A DNA stretch of 63,411 nucleotides, filler included, from Hausera hauseri (Eukaryota): NCBI GenBank assembly GCA_046269625.1. It is 11 parts of 11 records of this genome, joined end to end, with 100 filler letters (N's around TTAATTAATTAA, not from the genome) between each part and the next. Parts side by side here need not be neighbours in the genome. Positions count along the whole stretch, not along the records: positions 21,565 to 26,969 come from JBJURY010261510.1; positions 27,070 to 33,432 come from JBJURY010107320.1; 9 more parts are not named here. The stretch is one strand, 5' to 3'. Position 1 is the stretch's first letter, and the number at the start of each line of letters is the position of its first letter. Shown in pieces: positions 1 to 63,411 of the stretch. A model generated the notes under the pieces. It was not told the origin of the DNA. It saw only the letters and a program-made list of their open reading frames with translations, and ran no database searches. The translations under genes were made by a program, and so were the position numbers.

Positions 1-1638
1 GTATCTTCGAGTTGCAGTAATTGGTATAGAAATTGCACTAAAACATTTGAATATAGTAAAGTTAAAAATAATCAATAATCTTACTTTATTCATGTTGAAC
101 GAGAGCGAGAGAGATAAAGTGATTGTGTTCAATAATGAAATAGTATTAATACGTTCAGTATGCGTGCGTGCATGTGCGTGTGTTGTTTCAACGTTTGTTT
201 TGTATGCTGTAGAGTTTTTTTTATTTTTAATAAATGTACATTATTTGTCAAAAGTTTAGCTCATTAATGATATCCATGCTTTTGTATACAAATAATTTCA
301 TAATGTGTACGCGTATTATTTTATCATATCATTGTCTGTATAATTTTAACCACTAGTTTACATATTTGATACTATTTAATTGATTTTCCCTATGTAAATT
401 ATGCTAAATTCATATAATGAACGTCTTTATATACATACACACACACTGAGCACGACGCATCATGTATCAGGCTTAGTATTTCAACCTTCTTACATATGTG
501 GTTCTCCGCTTGTACCACCGTTCTCTACTGTCCGATCACGTTAATTTTGCTGTCGTTCGATTTGTCTCAGTGAGACGAATCGAACGGTACCCATATCGAC
601 TGCAGTTACTGAGCTATAGGTCATTTCCCAACCCCCTAAACCGTTGTTGTTGCTTCGTCTTTCGCTCATAACTCCGACCCGACACGATACAGTCCACCAG
701 CATCCCATTCGACGTAGCACAATGTGACATGTCAAACAATACCCGAACGGACTCAATCGGCTTGTTGTCGGCTGAGCTACAGTACATTATTGGAAATTTG
801 CCGGAAAAATCTCAACTGTTCTAGAACCGGCATACCCTTTGTCGGGCCACCAGAAACGTTGCCCGAACATGTTATATATCGTTCGAATCGCGCTGCCATG
901 CCAAGACCAACTGTGCAAAGAAACTGACAATACGGGTTTTGGCTCCGACGCAATCCCAAGAAAACCTCAAAAGTGCTCAAGTGCTCACTGCTCAAACTTG
1001 GTGAGTCGGAGAACCATGATCATTTCACCGTTCGATTCGTCTCCATATCACCGTTCCAACGCTATGCGGATCAATTCATTATCCACTACCGTTTCGGAGT
1101 TATGGTCATTTTCCCGTTTTTTTTGACCGAATACTACTCGACGGAATCGATGAAATCCCTGTGTGATGTGAGGATTTTGAGCAGTGTTCATTTCAAACTT
1201 ATTTTTTTGCTCAGTTTTCTGCCCATAACACCGGCCCATACATACCAATCACGTCACTTTGTGCTCCTTTCGCCTCAGCTCATTGAGACGAATCGAATGA
1301 CTACAAAACGAACTCCGTACGACTCCTACGGGCTGAGATATGGATTTTCCGGTCATTTTTACCGAAAAACTGGAGCAGTTCCAGAACCGACATACACTTT
1401 TACGGACCATCCAGAAGAGTTATCCTTACAATCCTTATACCATTCGAACCGCCGTGATGTGCCTATGTCAACCATGAAGAGAAAATTGCATTATATTTCT
1501 TCACTCCCACGCAATTCCCCAAAAACCACTTTTTCTTTCAAGTCAATTTCTCGGTGTCCTTAACGCATTTTCGCAATTTTTCAATTCAGAACACATGAAG
1601 ACACGGCTGCTGCGCATTTTTGTCATTTCCTGCCCCGA

Positions 1639-1760
1639 AATTGCACAACTTCCGGTCAAAATTGCGTAATTTTCACCGGATGTGACGCAATTTACACCGG
1701 AAGTGCCTCAATTTACAGCGGAAGTTGCGCAATTTCGCACCGGAAGTTACGCAATTTGCC
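1639..1760 (+). repeat. Subterminal array of ~21-23-bp repeats (CAATTTACACCGGAAGTnnCG-like), including one inverted copy
   Basis: Read directly: caccggatgtgacgcaattt / acaccggaagtgcctcaattt / acagcggaagttgcgcaattt / cgcaccggaagttacgcaattt, preceded by inverted aattgcacaacttccggt. Confidence 0.8.
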
Positions 1761-1795
1761 CGGGGGTGTTCCAGAACCGGCATTTTTACACTACT
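1759..1795 (+). mobile_element. Polinton/Maverick-like right terminus (ends ...ACACTACT-3')
   Basis: CCCGGGGGTGTTCCAGAACCGGCATTTTTACACTACT; similarity to the copies at 4708-4748 and 45673-45708 stops exactly at ACTACT; Polinton TIRs typically start AGTAGT. Confidence 0.65.
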
Positions 1796-4215
1796 GACAT
1801 TCGATTGTAGTACTTTTTCTTTTAGTTAATCTGTCAACGTTTTCTTGCAATAATTTAGGTACATGATTCAATTCTTGAGTGTTGAAATAATCTTCGCGCA
1901 TTAACAATACTTGGTTGCATAATTCTTGGTTTATTTCTATTGGGTCATTTTTAGTGGTTATTGTATTCGTCAACATAGTATTAAAAGGTATTAGTTCCTT
2001 CCGATTTAACTTGTTACGTTCCTCACTTGGATTACTGCGGTTATTGCTAATTCCCTTTATTTAATTTGCTAATTTACTTTCCTCTTTTATTGAGTTACTC
2101 TATTTTAATTCATTTTGTTCGTCATTTCTTTTAGAGTCGTTATTATTGTAAATTATAGTTATCATAGGTGACAAAAGTATCCATAGCGCTAATGTGGTCC
2201 ACGAAAGTTTTATTTGTTGACTAATGATTTCCGCTGCATCTACTATATTCACAAGGAATAATATACATATTCCTGTGAAAAATAACATCCCCAGGGAAAA
2301 TGGGGCATAACCTTTTATTCCAATAGATGTTCGTTACTGTTTCTTTTCCTCTAAATCTTGTATATACTGGGCTCTTGTCCTATCCGCTATCTTGACCAAA
2401 ATATTCGACTCCTTTACCAGCAAATTGCATTTGGTCGATTTTCATCCAGTGTTCTGCAGAAAAGTTACTAAGGGTTGTCCTAGACGCCTATTCCAGACCC
2501 GTTTAATTTCTTCCATACTACTGATAAATTCTCGTCCTCCTATTTTCAAATTATGATATTTGTAAATCTTGATTGCTCTACTTGCCGCTATAAAATCATT
2601 ATGATGAGGTTTCCCTAGTTTAACTAAATCGGGGTTTGTGTAGTATACTTCTTCACAGCTTATCTTGATTAAAAGCTTGTCTAGTGGGATTAACAAATTG
2701 AAATCCAATTTCATATCTTCGCAAATTATCTTTAAAACATACTTATATTGTTCATCATGAATTCCGCAAGTTTCATGATATTTAGTAAGGAAATCTCTTA
2801 AGTCTATAAGATTACTAATGGGTCATTTAACCAATTGTTGTGCGTGGTGAAGTCGTTCTGGAGTGGTCAGGAAAAAACCGTCTAGTCGGTATTTATGTAC
2901 TGTTTCTACTGTCAACGGGAATAGTAACGATTTTCTTTCTTTAGTTGTGGTAATTTAACATATTCCTGATTAATACTATATGATTTATCTGTTGATTGAA
3001 ATTGTTTAACTTCTTTAGAGGAAAATTGCTTAGTTTCTTGTTTAATCTCCTTCGGTTGTTATTTACTAATTTCTTCTTTCAAGAATTTAATACATTCTTC
3101 TGCTTCTCTCAATCTTTTCTTTATCAGTGCATAACTTTCTGGTATTTGAAATTCATCTATTGTCTGGATTCCATTTAAATCGGGATAAATTGAAACTGAC
3201 GACGATGGCCTGGATGATTCTTGTACAGTATCTCAATGTTTTTTCAGGTATTAATGTTGCACTCAATGTCGAATAGATGTCTGAATCGGTTGTAGAGGGT
3301 AATGTTAGTTGTCTTCTCTTAATATTTGGCGAAAAGGTGAGGTTCTTGTCATCATCGGTTTTGAATTTGCGCATCCACACATTATAAGTAGTATCAACGT
3401 TATTAATACTATTATAGTCGAAAAACTGTAAGGAAGTTTAAAAATTGATCTAGCCTCGCCAGCCTGTGGAGCGTATATCATACGGGTTTGTTATTTTACG
3501 AGCGAAATTAGATTCAGCAATTTGTTTGGTTATTTGTTTTAGTTCAGTTAGGTTTAGGGTTGGTGGAATAGTCGCTTCTCCCGATACGAACCACCATTGA
3601 TCATTTTGTTGTCGATTGGTCTCCTTGTAACCGTCGCGGTCGAAATCGATATGTTGTCCTCTGACTTCCAGTTTCGCTCCAGTTAATTTATAAATTACAT
3701 CTAAACCAATAATAAAATCAGTATATGATTCATGTGGGCTGGGAAAACAAGTAACATCGGTATATCCTATTGTTAAATCTATCTTCCCGCTAGCCTCTGG
3801 CATATAGTAATTCGCTTATACAATCGTAAATTTAAATGAGTCAATGGACTCGGATCTAATTCTGCATTAACATATTTACCATACTCTTTAACCAACTGGT
3901 ATTAGAAGAGGATAATCATTATAATTTTGTCGATAGTGCATATATAGTTCTTCTAATCTTTTTACCTCCTCGTCCAGTTCCTTTATATTTTTCCGATATT
4001 TTTCCAAATCTTTAGTTCTTTCTAAAAAATTTGTCATTACGTCGATCACTATGTCGTAGTCTATTAATGTACCTCAACCTATTATGCAAGGAATAGTTGC
4101 GTTATCCACTATATAGTACTGAATTTTTGTGCGTTTACCTTTCAATTTTGTTAGTGCTGTAGTTACACCTGTTATTTTCAATTAATTTCCAATTATTAAT
4201 TTGATTTATTTCACT
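1796..4215 (-). pseudogene. Decayed retroelement-like polyprotein with aspartic-protease-like C-terminal motifs and a hydrophobic signal/TM segment
   Basis: Broken minus-strand ORFs include YYIVDNATIPCIIG (~4080-4130) and YTDFIIGLDVI (ORF 3450-3803), resembling the retropepsin ILGxD motif, plus hydrophobic MLFFTGICILFLVNIVDA (2100-2288). Confidence 0.35.
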
Positions 4216-4315
4216 NNNNNNNNNNNNNNNNNNNNNNNNNNNNNNNNNNNNNNNNNNNNTTAATTAATTAANNNNNNNNNNNNNNNNNNNNNNNNNNNNN
4301 NNNNNNNNNNNNNNN
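4216..4315. other. Artificial contig-joining linker (44 N + TTAATTAATTAA + 44 N); identical copies at 16933-17032, 21465-21564, 26970-27069, 33433-33532, 37558-37657, 42660-42759, 46791-46890, 51544-51643, 58588-58687
   Basis: Ten 100-bp spacers of the same design; TTAATTAATTAA places stop codons in all six frames; the flanking sequences are unrelated. Confidence 0.97.
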
Positions 4316-4707
4316 GCATCGTGCACCTTCCGTTCCGGTACCGTTCGACTAGTCGCTGCCCAATTGCCGTGGGACCGGTGCCCGCTCACCGCTATCGTTT
4401 TCCAGTTCCCCATAAACCATATGCCGGTCCTGGCTCACTTTTTTGCCCGAGACCCTTTCTTCCGCCCGATATCCCATCGACTTCGTTCCTTCACCGTTCG
4501 ATGCGCCTTTGCTTCCGCATCATTTCTATGTGCAACACATCTCCGTGCACCACTTCTTTCTTACATCCTCTTTTTTCGTGCACTTCCCCTGCTTCCGGGG
4601 TGCACCATGCACCGTGCATAGCATATTTTTTGAAATCTACGTCGTCGAATCTATCCTTCCGTGCGGCTGTGCGCATCAAACAAGCTTCGGATTGGCTGCA
4701 TGGCAGC

Positions 4708-4748
4708 CCCCGGGGGGGGTGAGCCAGGACCGGCATTTTTCTACTACT
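4708..4748 (+). mobile_element. Polinton/Maverick-like right terminus (ends ...CTACTACT-3'), abutting or inserted into the retroelement 5' LTR
   Basis: CCCCGGGGGGGGTGAGCCAGGACCGGCATTTTTCTACTACT, homologous to 1759-1795; abrupt switch from GC-rich to AT-rich sequence right after it. Confidence 0.65.
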
Positions 4749-5293
4749 CTGGATATTTGAAGCGTGTAATTTTTAAAAATTTTCTAAACACCCAATGTAA
4801 TTGAAAAATTATATTAAAGCTAAACATTGGAGTCTTCTATTTTTCTGTTTTCAGTAATTTGATAATTTTTTATTTCTCCAGGTAGTTTGATATACCTAAA
4901 TTTAATCGTAAGGAAGATACTGAGCTTAATTTTCCGATTGAAGAAATATTTTTTGTGATTCTGAAACACAAACTGTTGCTTAATCACTTGACATAGAATA
5001 TGACAAAATTTCAATTGCTTATAGGTTGATAACGTCGCCTGTCATCAAAACGAGAAAACAATAAAAGCTCAAAAAGAAGCAGAGCTAAAATTAGACAATC
5101 AGGACATTCGCATAAACATTATTTCGTATTTCTTCATTTTCGCCCTAACATTCAAAGGAATTTCTAAATTTTATAATATTTCAAATTATTTCAACCAATA
5201 TTCTGCTTAGGTTCGATTTCTAGTGTGTCGTAAATATCCTTCTACCACAAAGTATTTGTTAAATTAACAGTTTTCATAATCTCAAACTTAACA
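4749..5293 (+). repeat. 3' part of the 5' LTR (ends ...CTTAACA; AATAAA near 5060)
   Basis: Ends in AACA one base before the PBS, complementary to the TGTT start of the 3' LTR. No overlap is visible with the 242 bp of 3' LTR present, so the LTR is probably longer than ~790 bp and truncated at its 5' side. Confidence 0.6.
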
Positions 5294-5294
5294 T

Positions 5295-5312
5295 TGGTGT
5301 CCCTAGTGAGGA
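5295..5312 (+). promoter_or_regulatory. Primer-binding site, elongator tRNA-Met-like
   Basis: TGGTGTCCCTAGTGAGGA directly after the LTR end; resembles the complement of the metazoan elongator tRNA-Met 3' end (TGGTGCCCCGTGTGAGGA, from memory). Confidence 0.7.
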
Positions 5313-5411
5313 GGTACGCTGGCGTCGTATTCTTTACGCAACAAACATAAAGCACACTATAAATAATACATATGAAAATACGGATTTGGCAAGAAGCCCG
5401 CCCGGCTATGA

Positions 5412-6260
5412 ATGAGACTCTCAGGACAACAGAATCTCCAGATGTCCAGCTCAGGACTGTGCCAGCATAGGCAACAATGGCACAATGGTTTTACCATGGA
5501 CAAATTCGAAGACACACCAGATCAGGACTATAGTGAGTTCCTGATGCAGTATCATATGTATTACGAAAGCTTCGCATGGACAGACGAACTTAATATAAAG
5601 ATTATCCCTTTGTATCTCAAACGTATAGCACTTAGCGTTTACACACAAATCACAGATGATGACAAAGCTGATTGGGCTAACCTTAAGAAGTCCCTGGAGG
5701 AAAGGCTCTTAGCAGACCCATCAGGAAAGGGTCGAATTGGAGAATTCAACAGAAGATGTCAAGGAAAAGGCGAAACCGTGCAAGAGTTTGCATGTGCCCT
5801 TCAGAAGTTGGCTCAGAGAGCCTATGTAGATGAAGATACAAGGGAAGATGCTCTCCTGGCTCAATTCTGTTATGGTATTAACAAAGAAATACAGAATTAC
5901 ATTATTGTTGCAGATCCCAGCACATACAAAGAAGCTGTTAGTAAAGCAAGAAAGATTGAAATTAATTATGAAAGATTGGAGAATACGAAAAGGCCGCCCC
6001 GAAACGAAGATAAAAAGATGAAAAGTTTTCAACAAAAGAAAAATTTTCAACCAAGTCAAAATTTTCAGAAATTCCAAAAATTCCCGAATCAATCTGGACA
6101 ACAGAAAAAGGTTACTTGGCAGAATCAATCCCAGAATACTTGGCAAAATCAGCCTCAAAAATCTGCGATGAGAAAACCAATGGTAAACCAAGACGGACAA
6201 CCATTGTGTTTTGCATGTCAAAAATATGGACACATGGCCCGCTCATGTCCTATGCAAGGA
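5412..6260 (+). other. Gag region (retrotransposon capsid-like + CX2CX4HX4C nucleocapsid knuckle at ~6207-6248)
   Basis: RCQGKGETVQEFACALQKLAQRAY...LLAQFCYGINKEIQ is the typical Gypsy gag signature; zinc knuckle CFACQKYGHMARSC. Confidence 0.88.
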
Positions 6261-9200
6261 CAATCAAGCCAGAAAAAGAAGAATATTGATATGATCGGTA
6301 ACATATCGGACACTGATCATGAACATGAAACCACAGACACAGAACCTGAAGAGTCGATAGAAAAATTGCAACAGAAAATTAGAAGTAAATTAAAAGAGTG
6401 CAAAACGAATACAATTGAAGAAGATGAACATAAAATTGCTGAGTTAAAACAGCTGTATCTGGAATTAAAAGAGCAGCAAATTTGCGAAGAGCGACATAAA
6501 AAGACGAACGAAAATTCGATTATCGCTCCAGTAGGCAGACCCAAGAAAGTGCCTGCCTCGGAACCAGATACTGAAAAGAAAAAGGTCAAAAGAAAAGATA
6601 GACCATTGATACAAGAAGAAGATCTAAAAACTCCATCATATTCACCTTCCGGAAGCGAGGAAAGTGAAGGAAGTAAGAGGAGCGAAGGCGAACAGAGTGT
6701 GAAAATAAAAAGAGTAAGAAGAAAGAAAGTGACGGAATCGCCGCAGCAAATAGAAACTCCACCTGTTGATTTGGATCAACATGGCACAGAAATCGTACGA
6801 CAAATGATGAGATATGCCAACCAGGAATTGATAGATGGTGCACAGTTCAGGCAGGATCTCTCTATGTTGTTAACCCCAACGATCAGTCACCAACAATTCG
6901 CTGATTTATTGGATTTATTATTAATACATGCCGCCGATGGAAATCCCCATCGCAATTTCGTACGATACGTAATCTACCGTTACGCAGAGAGAGTGAGACT
7001 TGTCAGAGAAAATCCTGAAGTAAGGATCACGCTGCAACAGTACAATCAAGATTTTAGTGTTCTAAAAATGAAATCGTTGGATAATGTAGCTACATTGAAG
7101 CATAAAATCAATGAGACGATCCAAGGAGAATTAGAATTACGTTTTTATGGACGGACGCTATTGGACTACGAAACCATATACGAGGTAGGTATGTGGGAAA
7201 ACAGGTATAATCCAGTATGCCTGGCGCTAAGACAGAGCGAACAAGAAATAATAGATGAAATACTTGCCGAAGTTGCACAGAAAGATACTCAAGAAGCTGA
7301 ACCACATTATGAAGCTCAACGGACAGAGATTGGAACAAATATTCCTATATCAGAGCAGATTCAGACCGACAAAAGAGGCCGCGGAAGACCAAAAGGAACA
7401 ACGAAATTGTACCAATTGAAAGGCAGAAAAGCGAGAGATGACGAAGTTGTTCGGAGATTATTAACAACTGAAGAGGAGTATGATGCTGCTAATATCTCAT
7501 TAACGATGTTGTTGCAAACTCTTTTAGCTAGAATGAATCCTGCCTTCGTCGAATTTAACACCAATCTACAGATACCAGATTCGCTAATGCGGAATATTCG
7601 GAATGAGATAACAAAAATTAGTGAGCAGTTTGCAGATATCCCCACAGACGAGAGAATAAACGAAATACAAGAAAGAGATATACTCTCAAGAATGATGGGA
7701 ACGGGAATATCTAGAAACAAAATTATGACAGCTATATCCTATCTCTTATACAAAATAATAGTAATGAATGGTGTAAACCCAAACCAAGAAGAGATAGAAA
7801 GAAATATAGAAATAGCTACAAGAGCTTTGAAAGCTAACGTCGAAGGATGGGTTAAATGTCGAGGAGGATGGATCAATAGTCTGATTCAAATACAAGAATC
7901 CACATCTGCTATGTATGAACAAACAGAAAATCATCCACCACGTCTACAAGAAAGACAGCAACACCAACAACCAGATTTTGATTTATCTTGGTTAGTCAAA
8001 ATTATACCTATTCTTCTATTATTTAGTTTTATACCAAAAACGCATACGATTATCGCTTACGATTGCAGCCAAGCCAAAGAGGGACCGATATATTCCTTGT
8101 TGGACTTGGAAAAATGTCCGTATGCTAATCCAGCATCATTGACTACAACAACTGATAGAGAATATTATGTTTATCAAGAGTCAGAATTTGTAAGAACCAA
8201 GGTGAGAGAATGCTTTGTACGAAAGAACCACTTCCATTTTATTTGTGGATATTGGTATAGAAATTCAGCCATAGTAGAACCAACTACTCCGTTCGAACCA
8301 CTCGCGATAAGTAAACGAATGTGTGTTGAGGCCTTCGTAACAAAGCAGATTAACATCGGAAGTGTCCGGTTAAAAGCCCAGAAAGGAAAAATCACCAACA
8401 AAAGAATTTTTGTAGCAGGCACAATTGACAAAACAGGATATTGTAAAGGAGAATCCTACAATATAAATGGTGAAATTCTGGATAACATAGTAGCTATTGA
8501 GGATTATCAGGTTGAATTAAGGGAATATGATGCCTTGTTTGAATTGGAATCGGGAAAAATGATGACGTTTCCTGAATGTGACTATTACAATAAAGAATGT
8601 GATACAGGTGAATCTATCATGTCATATGAAGTGGATAAAGATCAATGCCGATTAGCATTACTAAGAAAAGGAAAATTTAATGAAACAAAAGGCCGAATGT
8701 TCAAAGAAGAAATATCAAAAAGTAGATTAGACCGAGTATCGGATATGGTTGATACTCCAACTATAGCATACTCAGCAGATCCAAGCGAAGGTATGAGATT
8801 TAAAATAGAAAGTGACACGAAAAGATGCGACCAAGTGGTATATCGAACTAACTATAAAGGTATATTTCTATCAACAAGCGAAATAAAAAAGGCACAGAGG
8901 AAAATTGATAAATCTGAAGTAAAGCCGCATCTATATTTCGATAATAAATTAGATTTTATTTATCACTTCCAACAAGAAAACATCTACTCCATGTATCGTG
9001 AAATAATATTGAACGATTGCAAGATGAATCGAGAAATAATCCGAAATAGAATATATCTATCAGCAATAACGGATGGTATAATAAAAGATCCTGCCGAATT
9101 ACCCGACGCAGAAGGAAAATTCGCACGGACAATGGGTGAAACGCTAGTTACATTCGAATGTATAAGAGTAGCTGTTAAATTAAGACCAATTGCAGAATGC

Positions 9201-12200
9201 ACTATGGAACTACCTGTTTGGTACAAAAACCAGTCACGATTTCTACAACCAATTACCCGAATATTACTGGAATCTGCGGAAAAACCATACGTGTATCAAA
9301 ATTGTACGTACACAATGTCGCCGGCATTCCGGCTAAGTGATAACTATTGGGTTAGGATGCCCAAAAAGGAGCAGATTACTCCGCCTCGGAAAATTAGTTT
9401 AATTAATCTAAAGACTGAACAACAGTATAAACCTCTAACAGAATTGGTAAAGATGGGTGTATATTCCGAACAAGATATGGAAAATCATAGAAGAATGATG
9501 ATGTTCCCTCAACAGAGACAAAAAGTTTTAACAGAGATGGCGATGAAAGTACTATCTGACCATGATGGAAAAGCTAATTGGGAAAACCTAATGGGACCCG
9601 ATTATGCCCAACGAATTGCCAAAAATATATTCGCAACCGCATGGGGATGGTACATGTGGTTTGGCCAGTTCAATTCTGGATGGCTAGGATTCTACTACAT
9701 TTTCGCATTTGTAAAAGCTATTCTTACAATGATAACTAAAGGTTACGGCATTAAACAAGCCGCCGGATGTACATGGAAAATCGTCTATGCATTGATTCCA
9801 TCTCTAGCTAGTTGTTTCCTAATAAAACAAGATGCTCAATGGAAACAAAAGAATAAAAATAAAAATGATTCAAACGACGATGAGGATATACCTCCAACAA
9901 AGAAAGTCAAGCCTCGTCCAAATCCACCTTCAAGTACAAGAAAAACATGGAGCTTGATCACAGCCCGAAGTAAGAAACGAAGAACGTTGCTATCAGACAT
10001 TCCACAAATGAAAAGATGGAATGAATATCCGATGGAACAATACCAGTTCATCACCAACGATTACGTAGATGTACATTACCCTAGTGACATGGAAAACTAT
10101 GATCCGAAACACATGAAGTTAACTTTTTACCCATCGGCTCCAAAAGAAGCTTTAATAACCAGTATAGATGGCGGTAAAGTAATACCCAGAACGGTAATTT
10201 GGATTGATGGACATCCCATTACCGCAATAATTGATACCGGAGCATCAGCATCGATGATTTCGCGAAAACAATTACCGGAATCGTTGAAGAAAAAGTTACT
10301 GAAACCAACAGAAGAACTTACGAATGTTGGCGCATTTGGAACAAAAGTGCAAGTTAGAGATCTAGTAAAATGCGAAACAAAAGTTCTTAATCAAAAATTT
10401 GAACAAGAATTTAGAGTAGCAGACGAATTGGTAGCCGAAGCTATACTCGGATGTGACGCATTGGCAAAGCTAAAAGATACGTGCATTCATCTGGAAACTC
10501 AGCAACTCCAACCATATAAAAAGGTGAAAAATGGAAAGAAAGATACAGTATCCGTTAAAGAAGATGTGCTGATACCAGCTAGGACAGAAATCGTACTCAA
10601 AGCCTTGGTACAAGGAAAAGATGAAGGTGACGTTTACATTGAACCAAACATAAACTTTATGAATAAAAACGAATTATGGATAGCTCACTCAATTGATAAT
10701 ATCCGAGAACAACAAGTAATTGTTAGAATAGCCAACGTTTCTAATAAGTCCAAATTGCTCAGAAAAGGAACAATAATTGCTTACGTATATACCATAAAAG
10801 ATATAGGCAGTAATGCGACAGAAGCCATTATATCGACCGTTCAGGAATTATCAGAATTCATGGAAAGACAACGGCAGAAACCACGGACAGAATGTGGACA
10901 GCGATTTGAAAATGAACCTTTAAACAAACTAAAAACTCATCTTAACAAAAACAAGAAAACTATCTTGTTAGTTAAGACTCCTATCAATTGGCCAGATTAT
11001 GACTTATTTGGTAGAGAAAGCGTACTAACAGACGAAGAGAAGGAAGGTATAGTTAAAATATTAGAGCAATATAAAAACGTGTTTGCAATAGACGAATATG
11101 ACATGGGAATAATACCTGTCATTAAGCACGAAATAAAACTGAAAGCAGGAATGGAAACGCCTATCAAAAAGAGACCATATCGACTCAATTACGACAAAAG
11201 AGAGAAGGCTAAGGAAATAATAGCCGAGATGAAACAATATGATATAATTAGACCAAGTAATTCTCCTTGGGCGGCACCAATTGTAATGGTACAGAAGAAG
11301 GATGGATCGATTAGAATGTGCGTAGATTATAGAGCCCTCAATGAAGTAACGATAGATAACACCTATCCGTTACCCAGAATCGATGAGATGTTGGACAAAT
11401 TGAAGGATAAAATGTTGTTTACTACACTAGATCTGCAGAAAGGATTCTGGCAGATAGAAGTTCAAGAAGAAGATAAGCAGAAAACTGCTTTTGTAACATC
11501 AGATGGACACTACGAATTTAACCGAATGGCATTCGGAATGAAAAATGCCCCGGCAACATTCCAAACAGCTATGGATATAATCACTATGGATGCCCCACAC
11601 ATAATGTGTTATGTAGATGACGTTATAATTGCTTCAACTGATTACAAACAGCATAAAGAACATCTGAAAGACATGTTGGAGAGATGCGCACTCCTTGGAA
11701 TAAAAGTGAGTCTCAAGAAATGTTGTTTCGCCAGGACAAAAGTTGACTTTTTGGGTCATACAGTGAGCAGAGAAGGTATCAATCCACAGATCGGCAAGAT
11801 AAACAAAATCCAGGATTTTCCAGTCCCAAAAACGGTCAGAGGAGTTCGAAAATTTCTCGGTTTAACAGGTTACTATCGGAAATTTGTTAAAGATTACCAG
11901 CAGATAGCTTCTCCACTACATTCATTGTTACAAGAAAATTCTAAACTTGTATGGACACAGGAATGCCAAAAAGCGTACCAACAATTAAAAGATAATTTAT
12001 TAGCCCCACCTGTACTGGCCTATCCAAATATGTCAAAACCATATTTCTTGGCTACGGACGCAAGCAAGGTCGGTATAGGAGTCGTTTTATCTCAAAAGGA
12101 TGATCAAGGACAGGAGCATCCAATATCATTTGGAGGAAGAAAGTTAAGAAAACATGAAAGAAACTATTCTACCATTGAACGAGAATTACTCGCGATAGTT

Positions 12201-15200
12201 TATGCATTGGAACAATATGGCCAGTATTTATCCGAAACCAAACCAATTGTCATATATACTGACCATAAGCCATTACAATGGTTGAAGAACCACAAAAACC
12301 CAAATAGTCGCTTAATGAAATGGGCTATGTTACTTCAGCCTTATAATTTAAAGTTTGAATACAAAATGGGTAAGGCCAACGCAAACGCAGATTATTTGTC
12401 AAGAATGCCCGAAGACTCAGGTCAAGAAAAAGATGATTTGGCAGATAAACCAGGCGTTATAGCAGCTATATGGACTATCACGGAACAGGAAAAGTCACTG
12501 TTACAAAAACAACAGAACGACGAACAAATAAAAGAGATTAAAGGATACATGCAAAAGAAAAAGATTCCGAATAATATTAACCTCTATACCCATCTAACAA
12601 AATTCGCTGAAAATTATGAGATAAAAGACGAGATATTATATTACAATCAGAAAGGAAAGCTGGTTGTAGTTGTCCCCCAAGAAGATATCAAATTACTGTT
12701 AACTCAATATCACGACGGTATGATGGGAGGACATCAGTCAGTAAAAAGAACGTTAGGAAGACTGAAAAGAAAATACTTTTGGTATACTATGCCAAATGAT
12801 GTGCAAGAATGGTGCAAAAGTTGCCCCATCTGCGCCACAAGAAAGAATACGGGCTCAAAAATTAAAGTTCCACTTAAACCCTTAGAATGTCCACCAGCCC
12901 CAATGGAATTCTCAGCGATGGACATTCTAGGACCCTTACCAATGACAGTTAACGGAAATAAATACATGTTAGTGTTTGTTGATTTATTTTCCAGGTGGCC
13001 GGTCGTAATACCAATACCAGATCAAAAAGCTCAGACGATTGCCCAAGCCTTCGTGGAAGAAATCGTATTTAATTATGGAGCTCCATCTAAATTGCTAACG
13101 GATCAGGCTCAAAATTTTACGGGAGAAGTAATGGCTGAGATTTCAAAAATATTTCAAATACTGCAACTAAAGACAACCCCTTACCATCCGCAGACGAATG
13201 GTACGGTAGAAAGATTCAATGGAATTTTAACAAACATGCTGGCCACAATGGTCAATGAACGACAAGACGACTGGGACGAATATATCAAGCCGTGTTTGTT
13301 CGCAATAAGGAATACAATTCATCCTGCGACAAAAGAAACTCCATTTTATTTAATGTATCTTAGAGACACGCACATGCCAGTCGACTTAGAACTCAAAACC
13401 CCTGTTTCACATTTAAAGGATATGGAGTATAAGGAATTGTTAGAAGAAAAACTCGGATATGTATGGGATTTAGCTTCGCGACACACAAAGATGTGTCAAA
13501 AGGAATACAAAGCTCGTTATGATGAAAAAGCTAAACCGCATAATTTCAAACCTGGAGATAAAATTATGTTGCACACTCCACTGAGTAAGAAAGGAAAAAC
13601 TCCAAAGTTGAATAGACCATATAAAGGTCCATATACAATTCAAAAAGTAGATGAAACCAACATCTATTTAAATAGGAACAAACGAAATAAGATAGACCCA
13701 ATAAAAGTCCATGTAAATCGATGCAAACAAGCACCGACAGAATCAAAAATAAGAAGTGAAGGTTTAAGTTTACCAGTAATGACACTAATGATGTTATGTC
13801 TAATAACATGTACATCGGCTGAACCATTAGACGTGGAATATAAAGCCGTCCAAGTAGGAAAGTATCCTTGTATAAAAATAATAGCTAATCGAAATCTAAC
13901 CAATGACGATTATATACCCATACACATAACAAAAAAATGGTCAACCAAAGTGGCTACTTCGGAACATTGTAGCCTATATTCCGGACATTCTACGCACGTC
14001 TGTTGCGGACTTTCTTTTGGGATTTCATATAGAATCCAGTATGCAATTTGGAGGAAAACCAATAATAAATGGTATAAATCCTATTTCTCATATCCTGGTT
14101 CTACTCACTATTTTAACGAACCGTATTTTCTCGTTGCATTTTACACAAAAATTATGAAAAATGGACCATGCGTAATGGCAGAACCAGAAGCCCCAATAAC
14201 AAGATATCGGACACTGGAATATCAGATTGAAAACAAAACGAACAAGATGGTTTGCAGACCAGATTACCAAAACCCGTATTTGTGTTGTCCCATAACCTAT
14301 GACAAAGAGTACACGATATATTATTGGACGACAAATGACAAAAAAACATGGTCAAAAACGTCAGATGGACCGGAAATAATGGTGAAATCTCCAAAAATGA
14401 AAACAACGACAATCATCTCAACAAGGATAACCACCTCACCATTCACTCAAAAGACAATGACTAATCCAGTAATAGAAGTAAAGAGAATTATTAAAGATCT
14501 AGATATAATTATCCAGTCAACTACACATTCCCTCATCATCACAGTATCAGATCTAAAAACTACGAATGTAAAATTCGAATGCTTCCTTCACCATAGGTTA
14601 GTTGGTGAAGGAATAATAACACCAGACGAACCTACATCGGCCTGTACATTTTTGAAAGCCGACACAAATTATAAAGTCTTGATTACCGAATTAGATGAGG
14701 ATGGTCAAACTCTACAAGTTGTCAAACGAAAAGAAAAGACGTCGAAAGAATTGCTCATAACTACAAGAAGAGTTATAAAAACAACAACCACTCAAAAACC
14801 AAAAAAGATTGATAAATACTTACTAATAATTATTGCACTAAGTACCTCAATGTTAATAATGATTACACTAGCCCCAATAATTATCTGCTATACTAAAATA
14901 AGACGTAGAACACAAAGAACTAATGACATGATAAATCAATTAAAGTTACTAAGACAAAATTCCTTAGACGAATCAATAAGTGATATAGATGCGCCAAATA
15001 ACAATGAAATCCGCCAGGCTGAAAAGCCAGGCGAACCCCAACGGCGAACTTGCCCGTTAAGAGATACCACAGTATGCCTTTGTACTCAAGTACGAGACGA
15101 GGCCGCTAAGATACTTGCGACCTACATGAAACACAGATATATCACTAAAATACTCGCGATTAATAAAAAACAGCCAAAGTGCAAAAACTTTTTCGTATCA

Positions 15201-16703
15201 AAAATCTGGCCGCTGTTAATATTAATTCTTTTAGTCGGCGAAGGAACCGAACAAGCAGAGCGACCAAACAGTTTCTACCACAATATGGTAGCCAACTTGC
15301 TTGCAGCTAACAAGAATTTCATCTATTACGAAAATGCCGCAATGGTGCCCAACCATCTAAAAGGGCATACAGTGAATCAAAGAAGTGGCCTTATAATCAG
15401 GCAACAATCTTATACGATAAAACTATCCGATCTGGTTGATATTACTAAGAGAACAATAGCTATCTACATTTCAGTGGCCAAAGGCACTATTCAATTGAAA
15501 AGTAAGGCTAACCTAAATGAAATAACCGATACTCTCCTTGTCCCATCACCAACCACAATTAGGTTGGATGAAAAATTCATTAAGAATGTCGAACTAACGA
15601 TAAGGGTAGTAAATGAAGTCTACCCCATAATGTATATTGAAATCATTAGGCAAGAATCACTTCCTTCTGATGAATCAAAGAAATTCAATTATTCCATGCC
15701 AATCCCAGACGACACCCTACTGGAAAAGGGTATGTCATTTGAAAGATTATTGAACATACGCAAAGAAGATATAGTCATATTAGCAACGAACGTGGCATAT
15801 TTAATGGAACCAGTTCGACGATCGGAAGTGGCTCTTATAGAAATTACCATTCTGGACGTGGACGGTAAAACTATCCTGGACAAAATATTATGTCCGCGCG
15901 AAAGAATCGATAACTATAATAGCCATGTAACTGGCTTGAGAGAGTCAAACATAATAGGACAGATGGACCTCGTAATAATGTACCCACAAATTAAAAGCCA
16001 CCTTATGGGAAAAATCGTTGTAGGGATGAATGTATATTATGACCTCAACAATGCTCTCCGATGTAGTCACCACCTTGTGATGGGTATAAGAGATCTACTT
16101 CACCATCAAAAGGCTAACCCAAAACAGGAGTTTAATGCCAAATACATTTTAATGGCATTCAACAATGGTGTCTACCCCAAAAGAACGAAGGAAAGGGCAA
16201 AAGTAATCTTGGATATATACAACACAATCCCCGAATACAGGATTAAAGAATCAACACTTTCCACAACTAGCTTAACCCCAGCAGATAGCCCGCCAAAAAC
16301 CTTGGGTATGATGAAAATTCCCAAAATCAAAAATAAATCTATATCTCCATCCCAAGTTGCTACAAAAATAAATGATCAACCTTCAACATCCTCGCAAAAA
16401 TGCCTACCAAGTGAGAATGACCCACCAAAGGAAGTCTCGGCTTATTCGGCCAAATCTTCGACCGAAGTTAAAGAAATACAATGCGAAATGCCCGGATCAA
16501 CAGAATCAATAGTAATCGACTTAACAAAGAAAAGAAAATCATTTTCCCCCAAAGAGACAGTTACATTCAAACGAAGAATCAGAGAAAAAAACCAGTGGCT
16601 CCAGATTGACTCAGTCTGCTATAAACGACCAGATGGTTCTTATAAGATCTACCCTCTGAAGCCGAGGACGGCTTCATCTAAGGAGGGAGATGTTCAGAAA
16701 TAA
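5412..16703 (+). CDS. Single Gag-Ubl-Bcl2-Env-Pol-FN3/TM-exonuclease polyprotein (3763 aa)
   Basis: Uninterrupted ORF with CFACQKYGHMARSC, AIIDTGAS, YPLPRID, YVDD, LATDAS/ERELLA/YTDHKPL, H-H-C-C zinc motif, DILGP/LLTDQA/VERFN and YKGPY motifs. Confidence 0.95.
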   Translation: MRLSGQQNLQMSSSGLCQHRQQWHNGFTMDKFEDTPDQDYSEFLMQYHMYYESFAWTDELNIKIIPLYLKRIALSVYTQITDDDKADWANLKKSLEERLLADPSGKGRIGEFNRRCQGKGETVQEFACALQKLAQRAYVDEDTREDALLAQFCYGINKEIQNYIIVADPSTYKEAVSKARKIEINYERLENTKRPPRNEDKKMKSFQQKKNFQPSQNFQKFQKFPNQSGQQKKVTWQNQSQNTWQNQPQKSAMRKPMVNQDGQPLCFACQKYGHMARSCPMQGQSSQKKKNIDMIGNISDTDHEHETTDTEPEESIEKLQQKIRSKLKECKTNTIEEDEHKIAELKQLYLELKEQQICEERHKKTNENSIIAPVGRPKKVPASEPDTEKKKVKRKDRPLIQEEDLKTPSYSPSGSEESEGSKRSEGEQSVKIKRVRRKKVTESPQQIETPPVDLDQHGTEIVRQMMRYANQELIDGAQFRQDLSMLLTPTISHQQFADLLDLLLIHAADGNPHRNFVRYVIYRYAERVRLVRENPEVRITLQQYNQDFSVLKMKSLDNVATLKHKINETIQGELELRFYGRTLLDYETIYEVGMWENRYNPVCLALRQSEQEIIDEILAEVAQKDTQEAEPHYEAQRTEIGTNIPISEQIQTDKRGRGRPKGTTKLYQLKGRKARDDEVVRRLLTTEEEYDAANISLTMLLQTLLARMNPAFVEFNTNLQIPDSLMRNIRNEITKISEQFADIPTDERINEIQERDILSRMMGTGISRNKIMTAISYLLYKIIVMNGVNPNQEEIERNIEIATRALKANVEGWVKCRGGWINSLIQIQESTSAMYEQTENHPPRLQERQQHQQPDFDLSWLVKIIPILLLFSFIPKTHTIIAYDCSQAKEGPIYSLLDLEKCPYANPASLTTTTDREYYVYQESEFVRTKVRECFVRKNHFHFICGYWYRNSAIVEPTTPFEPLAISKRMCVEAFVTKQINIGSVRLKAQKGKITNKRIFVAGTIDKTGYCKGESYNINGEILDNIVAIEDYQVELREYDALFELESGKMMTFPECDYYNKECDTGESIMSYEVDKDQCRLALLRKGKFNETKGRMFKEEISKSRLDRVSDMVDTPTIAYSADPSEGMRFKIESDTKRCDQVVYRTNYKGIFLSTSEIKKAQRKIDKSEVKPHLYFDNKLDFIYHFQQENIYSMYREIILNDCKMNREIIRNRIYLSAITDGIIKDPAELPDAEGKFARTMGETLVTFECIRVAVKLRPIAECTMELPVWYKNQSRFLQPITRILLESAEKPYVYQNCTYTMSPAFRLSDNYWVRMPKKEQITPPRKISLINLKTEQQYKPLTELVKMGVYSEQDMENHRRMMMFPQQRQKVLTEMAMKVLSDHDGKANWENLMGPDYAQRIAKNIFATAWGWYMWFGQFNSGWLGFYYIFAFVKAILTMITKGYGIKQAAGCTWKIVYALIPSLASCFLIKQDAQWKQKNKNKNDSNDDEDIPPTKKVKPRPNPPSSTRKTWSLITARSKKRRTLLSDIPQMKRWNEYPMEQYQFITNDYVDVHYPSDMENYDPKHMKLTFYPSAPKEALITSIDGGKVIPRTVIWIDGHPITAIIDTGASASMISRKQLPESLKKKLLKPTEELTNVGAFGTKVQVRDLVKCETKVLNQKFEQEFRVADELVAEAILGCDALAKLKDTCIHLETQQLQPYKKVKNGKKDTVSVKEDVLIPARTEIVLKALVQGKDEGDVYIEPNINFMNKNELWIAHSIDNIREQQVIVRIANVSNKSKLLRKGTIIAYVYTIKDIGSNATEAIISTVQELSEFMERQRQKPRTECGQRFENEPLNKLKTHLNKNKKTILLVKTPINWPDYDLFGRESVLTDEEKEGIVKILEQYKNVFAIDEYDMGIIPVIKHEIKLKAGMETPIKKRPYRLNYDKREKAKEIIAEMKQYDIIRPSNSPWAAPIVMVQKKDGSIRMCVDYRALNEVTIDNTYPLPRIDEMLDKLKDKMLFTTLDLQKGFWQIEVQEEDKQKTAFVTSDGHYEFNRMAFGMKNAPATFQTAMDIITMDAPHIMCYVDDVIIASTDYKQHKEHLKDMLERCALLGIKVSLKKCCFARTKVDFLGHTVSREGINPQIGKINKIQDFPVPKTVRGVRKFLGLTGYYRKFVKDYQQIASPLHSLLQENSKLVWTQECQKAYQQLKDNLLAPPVLAYPNMSKPYFLATDASKVGIGVVLSQKDDQGQEHPISFGGRKLRKHERNYSTIERELLAIVYALEQYGQYLSETKPIVIYTDHKPLQWLKNHKNPNSRLMKWAMLLQPYNLKFEYKMGKANANADYLSRMPEDSGQEKDDLADKPGVIAAIWTITEQEKSLLQKQQNDEQIKEIKGYMQKKKIPNNINLYTHLTKFAENYEIKDEILYYNQKGKLVVVVPQEDIKLLLTQYHDGMMGGHQSVKRTLGRLKRKYFWYTMPNDVQEWCKSCPICATRKNTGSKIKVPLKPLECPPAPMEFSAMDILGPLPMTVNGNKYMLVFVDLFSRWPVVIPIPDQKAQTIAQAFVEEIVFNYGAPSKLLTDQAQNFTGEVMAEISKIFQILQLKTTPYHPQTNGTVERFNGILTNMLATMVNERQDDWDEYIKPCLFAIRNTIHPATKETPFYLMYLRDTHMPVDLELKTPVSHLKDMEYKELLEEKLGYVWDLASRHTKMCQKEYKARYDEKAKPHNFKPGDKIMLHTPLSKKGKTPKLNRPYKGPYTIQKVDETNIYLNRNKRNKIDPIKVHVNRCKQAPTESKIRSEGLSLPVMTLMMLCLITCTSAEPLDVEYKAVQVGKYPCIKIIANRNLTNDDYIPIHITKKWSTKVATSEHCSLYSGHSTHVCCGLSFGISYRIQYAIWRKTNNKWYKSYFSYPGSTHYFNEPYFLVAFYTKIMKNGPCVMAEPEAPITRYRTLEYQIENKTNKMVCRPDYQNPYLCCPITYDKEYTIYYWTTNDKKTWSKTSDGPEIMVKSPKMKTTTIISTRITTSPFTQKTMTNPVIEVKRIIKDLDIIIQSTTHSLIITVSDLKTTNVKFECFLHHRLVGEGIITPDEPTSACTFLKADTNYKVLITELDEDGQTLQVVKRKEKTSKELLITTRRVIKTTTTQKPKKIDKYLLIIIALSTSMLIMITLAPIIICYTKIRRRTQRTNDMINQLKLLRQNSLDESISDIDAPNNNEIRQAEKPGEPQRRTCPLRDTTVCLCTQVRDEAAKILATYMKHRYITKILAINKKQPKCKNFFVSKIWPLLILILLVGEGTEQAERPNSFYHNMVANLLAANKNFIYYENAAMVPNHLKGHTVNQRSGLIIRQQSYTIKLSDLVDITKRTIAIYISVAKGTIQLKSKANLNEITDTLLVPSPTTIRLDEKFIKNVELTIRVVNEVYPIMYIEIIRQESLPSDESKKFNYSMPIPDDTLLEKGMSFERLLNIRKEDIVILATNVAYLMEPVRRSEVALIEITILDVDGKTILDKILCPRERIDNYNSHVTGLRESNIIGQMDLVIMYPQIKSHLMGKIVVGMNVYYDLNNALRCSHHLVMGIRDLLHHQKANPKQEFNAKYILMAFNNGVYPKRTKERAKVILDIYNTIPEYRIKESTLSTTSLTPADSPPKTLGMMKIPKIKNKSISPSQVATKINDQPSTSSQKCLPSENDPPKEVSAYSAKSSTEVKEIQCEMPGSTESIVIDLTKKRKSFSPKETVTFKRRIREKNQWLQIDSVCYKRPDGSYKIYPLKPRTASSKEGDVQK
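7020..7230 (+). other. Ubiquitin-like (beta-grasp) domain within the polyprotein
   Basis: VRITLQ...DNVATLKHKINETIQGELELRFYGRTLLDYETIYEVGM matches the ubiquitin pattern DTIxxVKxKI...RLIFxGKxLxDxxTLxDYxI; the relative at 24055-25095 has YVRDVREWL...RFYFRGRILDELEQLIDVGI. Confidence 0.75.
7500..7885 (+). other. Bcl-2-family-like helical domain within the polyprotein
   Basis: BH3-like LMRNIRNEI, BH1-like GISRNKIMTAISY (consensus GxNWGRIVALFxF) and BH2-like VEGWVKCRGGW (consensus LxxWIxxxGGW), in the correct order with plausible spacing. Confidence 0.65.
7989..9830 (+). other. Envelope glycoprotein, chuvirus-like / herpes-gB-related class III fusogen
   Basis: Signal peptide WLVKIIPILLLFSFIPKTHT, mature start IIAYDC...YSLLDLEKC, Cys-rich ectodomain, GETLVTFECIRVAVKLR...CTMELPVWYKNQSRFLQPITRIL motif typical of chuviral-type glycoproteins, C-terminal TM segments. 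Confidence 0.8.
10180..13740 (+). other. Pol: aspartic protease (DTG ~10233), RT (YVDD ~11610), RNase H (~12040-12400), integrase with HHCC, DDE and GPY (~12690-13740)
   Basis: Canonical Ty3/Gypsy motifs and domain order; catalytic residues appear intact. Confidence 0.95.
13770..14890 (+). other. Second membrane protein: signal peptide, three FN3-like Cys-containing domains with a Thr-rich linker, TM helix
   Basis: SP LPVMTLMMLCLITCTSA; repeats ending CCGLSFGISYRI / CCPITYDKEYTI / CTFLKADTNYKV (FN3 LxPxTxY tyrosine-corner pattern); TM YLLIIIALSTSMLIMITLAPIIICY. Confidence 0.65.
15770..16240 (+). other. DEDDh 3'-5' exonuclease-like domain (REX4/ISG20 type), catalytic motif I degenerate
   Basis: IEITILDVDGKTILDKILCPRERIDNYNSHVTGL...IKSHLMGKIVVGMNVYYDL matches the REX4/ISG20 pattern; the expected DxE is replaced by LATNVA. 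Confidence 0.72.
16680..16690 (+). promoter_or_regulatory. Polypurine tract
   Basis: AAGGAGGGAGA immediately before TGTT; the relative on the minus strand has AAGGAGAGGGGAA|TGTT. Confidence 0.8.
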
Positions 16704-16932
16704 CATTTCGATTTACGGTTTAATTAACCGAATTTGTGAATTAATTAACATTTTGTTTTCAAAAACAATTTTAATTGATTTTAGACTATGGTTTATTTTG
16801 TTTTCGTGATCTGGTGTTATCTTTGTTTTTGTAAAAATTATTTTTATTCGGCTTCATTTTTGTTCTTATCCCTGATAAAGCCAGATGTATTTTTCATGAA
16901 AAATGCCATTTTTGTTGATTTCTAAAGAGGTA
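16691..16932 (+). repeat. 5' part of the 3' LTR (truncated by contig end); contains the ORF stop codon
   Basis: Starts TGTTCAG directly after the PPT; AT-rich and non-coding after the stop codon. Confidence 0.7.
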
Positions 16933-17032
16933 NNNNNNNNNNNNNNNNNNNNNNNNNNNNNNNNNNNNNNNNNNNNTTAATTAATTAANNNNNNNNNNNN
17001 NNNNNNNNNNNNNNNNNNNNNNNNNNNNNNNN

Positions 17033-17600
17033 AGTTGAGCTAACTGCTGTGCTAATGTGTTGTTGTTGTTGGTAACAGCTGAGGAAATGACTGGTTGAGT
17101 GTGTACATGTAAAATATCGTATGTTTTGTCTGCCAGTTCAGCCAATTTGTCAAGAGTCGTCGAATATCCGACGACGGTAAGTAAGGCCGTAATTTTTATG
17201 GGCAATGTGTTCAAGATGTAACGTCACAAAAAATCGGCATTATGTTGTTTAGTTACGCCAAGTGTTTAAAGTTGAGCGAGTGAAATTGTAAGGATATCTG
17301 ACGGTTTTTGCGTTCCCATAGCATTATCGTTAAAGAAACGGTGAACTATAGATACCATGGATAATTCGGTAAGCTTTAGAACGGCGTTGTAAAGATGGGC
17401 GTATGGGTCGGGTTGCTGCAAGATGTCTAGTAAGTCATGAATGGACGTTTTTACTGTAGTCAGTAAAAGACAAGATAGGTTATGAGCTTTGGTTATCGGA
17501 TCAGTGATGTCGTTGCATTGTAGCCAAAACTGGTGGAAGTTAGGCCATGTTTTGCTAGAATTTTCTTGGTCTATAAAATATTCGGTAAAATGTGAGGGCA
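17033..17600 (-). pseudogene. Gypsy gag N-terminal remnant (DUF7041-like family)
   Basis: WLQCNDITDPITKA...QPDPYAHLYNAVL...MGTQKPSDIL...LP...TLDKLAELADK; homologous to 42440-42659. Confidence 0.65.
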
Positions 17601-18599
17601 TAGTATAAGTGGTTTTAAGCGAAAAGATAGGATCAGCGGAAGAAGTTTTGTTGGTTGATTTTGGGTAATAGACAACGGATTTATGTTTTGTAATGGCCTT
17701 ATCTGTTGTATCGTTGGTTGATGAAGGTAGCATGCCACCACGGATTCTGGGGTTGATGTCAAAGAGGAGGAAAAATGGAGAAAATGTGATGTCTCGAAAA
17801 CTCGTAAAAGTGAATCCATTGTTAGTCAGGTAAAAATCGGATATAAGTTATTGTGCGGATGTAGTCGTGAAAGTTGGTAAGGTGTATATGTTTTGTTAAG
17901 TATAGGGTATGTACCAATGTATTATTTAAAAAACAGAAAATGGAAAATGGTGGTAGGAGGTAACCGGATGGGCAGTGCGGCACCCCAGTACACCACAACC
18001 CGCGCCCCACAGTCGCCAGGCGAGTCACCGGGACCGTGGTTTCGCCACGACAGCGCTGATTCACCGGAGCAAAGCAGTCCGTCAGATAACCGAACCGCAG
18101 AGACGAAATTTATTTCCATGGTGGGATCGACGCACTGAAGTGCAGAATCTTCGTAGGCATTCGTTATAAAAGGATTCGAGAAAAATCAAGTGATGTGCCG
18201 AGAAATGTTCTGAAAAGTAGTCTTTTCCTTCGATGAACAATTTCTGTTGTTGAGAATTAAGAAAGGACGTCTTCCGTTCAGAGTACTTATTGAGTAGAGA
18301 AGTCGGCCTATTTAGCGGACTTATCAAATTATATATGTAAATAATTGGGGCTATAGGACAAAGTACCTCCATGTACGGAACATTGTCAATTGAAAGAAAA
18401 TGTAAAACAATAATAACAGTTAATCTAGATACTTCGTTTGGCCAAATATTATGCTTTAAAGATAATAATGTGTGTGCTTTAGACCAAAAGAAGAGCTTGA
18501 ACATAAAAAAGGAAATATTCTGAATTTTATTTGACAAAATTTCGTTCCAAAAACATGTACTCCTGGTGATATAAGTTGTGTTAATCACCAAAATATTTG

Positions 18600-21464
18600 C
18601 ATATACTGTTCGGCACCATTCTTCAGCTCGACGGTAGTCTTTTCCAAGTGAACGAAGAACAGAAGTTATTTGATCTGAAGTTTTGTACAAATTTTCAGCA
18701 GCTATAAATAATTTAAGTTCTTCTTCTGTTATTCGTCCGGTTTTGTTTTGTACGTTGATCTTATAAACTCGAGAGAAACTGAGTTGACGATTTTTTAACA
18801 TTAACGTCGTCTTCGATTTGGATGCATTAATCATCAAAATAATTCCATTGAGGGTATTTTTGAATGTTTTGAATGAGATTTTCAATTCATCCGATGCTCC
18901 TGGGAGTGGTCCCTCCGAGCTATTCGTAGGTTTCGAATAATATGAGTAATTTGAACCGTTAAACAAAACCGAATCAACTACTTCAATACTCTCTTTTGGT
19001 GATTCTAATTTTATGATTTCGGATATTTTTGATATCGAACGAGTTTTTTCGTCGTTCTCTTTGATTCGTTTCAACAGTTTCGTTACTACGGACTCGTCGA
19101 TAACTTTGCTCCAATACAGGACAGACAATCTGATTCTATACACTTCGATTTCATCAATAAATCCCGTGAAGGTCCTTGAGAAAATTAAGGCTTTAGGAAG
19201 CAGTTTCGAAGGTCGTTTGTTTGATACATATTGACACAAAATATTAACCAGATTCGACCAAATTAAAAGGCCTTCATCATCATCCCAAGACAATTCAACG
19301 AACGTCCATTTCGCCGTTATTCGAAAACTGGTAAAACCACTCGAAAACATGATTAGATTTTTGGATGTTTTCTCGGAAATTTCTACTTTAAAAGTATATT
19401 TCAAAACAATTAGTCGAATGATATTAAAAATGAAAATGTTCGACTTTAGATCGGTAAATCGTATCCAAAATCTAATGGAAAAGCAGTTCTTACAGCCAGT
19501 AACAATCTCACTGAAACATGCGGAAGTACCAGTGAAAACTGGGCGTTGTTGAAAGAAACAAATAGACCAACAACACCTACGGTTTTGAAAACATTCGTAT
19601 TTTCAGTAGATCCGAAATTATGATTCAATTGATAATGAAAATCGTCCATATGTTTCATCTCATAAGCTAAATTTGTTCAATTTGCAGCAACGGATTCAAG
19701 GTCATCTACGATAACAGATGCACTTTGGACAACATGGTTAGGATAATGTAACCCAACAACCAGTTGCGTGTTCCTATTACCAGAATTCGTGAACTCCGCT
19801 ATAGCAGTCATTACATGGCCCATCAAGACACCATTCACGTACACATTCAAACCATCATCAAAACGGCATCAATCATCAAAAACGTGCCACTGTAGAACTT
19901 TAAGGACCATCTTCCCAGTTAATAACCAAAATTTGTTGCGAGTTTTCAGCTGAATGATGAGATTCAAAATTACTTCCGATCATGAGGAGTTGATTAAATA
20001 AATATATCTGCTGTGGTGTTGCTAAATTGTCTGGCCGGAACCGAAGACGAACGAGTAGTTCACGACGACAGTTTTCAACATTAATAAAACAATCGGGAGA
20101 CCAGTCATGTTTACTACTACGAAACAAGGACCAAAATTTTCTAGACTGAATCCCTCGCCAAAATTTGTTGAAATTACTTTTCCGTCATTGATGGCTATGT
20201 TAAGGTCATTGATAGGATTAAAATTTGTGTTGAATGGTGCAGAATGCAACATTCCATCATTATTCTGCCAACTGCTGAGTTCACTATTAGACAGAGATAT
20301 TTCCAGGACACAAGAAGAATGGATTCTTGACTTTAATGGAATAATTTTTGAGAAACTGTTTAACATCATCAAATCAATTTGGTCTGTTCGTGAAAAATAA
20401 ACAGCATAGACACTCGAAAATCGGACAATTAGCGTTTTCTCTATCATAGATGATTTATTAATAACCATAAACCAGTAAGAACTATGTGAGGAATCTGCAT
20501 GGTTAAATGCAATCGTTAAACAATTACTGAGATAAATTACAACATTATTGAACTCGAGTAAACATTTGTAGTTTGCAACTATCGATCTGTTATGTAGTTC
20601 AACATTTAACTCCCAAATGGATCCGTTAAAGATTGTACTAGAGTTTGTAGTGAATATAAATCGGTCAAACTCTACGTTCGTCAATTCACGTAAATTACCA
20701 AAGACAATGTATTTCGATGATATAAATGTAGGTATTATTTCTTTTAAAACGGTGTATTTATTTGTCGTAGCAAGAAGATTCGGATCGAGATAAAGAAAGA
20801 GGTTTGATCCATAGACCAAATCTGCCAACAAGGTGTGTCTTATTAGTTGACTTTTATTTTTTAAGAAGACGTAACGAATCCAAAATTGATATCTCAAAGC
20901 TTTACGATGAAAAATATTTTTGAAGCGCGTTCGTCCTTTAGGTGGCAACAAATCCAACCAATTTCCTGGTCGCATATTCAGTCCTTAATTAAATACCGCA
21001 TCGGTAAATTGTAGCGGCGTGGAGGAATTGATAATTTCCATATGTTTATCCGTAATGGATATGTCTTCTTTAAGGTCGAATTCGCAAATAACATCGTCAG
21101 TTGGCTTAGTACATTTTCCTTCGGACACTGGCAAAACCGTATACCCTGCATCGAAAAAGCGCAAACGCAATCAGAACTGCACGCCGTGCAAAAATCAGAT
21201 TATGCAAATCGTACGGATTTCCAGACGGAACAACCGCAACTCTGGAACACGGTATTTCTTATTAACATAACAACATAACCACAGATGATTTTCGATTTAA
21301 AAATTGTTTGATTACTACCGAAATAAATCAAATCCCCTTCGATAAAATACTCAAGAAACAGATCATTATCATACATAAAATTCGGCCGTTTAAATCCAAT
21401 AAACGTTTCAATCTCATCGGGAAGAAATGTTGAATATACCACGAGAACGTACAAATCCTCGGTA
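18600..21464 (-). pseudogene. Laminin-G-domain extracellular protein (neurexin/CNTNAP-like), fragmented by frameshifts
   Basis: Collinear beta-rich ORFs with LamG-like motifs (RLRFFDAGYTVL; DELKISFKTFKNTLNGIILMI; LNVYVNGVLM; LLVRLRFR); no clear introns. Confidence 0.45.
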
Positions 21465-21966
21465 NNNNNNNNNNNNNNNNNNNNNNNNNNNNNNNNNNNN
21501 NNNNNNNNTTAATTAATTAANNNNNNNNNNNNNNNNNNNNNNNNNNNNNNNNNNNNNNNNNNNNACGAATGATTTTGTTGTTGATACAAAAAAGTTTTGT
21601 TTTAATAATAGTTTTTTTCTTATTTTGAAATTTGATGTCAGCCATGTTTTTGATCTTACGAGTCAATTGAAATCTCTAATAATATTTTGAAGTAAATTTG
21701 ATTTTCTCCATTTTGGATTTTGCCGTAATTCAAATTAATTTACTGTGCATACATTTTCTATTCCGCATTGTTTCGTTAATCGGAGTGAACAAATATTCAT
21801 GATTTTTGCAGCAGCTTTTGAACTTTTACTGTTATGGTTATGAAAATCGCAGCCTCAGTTATTACCCTTCATGCTTTTTCTGGAACAAACGAAAATGAAC
21901 CTTGTTGTTGTCTGTTGCAGATAGATAATTTTCATTGTTTACTTGGCTGTGGATGGAACTCAAATT

Positions 21967-24900
21967 TTAACAAATAATTTCTAAATTGAGTAGTAAAATG
22001 CGCCAAAAAAATCGATACTGTTCTTCTATCACCCTGTGATGTTCATCATTTAGGAGTTTTAGCTGATTCTGTCGGAAAAGGTAGCCTCGGATGACCACTT
22101 TAATCATTTGTATTAGGAAATATATTGCTAAAAATCCGGATGCAGCTTGCCCAAAAATTAAAAATCTTCCCAAATTTTCTAGAGTATTTCTGCGGTTACT
22201 CACTGATAATGATTTACGCCAAGTAATGATTCTAATTTTGATTGATATCGAGTATCACGTACTACGGAGGCTATGACTCGATTCAATTCGTGTGTCCATT
22301 GTCGCGGAAAAGCGAGAAATTGTCTAAAAGCTTCAATTTTCTTAGGCCTTTCGATGACGTGTCTTGAAATTTGTCGTCTGTAATTCCTTTTGCGAGATTT
22401 GTTCCTGTTAATTTATGTGGAGTGACAGTAATGCCTCCATTTGGCAAACTAACCCAATCTGTTTCACTACACCTAAACATGGGTTCTCCTAAGCTTGCTT
22501 TACAATCTTTAAGGATTCTTGGTTCAGTTGCGTTGTCTAATAATACTCTGGTGAGCGGCGTGGCTAATCTTGGAGTAATCTGGTAAATAACTAGAAGTTC
22601 CTTCATGCAACGTTTTTCCTCAACGTTGATTGGTACATTTCTTTTCTCACATTCGTAAGTTAATAGAACTTCACTGGTAACTCGATCAAAAATTCCTTCC
22701 CTCATAGGAATTATTGGGGATGCAAATTCGGGATTAGCGTAGATAAGAGCCTGTTTTGTCCTCATGATTTCCATATCCAATGTACAACCATTGGTTATCA
22801 TTTTATGATATAACTCGGTTATTCCAACTTGTCCTTTGTAATAGAAATAATCGTCTCTGTTTTTCAGGTAGTCCTCAATCCAAATATCCTGCGTTTCTAG
22901 CTTGCAAGTCTTCTCATTTATTTTTGTTTCTGGGACGAAGAACGCTTCATAGTTGGTAGCGAACATCAGTACTTCAGAACAAAGGGATCATTTCTTTCTT
23001 AATAAATTTTAGTCCATGCTGGTCGGAGATCAATATATTAGGTGTTGGGTGTTCTGCTACATCCTTGCGTGTCTTTGAGTCTAAATATCGTTTTCCGGTA
23101 GTTTCATTCAATTTTAATTTCTTAATTTTGATGAAATTACAGTTTTTCCAGAGGGAGGTTCCCATATTATGACCGAATTCTAAAAGCACAGATTCCGTCT
23201 TGTAAATGGTATTTTTGATTCTCGGTATATAGTTGATTCTCGACACTATGGAACATTGTTTTCTGTACTCGCATCTCCGATTCATAGAAATCTACGACCA
23301 CTACGTTTGCTTTTAATCCTTTTCCGGTGTCATATTCTGCTCCATTACAATGTCCGTTATGCATGTCTAACCTTCTAACCACTACTTGATATGCTCTAAT
23401 TATCTTTCCTGGTTGCATCTCTAGTTCCATACTATCCCATTTTAATCTCCTGGTTTCCTTGGCCTGCTTACAATGCTGGCGTTCAAAATTCATTGGGATT
23501 GGAGGAGTTGTTGGTTTGTTTATTGAAGAATGTCTATGCATTAATCTACAGTGGAAAATGTTACGAGATCGTTTCAACATACATTCCATTCCGTCCAACG
23601 ATATTAATTCTTTCTGTTGATAAAACAAGTAACTTTTTTCCCTTGTTTCCAGTTTATGTGGTCTGGCATCTTTGCATACTTCTAAATCCATTAGAGAATA
23701 TTTCTGTCCTAGTTTAAACTTATCTCAGTCGTAGACAGTAACAGCACCCATATGCTTTATTAACATCATCGAAGTAAGCAAGCTGATTAAGAAATTGGAT
23801 TTGTTTTTCCCGTTACTATTATCCGTCGTTGTCAAATTACGTAGCATATCTTCGAGTCTATTGCTATTTCCGGACCGTTTGTCTTCTTCCTTATCGAATA
23901 GTCTCGACCAATTTACATCGCATGGTAGCTTTCTCGCCGCTCTTCGCGCTAAGCTCGTAGCTGTATTAATTTCATTCTCTCGATTACGGTTTATTTTGAT
24001 AGCTAAGTACAGTAATACTTTTCTTAATTCTTCAGTGGTGTTTTCCATCATGATTTATTCGATTACTGATTCATCGGTTAAGTTACTTTTCGATAATATA
24101 AAACGTGAACTTCTCATTATCCTAGCTCCATTGAATATCGCCCTCTCTTTATTGTCTAATGTGTCGCCTCGAAGGCTTGAATAATTTACAATACGTACTA
24201 AATTCTTCATTAATTCGTTTAATTCTTCACTGCCCGTGCTGAGGGTAGGAATCGACATCTGTCTAAATTCTCTAATCAATTCGCCATTATAGTCAGCTTC
24301 TTCTCGTGTCTTTTTAGGTCTACCGACTGGGCGCCTCTGTCGTGGAACATTGGTTATCGTTTCACTTAGTGGCATTGAATTCTTGTTGTATTGTTCCTTG
24401 TCCTCATCCGTTTGTAAATACTCAAAATACATTGCAGCGTCTCGGACTACCATAATTTGTCCTACGCATTGCTTTGTCTTGGCATTACGCATGGCTTCTT
24501 CTTTTGTCTGTTTATTAGCTATTATTGCTACTATTCGATTTGTTTCGTCAGGGATAATCCCGACATCTATTAGTTGTTCTAGTTCGTCGAGTATTCTACC
24601 TCTAAAGTAAAATCTATAATTTAACTCGTTTGTTCCACCGTTATTTAATAACCATTCTCTTACATCCCTCACATAGGAATATGTAGTTAATTCACATTTT
24701 TTTTCGTCCATCCACTCGGGCGATATCATTACTTTTATCGTTACCTCAAGTTTAGCCCTCAAGATTTTAGCGTATTTCCTTATCAAAAGTTCCGGCACCA
24801 TGTTATAAATTGTGTTCTCACTAGATAATTTAGTCAATGTCGGAATAAGTTGTCTTAACTTATTTTCAGTGATGTTTACGTTAATTAGTTCGATTAAATC

Positions 24901-26969
24901 CCCTTTAGTTAGCGCTGAATCCAGGAGCATCCCCACATTCAATTTCCTGTTCTGCGGACATGTTTTTATCTCATTTAGTTGTACTGGAGTCACGGGTTTT
25001 TCGGCAATCATTGCGTCTAAGTATGCATCCCATTCTGGTTCGTTTCCAACATCTGGAAGTCTATAGTCCACTAAGGCTGTATTTGTCCTTTGCACATTTT
25101 TCTCAAATTTTTTTCAATCTGGGTTGTATTTCCTTCATCTGCATAGTTCGGAAGCCTATTTCGTTTACACAGGCATTTTGAATCATTTTTAGTAATTCGC
25201 CTAATTCATTAGAATTGACGAGTTCTTTTTGGTTATAATCTGCTAGTTCAATAATTACATCTCTTTGCCATCTTTGTACAAATTCTCGCTTACTTTTGAT
25301 TTTTGATTCTGTAAAGGCATATTTATTCCGCTAGCGTTCGAACTCTTTTGCTAGTTCGTCTAGTCTTGATGCTCTTTGTTTTGTTCTGATGCACGTTTCT
25401 TCTACTTTTTGTAATTTAGGCACCAATTGCCTCATCTTCTCATCATTAATCTCCGCCATTTTTACCAATAAGCAGGCTAACCCATACATTTCGTTTATGA
25501 CTTTTGAGTCGGGATCCATTGCATCCAACAATTTCTTTACGATCTTAGATTCCTAAAACTAAGATGTTGGGCACCTCTTATCTTTGTCAACTTTGTATGG
25601 AAATTCTGCTCTGATGTGGCCATCCATTCTTTTGGTTTCTGCAAAAATTTTATTGAGTCCGTTAAAGCGACTCGATGTTGCGGACAAATGTCTAGGGTTT
25701 CAATGTCTTGGGCAGAGATCTAATCGATAGGTTTATCTGTTAAATGTTGAACTCCTTCTAGCCGGACGTTTCTTAATTTTGAATAGAAATTGCAAGTCAT
25801 ATTTTGCTTTTCTGTAAAATTCGTCTCTTCGACCATTTTATAGATTTCTTTCAGTATTGTTGCTTCTTGTTTCTTCATAAAATTTAGCCGTCATAATGTT
25901 TCAAATTGAATTCAGATATCTATTTCTGCCTTTATCGTGTCTAAATTACGTGTGCTTTCTTCTAATTGTTTCTTGATAGAGGGCTCGCTCTCTGGGAATT
26001 CCTTCTTACGGTTTTCCACTAATTTGCTTAATTGCATTACTAATTCGGACCATTCCGAAAACTGATTGGCGATTTTTGGTTTTGACATTATAGCCTTATT
26101 TAGCATCTTATAAGCATCTTTTAACTCATCATCTGGCCCTTTTACGAAATTCATAATCCGACTGACATAACTAAACTCGTCCTTATATTCGGCCAATTCT
26201 ACGATACAAGCCTTTACTACGTACTAAGTCTCCTCGTGGTTTGGGGACACGATTTGGTTTCTCAAGCTGTAAATCTGCGCTCGCTTTTCATTTGCTATTT
26301 TGATTCAATTTTCTAAAGTCGTATATCGTTAGGGTTCAGCGAAGGCAATTTTATCATTTCCATTAAGGGAGGAATATCTACTGGGTCTACACCCAATATT
26401 TCTAAGTCGGTATTACTTCGATTGCTAACTGGTCTTTCTCTAAGCAGGTTAATTATTGCATAGCGAATTTCATCCATCATACGTTCTAAATTACGGACTA
26501 TTCTCTTAAGTTTTGGGTTTGTCTCTAAGGTAGATAATAACGTCTGAGCCTTAGTGATTTTCACATCATTACTGTCTTCATTTTTGCTCCATCCTTCCGA
26601 AAATTCGACTCCACTTTTAATCCATGATTCTAATTCATGTTTCCATCTTGACAGTGTTTCAGGTAATACCTCTTCGGGTTGTCCTAGGTCGATTGCTTCA
26701 TCGTGTTTTCCTTCAGTGCATAATTTTAGACTTTTATATAACCTCTCAGCATACTGTTGCACTTTTCCGGATATATGTACTTGTTCACTAATCTGCTTAA
26801 GCCTTTCTAAATTTCGCTGTAGTATTTCTGGATCGTGACATCTAATTCTCATTTCCTTTAACTCATCGGCATTTTTCCACGAACGTCGAACTTTCCATTT
26901 TTTGGATCGAAATCATCAATATTTTCCGTTTCTCCCTCACTAATGGGAAGCGGGCAGATCTCGTTAATT
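21967..26969 (-). pseudogene. Decayed relative of the giant element: helical cargo - Ubl - AT-hook-like - Bcl-2-like - signal peptide - class III Env
   Basis: In-frame ORFs 24055-25095, 23725-24051 and 23167-23691 are separated only by point stops (AVTVYD* = IIAYDC; YSLMDLEVC = YSLLDLEKC); 22283-22966 SEVLLTYECEK...CMKELLVIY...ATPLTRVL; TM at 21967-22203. Confidence 0.85.
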
Positions 26970-27069
26970 NNNNNNNNNNNNNNNNNNNNNNNNNNNNNNN
27001 NNNNNNNNNNNNNTTAATTAATTAANNNNNNNNNNNNNNNNNNNNNNNNNNNNNNNNNNNNNNNNNNNN

Positions 27070-27250
27070 ATGATAATGGCAATCTTCTGATAATTTCTTT
27101 TTCATCACGACCTATTGCTGCACTTTGAGATTTGTAACTTTTGAAAAAAGAGAACAATTTTTCTAGATTTCCGTTAAATTTTTCTACATTTATATCTAAG
27201 TGTTAAATAGTATATGCTCGTTTTTCAGTTGTCTGTCTTTCTGTTGACAT
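27070..27250 (-). pseudogene. Gag N-terminus downstream of LTR+PBS
   Basis: MSTERQTTEKRAYTI*HLDINVEKFNGNLEKLFSFFKSYKSQSAAIGRDEKEIIRRLPL aligns with MDKFEDTPDQDYSEFLMQY...WTDELNIKIIPLYL of the intact element. Confidence 0.6.
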
Positions 27251-27420
27251 TTTGCCTATTTCTAAATGAATTATTTTATCAAGGATACTATCTTCTAGTT
27301 CGAGTAATAATTCAATAAATTTCTTTTTAAATTTTCGAGTCCAAATTTTGATTCAATGAATGTTCAATAATAAGTTGATAACAGATTCAATAAACACTAA
27401 ACACTCCTCCTGCCTTAATT

Positions 27421-27433
27421 CGTTCAAGCGCCA
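27421..27433 (-). promoter_or_regulatory. PBS-like sequence (tRNA-Lys-like TGGCGCTTGAACG)
   Basis: TGG start two bases after the putative LTR end; resembles the tRNA-Lys PBS TGGCGCCCGAAC. Confidence 0.5.
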
Positions 27434-27435
27434 AA

Positions 27436-28006
27436 TCTTATTTCAAGATTGATTGAGGGTAGATCACAATTCAATTTCCAAAAATTGAACAAATAAGATA
27501 AAGTAAAACACTTATTTGAATAGAAATGAACCAAATTTACAAGCTAGTGTGGCTTAGCTATTTAATATAATTCACTAGAGAAATTAATAGGAATTCTGCT
27601 ACTAATCGTTTTATAAAAGATCTCTAATTCCGCTTTTAACTCCGGAGTACCGGGATAAAACTTGTCTTCTCTCAATTTAATCACCAATTTTTATACCAAA
27701 TTTTTAATTAACCTTGTAAATTCTGACCAATTGAATTCAAAAGTCTTTTAGTAATAATTTTTATTCCATTAAAACAAAGTTCAATTTATCATTCTCAGTA
27801 TTATTCTGTACTTATAATGAAGTACAATTATTTTTAACTTAATTCTAAAATTATCATATAGATTTTGATCAAGTATTTGTAATATTCATATTAATAGATT
27901 TTGCCATGTCATTTATTATTTTAAACAATGTCTCAAAATATCTATTTGTAATGTATGGATTTCTTAAAAATGTAAGTTATCTCTATTTTATTATTTTTTT
28001 CTAACA
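27436..28006 (-). repeat. LTR (~570 bp; TGTTAG...ATAAGA) preceded by a PPT at 28007-28019
   Basis: Minus strand reads AAGGAGAGGGGAA|TGTTAG; bounded on the other side by a PBS-like motif and a gag start. Confidence 0.62.
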
Positions 28007-28199
28007 TTCCCCTCTCCTTAAAGGGATCTATATCTCGATTATTATTAGCAGCAAAATTCCTCGTCAATAAATCAATAAAATAATTTTTTATTTGTACATA
28101 ACCCTTTCTAATACATGCAATATAACAAAATAACACAATAACGAAAGAAAAATTAAGAACAAAGAGAAAAGCGAGTAATCAAAATGTCAGTCTTAAAGT

Positions 28200-31100
28200 T
28201 CAAATAGTAAAAATGTTAATTTCTTCTTCTTTGTCTGTCTTCGATCTTCCTTCTTCCAATTCAGTTTCCGATTTAACAGTTTTATTCGGGTTTTTCTTCC
28301 TCATAAGGTCCAAAATTTCTCCAGTATCGCCAAAATGGAAAATGTATTCATCGTCATTGAATAAATGGTAAATAGAATCGTCTGGTTTGCTGGTAATCAT
28401 GGTTTTTATAGGTATCCATGTAGTCAATCCTTTTCTCACCACTAGTAATCCCGACAGATCATGTGCACTGTTCTTGGGTACAATTTTAGTTATTATCTGC
28501 GAAGGAATAACCAATTGACACTTAATTTCTGTAATGGTAGCGGACCTTTCTGGGTTCATTTCCATTGTAAGATCAAAGATATCCGAATACTTTCTATATG
28601 GAATAAGTATTTTCTTTTCACCCAATATCTTTGTATATTGAGCAGCTATCAATTTATTTCCAGTACTCTCCCATTTCATTATCTGTTTTTGACTGATTCC
28701 ATTCTGAACTGACACATTTTTCTCTTTTAGAATTTCATCCAGAACTATTGGAATAATTAATCCATTCCCAGTAAAAATTAACAATATTCCATTGACTCGT
28801 ACTTTGTTTGTTACGTTTTCAGTAAGAGCATACAACAATCTTCTCATTAATTCATTGCTTTTCATCGGCTCTGTCTGTGTTTGCATTTCTCTTGAGTTTA
28901 TCTGGCTCCATTTTTGTTTTCGCGGTTTGATTTCTTCTACTTCATCGAACATGATCTCTAGAATCTCACAATCGATAGTTTCAAATTCCTCTTCCTCCAA
29001 TTTTTCTTGTATTTCTATTTTCTTAGTTTCTTTACCTTTAGTTAAAGTAGCATTAGTACCATACTTCAAATTAAACCCAATTGTATATTGTTTTTCACGA
29101 TTCAAAACATCTTCAAAGTCATTTATATTGTCATTTAAGTCCGGTGGAATCCAATCACATGTTCCAATTAGTTTTTAGTGTGCGGTAATAGTCAACTGTA
29201 ATCTTCCTCTGGTTGTACTAGGAAATCGATTCAAACTCAATACATCGATTAATTGTTTAAACGTTTTGACTTTATTGTCCATAGTATTTTCTACATTTTT
29301 AATGGGTCAAAAATTGCACAAGTCTTATTTGTTGAAATACATAGTGCTTTAAAAGTTTTATGGGCTTCCAGAGCCACTATTTTGTAACCCAAAATATACT
29401 TTTCAATTTCTGATTGTGCCAATCTAGAATCCGTACCATTTTCAATTTTGTCCCAGCTTACTCCATGCCTGGAGTTATTCAAGTTGTGTATAGCTCTTCT
29501 GGGAGCTATTATTTGGTCAAATAATATTTCTCCTTTCTTTTCTGCAATCACTATTTCAATTGGGAGCGGGATAGATGTTCCGTCGAATTTGTGTCCATAA
29601 GCAAATGATACTGACAGATATCTTGTGCTCCCTGATTTATTGGTATATAAAATATTTGGTTCCATTGACATCTCTTTTCCATTTATGGTTAACGGCGTTA
29701 TTAATGAAAGTTTTTGTTCACTTCTAATAATTTCAATCATTCCTATGTTGAGGATTTCTTTGACAATGAAGCGAGTTTTTGTCTGATCTATTGAAAAGTT
29801 TACTTCACATAATTCTTGACAAGATATTGTTTCCATAGAATATCTCTGTCCTTTTCTTTTTCTGAAAATGGCCATTATTCGTCCTATTGCTCATGTATTA
29901 TTATACCAAGATTATTATCGGCCCATTGAGGCAACCTAAAAGTGGTACCTGCATTAAATACCTTGAAGGGAAAATTTTCTCGGTTCCTCATCTCGCCATA
30001 TTTAAGGGTGTTAGGTATTTTAGAAACACTAGTTACTCTTTCGGAGTTATTGTCCAAATGTTCTATAATTCTATCATAAAAGGAATATGTCATATTTTTG
30101 TCCGCTGTACTGAATCTTCTTATCTGTTCTTGATCATATTGTCTATTGATTGGAATATTTTCAGGTATCTTGAAAATTTCTTTCCCTCCGATTTTTGGGG
30201 TATCCTGTTTCATTTGACTGGTACTTGGCATATAACTTTGTTTTTCGCTCGATTCCGACATACCAAAAATTTCGTCTTTTCTTGAACGTTTTCTGAATTT
30301 ATATCTCGCCAGGTTTGTTATGATTGGTTGACCAATCAGTTTTCTTTTCCAGCTATAAGTCATAATTAGGTGAAGTACTAAATCCAATCTAAATATCGCA
30401 ATATATGTACTCAAATTCTTTATCACTTCTTTAAAGCAGTACAGAGTTTCAGTATGAATCTGAGTCAAAACTAATATAGGTATAACACCAAATGTAGTGG
30501 TATGGTCTTCAACTTTGTTTTCTTATCACTTATATTCTCGTTTTGAGTTATTATTTCTCCTGTCTTATTACTTCCTTTCTCTTCATTTATTGGTAAGCAA
30601 TGTTGGTTTCCCCCAATTGTGGAATAATATAATTCACAATGTTTTTTCTTGCGACAATGTTGGGTTTTTGGCCAAGCTATAACCATCATAATAATTATGC
30701 CTATACTTATTATCACGAATATCCACCAGTATTTTGTAAAATACGTTTCAATAATTTCCGGTGTAATTGTAGTTAATTTCCATTTTTCGTCATCATTGTT
30801 GTACCTTATGTGACGATACTGATCTATTGCTGGTTGTGTTTTTATTGCTACTATCTTTGAATTATCTGAAGTTTCTATTCTCACCAAGTAATTGGTGTCA
30901 GGCGTTAATTTTTCGCAGAAATTTCTTTTATTTATTTCGTACTTGATAGTAACTTTTTCATGGGAACCTGTACATGTTACTGTGATGTGCCTTTCGTTTA
31001 TTATGTTTTGCAGTATTACTTCAATGCGATCCATATAAGGCGTTAATTTGAATTTGATGGGGAAGTCTTTGATCCATTTTCCATAAAATATATGTTTATG

Positions 31101-33432
31101 TAATTTCTGTTTCGACGTAGATGGTCGTTGGTTTTGTATTGACTCCCGATCTGCCCTACCCTTATAGGTGGGTGTAGTCCATAATGTCGACGTTATCATC
31201 TTGACCATTGAAGGCGGTGCGGTAATACGAGGCTTAGCAAAAACCGGAATAGGTATGTTTGGTTTAACTGCGAAAAGAATAGGAATACAATGAGAATGCA
31301 CTATAACAGAATGGCTATTTTCCATTGTTAGATATGCATCTAAACGGATTCTGTACCAAACGTATGTATAAAGTGTGCAGCATGAACGAGTATCATTCCG
31401 CTTGAGATAACAATAATGTGGTTGTTTTACCGATGTAGAAATGGGGTCAAGCCATATGCTGATTTCGAATTTAATGGGTAATAGCTGCGTAGTGCGAAAA
31501 TTCATAAAAGGTGGTTGTCTTGTAATGTTGATACTAGAAAATTCAGTATCATGTTCTAAGAAGTGAGCGATAAAAGGATTACGCTAAAAACATGGCAGGT
31601 TTCCAAGAAATGCATCTCCTGATAAGTAAGAACGCAAAGAATCATGTTTGGCTCCCAAGAAATAGTATCGGTATTATTCACTTTCAGTATTACATAGTAT
31701 GTATACGTCGTATCGTAATTGATGGAGCAGCAGATTTTGTTAAATGTTTCAAAAATTGAGCAAATTGAAGAGATATTATACTGTGATATAAGGAAGAAAT
31801 CAACTTTATGGTGTATTATTACCGGCGAGTGAGTGCGAATGCAAATACTGGGTTTGTTTGTGTCAATTTTGATAATAGTAGCGCGTGTAATCAAATCAAT
31901 AAATGGTGTAGCTATTGCGTTGGTTGTTGTTATAAGTATTACGAATGCGAGAAAAATGAGAAGTATGATAGCCAAGTATCGGCTCTGAACATAATGAACA
32001 GAATAAGTTTCTAATGTATGCATCTCGGAAGTCTGATACACTGCTACTTTAGGCTCTTTTGTTGTGGATGATTCTAGGTCTGTTTCGCGTATGAAGTCGT
32101 TATATGACGTAGGTGCTCGAGTTACTCGTTGGACAGACACAGCCTCATATTTATCAGGTCCTTTTTCAATAAAAAGCGTTTGTGGACGCACGTCAACAAC
32201 TTTGTACGGTCCTTGACGGGTACGGGTTAATTTTAACGATTTGCCTTTCTTTACAGCGGTGTAGTGAACCATTATGTAATGACCAATTTTATAAGTATGC
32301 GGTCGAGCTTTCTTGTTAAATTGCTTTTATATCCCGCTCTATATTTTTCTTCAAACTGTTTCGCTTCGCGTTGAAAGTATTCAAGTCGTTTTAGTAAGAT
32401 CTGGTACTGATCATCCATGTAATCACTAGTTAACAAGGATGACGGCAGCAACTCCGTATCCAATGGTAATAACGGCAATCGACCAAACATTAACTCAAAA
32501 AGTGAATGATTGGTACTTTTGGTAGGCGTAGTATTAATTGCAAAGGCTGTGATTTTCAGATGGTTATGCCAATCCTTTTGATCATTTGCTACCTTTGTAG
32601 AAAGAATACCTTGAATAGTACAATTCATTCTCTCAAACATACTATTGCACTGTGGATGGTATGATGTGGTTAACAAATGTTTGCATTGAAGTATTTTTGA
32701 CAATTTTTCAAAGTATTCGCTAATGAAATATGGTGCACGGTCAGTTAACAACTGTTTCGCGGTGCCAAATACAGCAATAATTTCGTAGAAAAAGGCTTCA
32801 GCAAGTGTGCTACTCGTCATATTCTTTAATGGCACTAGTATAACATAGCGAGAATAGTAGTCAACCAAAGACAGAATGTATTTGTATCCTGAGTATGAAG
32901 CTGGGAAGGGTCCGGAGATATCCATTAAACACACTTCCATTGGTCTCCGTGCTTCTGGTAAGCTTCCTAAAAATGGTTTTACACGAGATCCTCTATCTTT
33001 TTTAGTTGCACATATTTTACACGAACGTACCCATCCTTCAATATGCTTATTCATTTGAGGCCAATAGTATTTTGCAGTTATTCGCTTTAAAGTCTTATTC
33101 AAGGACGGATGTCCAGCTAAATGCGAATCGTGTTCTTGTAGCATGACAGCCTTGATGGCCGGTGTGGGTACAAGGATCAGTTTTTTTTCTCCGACTTTCA
33201 GTCGTAAAATGCCATTTCCAATTTCAAGGTTCTCTCGGTTCTTTTCATAAAATTTTTGGATATGACTTGATACTGGATTATGTAATTGACCGTTGATTAA
33301 TTGTTTAACTTGAACAATAAAGGAATCCTGATTTTGTAAAGTCTCTAGGTTTCTCACCTGAGCTCGACGTTGCTCTTGTAACATATCGTTAATGATTTTC
33401 TCATTCAATTGTTTGTCATTTTCATTATCTAA
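28200..33432 (-). pseudogene. Decayed relative of the giant element: integrase(GPY) - SP - 3 FN3-like - TM - unknown domain - DEDDh-like exonuclease - C-terminal extension
   Basis: Integrase 32272-33408 (HDSHLAGH, CKIC, DISGP, LLTDRA, FERMN); RQGPYKV; SP YLAIILLIFLAFVILITTTNA; LTPDTNYLVRI; TM YWWIFVIISIGIIIMMVIAW; IEIVIAEKKGEILFDQIIAPRRAIHNLNNSRHGV...YILGYKIVAL. Confidence 0.85.
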
Positions 33433-34030
33433 NNNNNNNNNNNNNNNNNNNNNNNNNNNNNNNNNNNNNNNNNNNNTTAATTAATTAANNNNNNNNNNNN
33501 NNNNNNNNNNNNNNNNNNNNNNNNNNNNNNNNTATGTGTCAAAAATTATCGTTATTTCCATGTTTGTATACTTTTCAGAGTTCTGTTAAGGTACAGAGCT
33601 AATGAACTAAAGTCATATCTTATTCATTTATTATTGAATAGTATAAGAAAAAAATGGTTTTCTGATTCGAATAAGGGAGTTGTAGATAAGAGCTGTTTTA
33701 TTATGATTCAATGCATGAGAGCTTTAAATCATCACGGTCTGTTGCAAATGAAAACTTTGAATGATTAAAATAAATAAATGTAAAGCATGCCGCTTGTTAT
33801 TAAACATAGTCAACATTCTTACTTTCAATAATTGCATGACGGACACTTTTGGATCACATCTGGCAAAGAAAGTATTCGGAATAACACAATGAAATAGCAT
33901 ATTTGTATGTAGAATAAGTGCGAACAATTCTTAAATGAACAATAGCAAATTTCAATCAAATAAATTCCAATTGTTTAAATCAACCAATAAAGTATATGTA
34001 ATTTTTAAAATTTTTTGTCGATTTGCAAAA

Positions 34031-34622
34031 ATGGGATGCTACTACAGCAGCGAAATGAAAGAATCACAGAAGAGATCGTACGAAATAGATCAAATGTTAA
34101 AAACTCATTCAAAAGAAGAAAGTTGTATCATTAAAATTTTGCTTCTTGGTTAATTATTTTCTTTTTGGTAAAGATTATTGTTAATTATTCGTAGGTGCTG
34201 GGGAATCAGGGAAAAGTACAATTGTCAAACAGATGAAGTTTATATATGTATTTTTATGAGACTATTATAGAAATTTACCAGAATCATCCATCTGAACGGG
34301 TATACATCAAAGGAATGTTTGGAGTATACGTCAATTGTGTACAGCAATACCGTTCAGAGTTTGACTGCAATTATTCGCGCAATGGGACAGTTGAAAATAG
34401 AATTTGAGGATCCCGATCGAATTGTAAGAATTCTTGAAAGAAATTGCTAGTAATCAATTCATAGGAGGACGCAAGGAAAACATTCTCATTAGGCAATTCC
34501 ATTGAGGATGGGACGGCAAATGAGGAATTATTCAAAGCAATGGGACGTCTGTGGAAAGACAAAGGGGTACTGGCATGTTACAAAAGGTCGAGTGAGTATC
34601 AACTGAACGATTCAGCTGCATA
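34031..34622 (+). CDS. Heterotrimeric G-protein alpha subunit (Gi/o class), first four exons: 34031-34148, 34195-34237, 34282-34423, 34465-34622
   Basis: Spliced translation MGCYYS...[27 protein letters not shown]...[17 protein letters not shown]...[24 protein letters not shown]; GT-AG introns of 46, 44 and 41 bp; downstream exons not found in the contig. Confidence 0.92.
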
Positions 34623-35557
34623 GTTAGTTTGAAATGTTGTTGGTAATTATTTACATTTGTCTAATTGTTTGCACAAACTGACGATTGTTTGTATAGTTTA
34701 TCATCTCTAAGTGCTGTTTCAATTGCATCTCTATAACGATTACTTGTACCCGTGCATCACGTCGCCGTTGTATCTGTATTCCGATTAACAATGAATATCG
34801 TATTGCACAAATTACCCGTGATTTACTCCCATGGGAAATGCACAGAGTGACAAACTGCACTGCTGATTGTCTCACCGATGAATCATCGTCATTACTCATT
34901 GTGCTGTGTTGGTGTGCATAGTTCATTTATGAATGCGGTGACTGTCGTTTCAGGTGCTGCTGAATTGAATTTTGTCATGTGTTCGTTGTAATGCGGTCAC
35001 AGTTGAGTTCGTATATCGAGATTATAACTGACTAACAATGGTCGGTGTAGGTTATTGCAATTGGCACCTGATTATTATTATTATTGTGAAACGTTTCAAG
35101 TATTACATACAGCATAGAATTGTCAATGATGTTCCGTTTATACTATAAGCAGGATAAAACAAACATATTAATTATACGTCTCCCATAAACTCGACTAAAT
35201 CGAGTTCAGTTCGAGTAATGGTAATTTCTCGACGTATTGACTTTTTACGAACAAACGCCACTCTTCCATAGTCTATTTGCTGAAATCCACTTAACATGTG
35301 ACCAAAGTCTGTTTCATTGTCTTGAATCATAGAAAAAAAAAACCCTAGCACAATTTTCTATCAGACAGAAACGTCGCAATCACTGATCAGACTCAATTGA
35401 CTCCACTACAATTCCATCTACATCTCAGGTTTTGTTTGAAACGAATTATACACCAAACCGATCTTAGCGACTCATTTAATTTTCCCGACAATCTACGTCT
35501 CCTAAAATTATAAAAACCATCAAAAATCCGACATCTGCCACAACCAGACACTCCAAA

Positions 35558-35560
<3 letters not shown>

Positions 35561-35603
<43 letters not shown>
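35561..35603. repeat. (GT)n microsatellite; a second one at ~37337-37366
   Basis: Direct reading. Confidence 0.95.
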
Positions 35604-35606
<3 letters not shown>

Positions 35607-36627
35607 ATTTCAACACAACTTGCAAGTACCGAAGAGATTGTCAAACTAGTTGCAGATGATGTAATAAGCATATGGAACAGAGCCAGTAACACTGACAAGG
35701 ATTTAGAGAAGTATTCACAAGAACAAAGAACTTTAAGTGGGTCTTTTGGTGTGATCAAAAGTCAGAGAGAAGGATGACGATAGGACCTGTAGATGAAAAG
35801 ACTACAGCAGTGCTATAAAGAAGGCGTGAAAGGCATTAAATCGAAGGTGCAGTCAAAGTTTGTCAGCTTCAACAATGAAGAGGACACAAGTAGCAGTACA
35901 TCATCTGAATCAAGTAATAAAAGCAGTCAGAGAATTTGTTCAACATTCACAGATATTGCAGAGATTGGTATGCATCGGATTCGATGGTCGTATTGATGAT
36001 TCTAGACTTCTGGAGAGCAGAAGAGTAGCAAGAACAAGAATGTGAACAACATGTTACAGCACAAATATAAACGCAGGAGAGTAGAATGGAGTTATCAGGC
36101 AGCTGGAACTTTCACTGAGTCATCCTTTGCAGTGGCTAGTCTGTGTGCTGCATCTCACTGAGTTGCCGTTTAGAGATGTCTTCAAGCTTCTTGATGATAA
36201 AAACATCTGGAACAAAGGAACAGATATTTTGCACACCCAGAGAATATTCTGATAGCTGTTATAAATGACGCTGATTACGTTATGCGAAGAAATGCTGTTA
36301 AAAAAACAGTGCTTGCACGAAAGAACGTTGATGGTGACAAAGGTGTACGCATAAATTTGAACTTTGCAGCGACGTCGTGTTATGACCTCATTGACTGAAA
36401 ATTTTGTCCCATTACGCCACCACCAGAGCTGTCTTCAATGTCAGACGAGTAGCTCTCAGCCCTACAGAACGTTTTACACACAAACCGTTGAACGTGCTAT
36501 CAAAGACGTTACCAGGGTTTCAACGAAGGTGTTTGATCACAATTCACGACATGGGATGCTGATTTCAGACGAGAGATCACGTAAGAAGATATCCAAGTTG
36601 GAAGCCAAAAATTCATTTGTGTATTGA
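35604..36627 (+). mobile_element. Decayed DNA-transposase relic (HPENIL...TQxVERxIKxVT family)
   Basis: Fragments FAHPENILIAVIND, NLNFAATSCYDLID and YTQTVERAIKDVTRVSTKV; superfamily not determined. Confidence 0.55.
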
Positions 36628-37334
36628 CATGCACACAAGTAGGCCTATCATGGTGTTGTGTAACTGTAAAACATATTTATATGCCATTATATTAGAGTCT
36701 ACCTTTTATTGCCTTTTAGTTAAGCGTCATTTAACTGACAAACTGTAGCCATGTACTTCAGTAAACGATTTCAACAAGAGATTCCTGCTCAACACTGTTC
36801 ACTGTTCATTATTTATGAAAGTCGCATTTTCAAATAAATGTTGCGGACCTTTAAAATAATTTCATATTTTTTGCCCCAGCCTACTCTACAATAATCATTT
36901 TACCACAATCCGTCCTGCTCATTCTATGCCCACCATTTCCAGTTCACTCAATCACCTTTGAGGATTGACATATCCTTTCAAATATCGACAGGTATGTTGC
37001 AACCAGAATTATATTTTACCCAGCCTCTTGCGTTGCTGTTAATATTTCTAAAAAATAAATATAATGCTGATTAATAATACGAAAAAATTTTTTACCAATG
37101 AAGTCAAAATATCGCAATTTGGAGATTTTAAGTGTGACATCATTTCGCACTTGTTCAAATCTCCCCAATTATGTTTAGAAATTTTGAACTTTGACAAAAC
37201 ACTTGTTCATTTTCTCCAGTTGATGTTGAATATTAAAAGAACATTAGCTCGACAACATGAACGAAAGTTTTATCAATTGGAACGTTTACACTTGTCATAC
37301 TGCGTATTCATATCGCCGTTGCCATGATAACCTC

Positions 37335-37368
<34 letters not shown>

Positions 37369-37975
37369 TCGCTTTTATACTCGTTGACATTTGATAAGGC
37401 TGTTCAGCATTAAAAAAGTTACTATCCTGAGTAAAATCTTCATAAAGGTCCTAAACATAATTTTATACTAAAGAAAAAAAATTACCAAAATGTATAGTTG
37501 GGTATTCACCCACAGTCACGTAACATTTTTCATGCAGACACACCAATACGAGATGAANNNNNNNNNNNNNNNNNNNNNNNNNNNNNNNNNNNNNNNNNNN
37601 NTTAATTAATTAANNNNNNNNNNNNNNNNNNNNNNNNNNNNNNNNNNNNNNNNNNNNCAAAGACTCATTCAAAGTGAGCACCCAATACTGGAATGCGTGT
37701 AGTTGATGAAAGTGGAGATATGAACACGGAGTAGAAGAGTAGGGGAAAATGCTCAGGTAAAGGCTCCTCCTCCATTGATGTGAGCCTGTTGAAAACTGGT
37801 TCCTTCCCTGAGACTTCATCTGTTAATATAAAGAAAACTGGCAACAAATCAAAGCACTGGAATTCCTTAAAGAAATAAGTACTGCCCACCATCTTTCACA
37901 GTAGTTTTAGACTATGATGGCATTTTGGACAAATTTTGAAAAGGACATAACGTACAAACTCAATGCAATAATGCA

Positions 37976-38460
37976 TAGGGTCCGACAATAAGAAGTTTGT
38001 TTTTCAATAGGGTTTTATCTGATTAATTTGACAGATATATCATTGTTTTTTTTTAAAAATGTTTTCAGATGAGGCTCAATTTCACTTAAATGGCTATGTT
38101 AATAAACTGAATTATCGTATTTTGGCTTCTGAAAATCCAAAAGTAGTTGTTGAAAAGTGTTCATATGCAATTCGTTAACTATTTTGTGTGCCTTTTGGAT
38201 TGATAGTGTCATTGGACCGCATGTTTTTGAAAACGAAGCTGGTGCTAATTTTACAGTCAATGGAGAGCTCTACAGATACGTGATAAACAAAGTTTTTATG
38301 AAAGAATCGATGCTTGCAAACGTGGTCGCGGTGAACATTTGACTGATGTTATTTTTAAATCATAAATGGCAAGCTATTTACGACATTTCAATAAAGAAAT
38401 GCAGAAATTTTATGAAAAATGTGTTTTATTTACAAATTAAAAACAAACTTATTGAACGAC
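37976..38460 (+). mobile_element. Internally deleted Tc1/mariner element with imperfect TIRs
   Basis: FSDEAQFHLNGYVNKLNYRILASENP...VIGPHVFENEAGANFTVNGELY; left arm acaataagaagtttgtttttcaa pairs imperfectly with right arm ttaaaaacaaacttattg. Confidence 0.75.
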
Positions 38461-39049
38461 GAAAACCATTAATTAATTAATACCATACTACCTCATCAGT
38501 GATGACTCATCACATTTACTATTTAACACAAACCTTTCAAAAATTTCTTTAGCACATTTCGAAAATTACACTACTTCTGATCGAATGTAGACAATATTCA
38601 TAAGTTTATTTTCCAAGCCTTAAATCCACATTAGAATTTTAATTATTTTTAGGCCAATCACTTTTGTCAAAATGTGCCGATAATTCTTGTTGGAACGAAA
38701 TTAGATTTGCGGTATGACCAAAAATCGAGGACAAACTCTGATTCATTCGTGACTAAATCAGATGGAAAAGCGTTATCTCAACAAATAGGAGCATCTGCCT
38801 TTTTCATATGTTCAGAAAAGGAAAACAAAAATGTTCAGGAAATATTCTAAGCAGCTACAAACATTTCAATGCCAAGGTCCAGATGAACTAAATGGAAATG
38901 CTCTATACCGTGAAAAAATGTGGTCGAGGCGTTTGTCCTCGATTTCAGTTTATTCTTTATTTTATTCTTTTTTGTTCACTTTACTTTTATGTGTGTTTTA
39001 TGGTTAATGGACATTCATGACGACAAGAATTGAATTGTGATAAAGATTA

Positions 39050-41400
39050 TTGAAAAGATTGATTGTTTTTTTAAAGTTTTGAATAAAAGAATTAATAAAG
39101 GATATTTTCTGCGAATTCATTTTGTCTACTTTATTTCATCTACTTCAATTCATTTTACATACTTTATGGAATTAGATTGGTGTCAGAAGACGTCTTATCA
39201 CATCTCCAGTGCAGATTATTTATGGATTTTAAATACGTCCTGTTTCTGTTGTGCGTTGAAAATTTCGTTTCAGGAATTGGAATTATATAATTACAATACA
39301 ATTTTATTCTCGTCAGACACGTGGTTCCGTACCTCAAATATTTCTTTAAGAAATTATTCACAGTTCGAAAACGTATTTTGTTCAAACAAATGAAATTGGA
39401 CTTTATTTTATTTATTATTATCAACATTTTACGAATTTCCGCGATAATTTTCGATTTTCGTACAGGGCATTTTATAATCCACGATTGGGTTCAAATTGTC
39501 TTCCAAATGCCACTTTTACAATGCTTCAAACTCTCCTCGAGTGAACAAGTTATTAAAGTACATGCAACAACTGAGTTTGAATTGGGTGTGATTTACGTTC
39601 ATGGTGGCTTATCATCTATAGACTTATCGGATCAGTTGTTAATCAGATATTTACATGGCATTTGGGAACATGTTTCTGTTTATTCTCAAGTACAACAACA
39701 GTGCCAGTATGGTCATTCCATAAAATCTACAGAACCAGGCGAAATTGTGATATTTGGATGAGCGTTTAGTAATTCAAATATGTTCAAACTAACTAACGTC
39801 ATTTGGTTGTATAATATAATGAATATGCCATGGCGGAAATTATTTTCTAAGGCATTAATTCCAGTTATGGTCCACATAATTTACTATTACAATGGAGTAT
39901 TGTACTCATTCTTTCGTTGTTCTTCACAATCGTTTTTTACTGAATTACAACAATTCAACTTAAGTTCCAACGTGACTCTAAATTCTATTAAAACACCTGA
40001 TACAATTAGACTTTTGGTATTTTTGCACTTTTCATCTTCTGAAAATGATTCTCAAGTGGGAATTCACGATGATTTAGGACTTGGAAATTCAACAACTATA
40101 ACTATAACTAATGCACTCTATTACTTCGACCTGAGAAGTTATCAATGGCATAACTTTACTCAAAAGGGACCTATGATAGTATTTTCAGCAATCTTCATTC
40201 TTGGTCGATGCGAGTTTCCAGTGTTTTCCAGAACAGTTATCCATTAAAATGTCTCGATTTAATTCATGGAGGTTGTCGTACATGCATATTATTATCATTT
40301 TGTAAATGGTGTAGATTTCATACTGGAAACAGTGAGACAAATGATTACAATGGCGTCGGAAAGTGTATGGAAGGATTAATAACCGGACCAATTAATAAAG
40401 GGCATTGTAAAAATGATGAAGACTGGGCATTTACTGAATCAAAGTTTTAACAGTTCCATTGCAACGGCCATGGACAATGTATGGTTAATCAGAAAATATG
40501 GAATTCAGATATTACGACATCAAAATGTTCAACTTGCCATCACCACACTATTGGTAATCAGTGTGAAGTTTGTAAATTAGGGTACTACGGTTCAGCTTTG
40601 AATGGTAGTCGTTGTAATATTTGTGACTGTGTTAAAAATGGTTTGGCTGTAAATTGCAGACCAAATGGATTGTGTAGTGATTATTGCGTACAAAATGCAG
40701 AATTGGTGACTTTTACAATGAGTGCTATACGAAAAATAACTACAATATTCAATCCAATGTGCGCATTTTTTGCAAAATTAGACTTCATGTACATCCTTAA
40801 TATGATAACTGAGTAATTCTATCCCTATATGAGTCGGTTTAACTTTCTGCTCTCTGGTCTATCGGGATCTATATCGTTAGAAGTTAGAATTCGTTGTGTT
40901 AATCAATCTAGAACCAAATTTCAAATTGATTTGTATAATGATCTGTACGAAGTTACTACAATTGAACATAAACAAAAGTGTCGTCTATATATTAAATTTT
41001 TTCAATCACAAATATTCAAAGGTAACAACAATCACATCCTGTTCAGCTTTACGGACATTCTCAATTCGTCTATAACTGGTCCATTTGAAATAGAAATGAT
41101 GTTGAAACAAACCACAACAATAAATCTACTTTACATTCCCATCTCCGTTTTGTCGTCCCTTTTTACTGCGTTGTTGTTTGTGTACACATTTTGCAAAATG
41201 AAGCAACACATAAGGCGACAAAATCCAGATTACGTAAAAACGTGTTTAATTTATCGACCATATGGAATAATTAAATCACTTCCAGATGATCGCATATGTT
41301 ATTACAAAGGCGGTGAAAAAATTCCAGTTAAGCAGCTGTTTGATTCAGATGACGTAAAGTGGAATTGTGATACTGTCGTTGTAACAGTACCTTTTCAAAC
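39050..41400 (+). pseudogene. Attractin/MEGF8-like protein (kelch-like, PSI, laminin-EGF, TM), frameshifted and apparently intronless
   Basis: IYVHGG/IVIFG kelch-like motifs, GCRTCILLSFCKWC (PSI), CNGHGQC...CHHHTIGNQCEVCKLGYYGSALNGSRCNICDC (laminin EGF), TM LLYIPISVLSSLFTALLFVYTF. Confidence 0.7.
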
Positions 41401-41639
41401 TCCCATATATTCTCAGGAAGAAGATCAAAATAAAAACTTACGAAGGCCTAACCGATTACTTCTTGGATCACCGTCACTTCCGACTCCATCGAAACAATTG
41501 CGACCAAAGTCAAGTCCTACGTCACCTAAGTCTTGTAACAATCTTCCTACAGCTACACATTGTTCAGGGCACTCAACTCCGATATCTTATTGCTCGACCA
41601 GTCCCGACGAAATAACACAAGGTAATTATGACAGTTATT

Positions 41640-41995
41640 CATACGCTCAATTATTTAAATTATGGGACGAATATGGACTAATTTGTGTAATTAGTCTGTC
41701 TTCGTCAATCACTTTTTTAAACTGGTTGCCCGACGTTTATGCTTCAGATTTTGGTAAACCATTTTTTTATTGAACTATCATCTGGTGATACTGAATTTCG
41801 CAAAATTGACTTTCGAACTGGTAAAACCGACTGCATATTAATCTAAACGGTCACATTGCATCGGTTTTTCAACTGCCCATCTCCCAAAAATCATGTTTCA
41901 TAGCCAGTGGCTGCAGCAACGGTTAGATTAATGTTTGGCATATCAAAGATAGCTGCTTGTTGATCCACTGTTCAAATTTAAACAAAAATACGACG
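41640..41995 (+). pseudogene. WD40-repeat remnant
   Basis: LFKLWDE...ITFLNW and FIASGCSNG*INVWHIKD motifs. Confidence 0.4.
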
Positions 41996-42439
41996 ACTGT
42001 ATCAATTGGTGAATTCAATTTGCATCCTACCATTTCAAAACCAAATTCACGATTCGCAGCCAGTAAAAACATTGAATGTTTGAAGTTGTTACCGTTTACA
42101 TTGCATCGAAGTACTGGTCGTCCTACGACGATGATCAATCATACAAGAGATTCTCTGGTTGAGGGAAGGGTTACACACAAATAAACAGCTCATATTCTCT
42201 ATACTAAATTGTCCTCCTTTTTTGGCTCCTCCCATTTTTATCTTAATCACAACGGTATAACTTTGCAACCTTACGACTCTTTTTTATCCTTTGCACCCGA
42301 GAAATATTCCATCACTCTCACTGTCCATTTCCGCATCCGTGATGGATCAGACCTTGATCCTTCTGCCGAACACCTAAAAAAAACTAGATCTTGTCTTCGT
42401 CCTATCGACACCACACCAACAATTTCTCCAAATCTCCCT

Positions 42440-42659
42440 TGCGCGGATTTCTTTCTAGACAATACGAACTCTAGTCGTACCTGACTGCAGTTCCATTTGC
42501 AATGGCTTAAAGCCAATCATATTACAGATCCCTTTCTTCGGGCTAACAGTTTGCTGCTATCACTCGCAGCCAACATCAAACAGCAGATAAGTAATCTGGC
42601 TGACATACTCTCCTCTTCAAGCCCGTATGATATGCTGTACGAATCGGTTCTACATATCA
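42440..42659 (+). pseudogene. Gypsy gag N-terminal remnant (same family as 17033-17600)
   Basis: FFLDNTNSSRT*LQFHLQWLKANHITDPFLRA...SSPYDMLYESVL vs YFIDQENSSKTWPNFHQFWLQCNDITDPITKA...PDPYAHLYNAVL. Confidence 0.6.
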
Positions 42660-43059
42660 NNNNNNNNNNNNNNNNNNNNNNNNNNNNNNNNNNNNNNNNN
42701 NNNTTAATTAATTAANNNNNNNNNNNNNNNNNNNNNNNNNNNNNNNNNNNNNNNNNNNNGTCAAATATAAATCGCTCAAATGAAGATTTAATATCAGGGC
42801 TGATGAAAGTATTAGTGGGTTATATGAACAAGAATCGGAAGTATCTAAGTAAATGGGCCTTAAATGACAACCGCAACGGAGGGCAGTTTAAAAAGGGTGA
42901 TGTTGTGTCAACAGCAGACATGTTATGAAAAAAAACTTAATAGAAAAACAAGAAATAGAAATCGTTAATAAAAGACATATTAAAAATGTTTGCCAGACGA
43001 ATAGTACACAATGATAAATATCACTCCATCGTGCACTAGTTTCTCCGTGGTTGGCAGTA

Positions 43060-45075
43060 TTGTTTTGCACTGTGGATAAAGCCAATCGACTTTCTCACGT
43101 CGTGTCATCCTACGAGCGACCTGCGTACTCAACGGCTCTTTGAACAAACCCACCAGTTCGTTATATGTCGTCTGGTTTTCATCGAATCTTTTCTACTTGA
43201 CGCCTTTTGACAGACGTCTGTAATCGATCTTTTTACTAGCTCCACTCTGCAGTCTAGTACGGATAACCTCACCAGTCGACAGCAGCTGTTGTTGCTGTTG
43301 CAGCTGCTGTTTCATTTGCGATGATGCCAGAGGCCATTTATTACAGACTTTGATGGCGATTAAATTATTCGACGATTCCGCATGGTGACTGAGTCGATTC
43401 TAAAACGATGGGCGCCTAACAGATAGATCAAACTCCATATAGCTTTTTGTAAAAGGGGTCTCCTGTAACATTTTCGAACCGATTTTTCCGGCTTCCACAC
43501 AAATAGCAGAGGCATAATGAGTCTTATCTTTGAAGCAAAACCACGGATACAACTGCGTAATGACCGAGTGAATCTTCAGTGGCATGAAAACCGATATGGC
43601 AAAAACATCCAGCGTATACGGCTCCTCAGTACTTTCGATCTTCGTATCCTCATCAGATAATTGCCTACTGGTGGTCCCTAGTTTCGGTCTACAAGCCGGT
43701 TCGGCGGCAGACATAAGCAACTCCACTCCACCCGAATGATTTTTAGTACTCTCATGACGAGCCATTCGTCCTCGTGCCCGATCATGAGGCACTGATCCCC
43801 ATTTTGTGTCATCCGCCAATTCTGGACATGCCCAAAAAGTGGCATGTAGTTTATTACTGAATCAGACGAACGCTTCTTCACAATAGAAACAGTAGTAAAC
43901 TCCATTTTTGAAATACAGCCACGGAAATGTTTCATTGAATTCACTCCATTCGGATTCCGATACGAAATTTGGCTGAATGTGACGATTCGGAGTCTTCATA
44001 TGTCGAATTTCCCAAATTATACTAATACCACCGACTGTGGACGACGAGAATTGCAATTCGTGGTCATCGGTTTTGTCATATGAATTGATTACTATAGGCT
44101 GTGTTTCATTCAATTTGGAAACGTTCGGTGGTCGACCACGTCCACGTTTCATATTAATGATTACTGCAGATGTCTGCTGCAGTTTATGTGTATCACTAAC
44201 TGTATTTGACCTTTCTCGGCTCTTCTCGATTGCATTTGACAATGATTCCTGATATTTCCATGATGGCCGACCGCGACGTTTCGCTCTCATGACTACTGGT
44301 CGGTCTTCATCTACATCTCTGTATTCCGTTAACTCCTCAATTTCTTTACCATCAATTGATGTGCCATAAGATTAACGATCTCAAGGTTGCCGTGAAGTAC
44401 GTTTCGAGTTCTTTGTCGTTTACCTTTGCCGTCATTTCCACCGGACAACAGTCGATTCGATGTTGAATTAGCAGGCAATTCTTCGTTGGTCTGTGATAGC
44501 AAATGCGGCGTATCGACTTCTTCTTTTGGTTCTATTGGTTCAATGATCGACTCAATGGTGATATCAGATTCTTTGGCTAAAAGTGCCAAACTGCGCGTTG
44601 TAACGGTCGGTTTAGAAAATACTGGTTTACGTGGACTTTTAACCAACTGGGGTGTTGATGGTAAATCCGATTGTTTCATTACAACGACTGGTTTAATTCT
44701 ATCGTTAAAAGGGCTACTGGTAGTAATGTGAGAGTTTGAATTTTGATGTTCAGTAAAAAATGATTCGGTTAACGGGTATTCGAAAGACAGAGCGGTTTCT
44801 GTAGTGGGTGATGACAAATATGTTGGGATAATCCGATCACTGTTCATTTCATATGCAATTTCACAAAATCGACAACGATAACTGTCTTGTTCAATCTATA
44901 ACCATGAGTATTTCTTCAACATTTCTATACGTAATTCATCACTTTTAGTTTCATTTTCCTCGACACAACTATTTAAAATATCATTCCTTTTATCGTTACC
45001 TGTTAAATCATGACCAATTGAGCCTAATTTCTTTTCTAATACCTTCTCGCAATTTTTCTAATCGCTCATCAGCGT
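43060..45075 (-). pseudogene. Nuclear protein with three TTF-type zinc-finger-like modules and AT-hooks, frameshifted
   Basis: KKYSWL..EQDSYRCRFC, FNETFPWLYFKNGVYYCFYC, LYPWFCFKDK..ASAIC; RHESTKNH; KRRGRP and KRGRGRPP AT-hooks. Confidence 0.6.
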
Positions 45076-45093
45076 CATTTAAATTTTGATTTG

Positions 45094-45621
45094 TCAACTT
45101 TTCGAAACTAAGAAACGAATGTTTTTACGACAAAACGAAAATCCGGCTGGTTTGTTGATTAAATAAAATTCTTTCGTTTCAGCAATGATGTTATTGAATA
45201 GAATAGTACATGAATCATGGTACAATTCAACTTTTTTATTTAATTGACAGAAGAGACGAGTTTGTGGAAAATTAATCCGTTGAGCAAAAGGTAAAAAACG
45301 ATTTGATCTGGACAAAAGCATAAGAAGTAATATTGTTTTGAAAATTACCAATTCTTGAATAACGTTGAGTGAGCCTATTCGACAGTGGGTATGATGGACA
45401 GATAAATAATATTCCATAAAATTCAGTTGTTTAAGTAGATTTTTCCTTTGATGGTTACTGTTATCAATGAAAGTGTCGATATTGAAAAACATGTTTTTTC
45501 GTCGTTCTTCTTCGTCTTTGTCATAAACAATAACGTCTATTTGATAAATCGGCATTGATAAGTATTGTTTCTGACACCATTGTTGTTTTTGGATTATATC
45601 TGGAATTATGCGTAATTTCAT
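45094..45621 (-). CDS. Hypothetical 175-aa protein
   Basis: Open ORF only; no recognised motif. Confidence 0.25.
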   Translation of the reverse strand: MKLRIIPDIIQKQQWCQKQYLSMPIYQIDVIVYDKDEEERRKNMFFNIDTFIDNSNHQRKNLLKQLNFMEYYLSVHHTHCRIGSLNVIQELVIFKTILLLMLLSRSNRFLPFAQRINFPQTRLFCQLNKKVELYHDSCTILFNNIIAETKEFYLINKPAGFSFCRKNIRFLVSKS

Positions 45622-45672
45622 AATTGAGTAACAGTATGAACAAAATATAACGATTGAAACTTTAAGAATTTA

Positions 45673-45708
45673 AGTAGTGTGAAAATGGAGGTTCTGCTCC
45701 ACCCCGGG
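45673..45708 (+). mobile_element. Polinton/Maverick-like left terminus (5'-AGTAGT...)
   Basis: AGTAGTGTGAAAATGGAGGTTCTGCTCCACCCCGGG vs the reverse complement of 1759-1795, AGTAGTGTAAAAATGCCGGTTCTGGAACACCCCCGGG. Confidence 0.7.
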
Positions 45709-45715
45709 ATGGGGT

Positions 45716-46218
45716 GAAGTAATCAATAAATTGATTCAAGATAACACTGGAAAAGATATAGAAAAGGCTTACCAGTCTATTTACCTGCCCCATGATGTCT
45801 TTGTTAGAAAAGTGAAAATGCTGAAGAAGCCCAAGTTTGAATGTAAGTAATACACACCTGTTTCTATGTGGGAACGCATGACTGATTCAGTCCCATATGA
45901 TCACCTGATTACTTTTGAGATTACTGATGTTTCCCAGCAGAGTGTCATATTGGTGATTTGACCTTGCAGAGGTTTGGTATTTTCATTAACTTCTTTGGGG
46001 GGGGTTAAATAGTCATCACAAATGTGTTTTTGTTAATCTTCAATGTTAGTTTTGGCTGTTTGTTTGAAATTCTCTTGTCCTTTGTTGCAGTGGGCAAACT
46101 GATGGAGCTCCATGGTGAGGGTGGTACCGGCACAGCTGTAAAGGCAACTGGTGATGATACTGGAGCCAAGGTGGAGAGAGCTGATGGTTATGAGCCCCCC
46201 ATCCAGGAGACTGTCTAA
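45716..46218 (+). pseudogene. RPS3A: 40S ribosomal protein S3a, 3' fragment (exons 45716-45842 and 46091-46218), vertebrate/teleost-like
   Basis: [42 protein letters not shown]|[42 protein letters not shown]; GT-AG intron; AATAAA at 46235; 5' part of the gene absent. Confidence 0.9.
45869..45936 (+). ncRNA. SNORD73: Intronic C/D-box snoRNA, U73/SNORD73-like
   Basis: Terminal stem TGGGAAC/GTTTCCCA, imperfect C box, guide TTCAGTCCCATATGA, terminal CTGA D box; vertebrate RPS3A introns are the known host of U73. Confidence 0.6.
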
Positions 46219-46890
46219 AAACATGAACAGATTTAATAAAAAATGTAAATGACCAACAAACTCTTGTTTCTTTTTTTACAAGTATAAAAACAATTTTTGC
46301 TTTACTATATCATTCATCACTGTAAAACATTCATGTTGTCTCTTGAAATGGGCCGATTATACTAGTGAGCCGTCATTATGTTTCATACAAAGGACTGCCT
46401 CGGCCGCATAGATATTTTACGAACGTATACCATAATAATGAACCTTCTCAGCATTCTGTGGAGAGTTGAAAATGATAATCAAGAAGCTCGCCCAGTCAAT
46501 ACTACTGTAATGTGTTTGTTCCCAGCGATGTGACTACCGAGCTTGACGATTTGATGCATCTATAGAGCTCTTGAAGTCGTATAACAAAAATCCAAAAAAC
46601 ATTTAGGTACGCATTCTAACGCATGATAAGGTCTCATTCTAATGCGAAATTAGAATATCTTGACGCGATGCTGGATTTCAATAAAAACAAATACTGCACA
46701 CAGAATATTTGGCTGTTTTCTAATGATTTACCATGATCACATGTTTAACCCATCTATCAAACATATAGGCTTCTGTAACTAGCAGATGGCNNNNNNNNNN
46801 NNNNNNNNNNNNNNNNNNNNNNNNNNNNNNNNNNTTAATTAATTAANNNNNNNNNNNNNNNNNNNNNNNNNNNNNNNNNNNNNNNNNNNN

Positions 46891-60299: not shown

Positions 60300-61585
60300 T
60301 GTTACGATCCATAGATTGGATCCTTCGCATCTCTAATATGAAATGAGTCCTCAAAACTGATCTTGGCCAATGTAGCCCTTTGAACGCCCTTGGCTCTCTT
60401 TTTGATCTGACCGCATATGTCTAGAGAATACATTTTAAACCTGAGAGACACAAATCTCGAGTTGATTGCTCCATTCACCTTGTCTTTGAGTTTCCCTCGA
60501 ACTTTGTTATTGAATAATTGGGATGATCCTTCGGATAGTCCGAGGTATCCATATGCTCTGCTAAATGGGGAAAGTTCTCACAAATGTCCTCTGTATGGAT
60601 CTGATAGATGAAACTATCAGTATCCATATACATCTGCTGCATGGCCTTGAACTTGGGGACCATGATGTCGTGCTGGAAATGATACATCAAGGTCTCTGAC
60701 ATGTCGAGGGTTGCCATAGCCATATATATGTGCTTGTTGAATACCAAGGATGTTTTCAGCATACAATGCTGACCAAGTTCTCAGCATATATGATGTTGTT
60801 GTGGAATTTATGCTTGGCAATGAGCTTCTTTACCCGCTTCAAGTCACAAATTAGCTCAATGTTGATCCTGTTGCCGATATTTTCCATCGTCTTGCCAAAA
60901 ACACTGTTGTTGTATAGCTTTCTATGCAAATTTTTAGACCAGCTTTTTATGCTTTCCATGGAGCGGAGGCCTGCTCTCACGGTGGAAAGGCAGCTGTTGA
61001 TGCCTTGTGTGGATAGAAGACGGATATTCCATATCTACCGTCAGTATATAGCCCGTATCTCCAGTGGGATCCAGGTCCAATATATGGATGTCTTCAGGAT
61101 GCTCAACCCACTTGAAGTTATCATATGGCAATGGGACGCTCATTGCCCATCCATACAAGTTGTTGCATCCAGGTGTGATATATATGAGGATTCCCTGGAT
61201 GGATCATACTGGGCCATATATTTGTTGTTGGTCTCGTTACACCGATGAATTGCCTGGCATATTCCATCTCTACTGCCTCTCTCGATCATAAGGATCATAT
61301 CATAATCCTTAATGATCTGCAGCCTAATACCAGTATAAAGCAGCATTGCTGCCCATCTCATCCCTCAAGCCGTAAATAAATGAGCTGGATCCAGTGCATA
61401 ACTCTTCATTGTAACATCCTAAAACTCTCAAAGACATCTGTCATAATCATCACGTCCGTTTTGATATATAATTCGCTGCATTTCTCTAATGTTGGACATT
61501 GAAATGAGTGCCAGACATTCTGAGCATGCTGGTAGTCTTCATTAATTATATCACAATCCGAGAGTTGGCTATAAAATCCATCCTT
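60300..61585 (-). pseudogene. Second, internally deleted copy of the protein-primed PolB
   Basis: WAAMLLYTGIRLQIIKDYDMILMIERG, YGWAMSVPLPY, KLYNNSVFGKTMENI, MYMDTDSF, LAEHMDTSDYPKDHP; closely similar to 56400-57880. Confidence 0.88.
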
Positions 61586-62212
61586 TGGCGGTATATTCCT
61601 TCACTAATCCTTATTATCTTGGTATATTCCCTCTCTGTTCCCTCCGTAGACCTTATTATCTCGGTATAATCCCTCCATATTCCCGCCCCCTATTCCTTAT
61701 TATCTTGGTACATTCCCTCTATATATTCCCTATAATCATCATATATTCCATCCCTATGCTTTATAATCCTGATATATTCCTGCTTATGTAACCCATGCTT
61801 TGCCTATATTTTACATGTATTTTTACCTACCGCGTCCCCATATAACTTATGTAAGCCATATATTACCTCAATATCACTCATATATCTCACTCACACACAT
61901 CACATGTATTTTGCGCACATAACCCATATATTGTCTATGTTTTCCATAATTATTCACCATATACCCAATATATTACCCACATATTTTATATATGTTCCTC
62001 ATATATTCCCCATATATTCCCTCAATATTGTCTATATATTCCTAACGTTCTCCATGTATTACCAATATATTTTCCTATATTTCACATATATTCCCCACAT
62101 ATTCTTCATATTCCCCACATATTCCTCATATATGTGCCTATATCGCATATTTATCATCCATATATTTCCTCAAATAATGTATATTATTTACCTTATATTG
62201 TTAATATTCCAG

Positions 62213-62330
62213 GTTGAGTTGTATAACTTCCTTGGAAAAGACAATGTTCCATTCCACAGTGTCATCTTTCCAGCATGCCAGTTGGGCACAAACGATGGTT
62301 ACACTGTCGTCAGTCACATGGTTGCCACAG
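62213..62330 (+). CDS. MARS1: Internal exon of cytoplasmic methionyl-tRNA synthetase
   Basis: ag|[39 protein letters not shown]|gt; KDNVPFH is the MetRS signature. Confidence 0.85.
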
Positions 62331-63411
62331 GTAATGCTTCTGCTCATTTATGCATTAATTATTTGTACCCTCCCTAGGTTTCACCACCCCTGCCTTGGGA
62401 TGGCTTCTGACCCAGAGAGCTGTCCTGGCAGTAGATTTGTTACCACAAGGTTTAACTTAGCCAGACTGATGGTAGGGGCCAGGCTAAGTAAGATTCTGTT
62501 ACTTTTAGATCGAAGGCTTTTGCTTTGGGCCTGTTGCTCATTAGATACAAAAGTCAACTAAATGAACAGACAGGGAAAAGAGTAGAAATATCCTGTATGA
62601 CGGGTCTGGGCGAAGCCTCTAGAAGAGCCCAGCCTCCGACTAATTCCTTGGTAGCCCGAACAATTAAAAAAAAAACTTTAGTCATTGTAATCATGACAAA
62701 AATGCATATGTACGTATATTGTCCAATAGTTGCACATTAAAGTTTTAAACAAAAATTGTAAGTTTGGGATGATGCTCAGTTATTGATGACACTAAGTCTA
62801 AATGTCTGTAAATTTCACTGCCTTGTCATCATTTTTGCTTGATCAGCTGTGGGAGCCGTGTTGAACTGTGTTCACTAGTTGTCAAATGATTACGTTCTCC
62901 AAGTGTCTTTAAAATCGGCAGTGATTGTTGAAATATGTTGCTAAAAGGCAAACACACAAAGGCCCAAACGCACACAGAGAGAACATTAACATTCTGTCTT
63001 CACCTTCTTTCAGCTGGTAATAATAATGTTATACCAACAGAATAAATCTAAACAGGCATTTTAACAAACTCTCATCCTCAAAAACGGTGCAAAAGACCCA
63101 ACAATGGTTTAAAATGCTGCAGTACAAATGTTGTAAACTGAGCACACTATAAAAACTGATGTCATAACATTTACAGTATGCACATAACAGAACCTCACGT
63201 TGGTGCAAACATTCATTTTTAGCTGGAATCCAATTGTTGGCAGTAAAGGTAGCTGAACGGAGCCTGCAGTCCATATGATCCGTGTCGTTCGGCTGCTGAT
63301 TGATGGCCTGAAGATGAAGAGCAGAGTCTCTAGAGACATTAGGGACAGTGGGGTAGATAAAGGACCAGAGTAAATGATGGAGCTGTAGCTTGGCTATCTG
63401 TTTGACCAGAT

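Follow-up and report, generated by a model that had tools for sequence, protein, structure and literature searches.

An in-frame envelope domain with a predicted class III fusogen fold in a Burro-like Ty3/gypsy element of Hausera hauseri

The stretch of Hausera hauseri DNA analyzed here (assembly GCA_046269625.1; hereafter the window) is 63,411 nucleotides long and consists of 11 contigs placed end to end with 100-nt spacers between them. At positions 7989 to 9830 it encodes a glycoprotein, which the initial annotation described as a chuvirus/gB-like class III fusogen captured independently by a Gypsy lineage and inserted at an unusual position. Two questions follow: whether the fold is that of a class III fusogen, and whether this element acquired the gene anew or inherited it. 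We think it probable that the locus encodes the Env portion of a Burro-like Ty3/gypsy element: a protein of predicted class III fusogen type, in frame between Gag and the protease (PR), that likely came down within an old lineage of Gag-Env-Pol elements and would let particles fuse with other host cells.

Layout of the polyprotein

The element's own contig is 12.6 kb long. Translation of 7989 to 9830 on the plus strand is free of stops, and every feature annotated there was found in its place on that strand; as a gene of its own, however, the glycoprotein did not hold up, as it sits inside a single stop-free open reading frame (ORF) of 3,763 amino acids (5412 to 16703, plus strand), whose uninterrupted frame extends over 11.3 kb. 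By translation and Pfam, the encoded polyprotein runs Gag, ubiquitin-like (Ubl), Bcl-2-like (Bcl2), Env, PR, reverse transcriptase (RT), RNase H (RH), integrase (IN), and a tail, an order that places the glycoprotein upstream of the protease, as annotated. The catalytic motifs of PR, RT, RH, and IN are all present. Upstream of the ORF, the sequence at 5295 to 5312 (plus strand) begins with TGG directly 3' of an LTR-end-like ...AACA-T and is a putative primer-binding site (PBS); about 11.4 kb from it lies a polypurine tract (PPT; 16680 to 16690), followed at 16691 by TG, the probable start of a 3' LTR truncated by the contig end (16680 to 16932, plus strand). Sites resembling a PBS and a PPT, with TG/CA ends, are present in the 12.6-kb contig, within which no LTR pair, matching 5' LTR, or target-site duplication was found, and Rfam gave no match.

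Gag (5412 to 6311, plus strand) comprises a capsid-like region (Ty3_capsid, E 0.0027) and one CCHC zinc knuckle (6207 to 6251; zf-CCHC, E 4.3e-5). The two domains that follow were assigned from Pfam matches below the curated cut-offs. The ubiquitin-like domain (6990 to 7226, plus strand; Pfam ubiquitin, E 0.0013) has no C-terminal GG and no ubiquitin match in the PDB by sequence, and weak matches to it recur in relatives P0002 and P0003 and in contig 4. The Bcl-2-like domain (7572 to 7871, plus strand; Pfam Bcl-2, E 0.0021 over profile positions 4 to 100 of 100) likewise has no Bcl-2 match in the PDB by sequence; the region is conserved in P0007, P0008, and P0009, and the Pfam match is repeated in P0009 (E 0.00096). 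Downstream of the glycoprotein lie an aspartic protease with a DTG motif (10185 to 10475, plus strand; RVP, E 2e-9), an RT with a YVDD motif together with RNase H, both of Ty3/gypsy type by Pfam (11289 to 12344, plus strand), and an integrase with H2C2, core, and GPY regions (12672 to 13736, plus strand). The best solved relative of the RT is Ty3 RT (E 1.5e-89), which, with Gag-CCHC followed by PR-RT-RH-IN, bears out the annotation of a Gypsy carrier. A BEL/Pao carrier was rejected: with Ty3 RT the best match, none of the 13 Pfam matches belongs to what we take to be the BEL/Pao-specific families.

Because the window is made of short contigs, the fusion of a glycoprotein to a gypsy polyprotein could in principle be an assembly chimera. 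No contig among those listed spans the whole element, which would fit this explanation, but junctions are bridged by contigs in up to three runs (Bcl2-Env in X1, X3, and X4; Env-PR in X1 and X4; IN-tail in X1), of which the best-matching read set may be the window's own sample. The 11.3-kb frame is open throughout, and the same domain order recurs in distant relatives, including one cluster of 20 members; we therefore rejected a chimera as exceedingly improbable. No RNA dataset was among the read-set matches listed.

Predicted fold of the glycoprotein

The annotated signal peptide, IIAYDC start, cysteine spacing, ELPV/FLQPITRIL motif, and C-terminal transmembrane segment were all recovered by hydropathy and alignment. 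The signal peptide is internal to the polyprotein (7980 to 8048, plus strand; hydrophobic segment at aa 855 to 877), with a putative cut directly before IIAYDC (nt 8049), and a hydrophobic run precedes xYDC/xFDC in 17 of the 17 proteins listed. The predicted ectodomain (8049 to 9611, plus strand) includes CTMELPVWY (nt 9198) and FLQPITRIL (nt 9240), three NxS/T sites, and 14 cysteines, 11 of them conserved at 90% or more among 138 relatives. It is followed by an anchor region (9678 to 9824, plus strand) with two segments (aa 1423 to 1442 and 1453 to 1471) that are only moderately hydrophobic (hydropathy 1.59 and 1.61). Pfam assigns the glycoprotein to PF24664, Monjiviricetes_fusion (E 4.2e-83; 279.9 bits against a cut-off of 27; profile positions 5 to 602 of 653).

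A structure model built from 138 sequences (mean pLDDT 90.3, pTM 0.76) has a central helix of 48 residues (aa 1172 to 1219) and, between two strands of domain I, a candidate fusion loop with the aromatic sequence GYWYRN (aa 946 to 951), placed by its strand context in the model. All 36 PDB matches listed in a structure search with the model were herpesvirus gB (best E among them, 2.4e-12); superposition on gB aligned 415 residues (VIA-align Z 10.6) with a high rmsd of 8.5 Å. Among predicted viral structures, those of chu-like glycoproteins matched best (E 1.5e-35, with TM reaching 0.75). A profile search of the PDB by sequence reached gB only at E values of at least 0.0086; its huntingtin matches were set aside, as they are confined to the first 140 profile positions. 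As the model matches both herpesvirus gB and chu-like glycoproteins, a class III fusogen of gB/chuvirus type is supported at the level of predicted fold. On predicted fold and on viral similarity, the initial annotation is supported. Predicted fold and domain order are alike in the window glycoprotein, herpesvirus gB, and chuvirus G, at sequence identities of only 10 to 14% to gB and 15 to 20% to the best chu-like structures. Unlike gB and chuvirus G, the window glycoprotein has no furin motif in its ectodomain and would be made from an internal signal within a retroelement polyprotein.

Relatives and origin of the glycoprotein

The annotation also named a homologue at 21967 to 23790. Its relatedness stands, as two stop-free pieces match PF24664 (E 1.5e-12 and 2.1e-12), but it is found in broken form on a different contig, in minus orientation, with 29 stops in the first minus frame and its motifs divided between two frames. 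It belongs to a larger remnant with stops and frameshifts (21967 to 25113, minus strand) that also includes a ubiquitin-like region. We rejected the idea that it is a second copy of the element, as blastn found no match between the contigs and tblastn identity is 23 to 31%; judged by sequence, it is a diverged relative. On another contig, 29291 to 33432 (minus strand) holds the 3' half of a broken relative, with integrase, signal-like segment, repeats, transmembrane segment, and ISG20-like domain.

Elsewhere, the same domain order was found in five of five long relatives and in further matches. Polyprotein-borne glycoproteins are 24 to 37% identical to that of the window, and stand-alone full-length ones 20 to 27%. 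In an unrooted tree, 15 polyprotein rows and 3 context-poor rows fall on one side of a branch and 111 stand-alone rows on the other (SH 97); a 34-row subset, likewise unrooted, gave the same split with support of 99/99. Neither tree contains a row identified by its label as an envelope of BEL/Pao (Anakin) type. The 14 other polyproteins grouped with the window glycoprotein have theirs either before Pol or after Gag. Since polyprotein-borne glycoproteins share one branch apart from stand-alone ones, the gene appears to have been inherited. A comparison of glycoprotein and RT trees for nine elements agreed only in part: the P0020/P0006/P0024 clade is shared, but P0005 and P0017 move.

On these results, it is very unlikely that this gypsy lineage in particular captured a chuvirus glycoprotein recently and independently. 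That the best predicted viral structures are chu-like, and that the sequence matches include P0041, a chuvirus glycoprotein identified by name, is what such a capture would lead one to expect; yet stand-alone glycoproteins are less similar to the window's than polyprotein-borne ones, the glycoprotein part is close to the remainder of the ORF in GC3 and A content, and both trees, which nest the window row among the 14 other polyprotein-borne rows, largely refute it. 'Independent capture' is valid at most for the old clade and not for this lineage. Nor can the position be called unusual, as it has been published for the planarian element Burro (PMC6431247) and for GAG-ENV-POL errantiviruses (PMC13524379). 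With an in-frame envelope already on record for the flatworm Burro, the element most likely represents a further member of a known group, not a fresh capture. A scan of metagenome_contigs with the glycoprotein gave 35 pattern matches, none of them confirmed; one with the integrase gave nine loci at 27 to 49% identity, in none of which tblastn found the glycoprotein, tail, or Ubl-Bcl2.

Region after integrase, processing, and published elements

Beyond the integrase, the frame continues into a second predicted type I membrane protein (13755 to 14894, plus strand), with a signal-like segment, an ectodomain of ~330 amino acids, and a transmembrane segment. The ectodomain has three beta-rich repeats and Thr-rich stalks and is weakly fibronectin-III-like: all four matches of a six-repeat profile were fibronectin (best E 0.0046, over a span of 22 residues), Pfam fn3 did not match the protein, and the model of repeat 3 was unusable (pLDDT 41.6). 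With the six-repeat local profile, the relatives' tails did not score above shuffled tails, and searches of 1,696 candidates of 689 to 2,000 aa and 1,043 of 216 to 688 aa gave no homologue of the protein at E ≤ 1, which is weak evidence. A signal-like and a second hydrophobic segment follow the integrase in seven of seven full polyproteins and in a second window contig, against none of three gypsy loci without this glycoprotein (a small control drawn from the nine loci of the integrase scan). The motif C-x2-L-x2-[DNG]-T-x-Y, defined after the tails had been viewed, occurs in four of seven tails and in at most 2 of 2,000 shuffles. Hydropathy marks a third hydrophobic, signal-like segment at 15180 to 15248 (plus strand). 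Last comes an ISG20/REXO-like exonuclease domain (15729 to 16226, plus strand; ISG20 E 2.9e-5, ISG20L2 E 3e-4), predicted to be inactive: at what we take to be the motif I position, the expected strand reads IVILATNVAY, with no D or E, and one aspartate, aligned to the 'HDF' of ISG20, is kept. The ORF closes with EGDVQK and has no PDZ-type end, and P0003, P0005, and P0012 terminate in hydrophobic residues.

We tentatively raise the rather unlikely idea that such elements are two-glycoprotein, retrovirus-like agents, in which a gB-like fusogen ahead of the protease would be joined by a fast-evolving, fibronectin-III-repeat type I membrane protein, placed after the integrase, that binds the receptor and triggers fusion (compare gD and gH-gL for gB); in the element described here, a catalytically dead ISG20-like domain would also serve as a decoy for the host's RNA defence. 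Were the second membrane protein the fusogen's attachment partner, the retroelement would have a split, herpesvirus-like entry machinery, and the trigger of chuvirus-type fusogens would be testable in a compact system.

For the envelope reading that we prefer, processing may proceed as follows. The polyprotein would be threaded through the ER membrane, and signal peptidase would cut before IIAYDC, freeing the luminal end of the glycoprotein; Gag-Ubl-Bcl2 would stay membrane-bound through what remains of the signal, in the manner of a tail-anchored Bcl-2. Beyond the anchor, PR-RT-RH-IN would lie in the cytosol again and be released there by the protease of the element itself; since two membrane passes at the anchor would put Pol in the lumen, this topology needs exactly one. 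The second signal, after the integrase, would export the other membrane protein. With a single threaded polyprotein, Gag, Env, and Pol would be made 1:1:1 and meet at a single membrane for assembly; after budding, Env trimers would fuse the particles with target cells. Alternatively, the glycoprotein may be inherited and have a fusogen fold but play no role in extracellular particles, serving only in cell-to-cell passage or in anchoring assembly at a membrane. Whereas other gypsy elements have env as an ORF of its own (PMC6431247), the glycoprotein here is fused in frame to Gag and Pol, which is in keeping with this alternative, as is the lack of reported particles for such elements in the parts of PMC6431247 and PMC13524379 that describe them; we nevertheless find it unlikely, because relatives with no more than 24 to 37% identity retain the signal segment, the cysteines, and an ectodomain of full length and an aromatic loop is predicted at the expected fusion-loop place. 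Under the envelope reading, the locus adds one uninterrupted, diverged member to the published group, structure prediction supports class III for an in-frame envelope, and the Gag-Env-Pol-membrane protein chain predicts processing by signal peptidase.

Planarians carry giant gypsy-like elements, Burro and GYPSM1 (Grohme 2018 and Jurka 2007, as cited in PMC6431247). In that account, Burro env lies in frame between BCL2 and PR, and section 7 of the 2019 review likens it to gypsy Env and mononegavirus glycoproteins and names no class. Going by the same account, Burro and the window element have in common Gag with CCHC, an in-frame env related to mononegavirus fusion glycoproteins, and PR-RT-RH-IN; for the ubiquitin/SUMO-like and BCL2-like domains of Burro, the window element has candidate counterparts in the expected order, matched below the Pfam cut-offs. 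They differ in ORF length (3,763 aa in the window versus 4,873 to 5,140 aa), in CCHC knuckles (one versus two or three), and in PBS-PPT distance (~11.4 kb versus up to 25 kb). The MATH, BIR, ankyrin, and Smc/AIR1 motifs of Burro are absent from the Pfam matches of the window ORF; for its dUTPase-like domain, a region of fitting length lies between PR and RT, with no Pfam or PDB match, the Burro paper having used HHpred. Given the shorter ORF and the missing MATH, BIR, ankyrin, and Smc/AIR1 motifs, we call the element 'Burro-like' and not Burro proper.

GAG-ENV-POL errantiviruses are known from flatworms, nematodes, and bryozoans and do not form one clade (PMC13524379). Among them, Smed_errantivirus_1-6 (Platyhelminthes_C1a) likewise combine a Ty3/gypsy Pol with an HSV/gB-type ENV upstream of it. 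All 14 occurrences of YQES, TGES, TNYKG, and GMRF in supplement 2 of that paper fall in Schmidtea errantivirus rows 1 to 6, and by eye the domain I-II cysteines agree with Smed rows 1 and 3 at eight of eight positions; judged by motifs and eye, the window element is a diverged counterpart of the Schmidtea errantiviruses. Going by likeness, its host is probably a flatworm. The nematode and tardigrade rows seen in the paper's alignment are unlike the window glycoprotein, and the nematode ENV rows seen in its supplement do not have the window motifs. Non-canonical nematode ERVs (Sacco 2022, via PMC13524379) are described there as having ENV before POL on a gypsy (metavirus) carrier, features that the window element has too.

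The signal-plus-transmembrane protein after the integrase and the ISG20-like domain without motif I acids were not found in print: neither is mentioned in section 7 of PMC6431247, and the main text of PMC13524379 is silent on fibronectin, exonucleases, and accessory domains. In gypsy elements of bdelloid rotifers, as described in PMC5408684, ORF3 encodes a DEDDy exonuclease, likewise of the DEDD superfamily and downstream of Pol; by comparison, the window domain is ISG20-like, lies within the polyprotein frame and behind a membrane protein, and has no motif I acids. In Anakin BEL/Pao elements and Jingchuvirales-derived EVEs, going by the descriptions in PMC10084718 and PMC7642597, a glycoprotein of the same Pfam family adjoins a retroelement; compared with Anakin (PMC10084718), the carrier in the window is Ty3/gypsy and the glycoprotein lies inside the polyprotein.

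The glycoprotein, its reading frame, and the surrounding element

The translation of 7989-9830 (+) is free of stops and forms a section of a single ORF (5412-16703; 3,763 aa). All of the features that the initial annotation had listed here were found: a signal-like segment, IIAYDC (nt 8049), CTMELPVWY (nt 9198), FLQPITRIL (nt 9240), 14 cysteines in the ectodomain, and hydrophobic sequence towards the C-terminal end; the glycoprotein also matched Pfam Monjiviricetes_fusion at E 4.2e-83. The ectodomain (aa 880-1400) was folded with 138 sequences, yielding a model (mean pLDDT 90.3, pTM 0.76) whose central helix spans 48 residues and whose GYWYRN loop lies between two long strands. Herpesvirus gB made up all 36 PDB matches listed (best E 2.4e-12), and VIA-align (Z 10.6, rmsd 8.5, 415 aligned) returned gB in 49 of 50 rows, the remaining one being a thogotovirus glycoprotein; chu-like glycoproteins ranked top among predicted viral structures (E 1.5e-35). 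Because the model matches both gB and chu-like glycoproteins, the predicted fold supports the class III assignment rather than overturning it. The homologue proposed at 21967-23790 is a relative, with 23-31% identity to this element and its relatives, but it lies on the minus strand of a different contig and is broken by stops and frameshifts.

The glycoprotein is contained within one (4316-16932) of the window's 11 contigs, which are separated by 100-nt spacers. These 10 artificial spacers (N runs around TTAATTAATTAA, starting at 4216, 16933, 21465, 26970, 33433, 37558, 42660, 46791, 51544, and 58588) were called repeats by repeat finders, and adjoining contigs are not necessarily adjacent in the genome. 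The polyprotein order is Gag (one CCHC), ubiquitin-like domain (E 0.0013), Bcl-2-like domain (E 0.0021), signal segment, glycoprotein, PR, RT, RH, and IN, with the ubiquitin-like and Bcl-2-like matches both under the Pfam cut-off. The RT is nearest to Ty3 (E 1.5e-89), and the translation shows DTG, YVDD, and the acidic residues of RH and IN. A PBS-like site (5295) and a polypurine tract (16680) lie on either side of the ORF; no LTR pair was found within the contig, and the 5' LTR may be truncated or disrupted. The contig start (4316-4736) forms a distinct repeat of high depth in the runs examined, and 4737-5157 is sparsely covered in three coded sequencing runs (X1, X3, and X4).

Between 55 and 91% of sampled words of 5400-15300 were present in ten coded runs, the best covering of which may be the window's own sample. 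In the four runs examined for contigs, the Bcl2-Env junction was bridged in X3 and X4, the Env-PR junction in X1 and X4, and the IN-tail junction in X1; no contig of these four covers the whole element. Elsewhere, the window holds an inverted repeat family common to two contigs (56419-57908 and 60288-61564; 79-84% identity), a piggyBac-type transposase piece (59184-60161; PF13843, E 1e-13), a Kelch/attractin-like frame (39762-40247, +), a 4-kb TC-rich simple repeat (46891-51000), and a tandem repeat with a 15-nt unit (54536-54685).

Relatives and probable inheritance of the glycoprotein

Searching 1.84 billion representatives yielded 1,069 matches. Among the best 150 of these, full-length proteins of the top tier are polyprotein-borne (24-37% identity), and those ranked below are mostly stand-alone proteins of ~650 aa. 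The glycoprotein lies upstream of the protease in all five long proteins found. Twenty relatives were checked for names: one chuvirus glycoprotein, one wasp-protein cluster, one polyprotein under a bacterial metagenome bin, one "hypothetical," and 16 nameless. The database entry for P0012, a full Env-Pol polyprotein of the group, gives it as a hypothetical protein from a Flavobacteriaceae metagenome bin; its DNA in that bin is probably eukaryotic. Seven relatives (P0002, P0003, P0004, P0008, P0010, P0011, and P0019) have two or more aspartic-protease domains, one of which in P0003 and P0010 is also downstream of integrase.

Trees were built from the window's glycoprotein and 128 relatives whose alignment covers 450 residues or more, excluding shorter fragments such as P0007 (86% identical). 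One branch of the unrooted FastTree tree (SH 97) splits 15 polyprotein and 3 context-poor rows from 111 rows labeled stand-alone by length and absence of other domains, and the same split recurred in an unrooted 34-row IQ-TREE subset (99/99). On the stand-alone branch, the chuvirus-type glycoprotein P0042 continues in frame into a fragment of RNase H, which makes it either a further env-pol junction or a copy that has been rearranged. Across nine elements that have both domains, identities in RT correlated with those in Env (Spearman 0.61, 36 non-independent pairs), and the two trees had one strong clade in common, with P0005 and P0017 placed differently. The glycoprotein was thus likely inherited within an old group.

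The region after integrase

The 991 residues downstream of integrase comprise a second signal-like segment, an ectodomain whose three repeats are beta-rich, a transmembrane segment, a third hydrophobic, signal-like segment (at the start of 15180-15728, +), ~160 residues without a Pfam match and, directly after these, an ISG20-like domain (E 2.9e-5). If the third segment is a true signal, the ISG20-like domain would be luminal or secreted. No acidic residue was found in the strand of this domain where motif I is expected. Exonuclease-like domains were also seen by eye upstream of the glycoprotein in P0020 (aa ~110-290, acidic catalytic residues seemingly kept) and P0014; neither region has a Pfam match.

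In 7/7 full polyproteins and in contig 5 of the window, integrase is followed by a signal-like segment and a second, hydrophobic one; this holds for 0/3 gypsy loci without the glycoprotein, a small control. Searched against the PDB, a profile built on six repeats of two elements matched only fibronectin (best E 0.0046, 22 residues); the repeats have no Pfam fn3 match, the profile did no better than shuffles on relatives' tails, and fold prediction gave no usable model. That the gB-like fusogen and this membrane protein act as entry partners is, in our judgment, unlikely.

Contig 5 (27070-33432, minus) carries the 3' half of another, broken element of the group, with integrase, a signal-like segment, three repeats, a transmembrane segment, and the ISG20-like domain, beyond which lies one more frame, of 324 codons, that has no Pfam match. 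This half and the broken Ubl-Env piece of 21565-26969 may be parts of one element. We found no published description of a second membrane protein or ISG20-like domain after integrase among the paper titles listed by literature searches or in section 7 of the review PMC6431247, and "fibronectin" and "exonuclease" have 0 occurrences in the main text of PMC13524379; the figure of that review, the Grohme 2018 supplements, Repbase, and Sacco 2022 are possible sources. Both features may be new.

Proposed processing and published relatives

The open frame, domain order, and homologies are established, and the class III fold is a modeled one. We propose that the polyprotein would be threaded cotranslationally through the membrane, with signal peptidase cleaving before IIAYDC and behind the second signal, and the glycoprotein anchor crossing the membrane once. 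PR would free the enzymes, Gag, Env, and Pol would be produced in equal amounts, and trimeric Env would fuse budded particles. The Bcl-2-like domain would stay tethered via the first signal remnant and, at a guess from its family, may postpone producer-cell death.

What the initial annotation read as an independent capture in an unusual place is a published family trait. PMC13524379 reports GAG-ENV-POL gypsy elements with a gB-type ENV from nematodes, bryozoans, and flatworms, and argues for their ancient origin; in its supplement 2, four window motifs occur 14 times, all in Schmidtea errantivirus rows 1-6. Related literature includes PMC10084718, PMC12440569, PMC8532177, and PMC7642597, and DEDDy exonucleases of rotifer gypsy elements are already described in PMC5408684. 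The element in the window most likely adds to the published Gag-Env-Pol group, and its gene layout is not new.

What the first reader, a model, noticed from the sequence alone, without database searches (positions are those of the whole stretch)
13770..15000. Second surface protein (3x FN3-like + mucin-like linker + TM) fused after integrase
Seen: right after the GPY module come a new signal peptide, three ~90-aa repeats ending in C(C)xLxxxxxY, a Thr-rich linker and a TM. The same layout occurs at 30471-31990 (LTPDTNYLVRI is a canonical FN3 motif). Inference: a two-glycoprotein entry system (fusogen + attachment protein) or a receptor decoy; it occupies the slot where env normally sits.
Basis: partly seen in the sequence, partly recalled or inferred. 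Interest (0 to 1): 0.75.

Follow-up and report, generated by a model that had tools for sequence, protein, structure and literature searches.

The report
Retrotransposon with second surface protein
An animal jumping gene that already carries a virus-type membrane-fusion protein also encodes, in the same giant reading frame, a second membrane protein built of fibronectin-like domains, which may be a separate docking protein that chooses the cells it enters.

Summary
The feature is real. It lies in one 3,763-aa ORF (5412-16703) of a Ty3/gypsy element ordered gag - gB/chuvirus-type fusogen (Pfam PF24664, E 1e-85) - protease-RT-RNaseH-integrase-GPY. After integrase come an internal signal sequence, two Cys-Cys-type beta-sandwich domains, a short Thr-rich linker, a third domain, a Thr stalk and a TM helix. 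FN3 fold is supported but not proven: domain 2 models as 7 strands (pLDDT 69; best Z 8.3-8.6 to IFNAR2/fibronectin FN3), and no sequence search is significant. A broken second element in the window repeats the layout. Both full-length database relatives with the same fusogen also carry signal-ectodomain-Thr-TM after integrase (one probable FN3, one unrelated Cys-rich domain), whereas 0 of 26 other pol hits have two hydrophobic segments there. So this is a conserved slot with an exchangeable ectodomain. GAG-ENV-POL gypsy elements with gB-type env are published; the second membrane protein was not found in 10 literature searches, but one key paper could not be read. Best reading: a separate attachment/adhesion protein beside the fusogen (0.5); function is untested.

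The parts
5412..16703 (+). Single 3,763-aa ORF of element A: gag - Ub-like/AT-hook-like region - signal - fusogen - pol - second membrane protein - C-terminal domains
   Evidence: Pfam
5295..5312 (+). PBS-like TGG start one base after a CA (putative 5' LTR end)
   Evidence: sequence; tRNA not identified; LTR pair not recoverable because the contig ends
6207..6251 (+). Gag CCHC zinc knuckle
   Evidence: PF00098 E 1.6e-4
7977..8033 (+). Internal signal sequence 1 (before fusogen)
   Evidence: KD 2.01
8001..9887 (+). gB/chuvirus-type (Monjiviricetes) fusion glycoprotein with C-terminal hydrophobic segments
   Evidence: PF24664 E 1.4e-85
10185..13190 (+). Protease, RT, RNase H, integrase zinc finger and core
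   Evidence: PF00077, PF00078, PF17917, PF17921, PF00665
13626..13634 (+). GPY motif of the integrase C-terminal module
13746..13820 (+). Internal signal sequence 2 (basic n-region, h-region, T-S-A cleavage site); an in-frame Met lies 14 residues before the cleavage site
13821..14114 (+). Domain 1, Cys-Cys-type FN3-like
   Evidence: low-confidence model (pLDDT ~50) aligns with cytokine-receptor FN3 domains at Z ~6; similar to D2
14115..14396 (+). Domain 2, Cys-Cys-type FN3-like
   Evidence: 7-strand model pLDDT 69; Z 8.3 IFNAR2 D2, rmsd 2.5, 76 aligned; Z 8.6 fibronectin FN6, rmsd 2.4, 81 aligned
14397..14477 (+). Thr-rich linker (27 aa)
14478..14750 (+). Domain 3, membrane-proximal FN3-like with L-x-x-x-T-x-Y strand motif
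   Evidence: Z 7.0 to fibronectin, rmsd 2.3, 72 aligned; 3-row profile, best PDB hit fibronectin E 0.036
14751..14891 (+). Short Thr stalk and transmembrane helix, followed by basic residues
   Evidence: KD 2.41
15180..15245 (+). Third hydrophobic segment of unknown role
   Evidence: KD 1.84; only weak counterpart in element B (KD 1.5)
15774..16226 (+). ISG20/ISG20L2-like DEDDh exonuclease domain lacking the first-motif D and E
   Evidence: 2-row profile vs PDB E 1.5e-9; alignment; motif position judged from own knowledge of the family
16680..16692 (+). Polypurine tract followed by TG (putative 3' LTR start; ORF stop lies just inside it)
   Evidence: sequence
30672..32023 (-). Element B cassette: signal, D1, (change of frame) D2, Pro/Thr linker, D3, TM; follows integrase and GPY
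   Evidence: integrase 36% identical to A
29294..29770 (-). Element B counterpart of the beta-domain end and ISG20-like domain, also lacking first-motif acids
   Evidence: 27% identity over 146 aa to A, E 4e-8
28008..28019 (-). Element B polypurine tract followed by TG

Best explanation
The element is an env-bearing Ty3/gypsy retrotransposon of the GAG-ENV-POL type whose single polyprotein is threaded through the ER membrane twice: signal 1 sends the gB-like fusogen into the lumen, its TM returns pol to the cytosol, signal 2 after integrase sends the FN3-like ectodomain into the lumen and a second TM anchors it. Signal peptidase and the element's protease free the parts. The result is a second type I membrane protein made together with the fusogen. 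It most likely acts as the attachment/adhesion component (on the particle or on the producing cell) that binds a target-cell surface molecule, with the gB-like protein doing the fusion; the ectodomain is exchangeable between lineages, as expected of a tropism part. Shown: ORF, order, fusogen family, signal/TM-like segments, conservation of the slot. Supported: FN3 fold. Inferred: topology, cleavage, surface display, binding role.
For: One open frame. Fusogen PF24664 E 1e-85. FN3 from four partly independent methods: Atlas features 10 of 10 listed rows carry PF00041, structure models, PDB profile top hit fibronectin. Signal + ectodomain + Thr-rich stalk + TM after integrase in 4 of 4 examined members (A, B, P0004, P0005), all four signals obeying the -3/-1 rule; 3 of 3 full-length gB-env pol proteins versus 0 of 26 other pol hits have two hydrophobic segments after integrase. 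Ectodomain differs: 332 aa/3 domains, 258 aa/1 probable FN3 + long Thr/Ser/Pro stalk, 98 aa Cys-rich. Codon usage of the ectodomain tracks pol (RSCU r 0.84; fusogen 0.82), suggesting long residence. Established knowledge (recalled): class III fusogens of herpesviruses and some mononegaviruses rely on separate receptor-binding proteins; FN3 domains are common adhesion modules.
Against: No binding, expression or localisation data. No FN3 hit reaches significance: Pfam 0 fn3 hits, PDB single-sequence 0, D1/D2 profile 0, Foldseek best E 1.8e-3 and 6e-2, Atlas scores 0.88 and 0.77 with recognition below threshold; Z of 7-8.6 can reflect a generic beta-sandwich. No homolog of the ectodomain among 1.84 billion representatives or long polyproteins. 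n is only 4 elements, and A/P0004/P0005 are relatives (tree support 90/81, not strong), so they are not independent. Other class III fusogens (rhabdovirus G, baculovirus gp64; recalled) bind cells unaided. Only 2 N-glycan sequons. The third hydrophobic segment complicates the topology downstream.
Confidence: 0.5

Rival explanations
1. Host-modulating decoy or interference protein: the FN3 ectodomain on the producing cell soaks up a host ligand or blocks re-infection, and the dead ISG20-like domain behind it shields RNA; the post-integrase block is a counter-defence cassette, not part of entry.
For: Best structural neighbours include cytokine-receptor FN3 domains (IFNAR2, PRLR, IL20R2); D1-D2 form a tandem with conserved Cys pairs; A and B both carry a catalytically degenerate ISG20-like domain further on; extra ORFs incl. 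DEDD nucleases are known in rotifer LTR elements (PMC5408684, passages).
Against: Receptor hits tie with fibronectin, contactin, Robo and Lar, so no receptor specificity; P0004 and P0005 keep the membrane cassette but end soon after the TM with no ISG20-like domain; the protein is membrane-anchored, not secreted.
Confidence: 0.2
2. Fusogen partner: the second protein chaperones, shields or triggers the gB-like protein (in the manner of gH/gL, prM or E2 partners) rather than binding the target cell itself.
For: Strict co-occurrence with the gB-type env in the sample and 1:1 synthesis from one ORF.
Against: The ectodomain is replaced by unrelated folds between lineages whose fusogens stay homologous, which fits poorly with a fixed protein-protein interface.
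Confidence: 0.15
3. Expressed separately: the cassette is translated from a spliced or subgenomic RNA, as gypsy env is, and the in-frame fusion to integrase is incidental. (Concerns expression; compatible with any function.)
For: Met 14, 36 and 34 residues before the cleavage site in A, B and P0005; an AG-ending pyrimidine/A-rich stretch just before that Met in A.
Against: Frame continuity with integrase is kept in A, P0004 and P0005; P0004 has no Met within 67 residues; P0004 and P0005 insert an extra retropepsin between integrase and the signal, which fits polyprotein processing.
Confidence: 0.2
4. Passenger: a recently captured host receptor fragment with no function for the element, or an assembly chimera.
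For: No function shown; draft contigs; host type I proteins with FN3 are abundant.
Against: Open frame over 2.9 kb; same order in a second element only 36% identical in integrase; same slot in two outside relatives; element-like codon usage; no host homolog found.
Confidence: 0.06

Closest known systems
GAG-ENV-POL Ty3/gypsy 'errantiviruses' with HSV/gB-type env in Nematoda, Bryozoa and Platyhelminthes (PMC13524379; citing Sacco et al. 2022, PMID 35550022, not readable here)
   Same: Gypsy pol order, gB/chuvirus-type env between gag and pol, env flanked by signal and TM.
   Different: That paper (sections 5 part 1, 6 part 1, 8, 14 read; whole text and 7 supplements searched) mentions only a chromodomain after integrase; 'fibronectin', 'FN3', 'exonuclease' occur 0 times in main text and supplements. 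Here a second signal-FN3-TM protein and a pseudo-nuclease follow integrase.
Anakin BEL/Pao elements with chuvirus glycoprotein (PMC7642597; search listing and abstract start only)
   Same: LTR element that captured the same class of glycoprotein.
   Different: BEL/Pao, not gypsy; nothing seen about a second surface protein (paper not read in full).
Bdelloid rotifer Vesta/Juno/TelKA LTR elements with extra ORF3 (PMC5408684; passages)
   Same: Accessory ORFs after pol, including TM proteins and DEDD exonucleases.
   Different: Separate ORF3, one type per family, DEDDy with intact catalytic residues; no FN3 and no gB-type fusogen alongside.
MDG1-group sORF2 (PMC11952523; abstract only)
   Same: A retrotransposon membrane protein acting in cell-to-cell transfer.
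   Different: Small FAST-like fusogen that replaces env; here the extra protein is a folded ectodomain that accompanies a fusogen.
Herpesvirus gB + gD/gH-gL and paramyxovirus F + HN/G two-part entry; flavi/alphavirus signal-peptidase-cut polyproteins (recalled)
   Same: Works-like analogy: fusogen and separate binding protein; alternating internal signals and anchors.
   Different: No homology of the second protein to those proteins was found (BFVD best E 0.027, phage tail protein).

Membership tests
Ty3/gypsy (Metaviridae) | pol order protease-RT-RNase H-integrase with gypsy-type domains and GPY/F module | tested here: met
   GPY at 13626; pol hits are gypsy-type
Ty3/gypsy (Metaviridae) | Paired TG...CA LTRs with PBS and PPT, target-site duplication | tested here: inconclusive
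   PBS-like and PPT+TG present, but no 5'/3' match because the contig ends ~240 nt after the PPT
GAG-ENV-POL gB-type errantivirus | gB/chuvirus-type env between gag and pol, with signal and TM | tested here: met
   PF24664 E 1.4e-85 between CCHC knuckle and protease
GAG-ENV-POL gB-type errantivirus | Placement in a published RT clade of these elements | not testable with these tools
   published full sequences not available; local tree only groups A with P0004/P0005 at 90/81
Fibronectin type III domain | ~90-aa seven-stranded beta-sandwich | tested here: met
   D2 model: 7 strands, pLDDT 69, Z 8.3-8.6 to FN3 domains; D1 and D3 only from a pLDDT-42 model, Z 6-7
Fibronectin type III domain | Significant match to Pfam fn3 profile | tested here: not met
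   0 fn3 hits for any domain of A, B or whole P0005
Fibronectin type III domain | L-x-P-x-T-x-Y strand E-F motif and strand-B Trp (recalled) | tested here: inconclusive
   Motif clear in D3 of A/B and in P0005, Tyr only in D1/D2; strand-B Trp not evident
Class I/II cytokine receptor | WSXWS motif or receptor-specific Cys pattern, sequence homology (recalled) | tested here: inconclusive
   No WSXWS seen in the translation; structural hits tie with non-receptor FN3; PDB sequence searches empty
Type I membrane glycoprotein | Cleaved signal, luminal ectodomain, single TM | tested here: inconclusive
   Hydropathy and -3/-1 rule fit in 4 of 4; no dedicated predictor or experiment
Viral attachment protein | Present on particles and binds a cell receptor | not testable with these tools
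   needs experiment
Troyka LTR elements | CG...CG termini | tested here: not met
   PPT is followed by TG in A and B; definition from PMC12440569, first fifth read

The most novel reading that the evidence does not exclude
A lineage of endogenous gypsy retroviruses has evolved a herpes-like two-component entry system, a conserved gB-type fusogen plus a separate, swappable receptor-binding protein (FN3 stacks, single FN3 on a Thr-rich stalk, or a Cys-rich domain), all encoded in one flavivirus-style polyprotein in which pol is a cytosolic loop between two luminal glycoproteins.
Probability: 0.4. Interest if true: 0.82.

Novelty: new variant of a known kind. Interest (0 to 1): 0.62.

Why it matters
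Reverse-transcribing elements are thought to enter cells with one env gene. How invertebrate env-bearing gypsy elements choose their target cells is open outside Drosophila (PMC13524379 says the transmission mechanism remains elusive for most elements). A separable, variable ectodomain beside a conserved fusogen gives a direct handle: the isolated ectodomain can be used as a probe for the receptor and target tissue. It also shows a polyprotein layout, with pol sandwiched between two membrane proteins, that annotation pipelines stopping at integrase would miss.

Tried and rejected
Sequence searches for ectodomain homologs: none among long proteins (658 candidates), none among 1.84 billion representatives, none in PDB; so no host donor gene could be named. 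Pfam fn3: no hit. Single-sequence fold of the whole ectodomain was poor (pLDDT 42; D2 unresolved). Viral structure library gave no match with E<=0.001. A search with the fusogen among 1050-2995-aa proteins gave 3 proteins (P0030-P0032), none reaching RT or integrase, so they add nothing about the slot. Cluster members of P0004/P0005 (for variability across copies) could not be queried, so selection was not tested; A and B are too diverged for it. LTR pair not found. Troyka considered from the search listing and rejected on termini. Sacco et al. 2022 is not held. Literature searches without a description of the cassette. No complex prediction was run. Host organism not determined beyond 'animal'.

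Full report
Setting. The window is a string of contigs joined by N-linkers from an animal genome (a methionyl-tRNA synthetase exon and attractin-like sequence); the host was not determined. The finding lies on contig 4316-16932, nearly filled by one ORF of 3,763 aa at 5412-16703. Pfam gives a CCHC knuckle, the Monjiviricetes fusion glycoprotein PF24664 (E 1.4e-85), then protease, RT, RNase H and integrase. A PBS-like sequence precedes the ORF and a polypurine tract plus TG ends it, but the LTR pair cannot be matched because the contig ends. This is a Ty3/gypsy element in GAG-ENV-POL order.

Observation. After the GPY motif (13626) the frame continues into a signal-like segment (13746-13820), domain 1 (13821-14114), domain 2 (14115-14396), a 27-aa Thr-rich linker, domain 3 (14478-14750), a short Thr stalk and a TM helix with basic residues behind it. 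D1 and D2 resemble each other (z 4.6) and the D1/D2 of the second element (z 3.5, 4.5, 7.6; but A-D2 vs B-D2 only 0.4), with Pro, Cys-Cys and Tyr invariant in 4 of 4 rows; D3 does not resemble D1/D2. Of 21 pairwise domain comparisons, 4 had p<0.01.

Fold. No sequence search is significant: Pfam has no fn3 hit, PDB none for the ectodomain or the D1/D2 profile, and there is no homolog in 1.84 billion representatives or among long polyproteins. Weak evidence converges on FN3. The language-model search lists 10 of 10 rows with PF00041 at 0.86-0.88, below its reliable range. A single-sequence model of the whole ectodomain is poor (pLDDT 42) yet aligns D3 with fibronectin (Z 7.0, rmsd 2.3, 72 residues) and D1 with cytokine-receptor domains (Z ~6); Foldseek's first nine rows are fibronectin fragments, best E 1.8e-3. 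D2 folded with a 4-row alignment gives seven strands at pLDDT 69; its best matches among 48,161 chains are IFNAR2 D2 (Z 8.3), Tie2, contactin, prolactin receptor and Robo FN3 domains, 14 of the top 15 titles naming FN3 domains or FN3-built receptors (assignment of the receptors from own knowledge), and fibronectin FN6 reaches Z 8.6 on a second look. The tool warns that Z near 8 may reflect only a common arrangement. The D3-type profile (A, B, P0005) has fibronectin as best PDB hit at E 0.036, with 10 of 11 rows FN3-bearing proteins. I put FN3-like fold at about 0.85; no particular receptor family is singled out.

Second copy. Contig 27070-33432 (minus) holds an integrase 36% identical to A followed by GPY, signal, D1, D2, Pro/Thr linker, D3 and TM in the same order, broken into ORFs in different frames. 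Further on, both elements carry an ISG20/ISG20L2-like DEDDh domain (profile E 1.5e-9; A vs B 27% over 146 aa) lacking the first-motif acidic residues.

Relatives. A pol search among 2069-6586-aa proteins gave 28 hits, 2 with PF24664: P0004 and P0005, 41-42% identical in pol. Both are single gag-env-pol polyproteins and both continue after integrase into an extra retropepsin, a signal obeying the -3/-1 rule, an ectodomain, a Thr-rich stretch and a TM with basic tail. P0005's ectodomain (258 aa) starts with a domain carrying the FN3 strand motif (Atlas rows mostly fn3 but only 0.77) followed by a Thr/Ser/Pro stalk; P0004's (98 aa, 7 Cys) is unrelated. As a control, 0 of the 26 other pol hits have two hydrophobic segments after integrase (3 have one); many of those are partial or mis-joined gene models, so the control is imperfect. 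A, P0004 and P0005 group in an RT-RNase H tree at 90/81, below the strong threshold. A fusogen search added three proteins that stop before RT. The slot is thus conserved in 4 of 4 members that could be examined while its ectodomain changes. The ectodomain's codon usage follows pol as closely as the fusogen's does (r 0.84 vs 0.82; small samples).

Mechanism. Inferred: alternating signals and anchors put fusogen and FN3 ectodomain in the lumen and pol in the cytosol; signal peptidase and the element's protease release them; the extra protease copies just before signal 2 in P0004/P0005 would fit the need to free integrase from the membrane. Two surface proteins are then made together. A conserved fusogen with a variable partner is the pattern of a tropism protein, so attachment/adhesion is the best reading (0.5). 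Rivals are a decoy or interference role (0.2), a fusogen chaperone/trigger (0.15) and a passenger or artefact (0.06); separate expression from a spliced RNA (0.2) is a rival for the route, not the role. Unexplained: the third hydrophobic segment at 15180-15245, which if used as a signal would put the pseudo-nuclease in the lumen.

What is known. PMC13524379 reports GAG-ENV-POL gypsy elements with gB-type env in nematodes, bryozoans and flatworms (sections 5 part 1, 6 part 1, 8 and 14 read; passages); its text and 7 supplements contain no 'fibronectin', 'FN3' or 'exonuclease', though its figures and deposited sequences could not be seen. Sacco et al. 2022, the original description, is not held and could mention the C-terminal extension; Repbase was not searchable. 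PMC5408684 (passages) describes DEDD and TM ORF3s in rotifer elements; PMC11952523 (abstract) an env-independent small TM protein; PMC12440569 (first of five parts) Troyka, rejected on termini. Ten searches found no description of a second FN3 membrane protein in a retroelement.

Verdict. Real; a new variant of a known kind of element; FN3 likely; function inferred, not shown. Interest 0.62; 0.82 if the two-component entry reading holds (probability about 0.4).

Noticed in passing
window 15774-16226 (+) and 29294-29710 (-): Both elements carry an ISG20/ISG20L2-like DEDDh domain with the first catalytic motif lost, preceded by an unidentified beta-rich domain (15246-15731); a possible RNA-binding pseudo-nuclease.
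   Followed up: partly
window ~7040-7500 (+) and 24055-25113 (-); also P0005: Between gag and fusogen lies a weakly ubiquitin-like domain (PF00240 E 0.056) and an AT-hook-like RGRP motif, kept in a third, broken element and apparently in P0005.
   Followed up: partly
P0004 2467-2558; P0005 (three protease stretches): Extra retropepsin copies, one directly between integrase and the second signal sequence.
   Followed up: partly
window 21565-26969 (-): Third, broken relative with gag-like, Ub-like and PF24664 pieces (E 1e-12); may continue from the PBS-like site and gag-like start at ~27433 after element B's putative LTR, i.e. a tandem arrangement.
   Followed up: partly
window 39291-41773 (+): Apparently intronless attractin-like gene (kelch propeller E 1e-7, laminin/attractin EGF E 5e-11, TM-like segment) interrupted by in-frame stops, lying just upstream of a gag-like fragment; could be another captured surface protein or a retrocopy.
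   Followed up: partly
window 17266-20984 (-) and 42485-42659 (+): Two long ORFs without Pfam match (506 and 320 aa, the latter rich in N-glycan sequons) upstream of a fragment 43% identical to 42485-42659; both fragments look like gypsy gag N-termini (recalled likeness).
   Followed up: partly
window 56564-57806 and 60361-61419: Two inverted, 74-87% alike copies of an ORF resembling a DNA polymerase B-like transposon protein (recalled likeness; no Pfam hit at 0.01), flanking a piggyBac-type transposase fragment at 59184-60161 (PF13843 E 1e-13).
   Followed up: no
window 46890-50850: About 4 kb of degenerate TC-rich microsatellite that produces many spurious ORFs.
   Followed up: no
window ~62210-62335 (+): Exon of a host methionyl-tRNA synthetase (PF09334 E 1e-6).
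   Followed up: no
window 54536-54685: 15-bp tandem repeat (7+ copies) inside a 177-aa minus-strand ORF.
   Followed up: no

What the first reader, a model, noticed from the sequence alone, without database searches (positions are those of the whole stretch)
15770..16240. Pseudo-catalytic REX4/ISG20-like exonuclease at the polyprotein C-terminus
Seen: a clear DEDDh scaffold in both copies (here and 29291-29640), but ExoI DxE is missing in both (LATNVA; LSVSFA). Established: ISG20 is an antiviral exonuclease and arenavirus NP uses a DEDDh domain to hide RNA. Inference: a retained inactive nuclease fold may bind or shield RNA, or act as a decoy against host RNA surveillance.
Basis: partly seen in the sequence, partly recalled or inferred. 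Interest (0 to 1): 0.7.

Follow-up and report, generated by a model that had tools for sequence, protein, structure and literature searches.

The report
Retroelement's dead AlkB-fold plus exonuclease module
A large virus-like jumping gene in an animal genome ends with a two-part protein built from an RNA-repair-type fold and an RNA-trimming enzyme, both apparently switched off yet kept intact, which hints at a new kind of non-enzymatic helper protein for such elements.

Summary
Window 15768-16244 is an ISG20/REX4-type DEDDh fold (PDB E=2e-5; model Z 17.7) at the end of an intact 3763-aa Ty3/gypsy polyprotein with Burro-like domain order. Four of five catalytic positions are replaced (A, N, D, K, R), so inactivity is likely but was not assayed. 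A search found 31 relatives; 24 carry both domains, 17 keep the full nuclease motif set and 12 lost ExoI. The dead forms are nested among active ones and keep family-specific invariant residues. The 'second copy' is a different, broken element (domain 27% identical) carrying the same module. RNA shielding or decoy action is unproven, and the genomic context of the relatives could not be checked. DEDD and AlkB accessory genes are each known in Gypsy elements; this fused, doubly inactivated module was not found in my literature searches.

The parts
15768..16244 (+). DEDDh pseudo-exonuclease domain (ISG20/REX4 fold), polyprotein aa ~3453-3611; catalytic columns A, N, D, K, R
15237..15665 (+). N-terminal partner domain with the family's PN-x-LK motif; predicted double-stranded beta-helix of AlkB/2OG-oxygenase type, no conserved H-x-D/E...H triad
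   Evidence: no sequence similarity to E. coli AlkB
16245..16700 (+). Low-complexity tail with a basic NLS-like motif at 16527-16538
   Evidence: NLS function is inference
15186..15234 (+). Short hydrophobic stretch just before the module (signal-peptide-like); its DNA is also a pyrimidine-rich splice-acceptor-like site ending at 15234
   Evidence: two readings, neither shown
5412..16703 (+). Single 3763-aa ORF: Gag/CCHC, weak ubiquitin-like and Bcl-2-like, fusion glycoprotein, PR, RT, RNase H, IN, membrane protein, module
7038..7871 (+). Weak ubiquitin-like (E=0.015) then Bcl-2-like (E=0.012) segments, both below Pfam cut-off
8001..9929 (+). Env-like Monjiviricetes fusion glycoprotein, in frame between Gag and protease (E=8e-85)
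10185..13190 (+). Protease, RT, RNase H, integrase; RT closest to Ty3 among solved structures
13776..14891 (+). Signal-like segment, Cys-containing ectodomain with Thr-rich part, and transmembrane helix; no Pfam family
4316..5293 (+). Probable 3' part of the 5' LTR, ending in AACA, followed by a TGG-starting primer-binding-like site at 5295
   Evidence: LTR identity not testable because the two flanks do not overlap
16680..16932 (+). Polypurine tract (16680-16690) and probable start of the 3' LTR (TGTT at 16691); the ORF's stop lies just inside it
29291..30096 (-). Same two-domain module in a second, diverged and broken element: first part of the partner domain in ORF 29887-30522 (E=0.016), rest plus ExoI/ExoII region in ORF 29294-29890 (E=1.6e-14); ExoI S-x-S, ExoII T
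27070..33432 (-). Contig holding the second element's integrase, membrane-protein region, module and tail, interrupted by frame changes and stops

Best explanation
This is the nuclease half of a two-domain accessory module (AlkB/2OG-type beta-helix + ISG20/REX4-type DEDDh + disordered basic tail) carried at the 3' end of a Burro-like, envelope-bearing Ty3/gypsy retrotransposon. SHOWN by computation: element anatomy, both folds (as predicted models), loss of catalytic residues, a family with intact and dead members, nesting of dead among intact. INFERRED: an ancestor captured a cellular REX4-type exonuclease, fused it to a degenerate oxygenase fold, and used it as an active 3'-5' nuclease; this lineage then lost the metal site but kept the fold and a conserved surface. 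MOST LIKELY MECHANISM (inferred): a non-catalytic nucleic-acid-binding protein, probably nuclear, that holds the element's own RNA or cDNA ends without cutting them and so competes with host decay or silencing factors.
For: Folds. Catalytic loss; the ExoIII Asp column is the one changed to Ala in the ISG20L2 structure 7yw5, and Asp-to-Gly at D11, D94 or D154 abolishes ISG20 nuclease activity (PMC7756014 passage). Family: 24 of 31 aligned relatives carry both domains; a partner-domain profile built without the window finds it at E=1.5e-12 and finds none of the host-type hits. 17 of 31 keep D-x-E/D(E)/H/D, 12 lost ExoI, 2 are truncated. Dead forms are nested in the active family. Retained constraint: six positions invariant in 13 of 13 dead sequences; PN-x-LK kept. 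Basic residues move into the old site: ExoI E>R in 6 of 13, ExoIII K/R here. NLS-like motif in 13 of 22 tails against 4.4 in shuffles, 0 of 2000 as high. Precedents for dead DEDD domains that bind nucleic acid: Maelstrom and EXD1 (PMC5408684 passage), PML PXL (PMC13659232 abstract); ISG20-D154G keeps antiviral activity without catalysis.
Against: No binding or activity data. Net charge of this domain is only +2 and the dead group ranges from -4 to +14. The Arg that contacts RNA in ISG20 (recalled, R53) is not conserved even in active members, so RNA versus DNA versus protein ligand is open. The dead group is more divergent in the nuclease domain (27% versus 40% mean identity), as relaxed selection would give. 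A hydrophobic stretch before the module could send it into the secretory pathway. A first NLS test with wrongly short tails was much weaker (5 of 16, 70 of 2000 shuffles), and relatives are not independent. Only two members have a known retroelement context; the rest are unnamed predicted proteins (one from a Logan contig).
Confidence: 0.45

Rival explanations
1. Protein decoy or scaffold: the two dead folds are kept to bind host proteins (partners of REX4/ISG20L2-type nucleases, silencing or DNA-sensing factors), not nucleic acid.
For: Near-neutral charge; invariant family-specific residues differ from the REX4/ISG20 pattern; the same element carries other host-mimic-like domains (ubiquitin-like, Bcl-2-like), and Burro1's BIR/RING region acts on host apoptosis (as cited in PMC13465017); vaccinia C16 N-terminal domains share the fold (Z 9.2) and belong to a host-antagonist protein (recalled).
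Against: Both parent folds act on nucleic acids; basic residues fill the former active site; no partner identified.
Confidence: 0.27
2. Vestige: after catalytic loss the domain is only drifting and has not yet been truncated.
For: Longer branches and lower identity among dead forms; the second element's copy is broken; Pfam no longer recognises it (0 of 12 dead relatives versus 12 of 17 intact ones).
Against: The module lies downstream of all core enzymes, so stops would be tolerated, yet several lineages more than one substitution per site apart keep open frames and invariant motifs; the model is confident.
Confidence: 0.1
3. Secreted or lumenal protein: the hydrophobic stretch at 15186-15233 acts as a third internal signal peptide, and the module works outside the cytosol or in the particle envelope.
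For: Basic residues before and acidic residues after the stretch; two similar internal signals occur in this polyprotein; the sister sequence P0002 and P0011 have similar leaders.
Against: Only 2 of 24 relatives have such a leader; NLS-like tails; only 2 sequons in 488 aa; the same DNA reads as a splice acceptor in phase with an ATG-led donor at 4718.
Confidence: 0.1
4. Active-site switch: the protein is still a nuclease or modifying enzyme, using the family-invariant residues instead of DEDDh, as proposed for Maelstrom.
For: ExoII Asp and the G-x-R-D motif are kept here; invariant Arg/Asp residues; Maelstrom precedent (PMC7968707 passages).
Against: No new conserved His/Cys/acid cluster specific to the dead group; ExoII is lost in most dead relatives.
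Confidence: 0.08

Closest known systems
ISG20 / ISG20L2 / REX4 DEDDh exonucleases
   Same: Fold and motif layout (Z 17.7, rmsd 2.5 A); family profile hits ISG20L2 at 1.4e-25.
   Different: 4 of 5 catalytic residues replaced; fused to an oxygenase-fold domain; separate branch from host-type proteins; many active relatives have Glu at ExoII.
Planarian Burro/GYPSM1 giant Gypsy elements (PMC6431247, section 7 read)
   Same: One long ORF with Gag, ubiquitin-like, Bcl-2-like, mononegavirus-type Env in frame before PR-RT-RH-IN.
   Different: 3763 aa versus 4873-5140 aa; no MATH, BIR or ankyrin found; one CCHC knuckle; that review lists no exonuclease or AlkB-fold domain. Primary Burro papers were not available.
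DEDDy ORF3 of bdelloid rotifer LTR retrotransposons and Terminons (PMC5408684 passages)
   Same: DnaQ-like 3'-5' exonuclease as accessory gene downstream of pol; DEED variant.
   Different: Those are RNase D-like DEDDy with intact invariant residues and no oxygenase-fold partner; this is DEDDh, fused, and dead here.
AlkB ORF of orchid Gypsy elements (PMC9289625 abstract and one section) and plant-virus AlkB domains
   Same: 2OG-oxygenase fold carried by a Gypsy element or RNA virus (fold hits).
   Different: The orchid protein is a recognisable, active m6A demethylase; here similarity is fold-only (4-12% identity), with no iron triad.
DEDD pseudo-nucleases Exuperantia, Maelstrom, EXD1, PML-PXL
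   Same: Dead exonuclease fold (Exuperantia Z 10.6) reused for nucleic-acid binding.
   Different: Those are host proteins; this is element-encoded, of REX4 type, and binding is untested.

Membership tests
DnaQ-like DEDDh exonucleases (ISG20/REX4 type) | DnaQ/RNase H-like fold | tested here: met
   (predicted model)
DnaQ-like DEDDh exonucleases (ISG20/REX4 type) | ExoI D-x-E | tested here: not met
   A-x-N in element 1, S-x-S in element 2
DnaQ-like DEDDh exonucleases (ISG20/REX4 type) | ExoII Asp | tested here: met
   Asp at 16041 in element 1; Thr in element 2
DnaQ-like DEDDh exonucleases (ISG20/REX4 type) | ExoIII His and Asp | tested here: not met
   Lys and Arg in element 1; alignment is less certain in this segment
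DnaQ-like DEDDh exonucleases (ISG20/REX4 type) | Pfam RNase_T PF00929 match | tested here: not met
   no hit; 12 of 31 relatives hit, all with intact motifs
Cellular REX4/ISG20 orthologues | Groups inside the host clade | tested here: not met
   family and host-type rows are separated at 100/96 and 100/100; host rows are unnamed hits
DnaQ-like DEDDh exonucleases (ISG20/REX4 type) | Metal-dependent 3'-5' nuclease activity | not testable with these tools
   needs assay
AlkB / 2OG-Fe(II) dioxygenases | Double-stranded beta-helix with AlkB-type N-terminal elements | tested here: met
   Z 12.0 ALKBH6, 11.8 OsALKBH1, 11.7 Ofd2/ALKBH7, 11.2 AlkB over 132-136 residues; best plain cupin-like rows 9.4 or lower; cupin/2OG hits also for the Atlas model of P0005 at TM about 0.4
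AlkB / 2OG-Fe(II) dioxygenases | H-x-D/E...H iron triad | tested here: not met
   no His in this domain's core here; an H-x-D/E string occurs in 5 of 25 members at differing places; one conserved His only
AlkB / 2OG-Fe(II) dioxygenases | Conserved 2OG-binding arginines in the last strand | tested here: not met
   no conserved Arg column there; register inferred from range ends, no residue-level superposition seen
AlkB / 2OG-Fe(II) dioxygenases | Descent from AlkB rather than another beta-helix family | tested here: inconclusive
   hhalign probability 0.2% against single-sequence E. coli AlkB; prolyl hydroxylases score within 1 Z unit
Ty3/gypsy LTR retrotransposons | PR-RT-RH-IN order, Ty3-like RT | tested here: met
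Ty3/gypsy LTR retrotransposons | Paired LTRs, PBS, PPT | tested here: inconclusive
   TGTT...AACA ends, PBS-like and PPT sites present; flanks too short to overlap
Burro elements | Env in frame between Bcl-2-like domain and protease | tested here: met
   Env E=8e-85; Bcl-2-like and ubiquitin-like only weak
Burro elements | Giant size, MATH/BIR/ankyrin domains, 2-3 CCHC knuckles | tested here: not met
   internal region about 11.4 kb; none of these in Pfam scan; one knuckle
Burro elements | dUTPase-like domain between PR and RT | tested here: inconclusive
   no Pfam or PDB sequence hit; not folded
Burro elements | RT phylogeny with Burro; planarian host | not testable with these tools
   no Burro sequence available; host known only as an AT-rich animal (attractin-like exons)

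The most novel reading that the evidence does not exclude
A widespread, undescribed family of retroelement accessory proteins fuses an AlkB-type fold to a REX4-type exonuclease; active members trim RNA or cDNA ends, and several lineages independently turned it into a doubly dead, separately expressed (spliced), nuclear RNA reader that shields element transcripts from host decay or modification-based surveillance, a counter-defence analogous to viral AlkB and ExoN domains but without catalysis.
Probability: 0.25. Interest if true: 0.82.

Novelty: new variant of a known kind. Interest (0 to 1): 0.6.

Why it matters
The function of accessory nuclease genes in LTR retrotransposons is open (the rotifer DEDDy proteins are untested, PMC5408684). 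This family offers natural pairs of intact and dead forms on one scaffold, so catalysis and binding can be separated by comparing natural proteins. It also joins two folds that viruses and retroelements have captured separately, fills an unannotated part of Burro-like polyproteins, and is invisible to Pfam in its dead form, so it has probably been overlooked.

Tried and rejected
Pfam RNase_T and AlkB families: no hit on either domain. Word-indexed homologue searches: none for polyprotein-length proteins (724 candidates), none for the module (5806 candidates), one for the alignment; so no full-length polyprotein relative was found, which is weak evidence. Prokaryotic genomes with P0005: 31 pattern matches, 0 confirmed; phages: no match. 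ESM Atlas: only RNase_T clusters under 0.9; nothing informative by features for the partner domain. Sequence link to AlkB: none. A PDB hit of the partner-domain profile to a designed CyRPA protein (E=0.006-0.03) was rejected as a beta-strand chance match. 'Two copies of one element' rejected. Sequencing error rejected. Single origin of catalytic loss is unresolved: near one branch on the nuclease tree with catalytic columns (89/89; P0047 was mislabelled active there), 2 changes without them, 5 changes on the partner-domain tree with 2 forced by starred branches, AU test p=0.12. The 2026 Burro1 paper (PMC13047482) was not held and Grohme 2018 was not read; they or Repbase entries may already annotate this region. 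No supplements were read; the orchid screen's full domain chart is in one. No complex prediction was run.
Full report
Setting. The window is 11 contigs joined by N-linkers. Attractin-like exons and DNA-transposon pieces point to an AT-rich animal genome. The finding lies in contig 4316-16932, which holds one 3763-codon ORF, 5412-16703. [quoted passage not shown] Weak ubiquitin-like and Bcl-2-like matches lie between Gag and Env. The flanks show AACA followed by a TGG primer-binding-like site, and a polypurine tract followed by TGTT. This order matches the planarian Burro elements as described in PMC6431247 (section 7 read), but the element is smaller and lacks MATH, BIR and ankyrin matches, so I call it Burro-like only.

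The observation. Region 15735-16250 hits ISG20, ISG20L2 and SDN1 in the PDB. A model of 15237-16289 built on a 32-row alignment (pLDDT 86.8, pTM 0.84) matches ISG20 at Z 17.7 over window 15768-16244 (Foldseek agrees). With catalytic columns anchored on ISG20 and ISG20L2, the five positions read A, N, D, K, R, each replaced codon 2-3 bases from a canonical one. Single Asp changes abolish ISG20 activity (PMC7756014 passages), so canonical activity is very unlikely; this is inference, not assay. Pfam RNase_T does not detect the domain. The second site belongs to another, broken element (domain 27%, integrase 38% identical) and has S-x-S at ExoI and Thr at ExoII.

The larger unit. An exhaustive search with the domain returned 73 proteins at E up to 0.001. 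I aligned 31 that looked family-like; four more family-like fragments entered one tree; the other 38 are host-type REX4/ISG20/SDN proteins or a spurious hit. 24 of the 31 share a ~140-aa N-terminal domain with a PN-x-LK motif. A profile of it built from 18 relatives, without the window, finds polyprotein residues 3281-3432 at E=1.5e-12 and no host-type protein. A whole-module profile finds both halves in the second element too (E=0.016 and 1.6e-14 among 1826 segments). Folded alone (pLDDT 82.6) this domain matches AlkB-family and other 2OG-oxygenases best: ALKBH6 Z 12.0, rmsd 2.7 A, 135 aligned; E. coli AlkB 11.2; plain cupin-like rows 9.4 or less; viral hits include plant RNA virus polyproteins and giant-virus 2OG oxygenases. 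The Atlas's own low-confidence model of relative P0005 also falls among cupin/2OG folds. There is no conserved H-x-D/E...H triad or Arg in the last strand and no sequence similarity to AlkB, so it works as a fold resemblance, not as membership.

Active and dead forms. Of the 31 relatives, 17 keep D-x-E, D or E, H and D; 12 lost ExoI; 2 keep ExoI but are truncated. The share of dead forms is probably inflated because the query was a dead form. Trees separate the family from host-type proteins and nest the dead forms among active ones, with P0002 as sister of this sequence (ten rows, mostly fragments and long branches and including the second element, were left out). The number of losses is unresolved, one to five. 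Dead forms diverge more in the nuclease domain (27% versus 40% mean identity) but keep six positions at 13 of 13. Because the module lies after all core enzymes, a useless domain should collect stops; its persistence across long branches argues for a retained role.

Mechanism. I favour a non-catalytic nucleic-acid binder acting for the element (0.45): both parent folds act on nucleic acids, basic residues often replace the acids, tails are enriched in NLS-like motifs (13 of 22 versus 4.4; a first run with truncated tails gave only 5 of 16), and dead DEDD domains bind RNA in Maelstrom, EXD1 and PML-PXL (PMC5408684 passages; PMC13659232 abstract). Against: net charge +2, no binding data, and unknown ligand. 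A protein decoy (0.27), vestige (0.10), secreted protein (0.10) and active-site switch (0.08) remain. How the module is released is open: the stretch before it is either a signal-like peptide or a splice acceptor (9 of 12 pyrimidines, among the top 13 of 336 sites) in phase with an ATG-led donor at 4718; other top sites also fall in hydrophobic coding, so this may be chance. Most relatives are called as 420-680-aa single ORFs, which fits intronless mobile-element genes, but their context is unknown.

Novelty. Accessory DEDDy nucleases in rotifer LTR elements (PMC5408684 passages; also mentioned in PMC6338049, first quarter read) and an active AlkB in orchid Gypsy elements (PMC9289625 abstract and section 12) are known. 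Ten library searches (listings only unless stated) showed no report of a DEDDh/REX4-type domain in Burro-like elements or of this fusion. The primary Burro papers were not available (seen only as cited in PMC13465017 passages; PMC11410931 passages added nothing). Verdict: real, richer than reported, a new variant of a known kind; function inferred. Interest 0.6.

Noticed in passing
window 4421-4438 and 4719-4736: Perfect 18-bp inverted repeat in the probable LTR; one arm starts exactly at the splice-donor-like site after 4718. Two strong acceptor-like sites follow at 4854 and 4881.
   Followed up: partly
window 13776-14891 (+) and about 30470-31900 (-): Both elements encode a second membrane protein after integrase (signal-like segment, Cys-containing ectodomain, Thr-rich stalk, TM helix) with no Pfam family; not folded.
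   Followed up: no
window 21565-26969 (-): Broken Gag/Env part of another Burro-like element (fusion glycoprotein pieces, about 23% identical to element 1); may or may not belong with the 27070-33432 contig.
   Followed up: partly
relatives P0005, P0006, P0013 and others: Most catalytically intact relatives have Glu at ExoII (DEED-type), as in the unrelated rotifer DEDDy ORFs.
   Followed up: partly
window 16600-16700 and relatives P0002, P0008, P0019, P0028, P0048: A short possible beta-rich motif at the very end of the tail looks shared by eye; a small profile did not confirm it in the window.
   Followed up: partly
window 17033-21464: Contig with long minus-strand open frames (506, 320, 193 aa) and no Pfam match; unexplained.
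   Followed up: no
window 39762-40813; 55961-56320; 59184-60158; 61736-62374: Attractin-like Kelch and laminin-EGF exons; protein-primed DNA polymerase B fragment (Polinton-like); piggyBac-type transposase fragment; methionyl-tRNA synthetase-like fragment.
   Followed up: no
window 46900-50946 and 56419-61564: Long degenerate low-complexity repeat with extreme strand skew; and a shared repeat (79-84% identical) between two neighbouring contigs.
   Followed up: no

Follow-up and report, generated by a model that had tools for sequence, protein, structure and literature searches.

Two contigs of the Hausera hauseri assembly GCA_046269625.1, designated B (21565-26969) and C (27070-33432), very probably contain defective copies of Ty3/gypsy LTR retroelements from lineages deeply diverged from the intact element A, all three likely belonging to one compact, Burro-like clade of enveloped flatworm elements with a probably ancestral cargo order. 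Positions are given along the window, that is, the whole stretch of 63,411 nucleotides analysed, in which 11 parts are joined by N linkers; these linkers set the boundaries of B and C, which the first-pass annotation had placed correctly.

Elements compared and overall architecture

The reference element A encodes an intact polyprotein of 3,763 codons (5412-16703, plus strand), and its joints are bridged by contigs of independent runs. Two further elements were used: L002, an intact related element from an independent metagenome, examined without the first 2,186 bases of its record so that gag lies outside the examined part, and P0050, a relative of A from another assembly with 75% identity to A from gag into Env. 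The host is likely a flatworm, judging from Env motifs compared by eye. No RNA record was listed for A, which has no bearing on expression.

In both A and L002 a single reading frame encodes Env, with preceding cargo and signal peptide and a following anchor, then protease, RT, RNase H, integrase, a second signal peptide, FN3-like repeats and another anchor, and polypurine tract, LTR end and primer-binding site are present; Pfam matches place protease, RT, RNase H and integrase in Ty3/gypsy (Metaviridae) order in each of the two. Env was found between gag and pol in A; gag precedes Env in P0050 and Env precedes pol in L002. The cargo of L002 differs in detail, with no AT-hook motif, two repeats, two protease domains and the exonuclease encoded as a separate, catalytically intact gene; the cargo of the family is not fixed. 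In another element, L005, the repeat protein is encoded upstream of the exonuclease gene. Word-index protein searches with the front cargo and Env found no full-length relative among proteins of 2,069-6,586 residues, a further search of this type gave one match among 6,742 candidates, and no relative turned up in three scans of viral contigs.

Front cargo and Env of contig B

The features of B described here are on the minus strand. The upstream part (24930-26969) has broken reading frames and no match to gag or any other family, although the helical-domain profile weakly indicates a second copy of that domain near 25258-25145 (iE 0.033). It is followed by the helical domain and ubiquitin-like (Ubl) domain (24496-24927), detected by a profile built from intact copies (iE 1.7e-8 at 24927-24496) and by alignment to A (23% identity, z 9.5) and to L002 (24% identity, z 10.4), with 0 of 300 shuffles scoring as high in either comparison. 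The Ubl domain of A, the counterpart of that in B, has a ubiquitin-like fold (probability 1.0 in Foldseek; Z 9.7 in VIA, with an rmsd of 2.4 across 71 residues), and that of L002 matches PF11976 weakly (E 0.018). Modelling of the front cargo from a single sequence was unusable (pLDDT 35) and a four-row model resolved the Ubl domain only. The pattern of the helical domain hinted at a CARD/death-fold, a reading that was dropped for lack of Pfam or PDB support.

An AT-hook-like motif (24313-24336) occupies the same slot as in A; the six-frame translation of the window (124,778 residues) contains it just twice, once in A and once at 24336 in B. Next comes the Bcl-2-like slot (23860-24240), located by position and interrupted by an in-frame stop. 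This slot aligned in none of the three pairs (z 0.4 for B-A, -0.4 for B-L002 and 1.8 for A-L002) and gave no Pfam match in B or L002; in A the Pfam match (E 0.0032) is weaker than the curated cut-off, neither a PDB sequence match nor an Atlas match was found, and the model was unusable (pLDDT under 50). Since the slot aligns between no pair, the name Bcl-2-like denotes a position.

A likely Env signal peptide (23728-23800) was placed by hydrophobicity directly before the Env start; the slot is moderately hydrophobic, its 13-residue mean of 1.92 being below the hydropathy cut-off used for other segments. The gB-type (chuvirus-like, class III) Env (21970-23727) is present as pieces with stops and frame changes, and these match Pfam Monjiviricetes_fusion (PF24664) with E values of 2.1e-12, 1.2e-12 and 3.7e-4. 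Env of this family is also present in A and L002; the Env of B is 31% identical to that of A, and 31-33% across A and L002. Its membrane anchor was located by hydropathy at 22161-22111. Spacing is conserved, the start of the Ubl domain and the first Env cysteine being 339 codons apart in B, compared with 349 in A and 393 in L002. The sequence past Env (21565-21966, no strand assigned) contains no protease and gave no tblastn match below E 0.7 against the three polyproteins, and the copy appears to be truncated after Env. The earlier claim that B repeats the cargo of A in the same order was therefore borne out for the helical/Ubl block, the AT-hook motif and Env, moderately for the signal peptide, and not for the Bcl-2-like slot, which does not align. 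The annotation had also missed that B stops after Env without a protease, and that about 1.9 kb at its start match no family.

Integrase, rear module and LTR of contig C

All features of C are likewise on the minus strand. The integrase (32137-33432), comprising H2C2, core and C-terminal part with a frame change near 32300, was identified by Pfam (E 2.8e-19 and 8.4e-13) and is 37% identical to that of A and 34% to that of L002. A second signal peptide is predicted after it (31925-31975, hydropathy 3.15), in a slot shared with A and L002. Three FN3-like repeats follow (30822-31900, frame change near 31570), recognised by alignment and profile, with bounds at about 31900-31640, 31583-31260 and 31085-30822. 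The first aligns with the second repeat of A (z 7-8.5), the second with the first of A (z 3.6-5.5), and the third was recovered by a profile made without C (iE 3.4e-5). The assignment of these repeats to FN3 is by homology to those of A, whose third repeat has an ESM Atlas FN3 score of 0.94 with all ten best named matches in the fn3 clan; the post-integrase repeats gave no Pfam fn3 match and no PDB profile match.

After a predicted membrane anchor (30675-30725, hydropathy 2.98), C contains the start of an unnamed domain that precedes the exonuclease family-wide (29977-30114, iE 0.015, in order), and then an ISG20/REX4-like DEDDh exonuclease domain whose first acidic motif is replaced (29312-29635, iE 5.9e-15); both were found with an independent profile that contained no window sequence. 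The exonuclease domain is 30% identical to that of A, and its nearest solved relatives are ISG20 and ISG20L2, i.e. DEDDh enzymes. In the family alignment, 14 of 27 rows retain the D-E-D-H-D set; the catalytic residues are lost in A and C and intact in L002, and the domain is likely to be inactive in A and C, judging from these residues. The order integrase, signal peptide, three FN3 repeats, anchor, unknown domain and exonuclease proposed for C largely held; integrase, at least two repeats and exonuclease align significantly and in order. The summed contig depth drops over the rear module in A and C; depth is unsuited to ranking the parts.

Downstream of the exonuclease there is an open frame of 324 codons (28203-29174, from the ORF list) with no convincing Pfam match. 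The polypurine tract (28007-28019) is similar to that of A, as had been noted (A, 16680-16690; C, 28019-28007). It was overlooked that C continues past the 3' end of the element, through a single LTR of 571 bp with an imperfect terminal inverted repeat (27436-28006, delimited from polypurine tract and primer-binding site), a Lys(UUU)-like primer-binding site (27422-27433, a 12-mer compared with the tRNA end) and a gag start with one stop (27071-27250), so that the primer-binding site lies downstream of the cargo. No second copy of this LTR was found in the window. The gag start aligns with the gag of P0050 (z 4.4, 0 of 300 shuffles as high); its alignment to A is not significant. Compared by eye with the tRNA ends available from the supplement of PMC13524379, the primer-binding site of C has two mismatches to a Lys(UUU) end, and that of A three to the Met ends and two to an Asn end. 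Of the two different types reported earlier, the Lys-like site follows the downstream LTR of C, and the Met-like one of A is ambiguous and unproven.

Many sister copies of C have a DNA identity of 85-95%; run X2, possibly the source of the window itself, contains 2,791 records matching C, 1,984 of them below 95% alike. Among 40 rows listed out of 593 differences in total, the 20 that lie in the integrase frame fall 6/7/7 at codon positions 1/2/3.

Origin of the two copies

B and C are considered dead copies because of their stops and frame changes and, in C, because substitutions are spread evenly over codon positions. Both are divergent and decayed, as had been described, and the low protein identity among copies was confirmed (22-37% pairwise). 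Given that the sisters of C are 85-95% alike in DNA and its integrase is 37% identical to that of A, this low identity is owed to divergence of lineages and not to decay. Significant alignment between copies was obtained for the helical/Ubl block, Env, integrase, at least two repeats and the exonuclease, and was not obtained for the Bcl-2-like slot. The cargo order was likely inherited from a common ancestor. The diversified clade with a common cargo order that had been proposed is upheld, backed more by L002, P0050 and the bridging contigs of four runs than by B and C. Its cargo can be called old in a relative sense only. Counting against the clade are the Bcl-2-like slot, the differing cargo details of L002, the absence of gag and pol from B, the absence of RT from both contigs (C has integrase as its only pol domain and B has none; an LTR with polypurine tract and primer-binding site is present in C and there is none in B) and the exonuclease tree, in which C forms a very long branch placed without resolution. 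The similar distance of B and C to A and L002 allows them to be parts of one element; no sequence joins them.

A pool of modules swapped among gypsy lineages, with the common order arising by repeated exchange instead of from an ancestor with the full set, is improbable. It would suit the separate intact exonuclease gene, two repeats and missing AT-hook motif of L002, the lack of alignment in the Bcl-2-like slot, and the reported sharing of extra genes between retroelements in rotifers (PMC5408684, available part). It is opposed by the order and similar spacing, which are kept in three lineages each for front and rear block, and by the like ranking of Env and integrase, in which A and L002 are closest to each other (42/37% in Env, 49% in integrase) compared with B or C. 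That B could be a stray Env-bearing viral fossil or a host-captured piece without link to a gypsy polyprotein is very unlikely: B does lack gag and pol, stops after Env and begins with 1.9 kb without family match, and isolated fossils of chuvirus-type glycoproteins are common in arthropods (PMC10084718, available part), but its helical/Ubl block and AT-hook motif stand upstream of Env in the frame and spacing of A and L002. Hardly credible at all is an artefact of assembly or pattern reading. Pairwise identities of 22-37% and several individually non-significant single domains might raise this suspicion, which is refuted by L002 and the bridging contigs; independent profiles and P0050 also argue against it. 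Contigs of four runs bridge the joints of A, those in X1, X3 and X4 spanning, with 0-4 differences, the Ubl-Bcl-2 slot, Bcl-2 slot-Env and Env anchor-protease joints and also integrase-repeats-unknown domain and exonuclease-LTR. Because public contigs bridge these cargo joints and L002 shares the order, A is not misassembled, in agreement with the earlier view. Descent of B and C from diverged lineages of one Burro-like clade is the favoured explanation.

Comparison with published elements

The published parts available to us describe Burro (GYPSM1) as giant gypsy-like planarian elements with the order Ubl, BCL-2, Env, protease, with decayed copies in Dugesia japonica too (Arkhipova and Yushenova 2019, PMC6431247). 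As in Burro, a single polyprotein of A includes a Ubl/SUMO-like domain and, downstream of it, a mononegavirus-like Env, both lying in frame after gag and before protease; the Ubl family matched weakly by L002, PF11976, is that of Burro. The BCL-2-like motif of Burro has a candidate counterpart in A that is alike in position and under the Pfam cut-off. Unlike Burro, A has an internal region of about 11.4 kb, compared with up to 25 kb, and one zinc knuckle instead of two or three, and no MATH, BIR, ankyrin or dUTPase Pfam match was found in A or in the examined part of L002. The available part of the Burro description mentions neither an FN3 protein nor an exonuclease downstream of integrase (PMC6431247).

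Also similar are the GAG-ENV-POL errantiviruses of HSV/gB type from Platyhelminthes, Smed_errantivirus_1 to 6, of about 14.5-18 kb with flanks and 1-215 copies (Chary and Hayashi 2026, PMC13524379, available part). A resembles them in gene order, Env class and element size, and the six printed Env domains, compared by eye, contain the motifs of A in the same order. In the available main text, exonuclease, ubiquitin, Bcl, fibronectin and Burro are not mentioned, and no primer-binding site is assigned to the six elements (PMC13524379).

An exonuclease ORF3 is found in the Vesta/Juno LTR elements of bdelloid rotifers (Rodriguez 2017, PMC5408684, available part), which, like the present elements, are of gypsy type and have an additional gene for a 3'-5' exonuclease at their 3' end. 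That enzyme is DEDDy (RNase D-like), whereas the one described here is DEDDh and ISG20-like and is preceded by a further domain at the N terminus; in 13 of 27 rows its catalytic set is lost. The Anakin elements have captured a chuvirus glycoprotein, and thus share the Env class inside an LTR element, but belong to the BEL/Pao superfamily and not to gypsy; the available part of this arthropod study reports no clear capture of a chuvirus glycoprotein by Gypsy (PMC10084718).

The front set is already published, for planarian Burro and for GAG-ENV-POL errantiviruses, and the rear set is apparently new to print; no published description of the rear module was found, and bioRxiv supplements, figures or Grohme 2018 may contain one.

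Proposed function and significance

By what is known of retroelements and membrane proteins in general, the polyprotein would cross the ER membrane twice. Cleavage by signal peptidase and by the protease of the element would set free Gag, Env and Pol, the Ubl/Bcl-2-slot cargo on the cytosolic side, and a second membrane protein of type I; reverse transcription from a tRNA primer would then copy the RNA for integration. An anti-apoptotic protein of Burro has reportedly been studied functionally; a literature search found no such work. The rear module likely consists of a second surface protein and an RNA-trimming enzyme that is inactive in A and C. The chances are about even that the FN3 protein would act at the surface as the fusogen's partner in attachment and that the exonuclease would trim RNA or, with its acidic residues lost (A and C), only bind it, blunting host RNA surveillance. 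Distinctly more tentative is the wider reading that a clade-wide FN3-repeat membrane protein might be the attachment partner of a gB-type fusogen, in a two-protein entry like that of large enveloped viruses, with the ISG20-like domain repeatedly converted from a nuclease to a domain that binds RNA and suppresses the RNA defence of the host.

B and C alone add little; together with L002 they turn one odd element into a clade-wide design, and the front cargo indicates that the Burro layout reaches compact elements too. Intact and dead exonucleases within the family offer a natural comparison for the role of this enzyme, and the second surface protein, if true, would bear on the choice of target cell by enveloped retroelements of invertebrates.

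Env and front cargo in contig B

The cargo that contigs B and C, two defective relatives of the intact element A, have in common with A is real and mostly as the first-pass annotation described it, its Bcl-2 and Met-type primer binding site (PBS) claims being unproven. Contig B (21565-26969, minus strand) is read as a broken element copy, in which three Env pieces match the Monjiviricetes-type fusion glycoprotein family of Pfam, as A does, with identities of 31% to A and 32-33% to L002, an independent intact metagenome element. A helical domain and a ubiquitin-like (Ubl) domain were located upstream of this Env in a single frame with two stops, and this block can be aligned for each pairing of A, B and L002 (22-24%, z 9.5-10.4, 0/300 shuffles) and is detected in B by the profile of the intact copies (iE 1.7e-8). 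Both Pfam (E 7.5e-4) and the fold (Foldseek probability 1.0; VIA Z 9.7, rmsd 2.4, 71 residues) confirm the Ubl label in A. Among 124,778 residues, an AT-hook-like motif was found only in A and B. The order Ubl/AT-hook/Bcl-2-like/SP/Env annotated for B holds for the helical and Ubl block, the AT-hook-like motif and Env, and is unproven for the Bcl-2-like slot, which aligned significantly in 0/3 pairs of A, B and L002. Pfam matches to this slot, weak and below cut-off, were limited to A and its close relative P0050 from another assembly, and neither the PDB and Atlas searches nor a predicted structure lent it support; one tryptophan near its end lines up across A, B and L002, which is suggestive only. 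Contig B stops after the Env anchor, without a protease, and no match was found for its first 1.9 kb.

Integrase and rear module in contig C

Contig C (27070-33432, minus strand), also read as a broken element copy, encodes an integrase that shares 37% identity with A and 34% with L002; after it come a signal-like hydrophobic segment, three repeats and an anchor. Repeat C1 is clearly homologous to A2 (z 7-8.5), C2 moderately to A1 (z 3.6-5.5), and C3 is clear by profile (iE 3.4e-5, or 2.4e-4 when the profile contains no row from the window). These repeats are named FN3 because of a single Atlas result, a score of 0.94 for the third repeat of A; Pfam and PDB profiles gave no such match.

A search with the tail of A retrieved 46 proteins at E <= 0.001 among 1.84 billion representatives, of which 26, selected largely because they span the unnamed domain as well as the exonuclease, were aligned with A. 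The 26-protein profile locates in C the motif of the unnamed domain at iE 0.015 and, next in order, the exonuclease at iE 5.9e-15. The closest solved structures of the exonuclease are ISG20 and ISG20L2; its D-E-D-H-D set is kept in 14 of the 27 rows and lost in 13, A among them, and the first acidic motif is lost in C too.

A 324-codon frame with no convincing Pfam match lies 3' of the C exonuclease and is followed by a purine tract resembling that of A, as annotated, by a 571-bp LTR and a PBS, and then by the start of a gag gene. By this series, C joins two copies, the 3' part of the first running into the 5' part of the second. Either the copies lie in tandem or an LTR has been collapsed; we lean towards the tandem arrangement, inferred from C being mutated. 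Under the rule of 12 bases with at most 2 mismatches (PMC13524379), the PBS of C fits Lys(UUU) by eye, and that of A, compared by eye with the listed tRNA ends, misses the Met ends with 3 mismatches and fits an Asn end with 2. The two sites differ, as had been proposed, with C Lys-like and the Met-like assignment of A unproven.

Relatives in metagenomes

The metagenome scan yielded 12 loci from 40 pattern matches. The open frame of L002 (at least 3,006 codons) encodes the helical and Ubl block, a helical slot, a signal peptide, Env (36% to A), two protease domains, RT, RNase H, integrase, a signal peptide, two repeats and an anchor; 3' of it come two separate units, a 222-codon frame and the gene of an exonuclease whose catalytic set is intact. 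The aspartic protease domains are in tandem (polyprotein residues 1279 and 1457), each with a catalytic motif. In L005 the exonuclease gene is preceded by the repeat protein, and the other 10 loci share with A the exonuclease gene only. Extra short frames, coiled-coil-like by eye, were observed between repeat protein and exonuclease gene in L002 (9189-9857) and L005 (1773-2207 and 2669-3061, alike).

Assembly of the intact element and other parts of the window

The window consists of eleven contigs separated by N linkers. Contig A (4316-16932) contains a single 3,763-codon frame with Pfam matches to a zinc knuckle, a Monjiviricetes-type fusion glycoprotein (E 8e-85), protease, RT, RNase H and integrase, in Ty3/gypsy order. 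Every cargo joint is spanned by single contigs with 0-4 differences, and 54-91% of the words of A are present in ten runs from ten studies; misassembly of A is excluded, as the annotation had argued. Over the stretch that runs from gag into Env, P0050 and A share 75% identity.

Ten runs, each labelled as a different organism, contain most of the element (5412-15400), which is compatible with a passenger organism in many samples. The two LTR portions of A (4750-5293 and 16691-16932) share no sequence, and three of four runs have hardly any coverage of 4737-5157. The contig start (4316-4750) is GC-richer, with an 18-bp inverted repeat (4421-4438/4719-4736), and the 34-bp motif that ends it recurs at a GC-richer/AT-rich boundary in contig 1 (1762-1795); start and motif are probably a separate high-copy repeat. 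The AT-rich region 1800-4215 has broken frames and by eye the look of a decayed retroelement, with no significant matches to three polyproteins.

Attractin-like gene pieces at 39291-41773 (kelch propeller, E 1.1e-7; EGF, E 4.7e-11), in long frames with few stops, could be a retrocopy, a pseudogene or a gene whose introns are very short. Open frames of 193, 506 and 320 codons at 17266-20984 have no Pfam match and are laminin-G-like by eye only. A diverged repeat of about 1 kb, 74-87% alike, is common to two contigs in opposite orientation (56564-57806 and 60361-61419). CpG is depleted (observed/expected 0.38-0.68) at 46001-52000, 54001-58000 and 60001-63411 and undepleted in contigs beside these and in the element contigs; a mix of two organisms is likely.

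Known systems, proposed mechanism and divergence between families

Planarian Burro elements are described as carrying, between gag and protease, Ubl and BCL-2 and an Env in frame (PMC6431247), and PMC13524379 lists flatworm elements of the GAG-ENV-POL gB type, where the six Schmidtea Env rows carry by eye the motifs of A. Element A falls outside strict Burro, from which it differs in size and number of zinc knuckles and in its lack of MATH, BIR, ankyrin and dUTPase, and is therefore called Burro-like. No published description of an FN3 protein or DEDDh module after integrase was found, although supplements, figures and Grohme 2018 may contain one. With the observed domain order and hydrophobic segments, a single polyprotein would cross the ER membrane twice, and its processing would yield Gag, the cytosolic cargo, Env, Pol and another membrane protein; particle entry and cargo roles are likewise putative.

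Run X2, from which the window itself may derive, has 2,791 records on C, covering all 30 bins, 1,984 of them less than 95% alike; X1, X3 and X4 cover 21, 9 and 7 bins. Differences in the C integrase frame are spread over codon positions 1/2/3 as 6/7/7 (20 of 40 listed rows, 593 in all), an even distribution expected of mutations gained after insertion. Record counts and codon-position spread thus indicate that C is a dead member of a family with many copies, and its low identity to A reflects a deep split between families.
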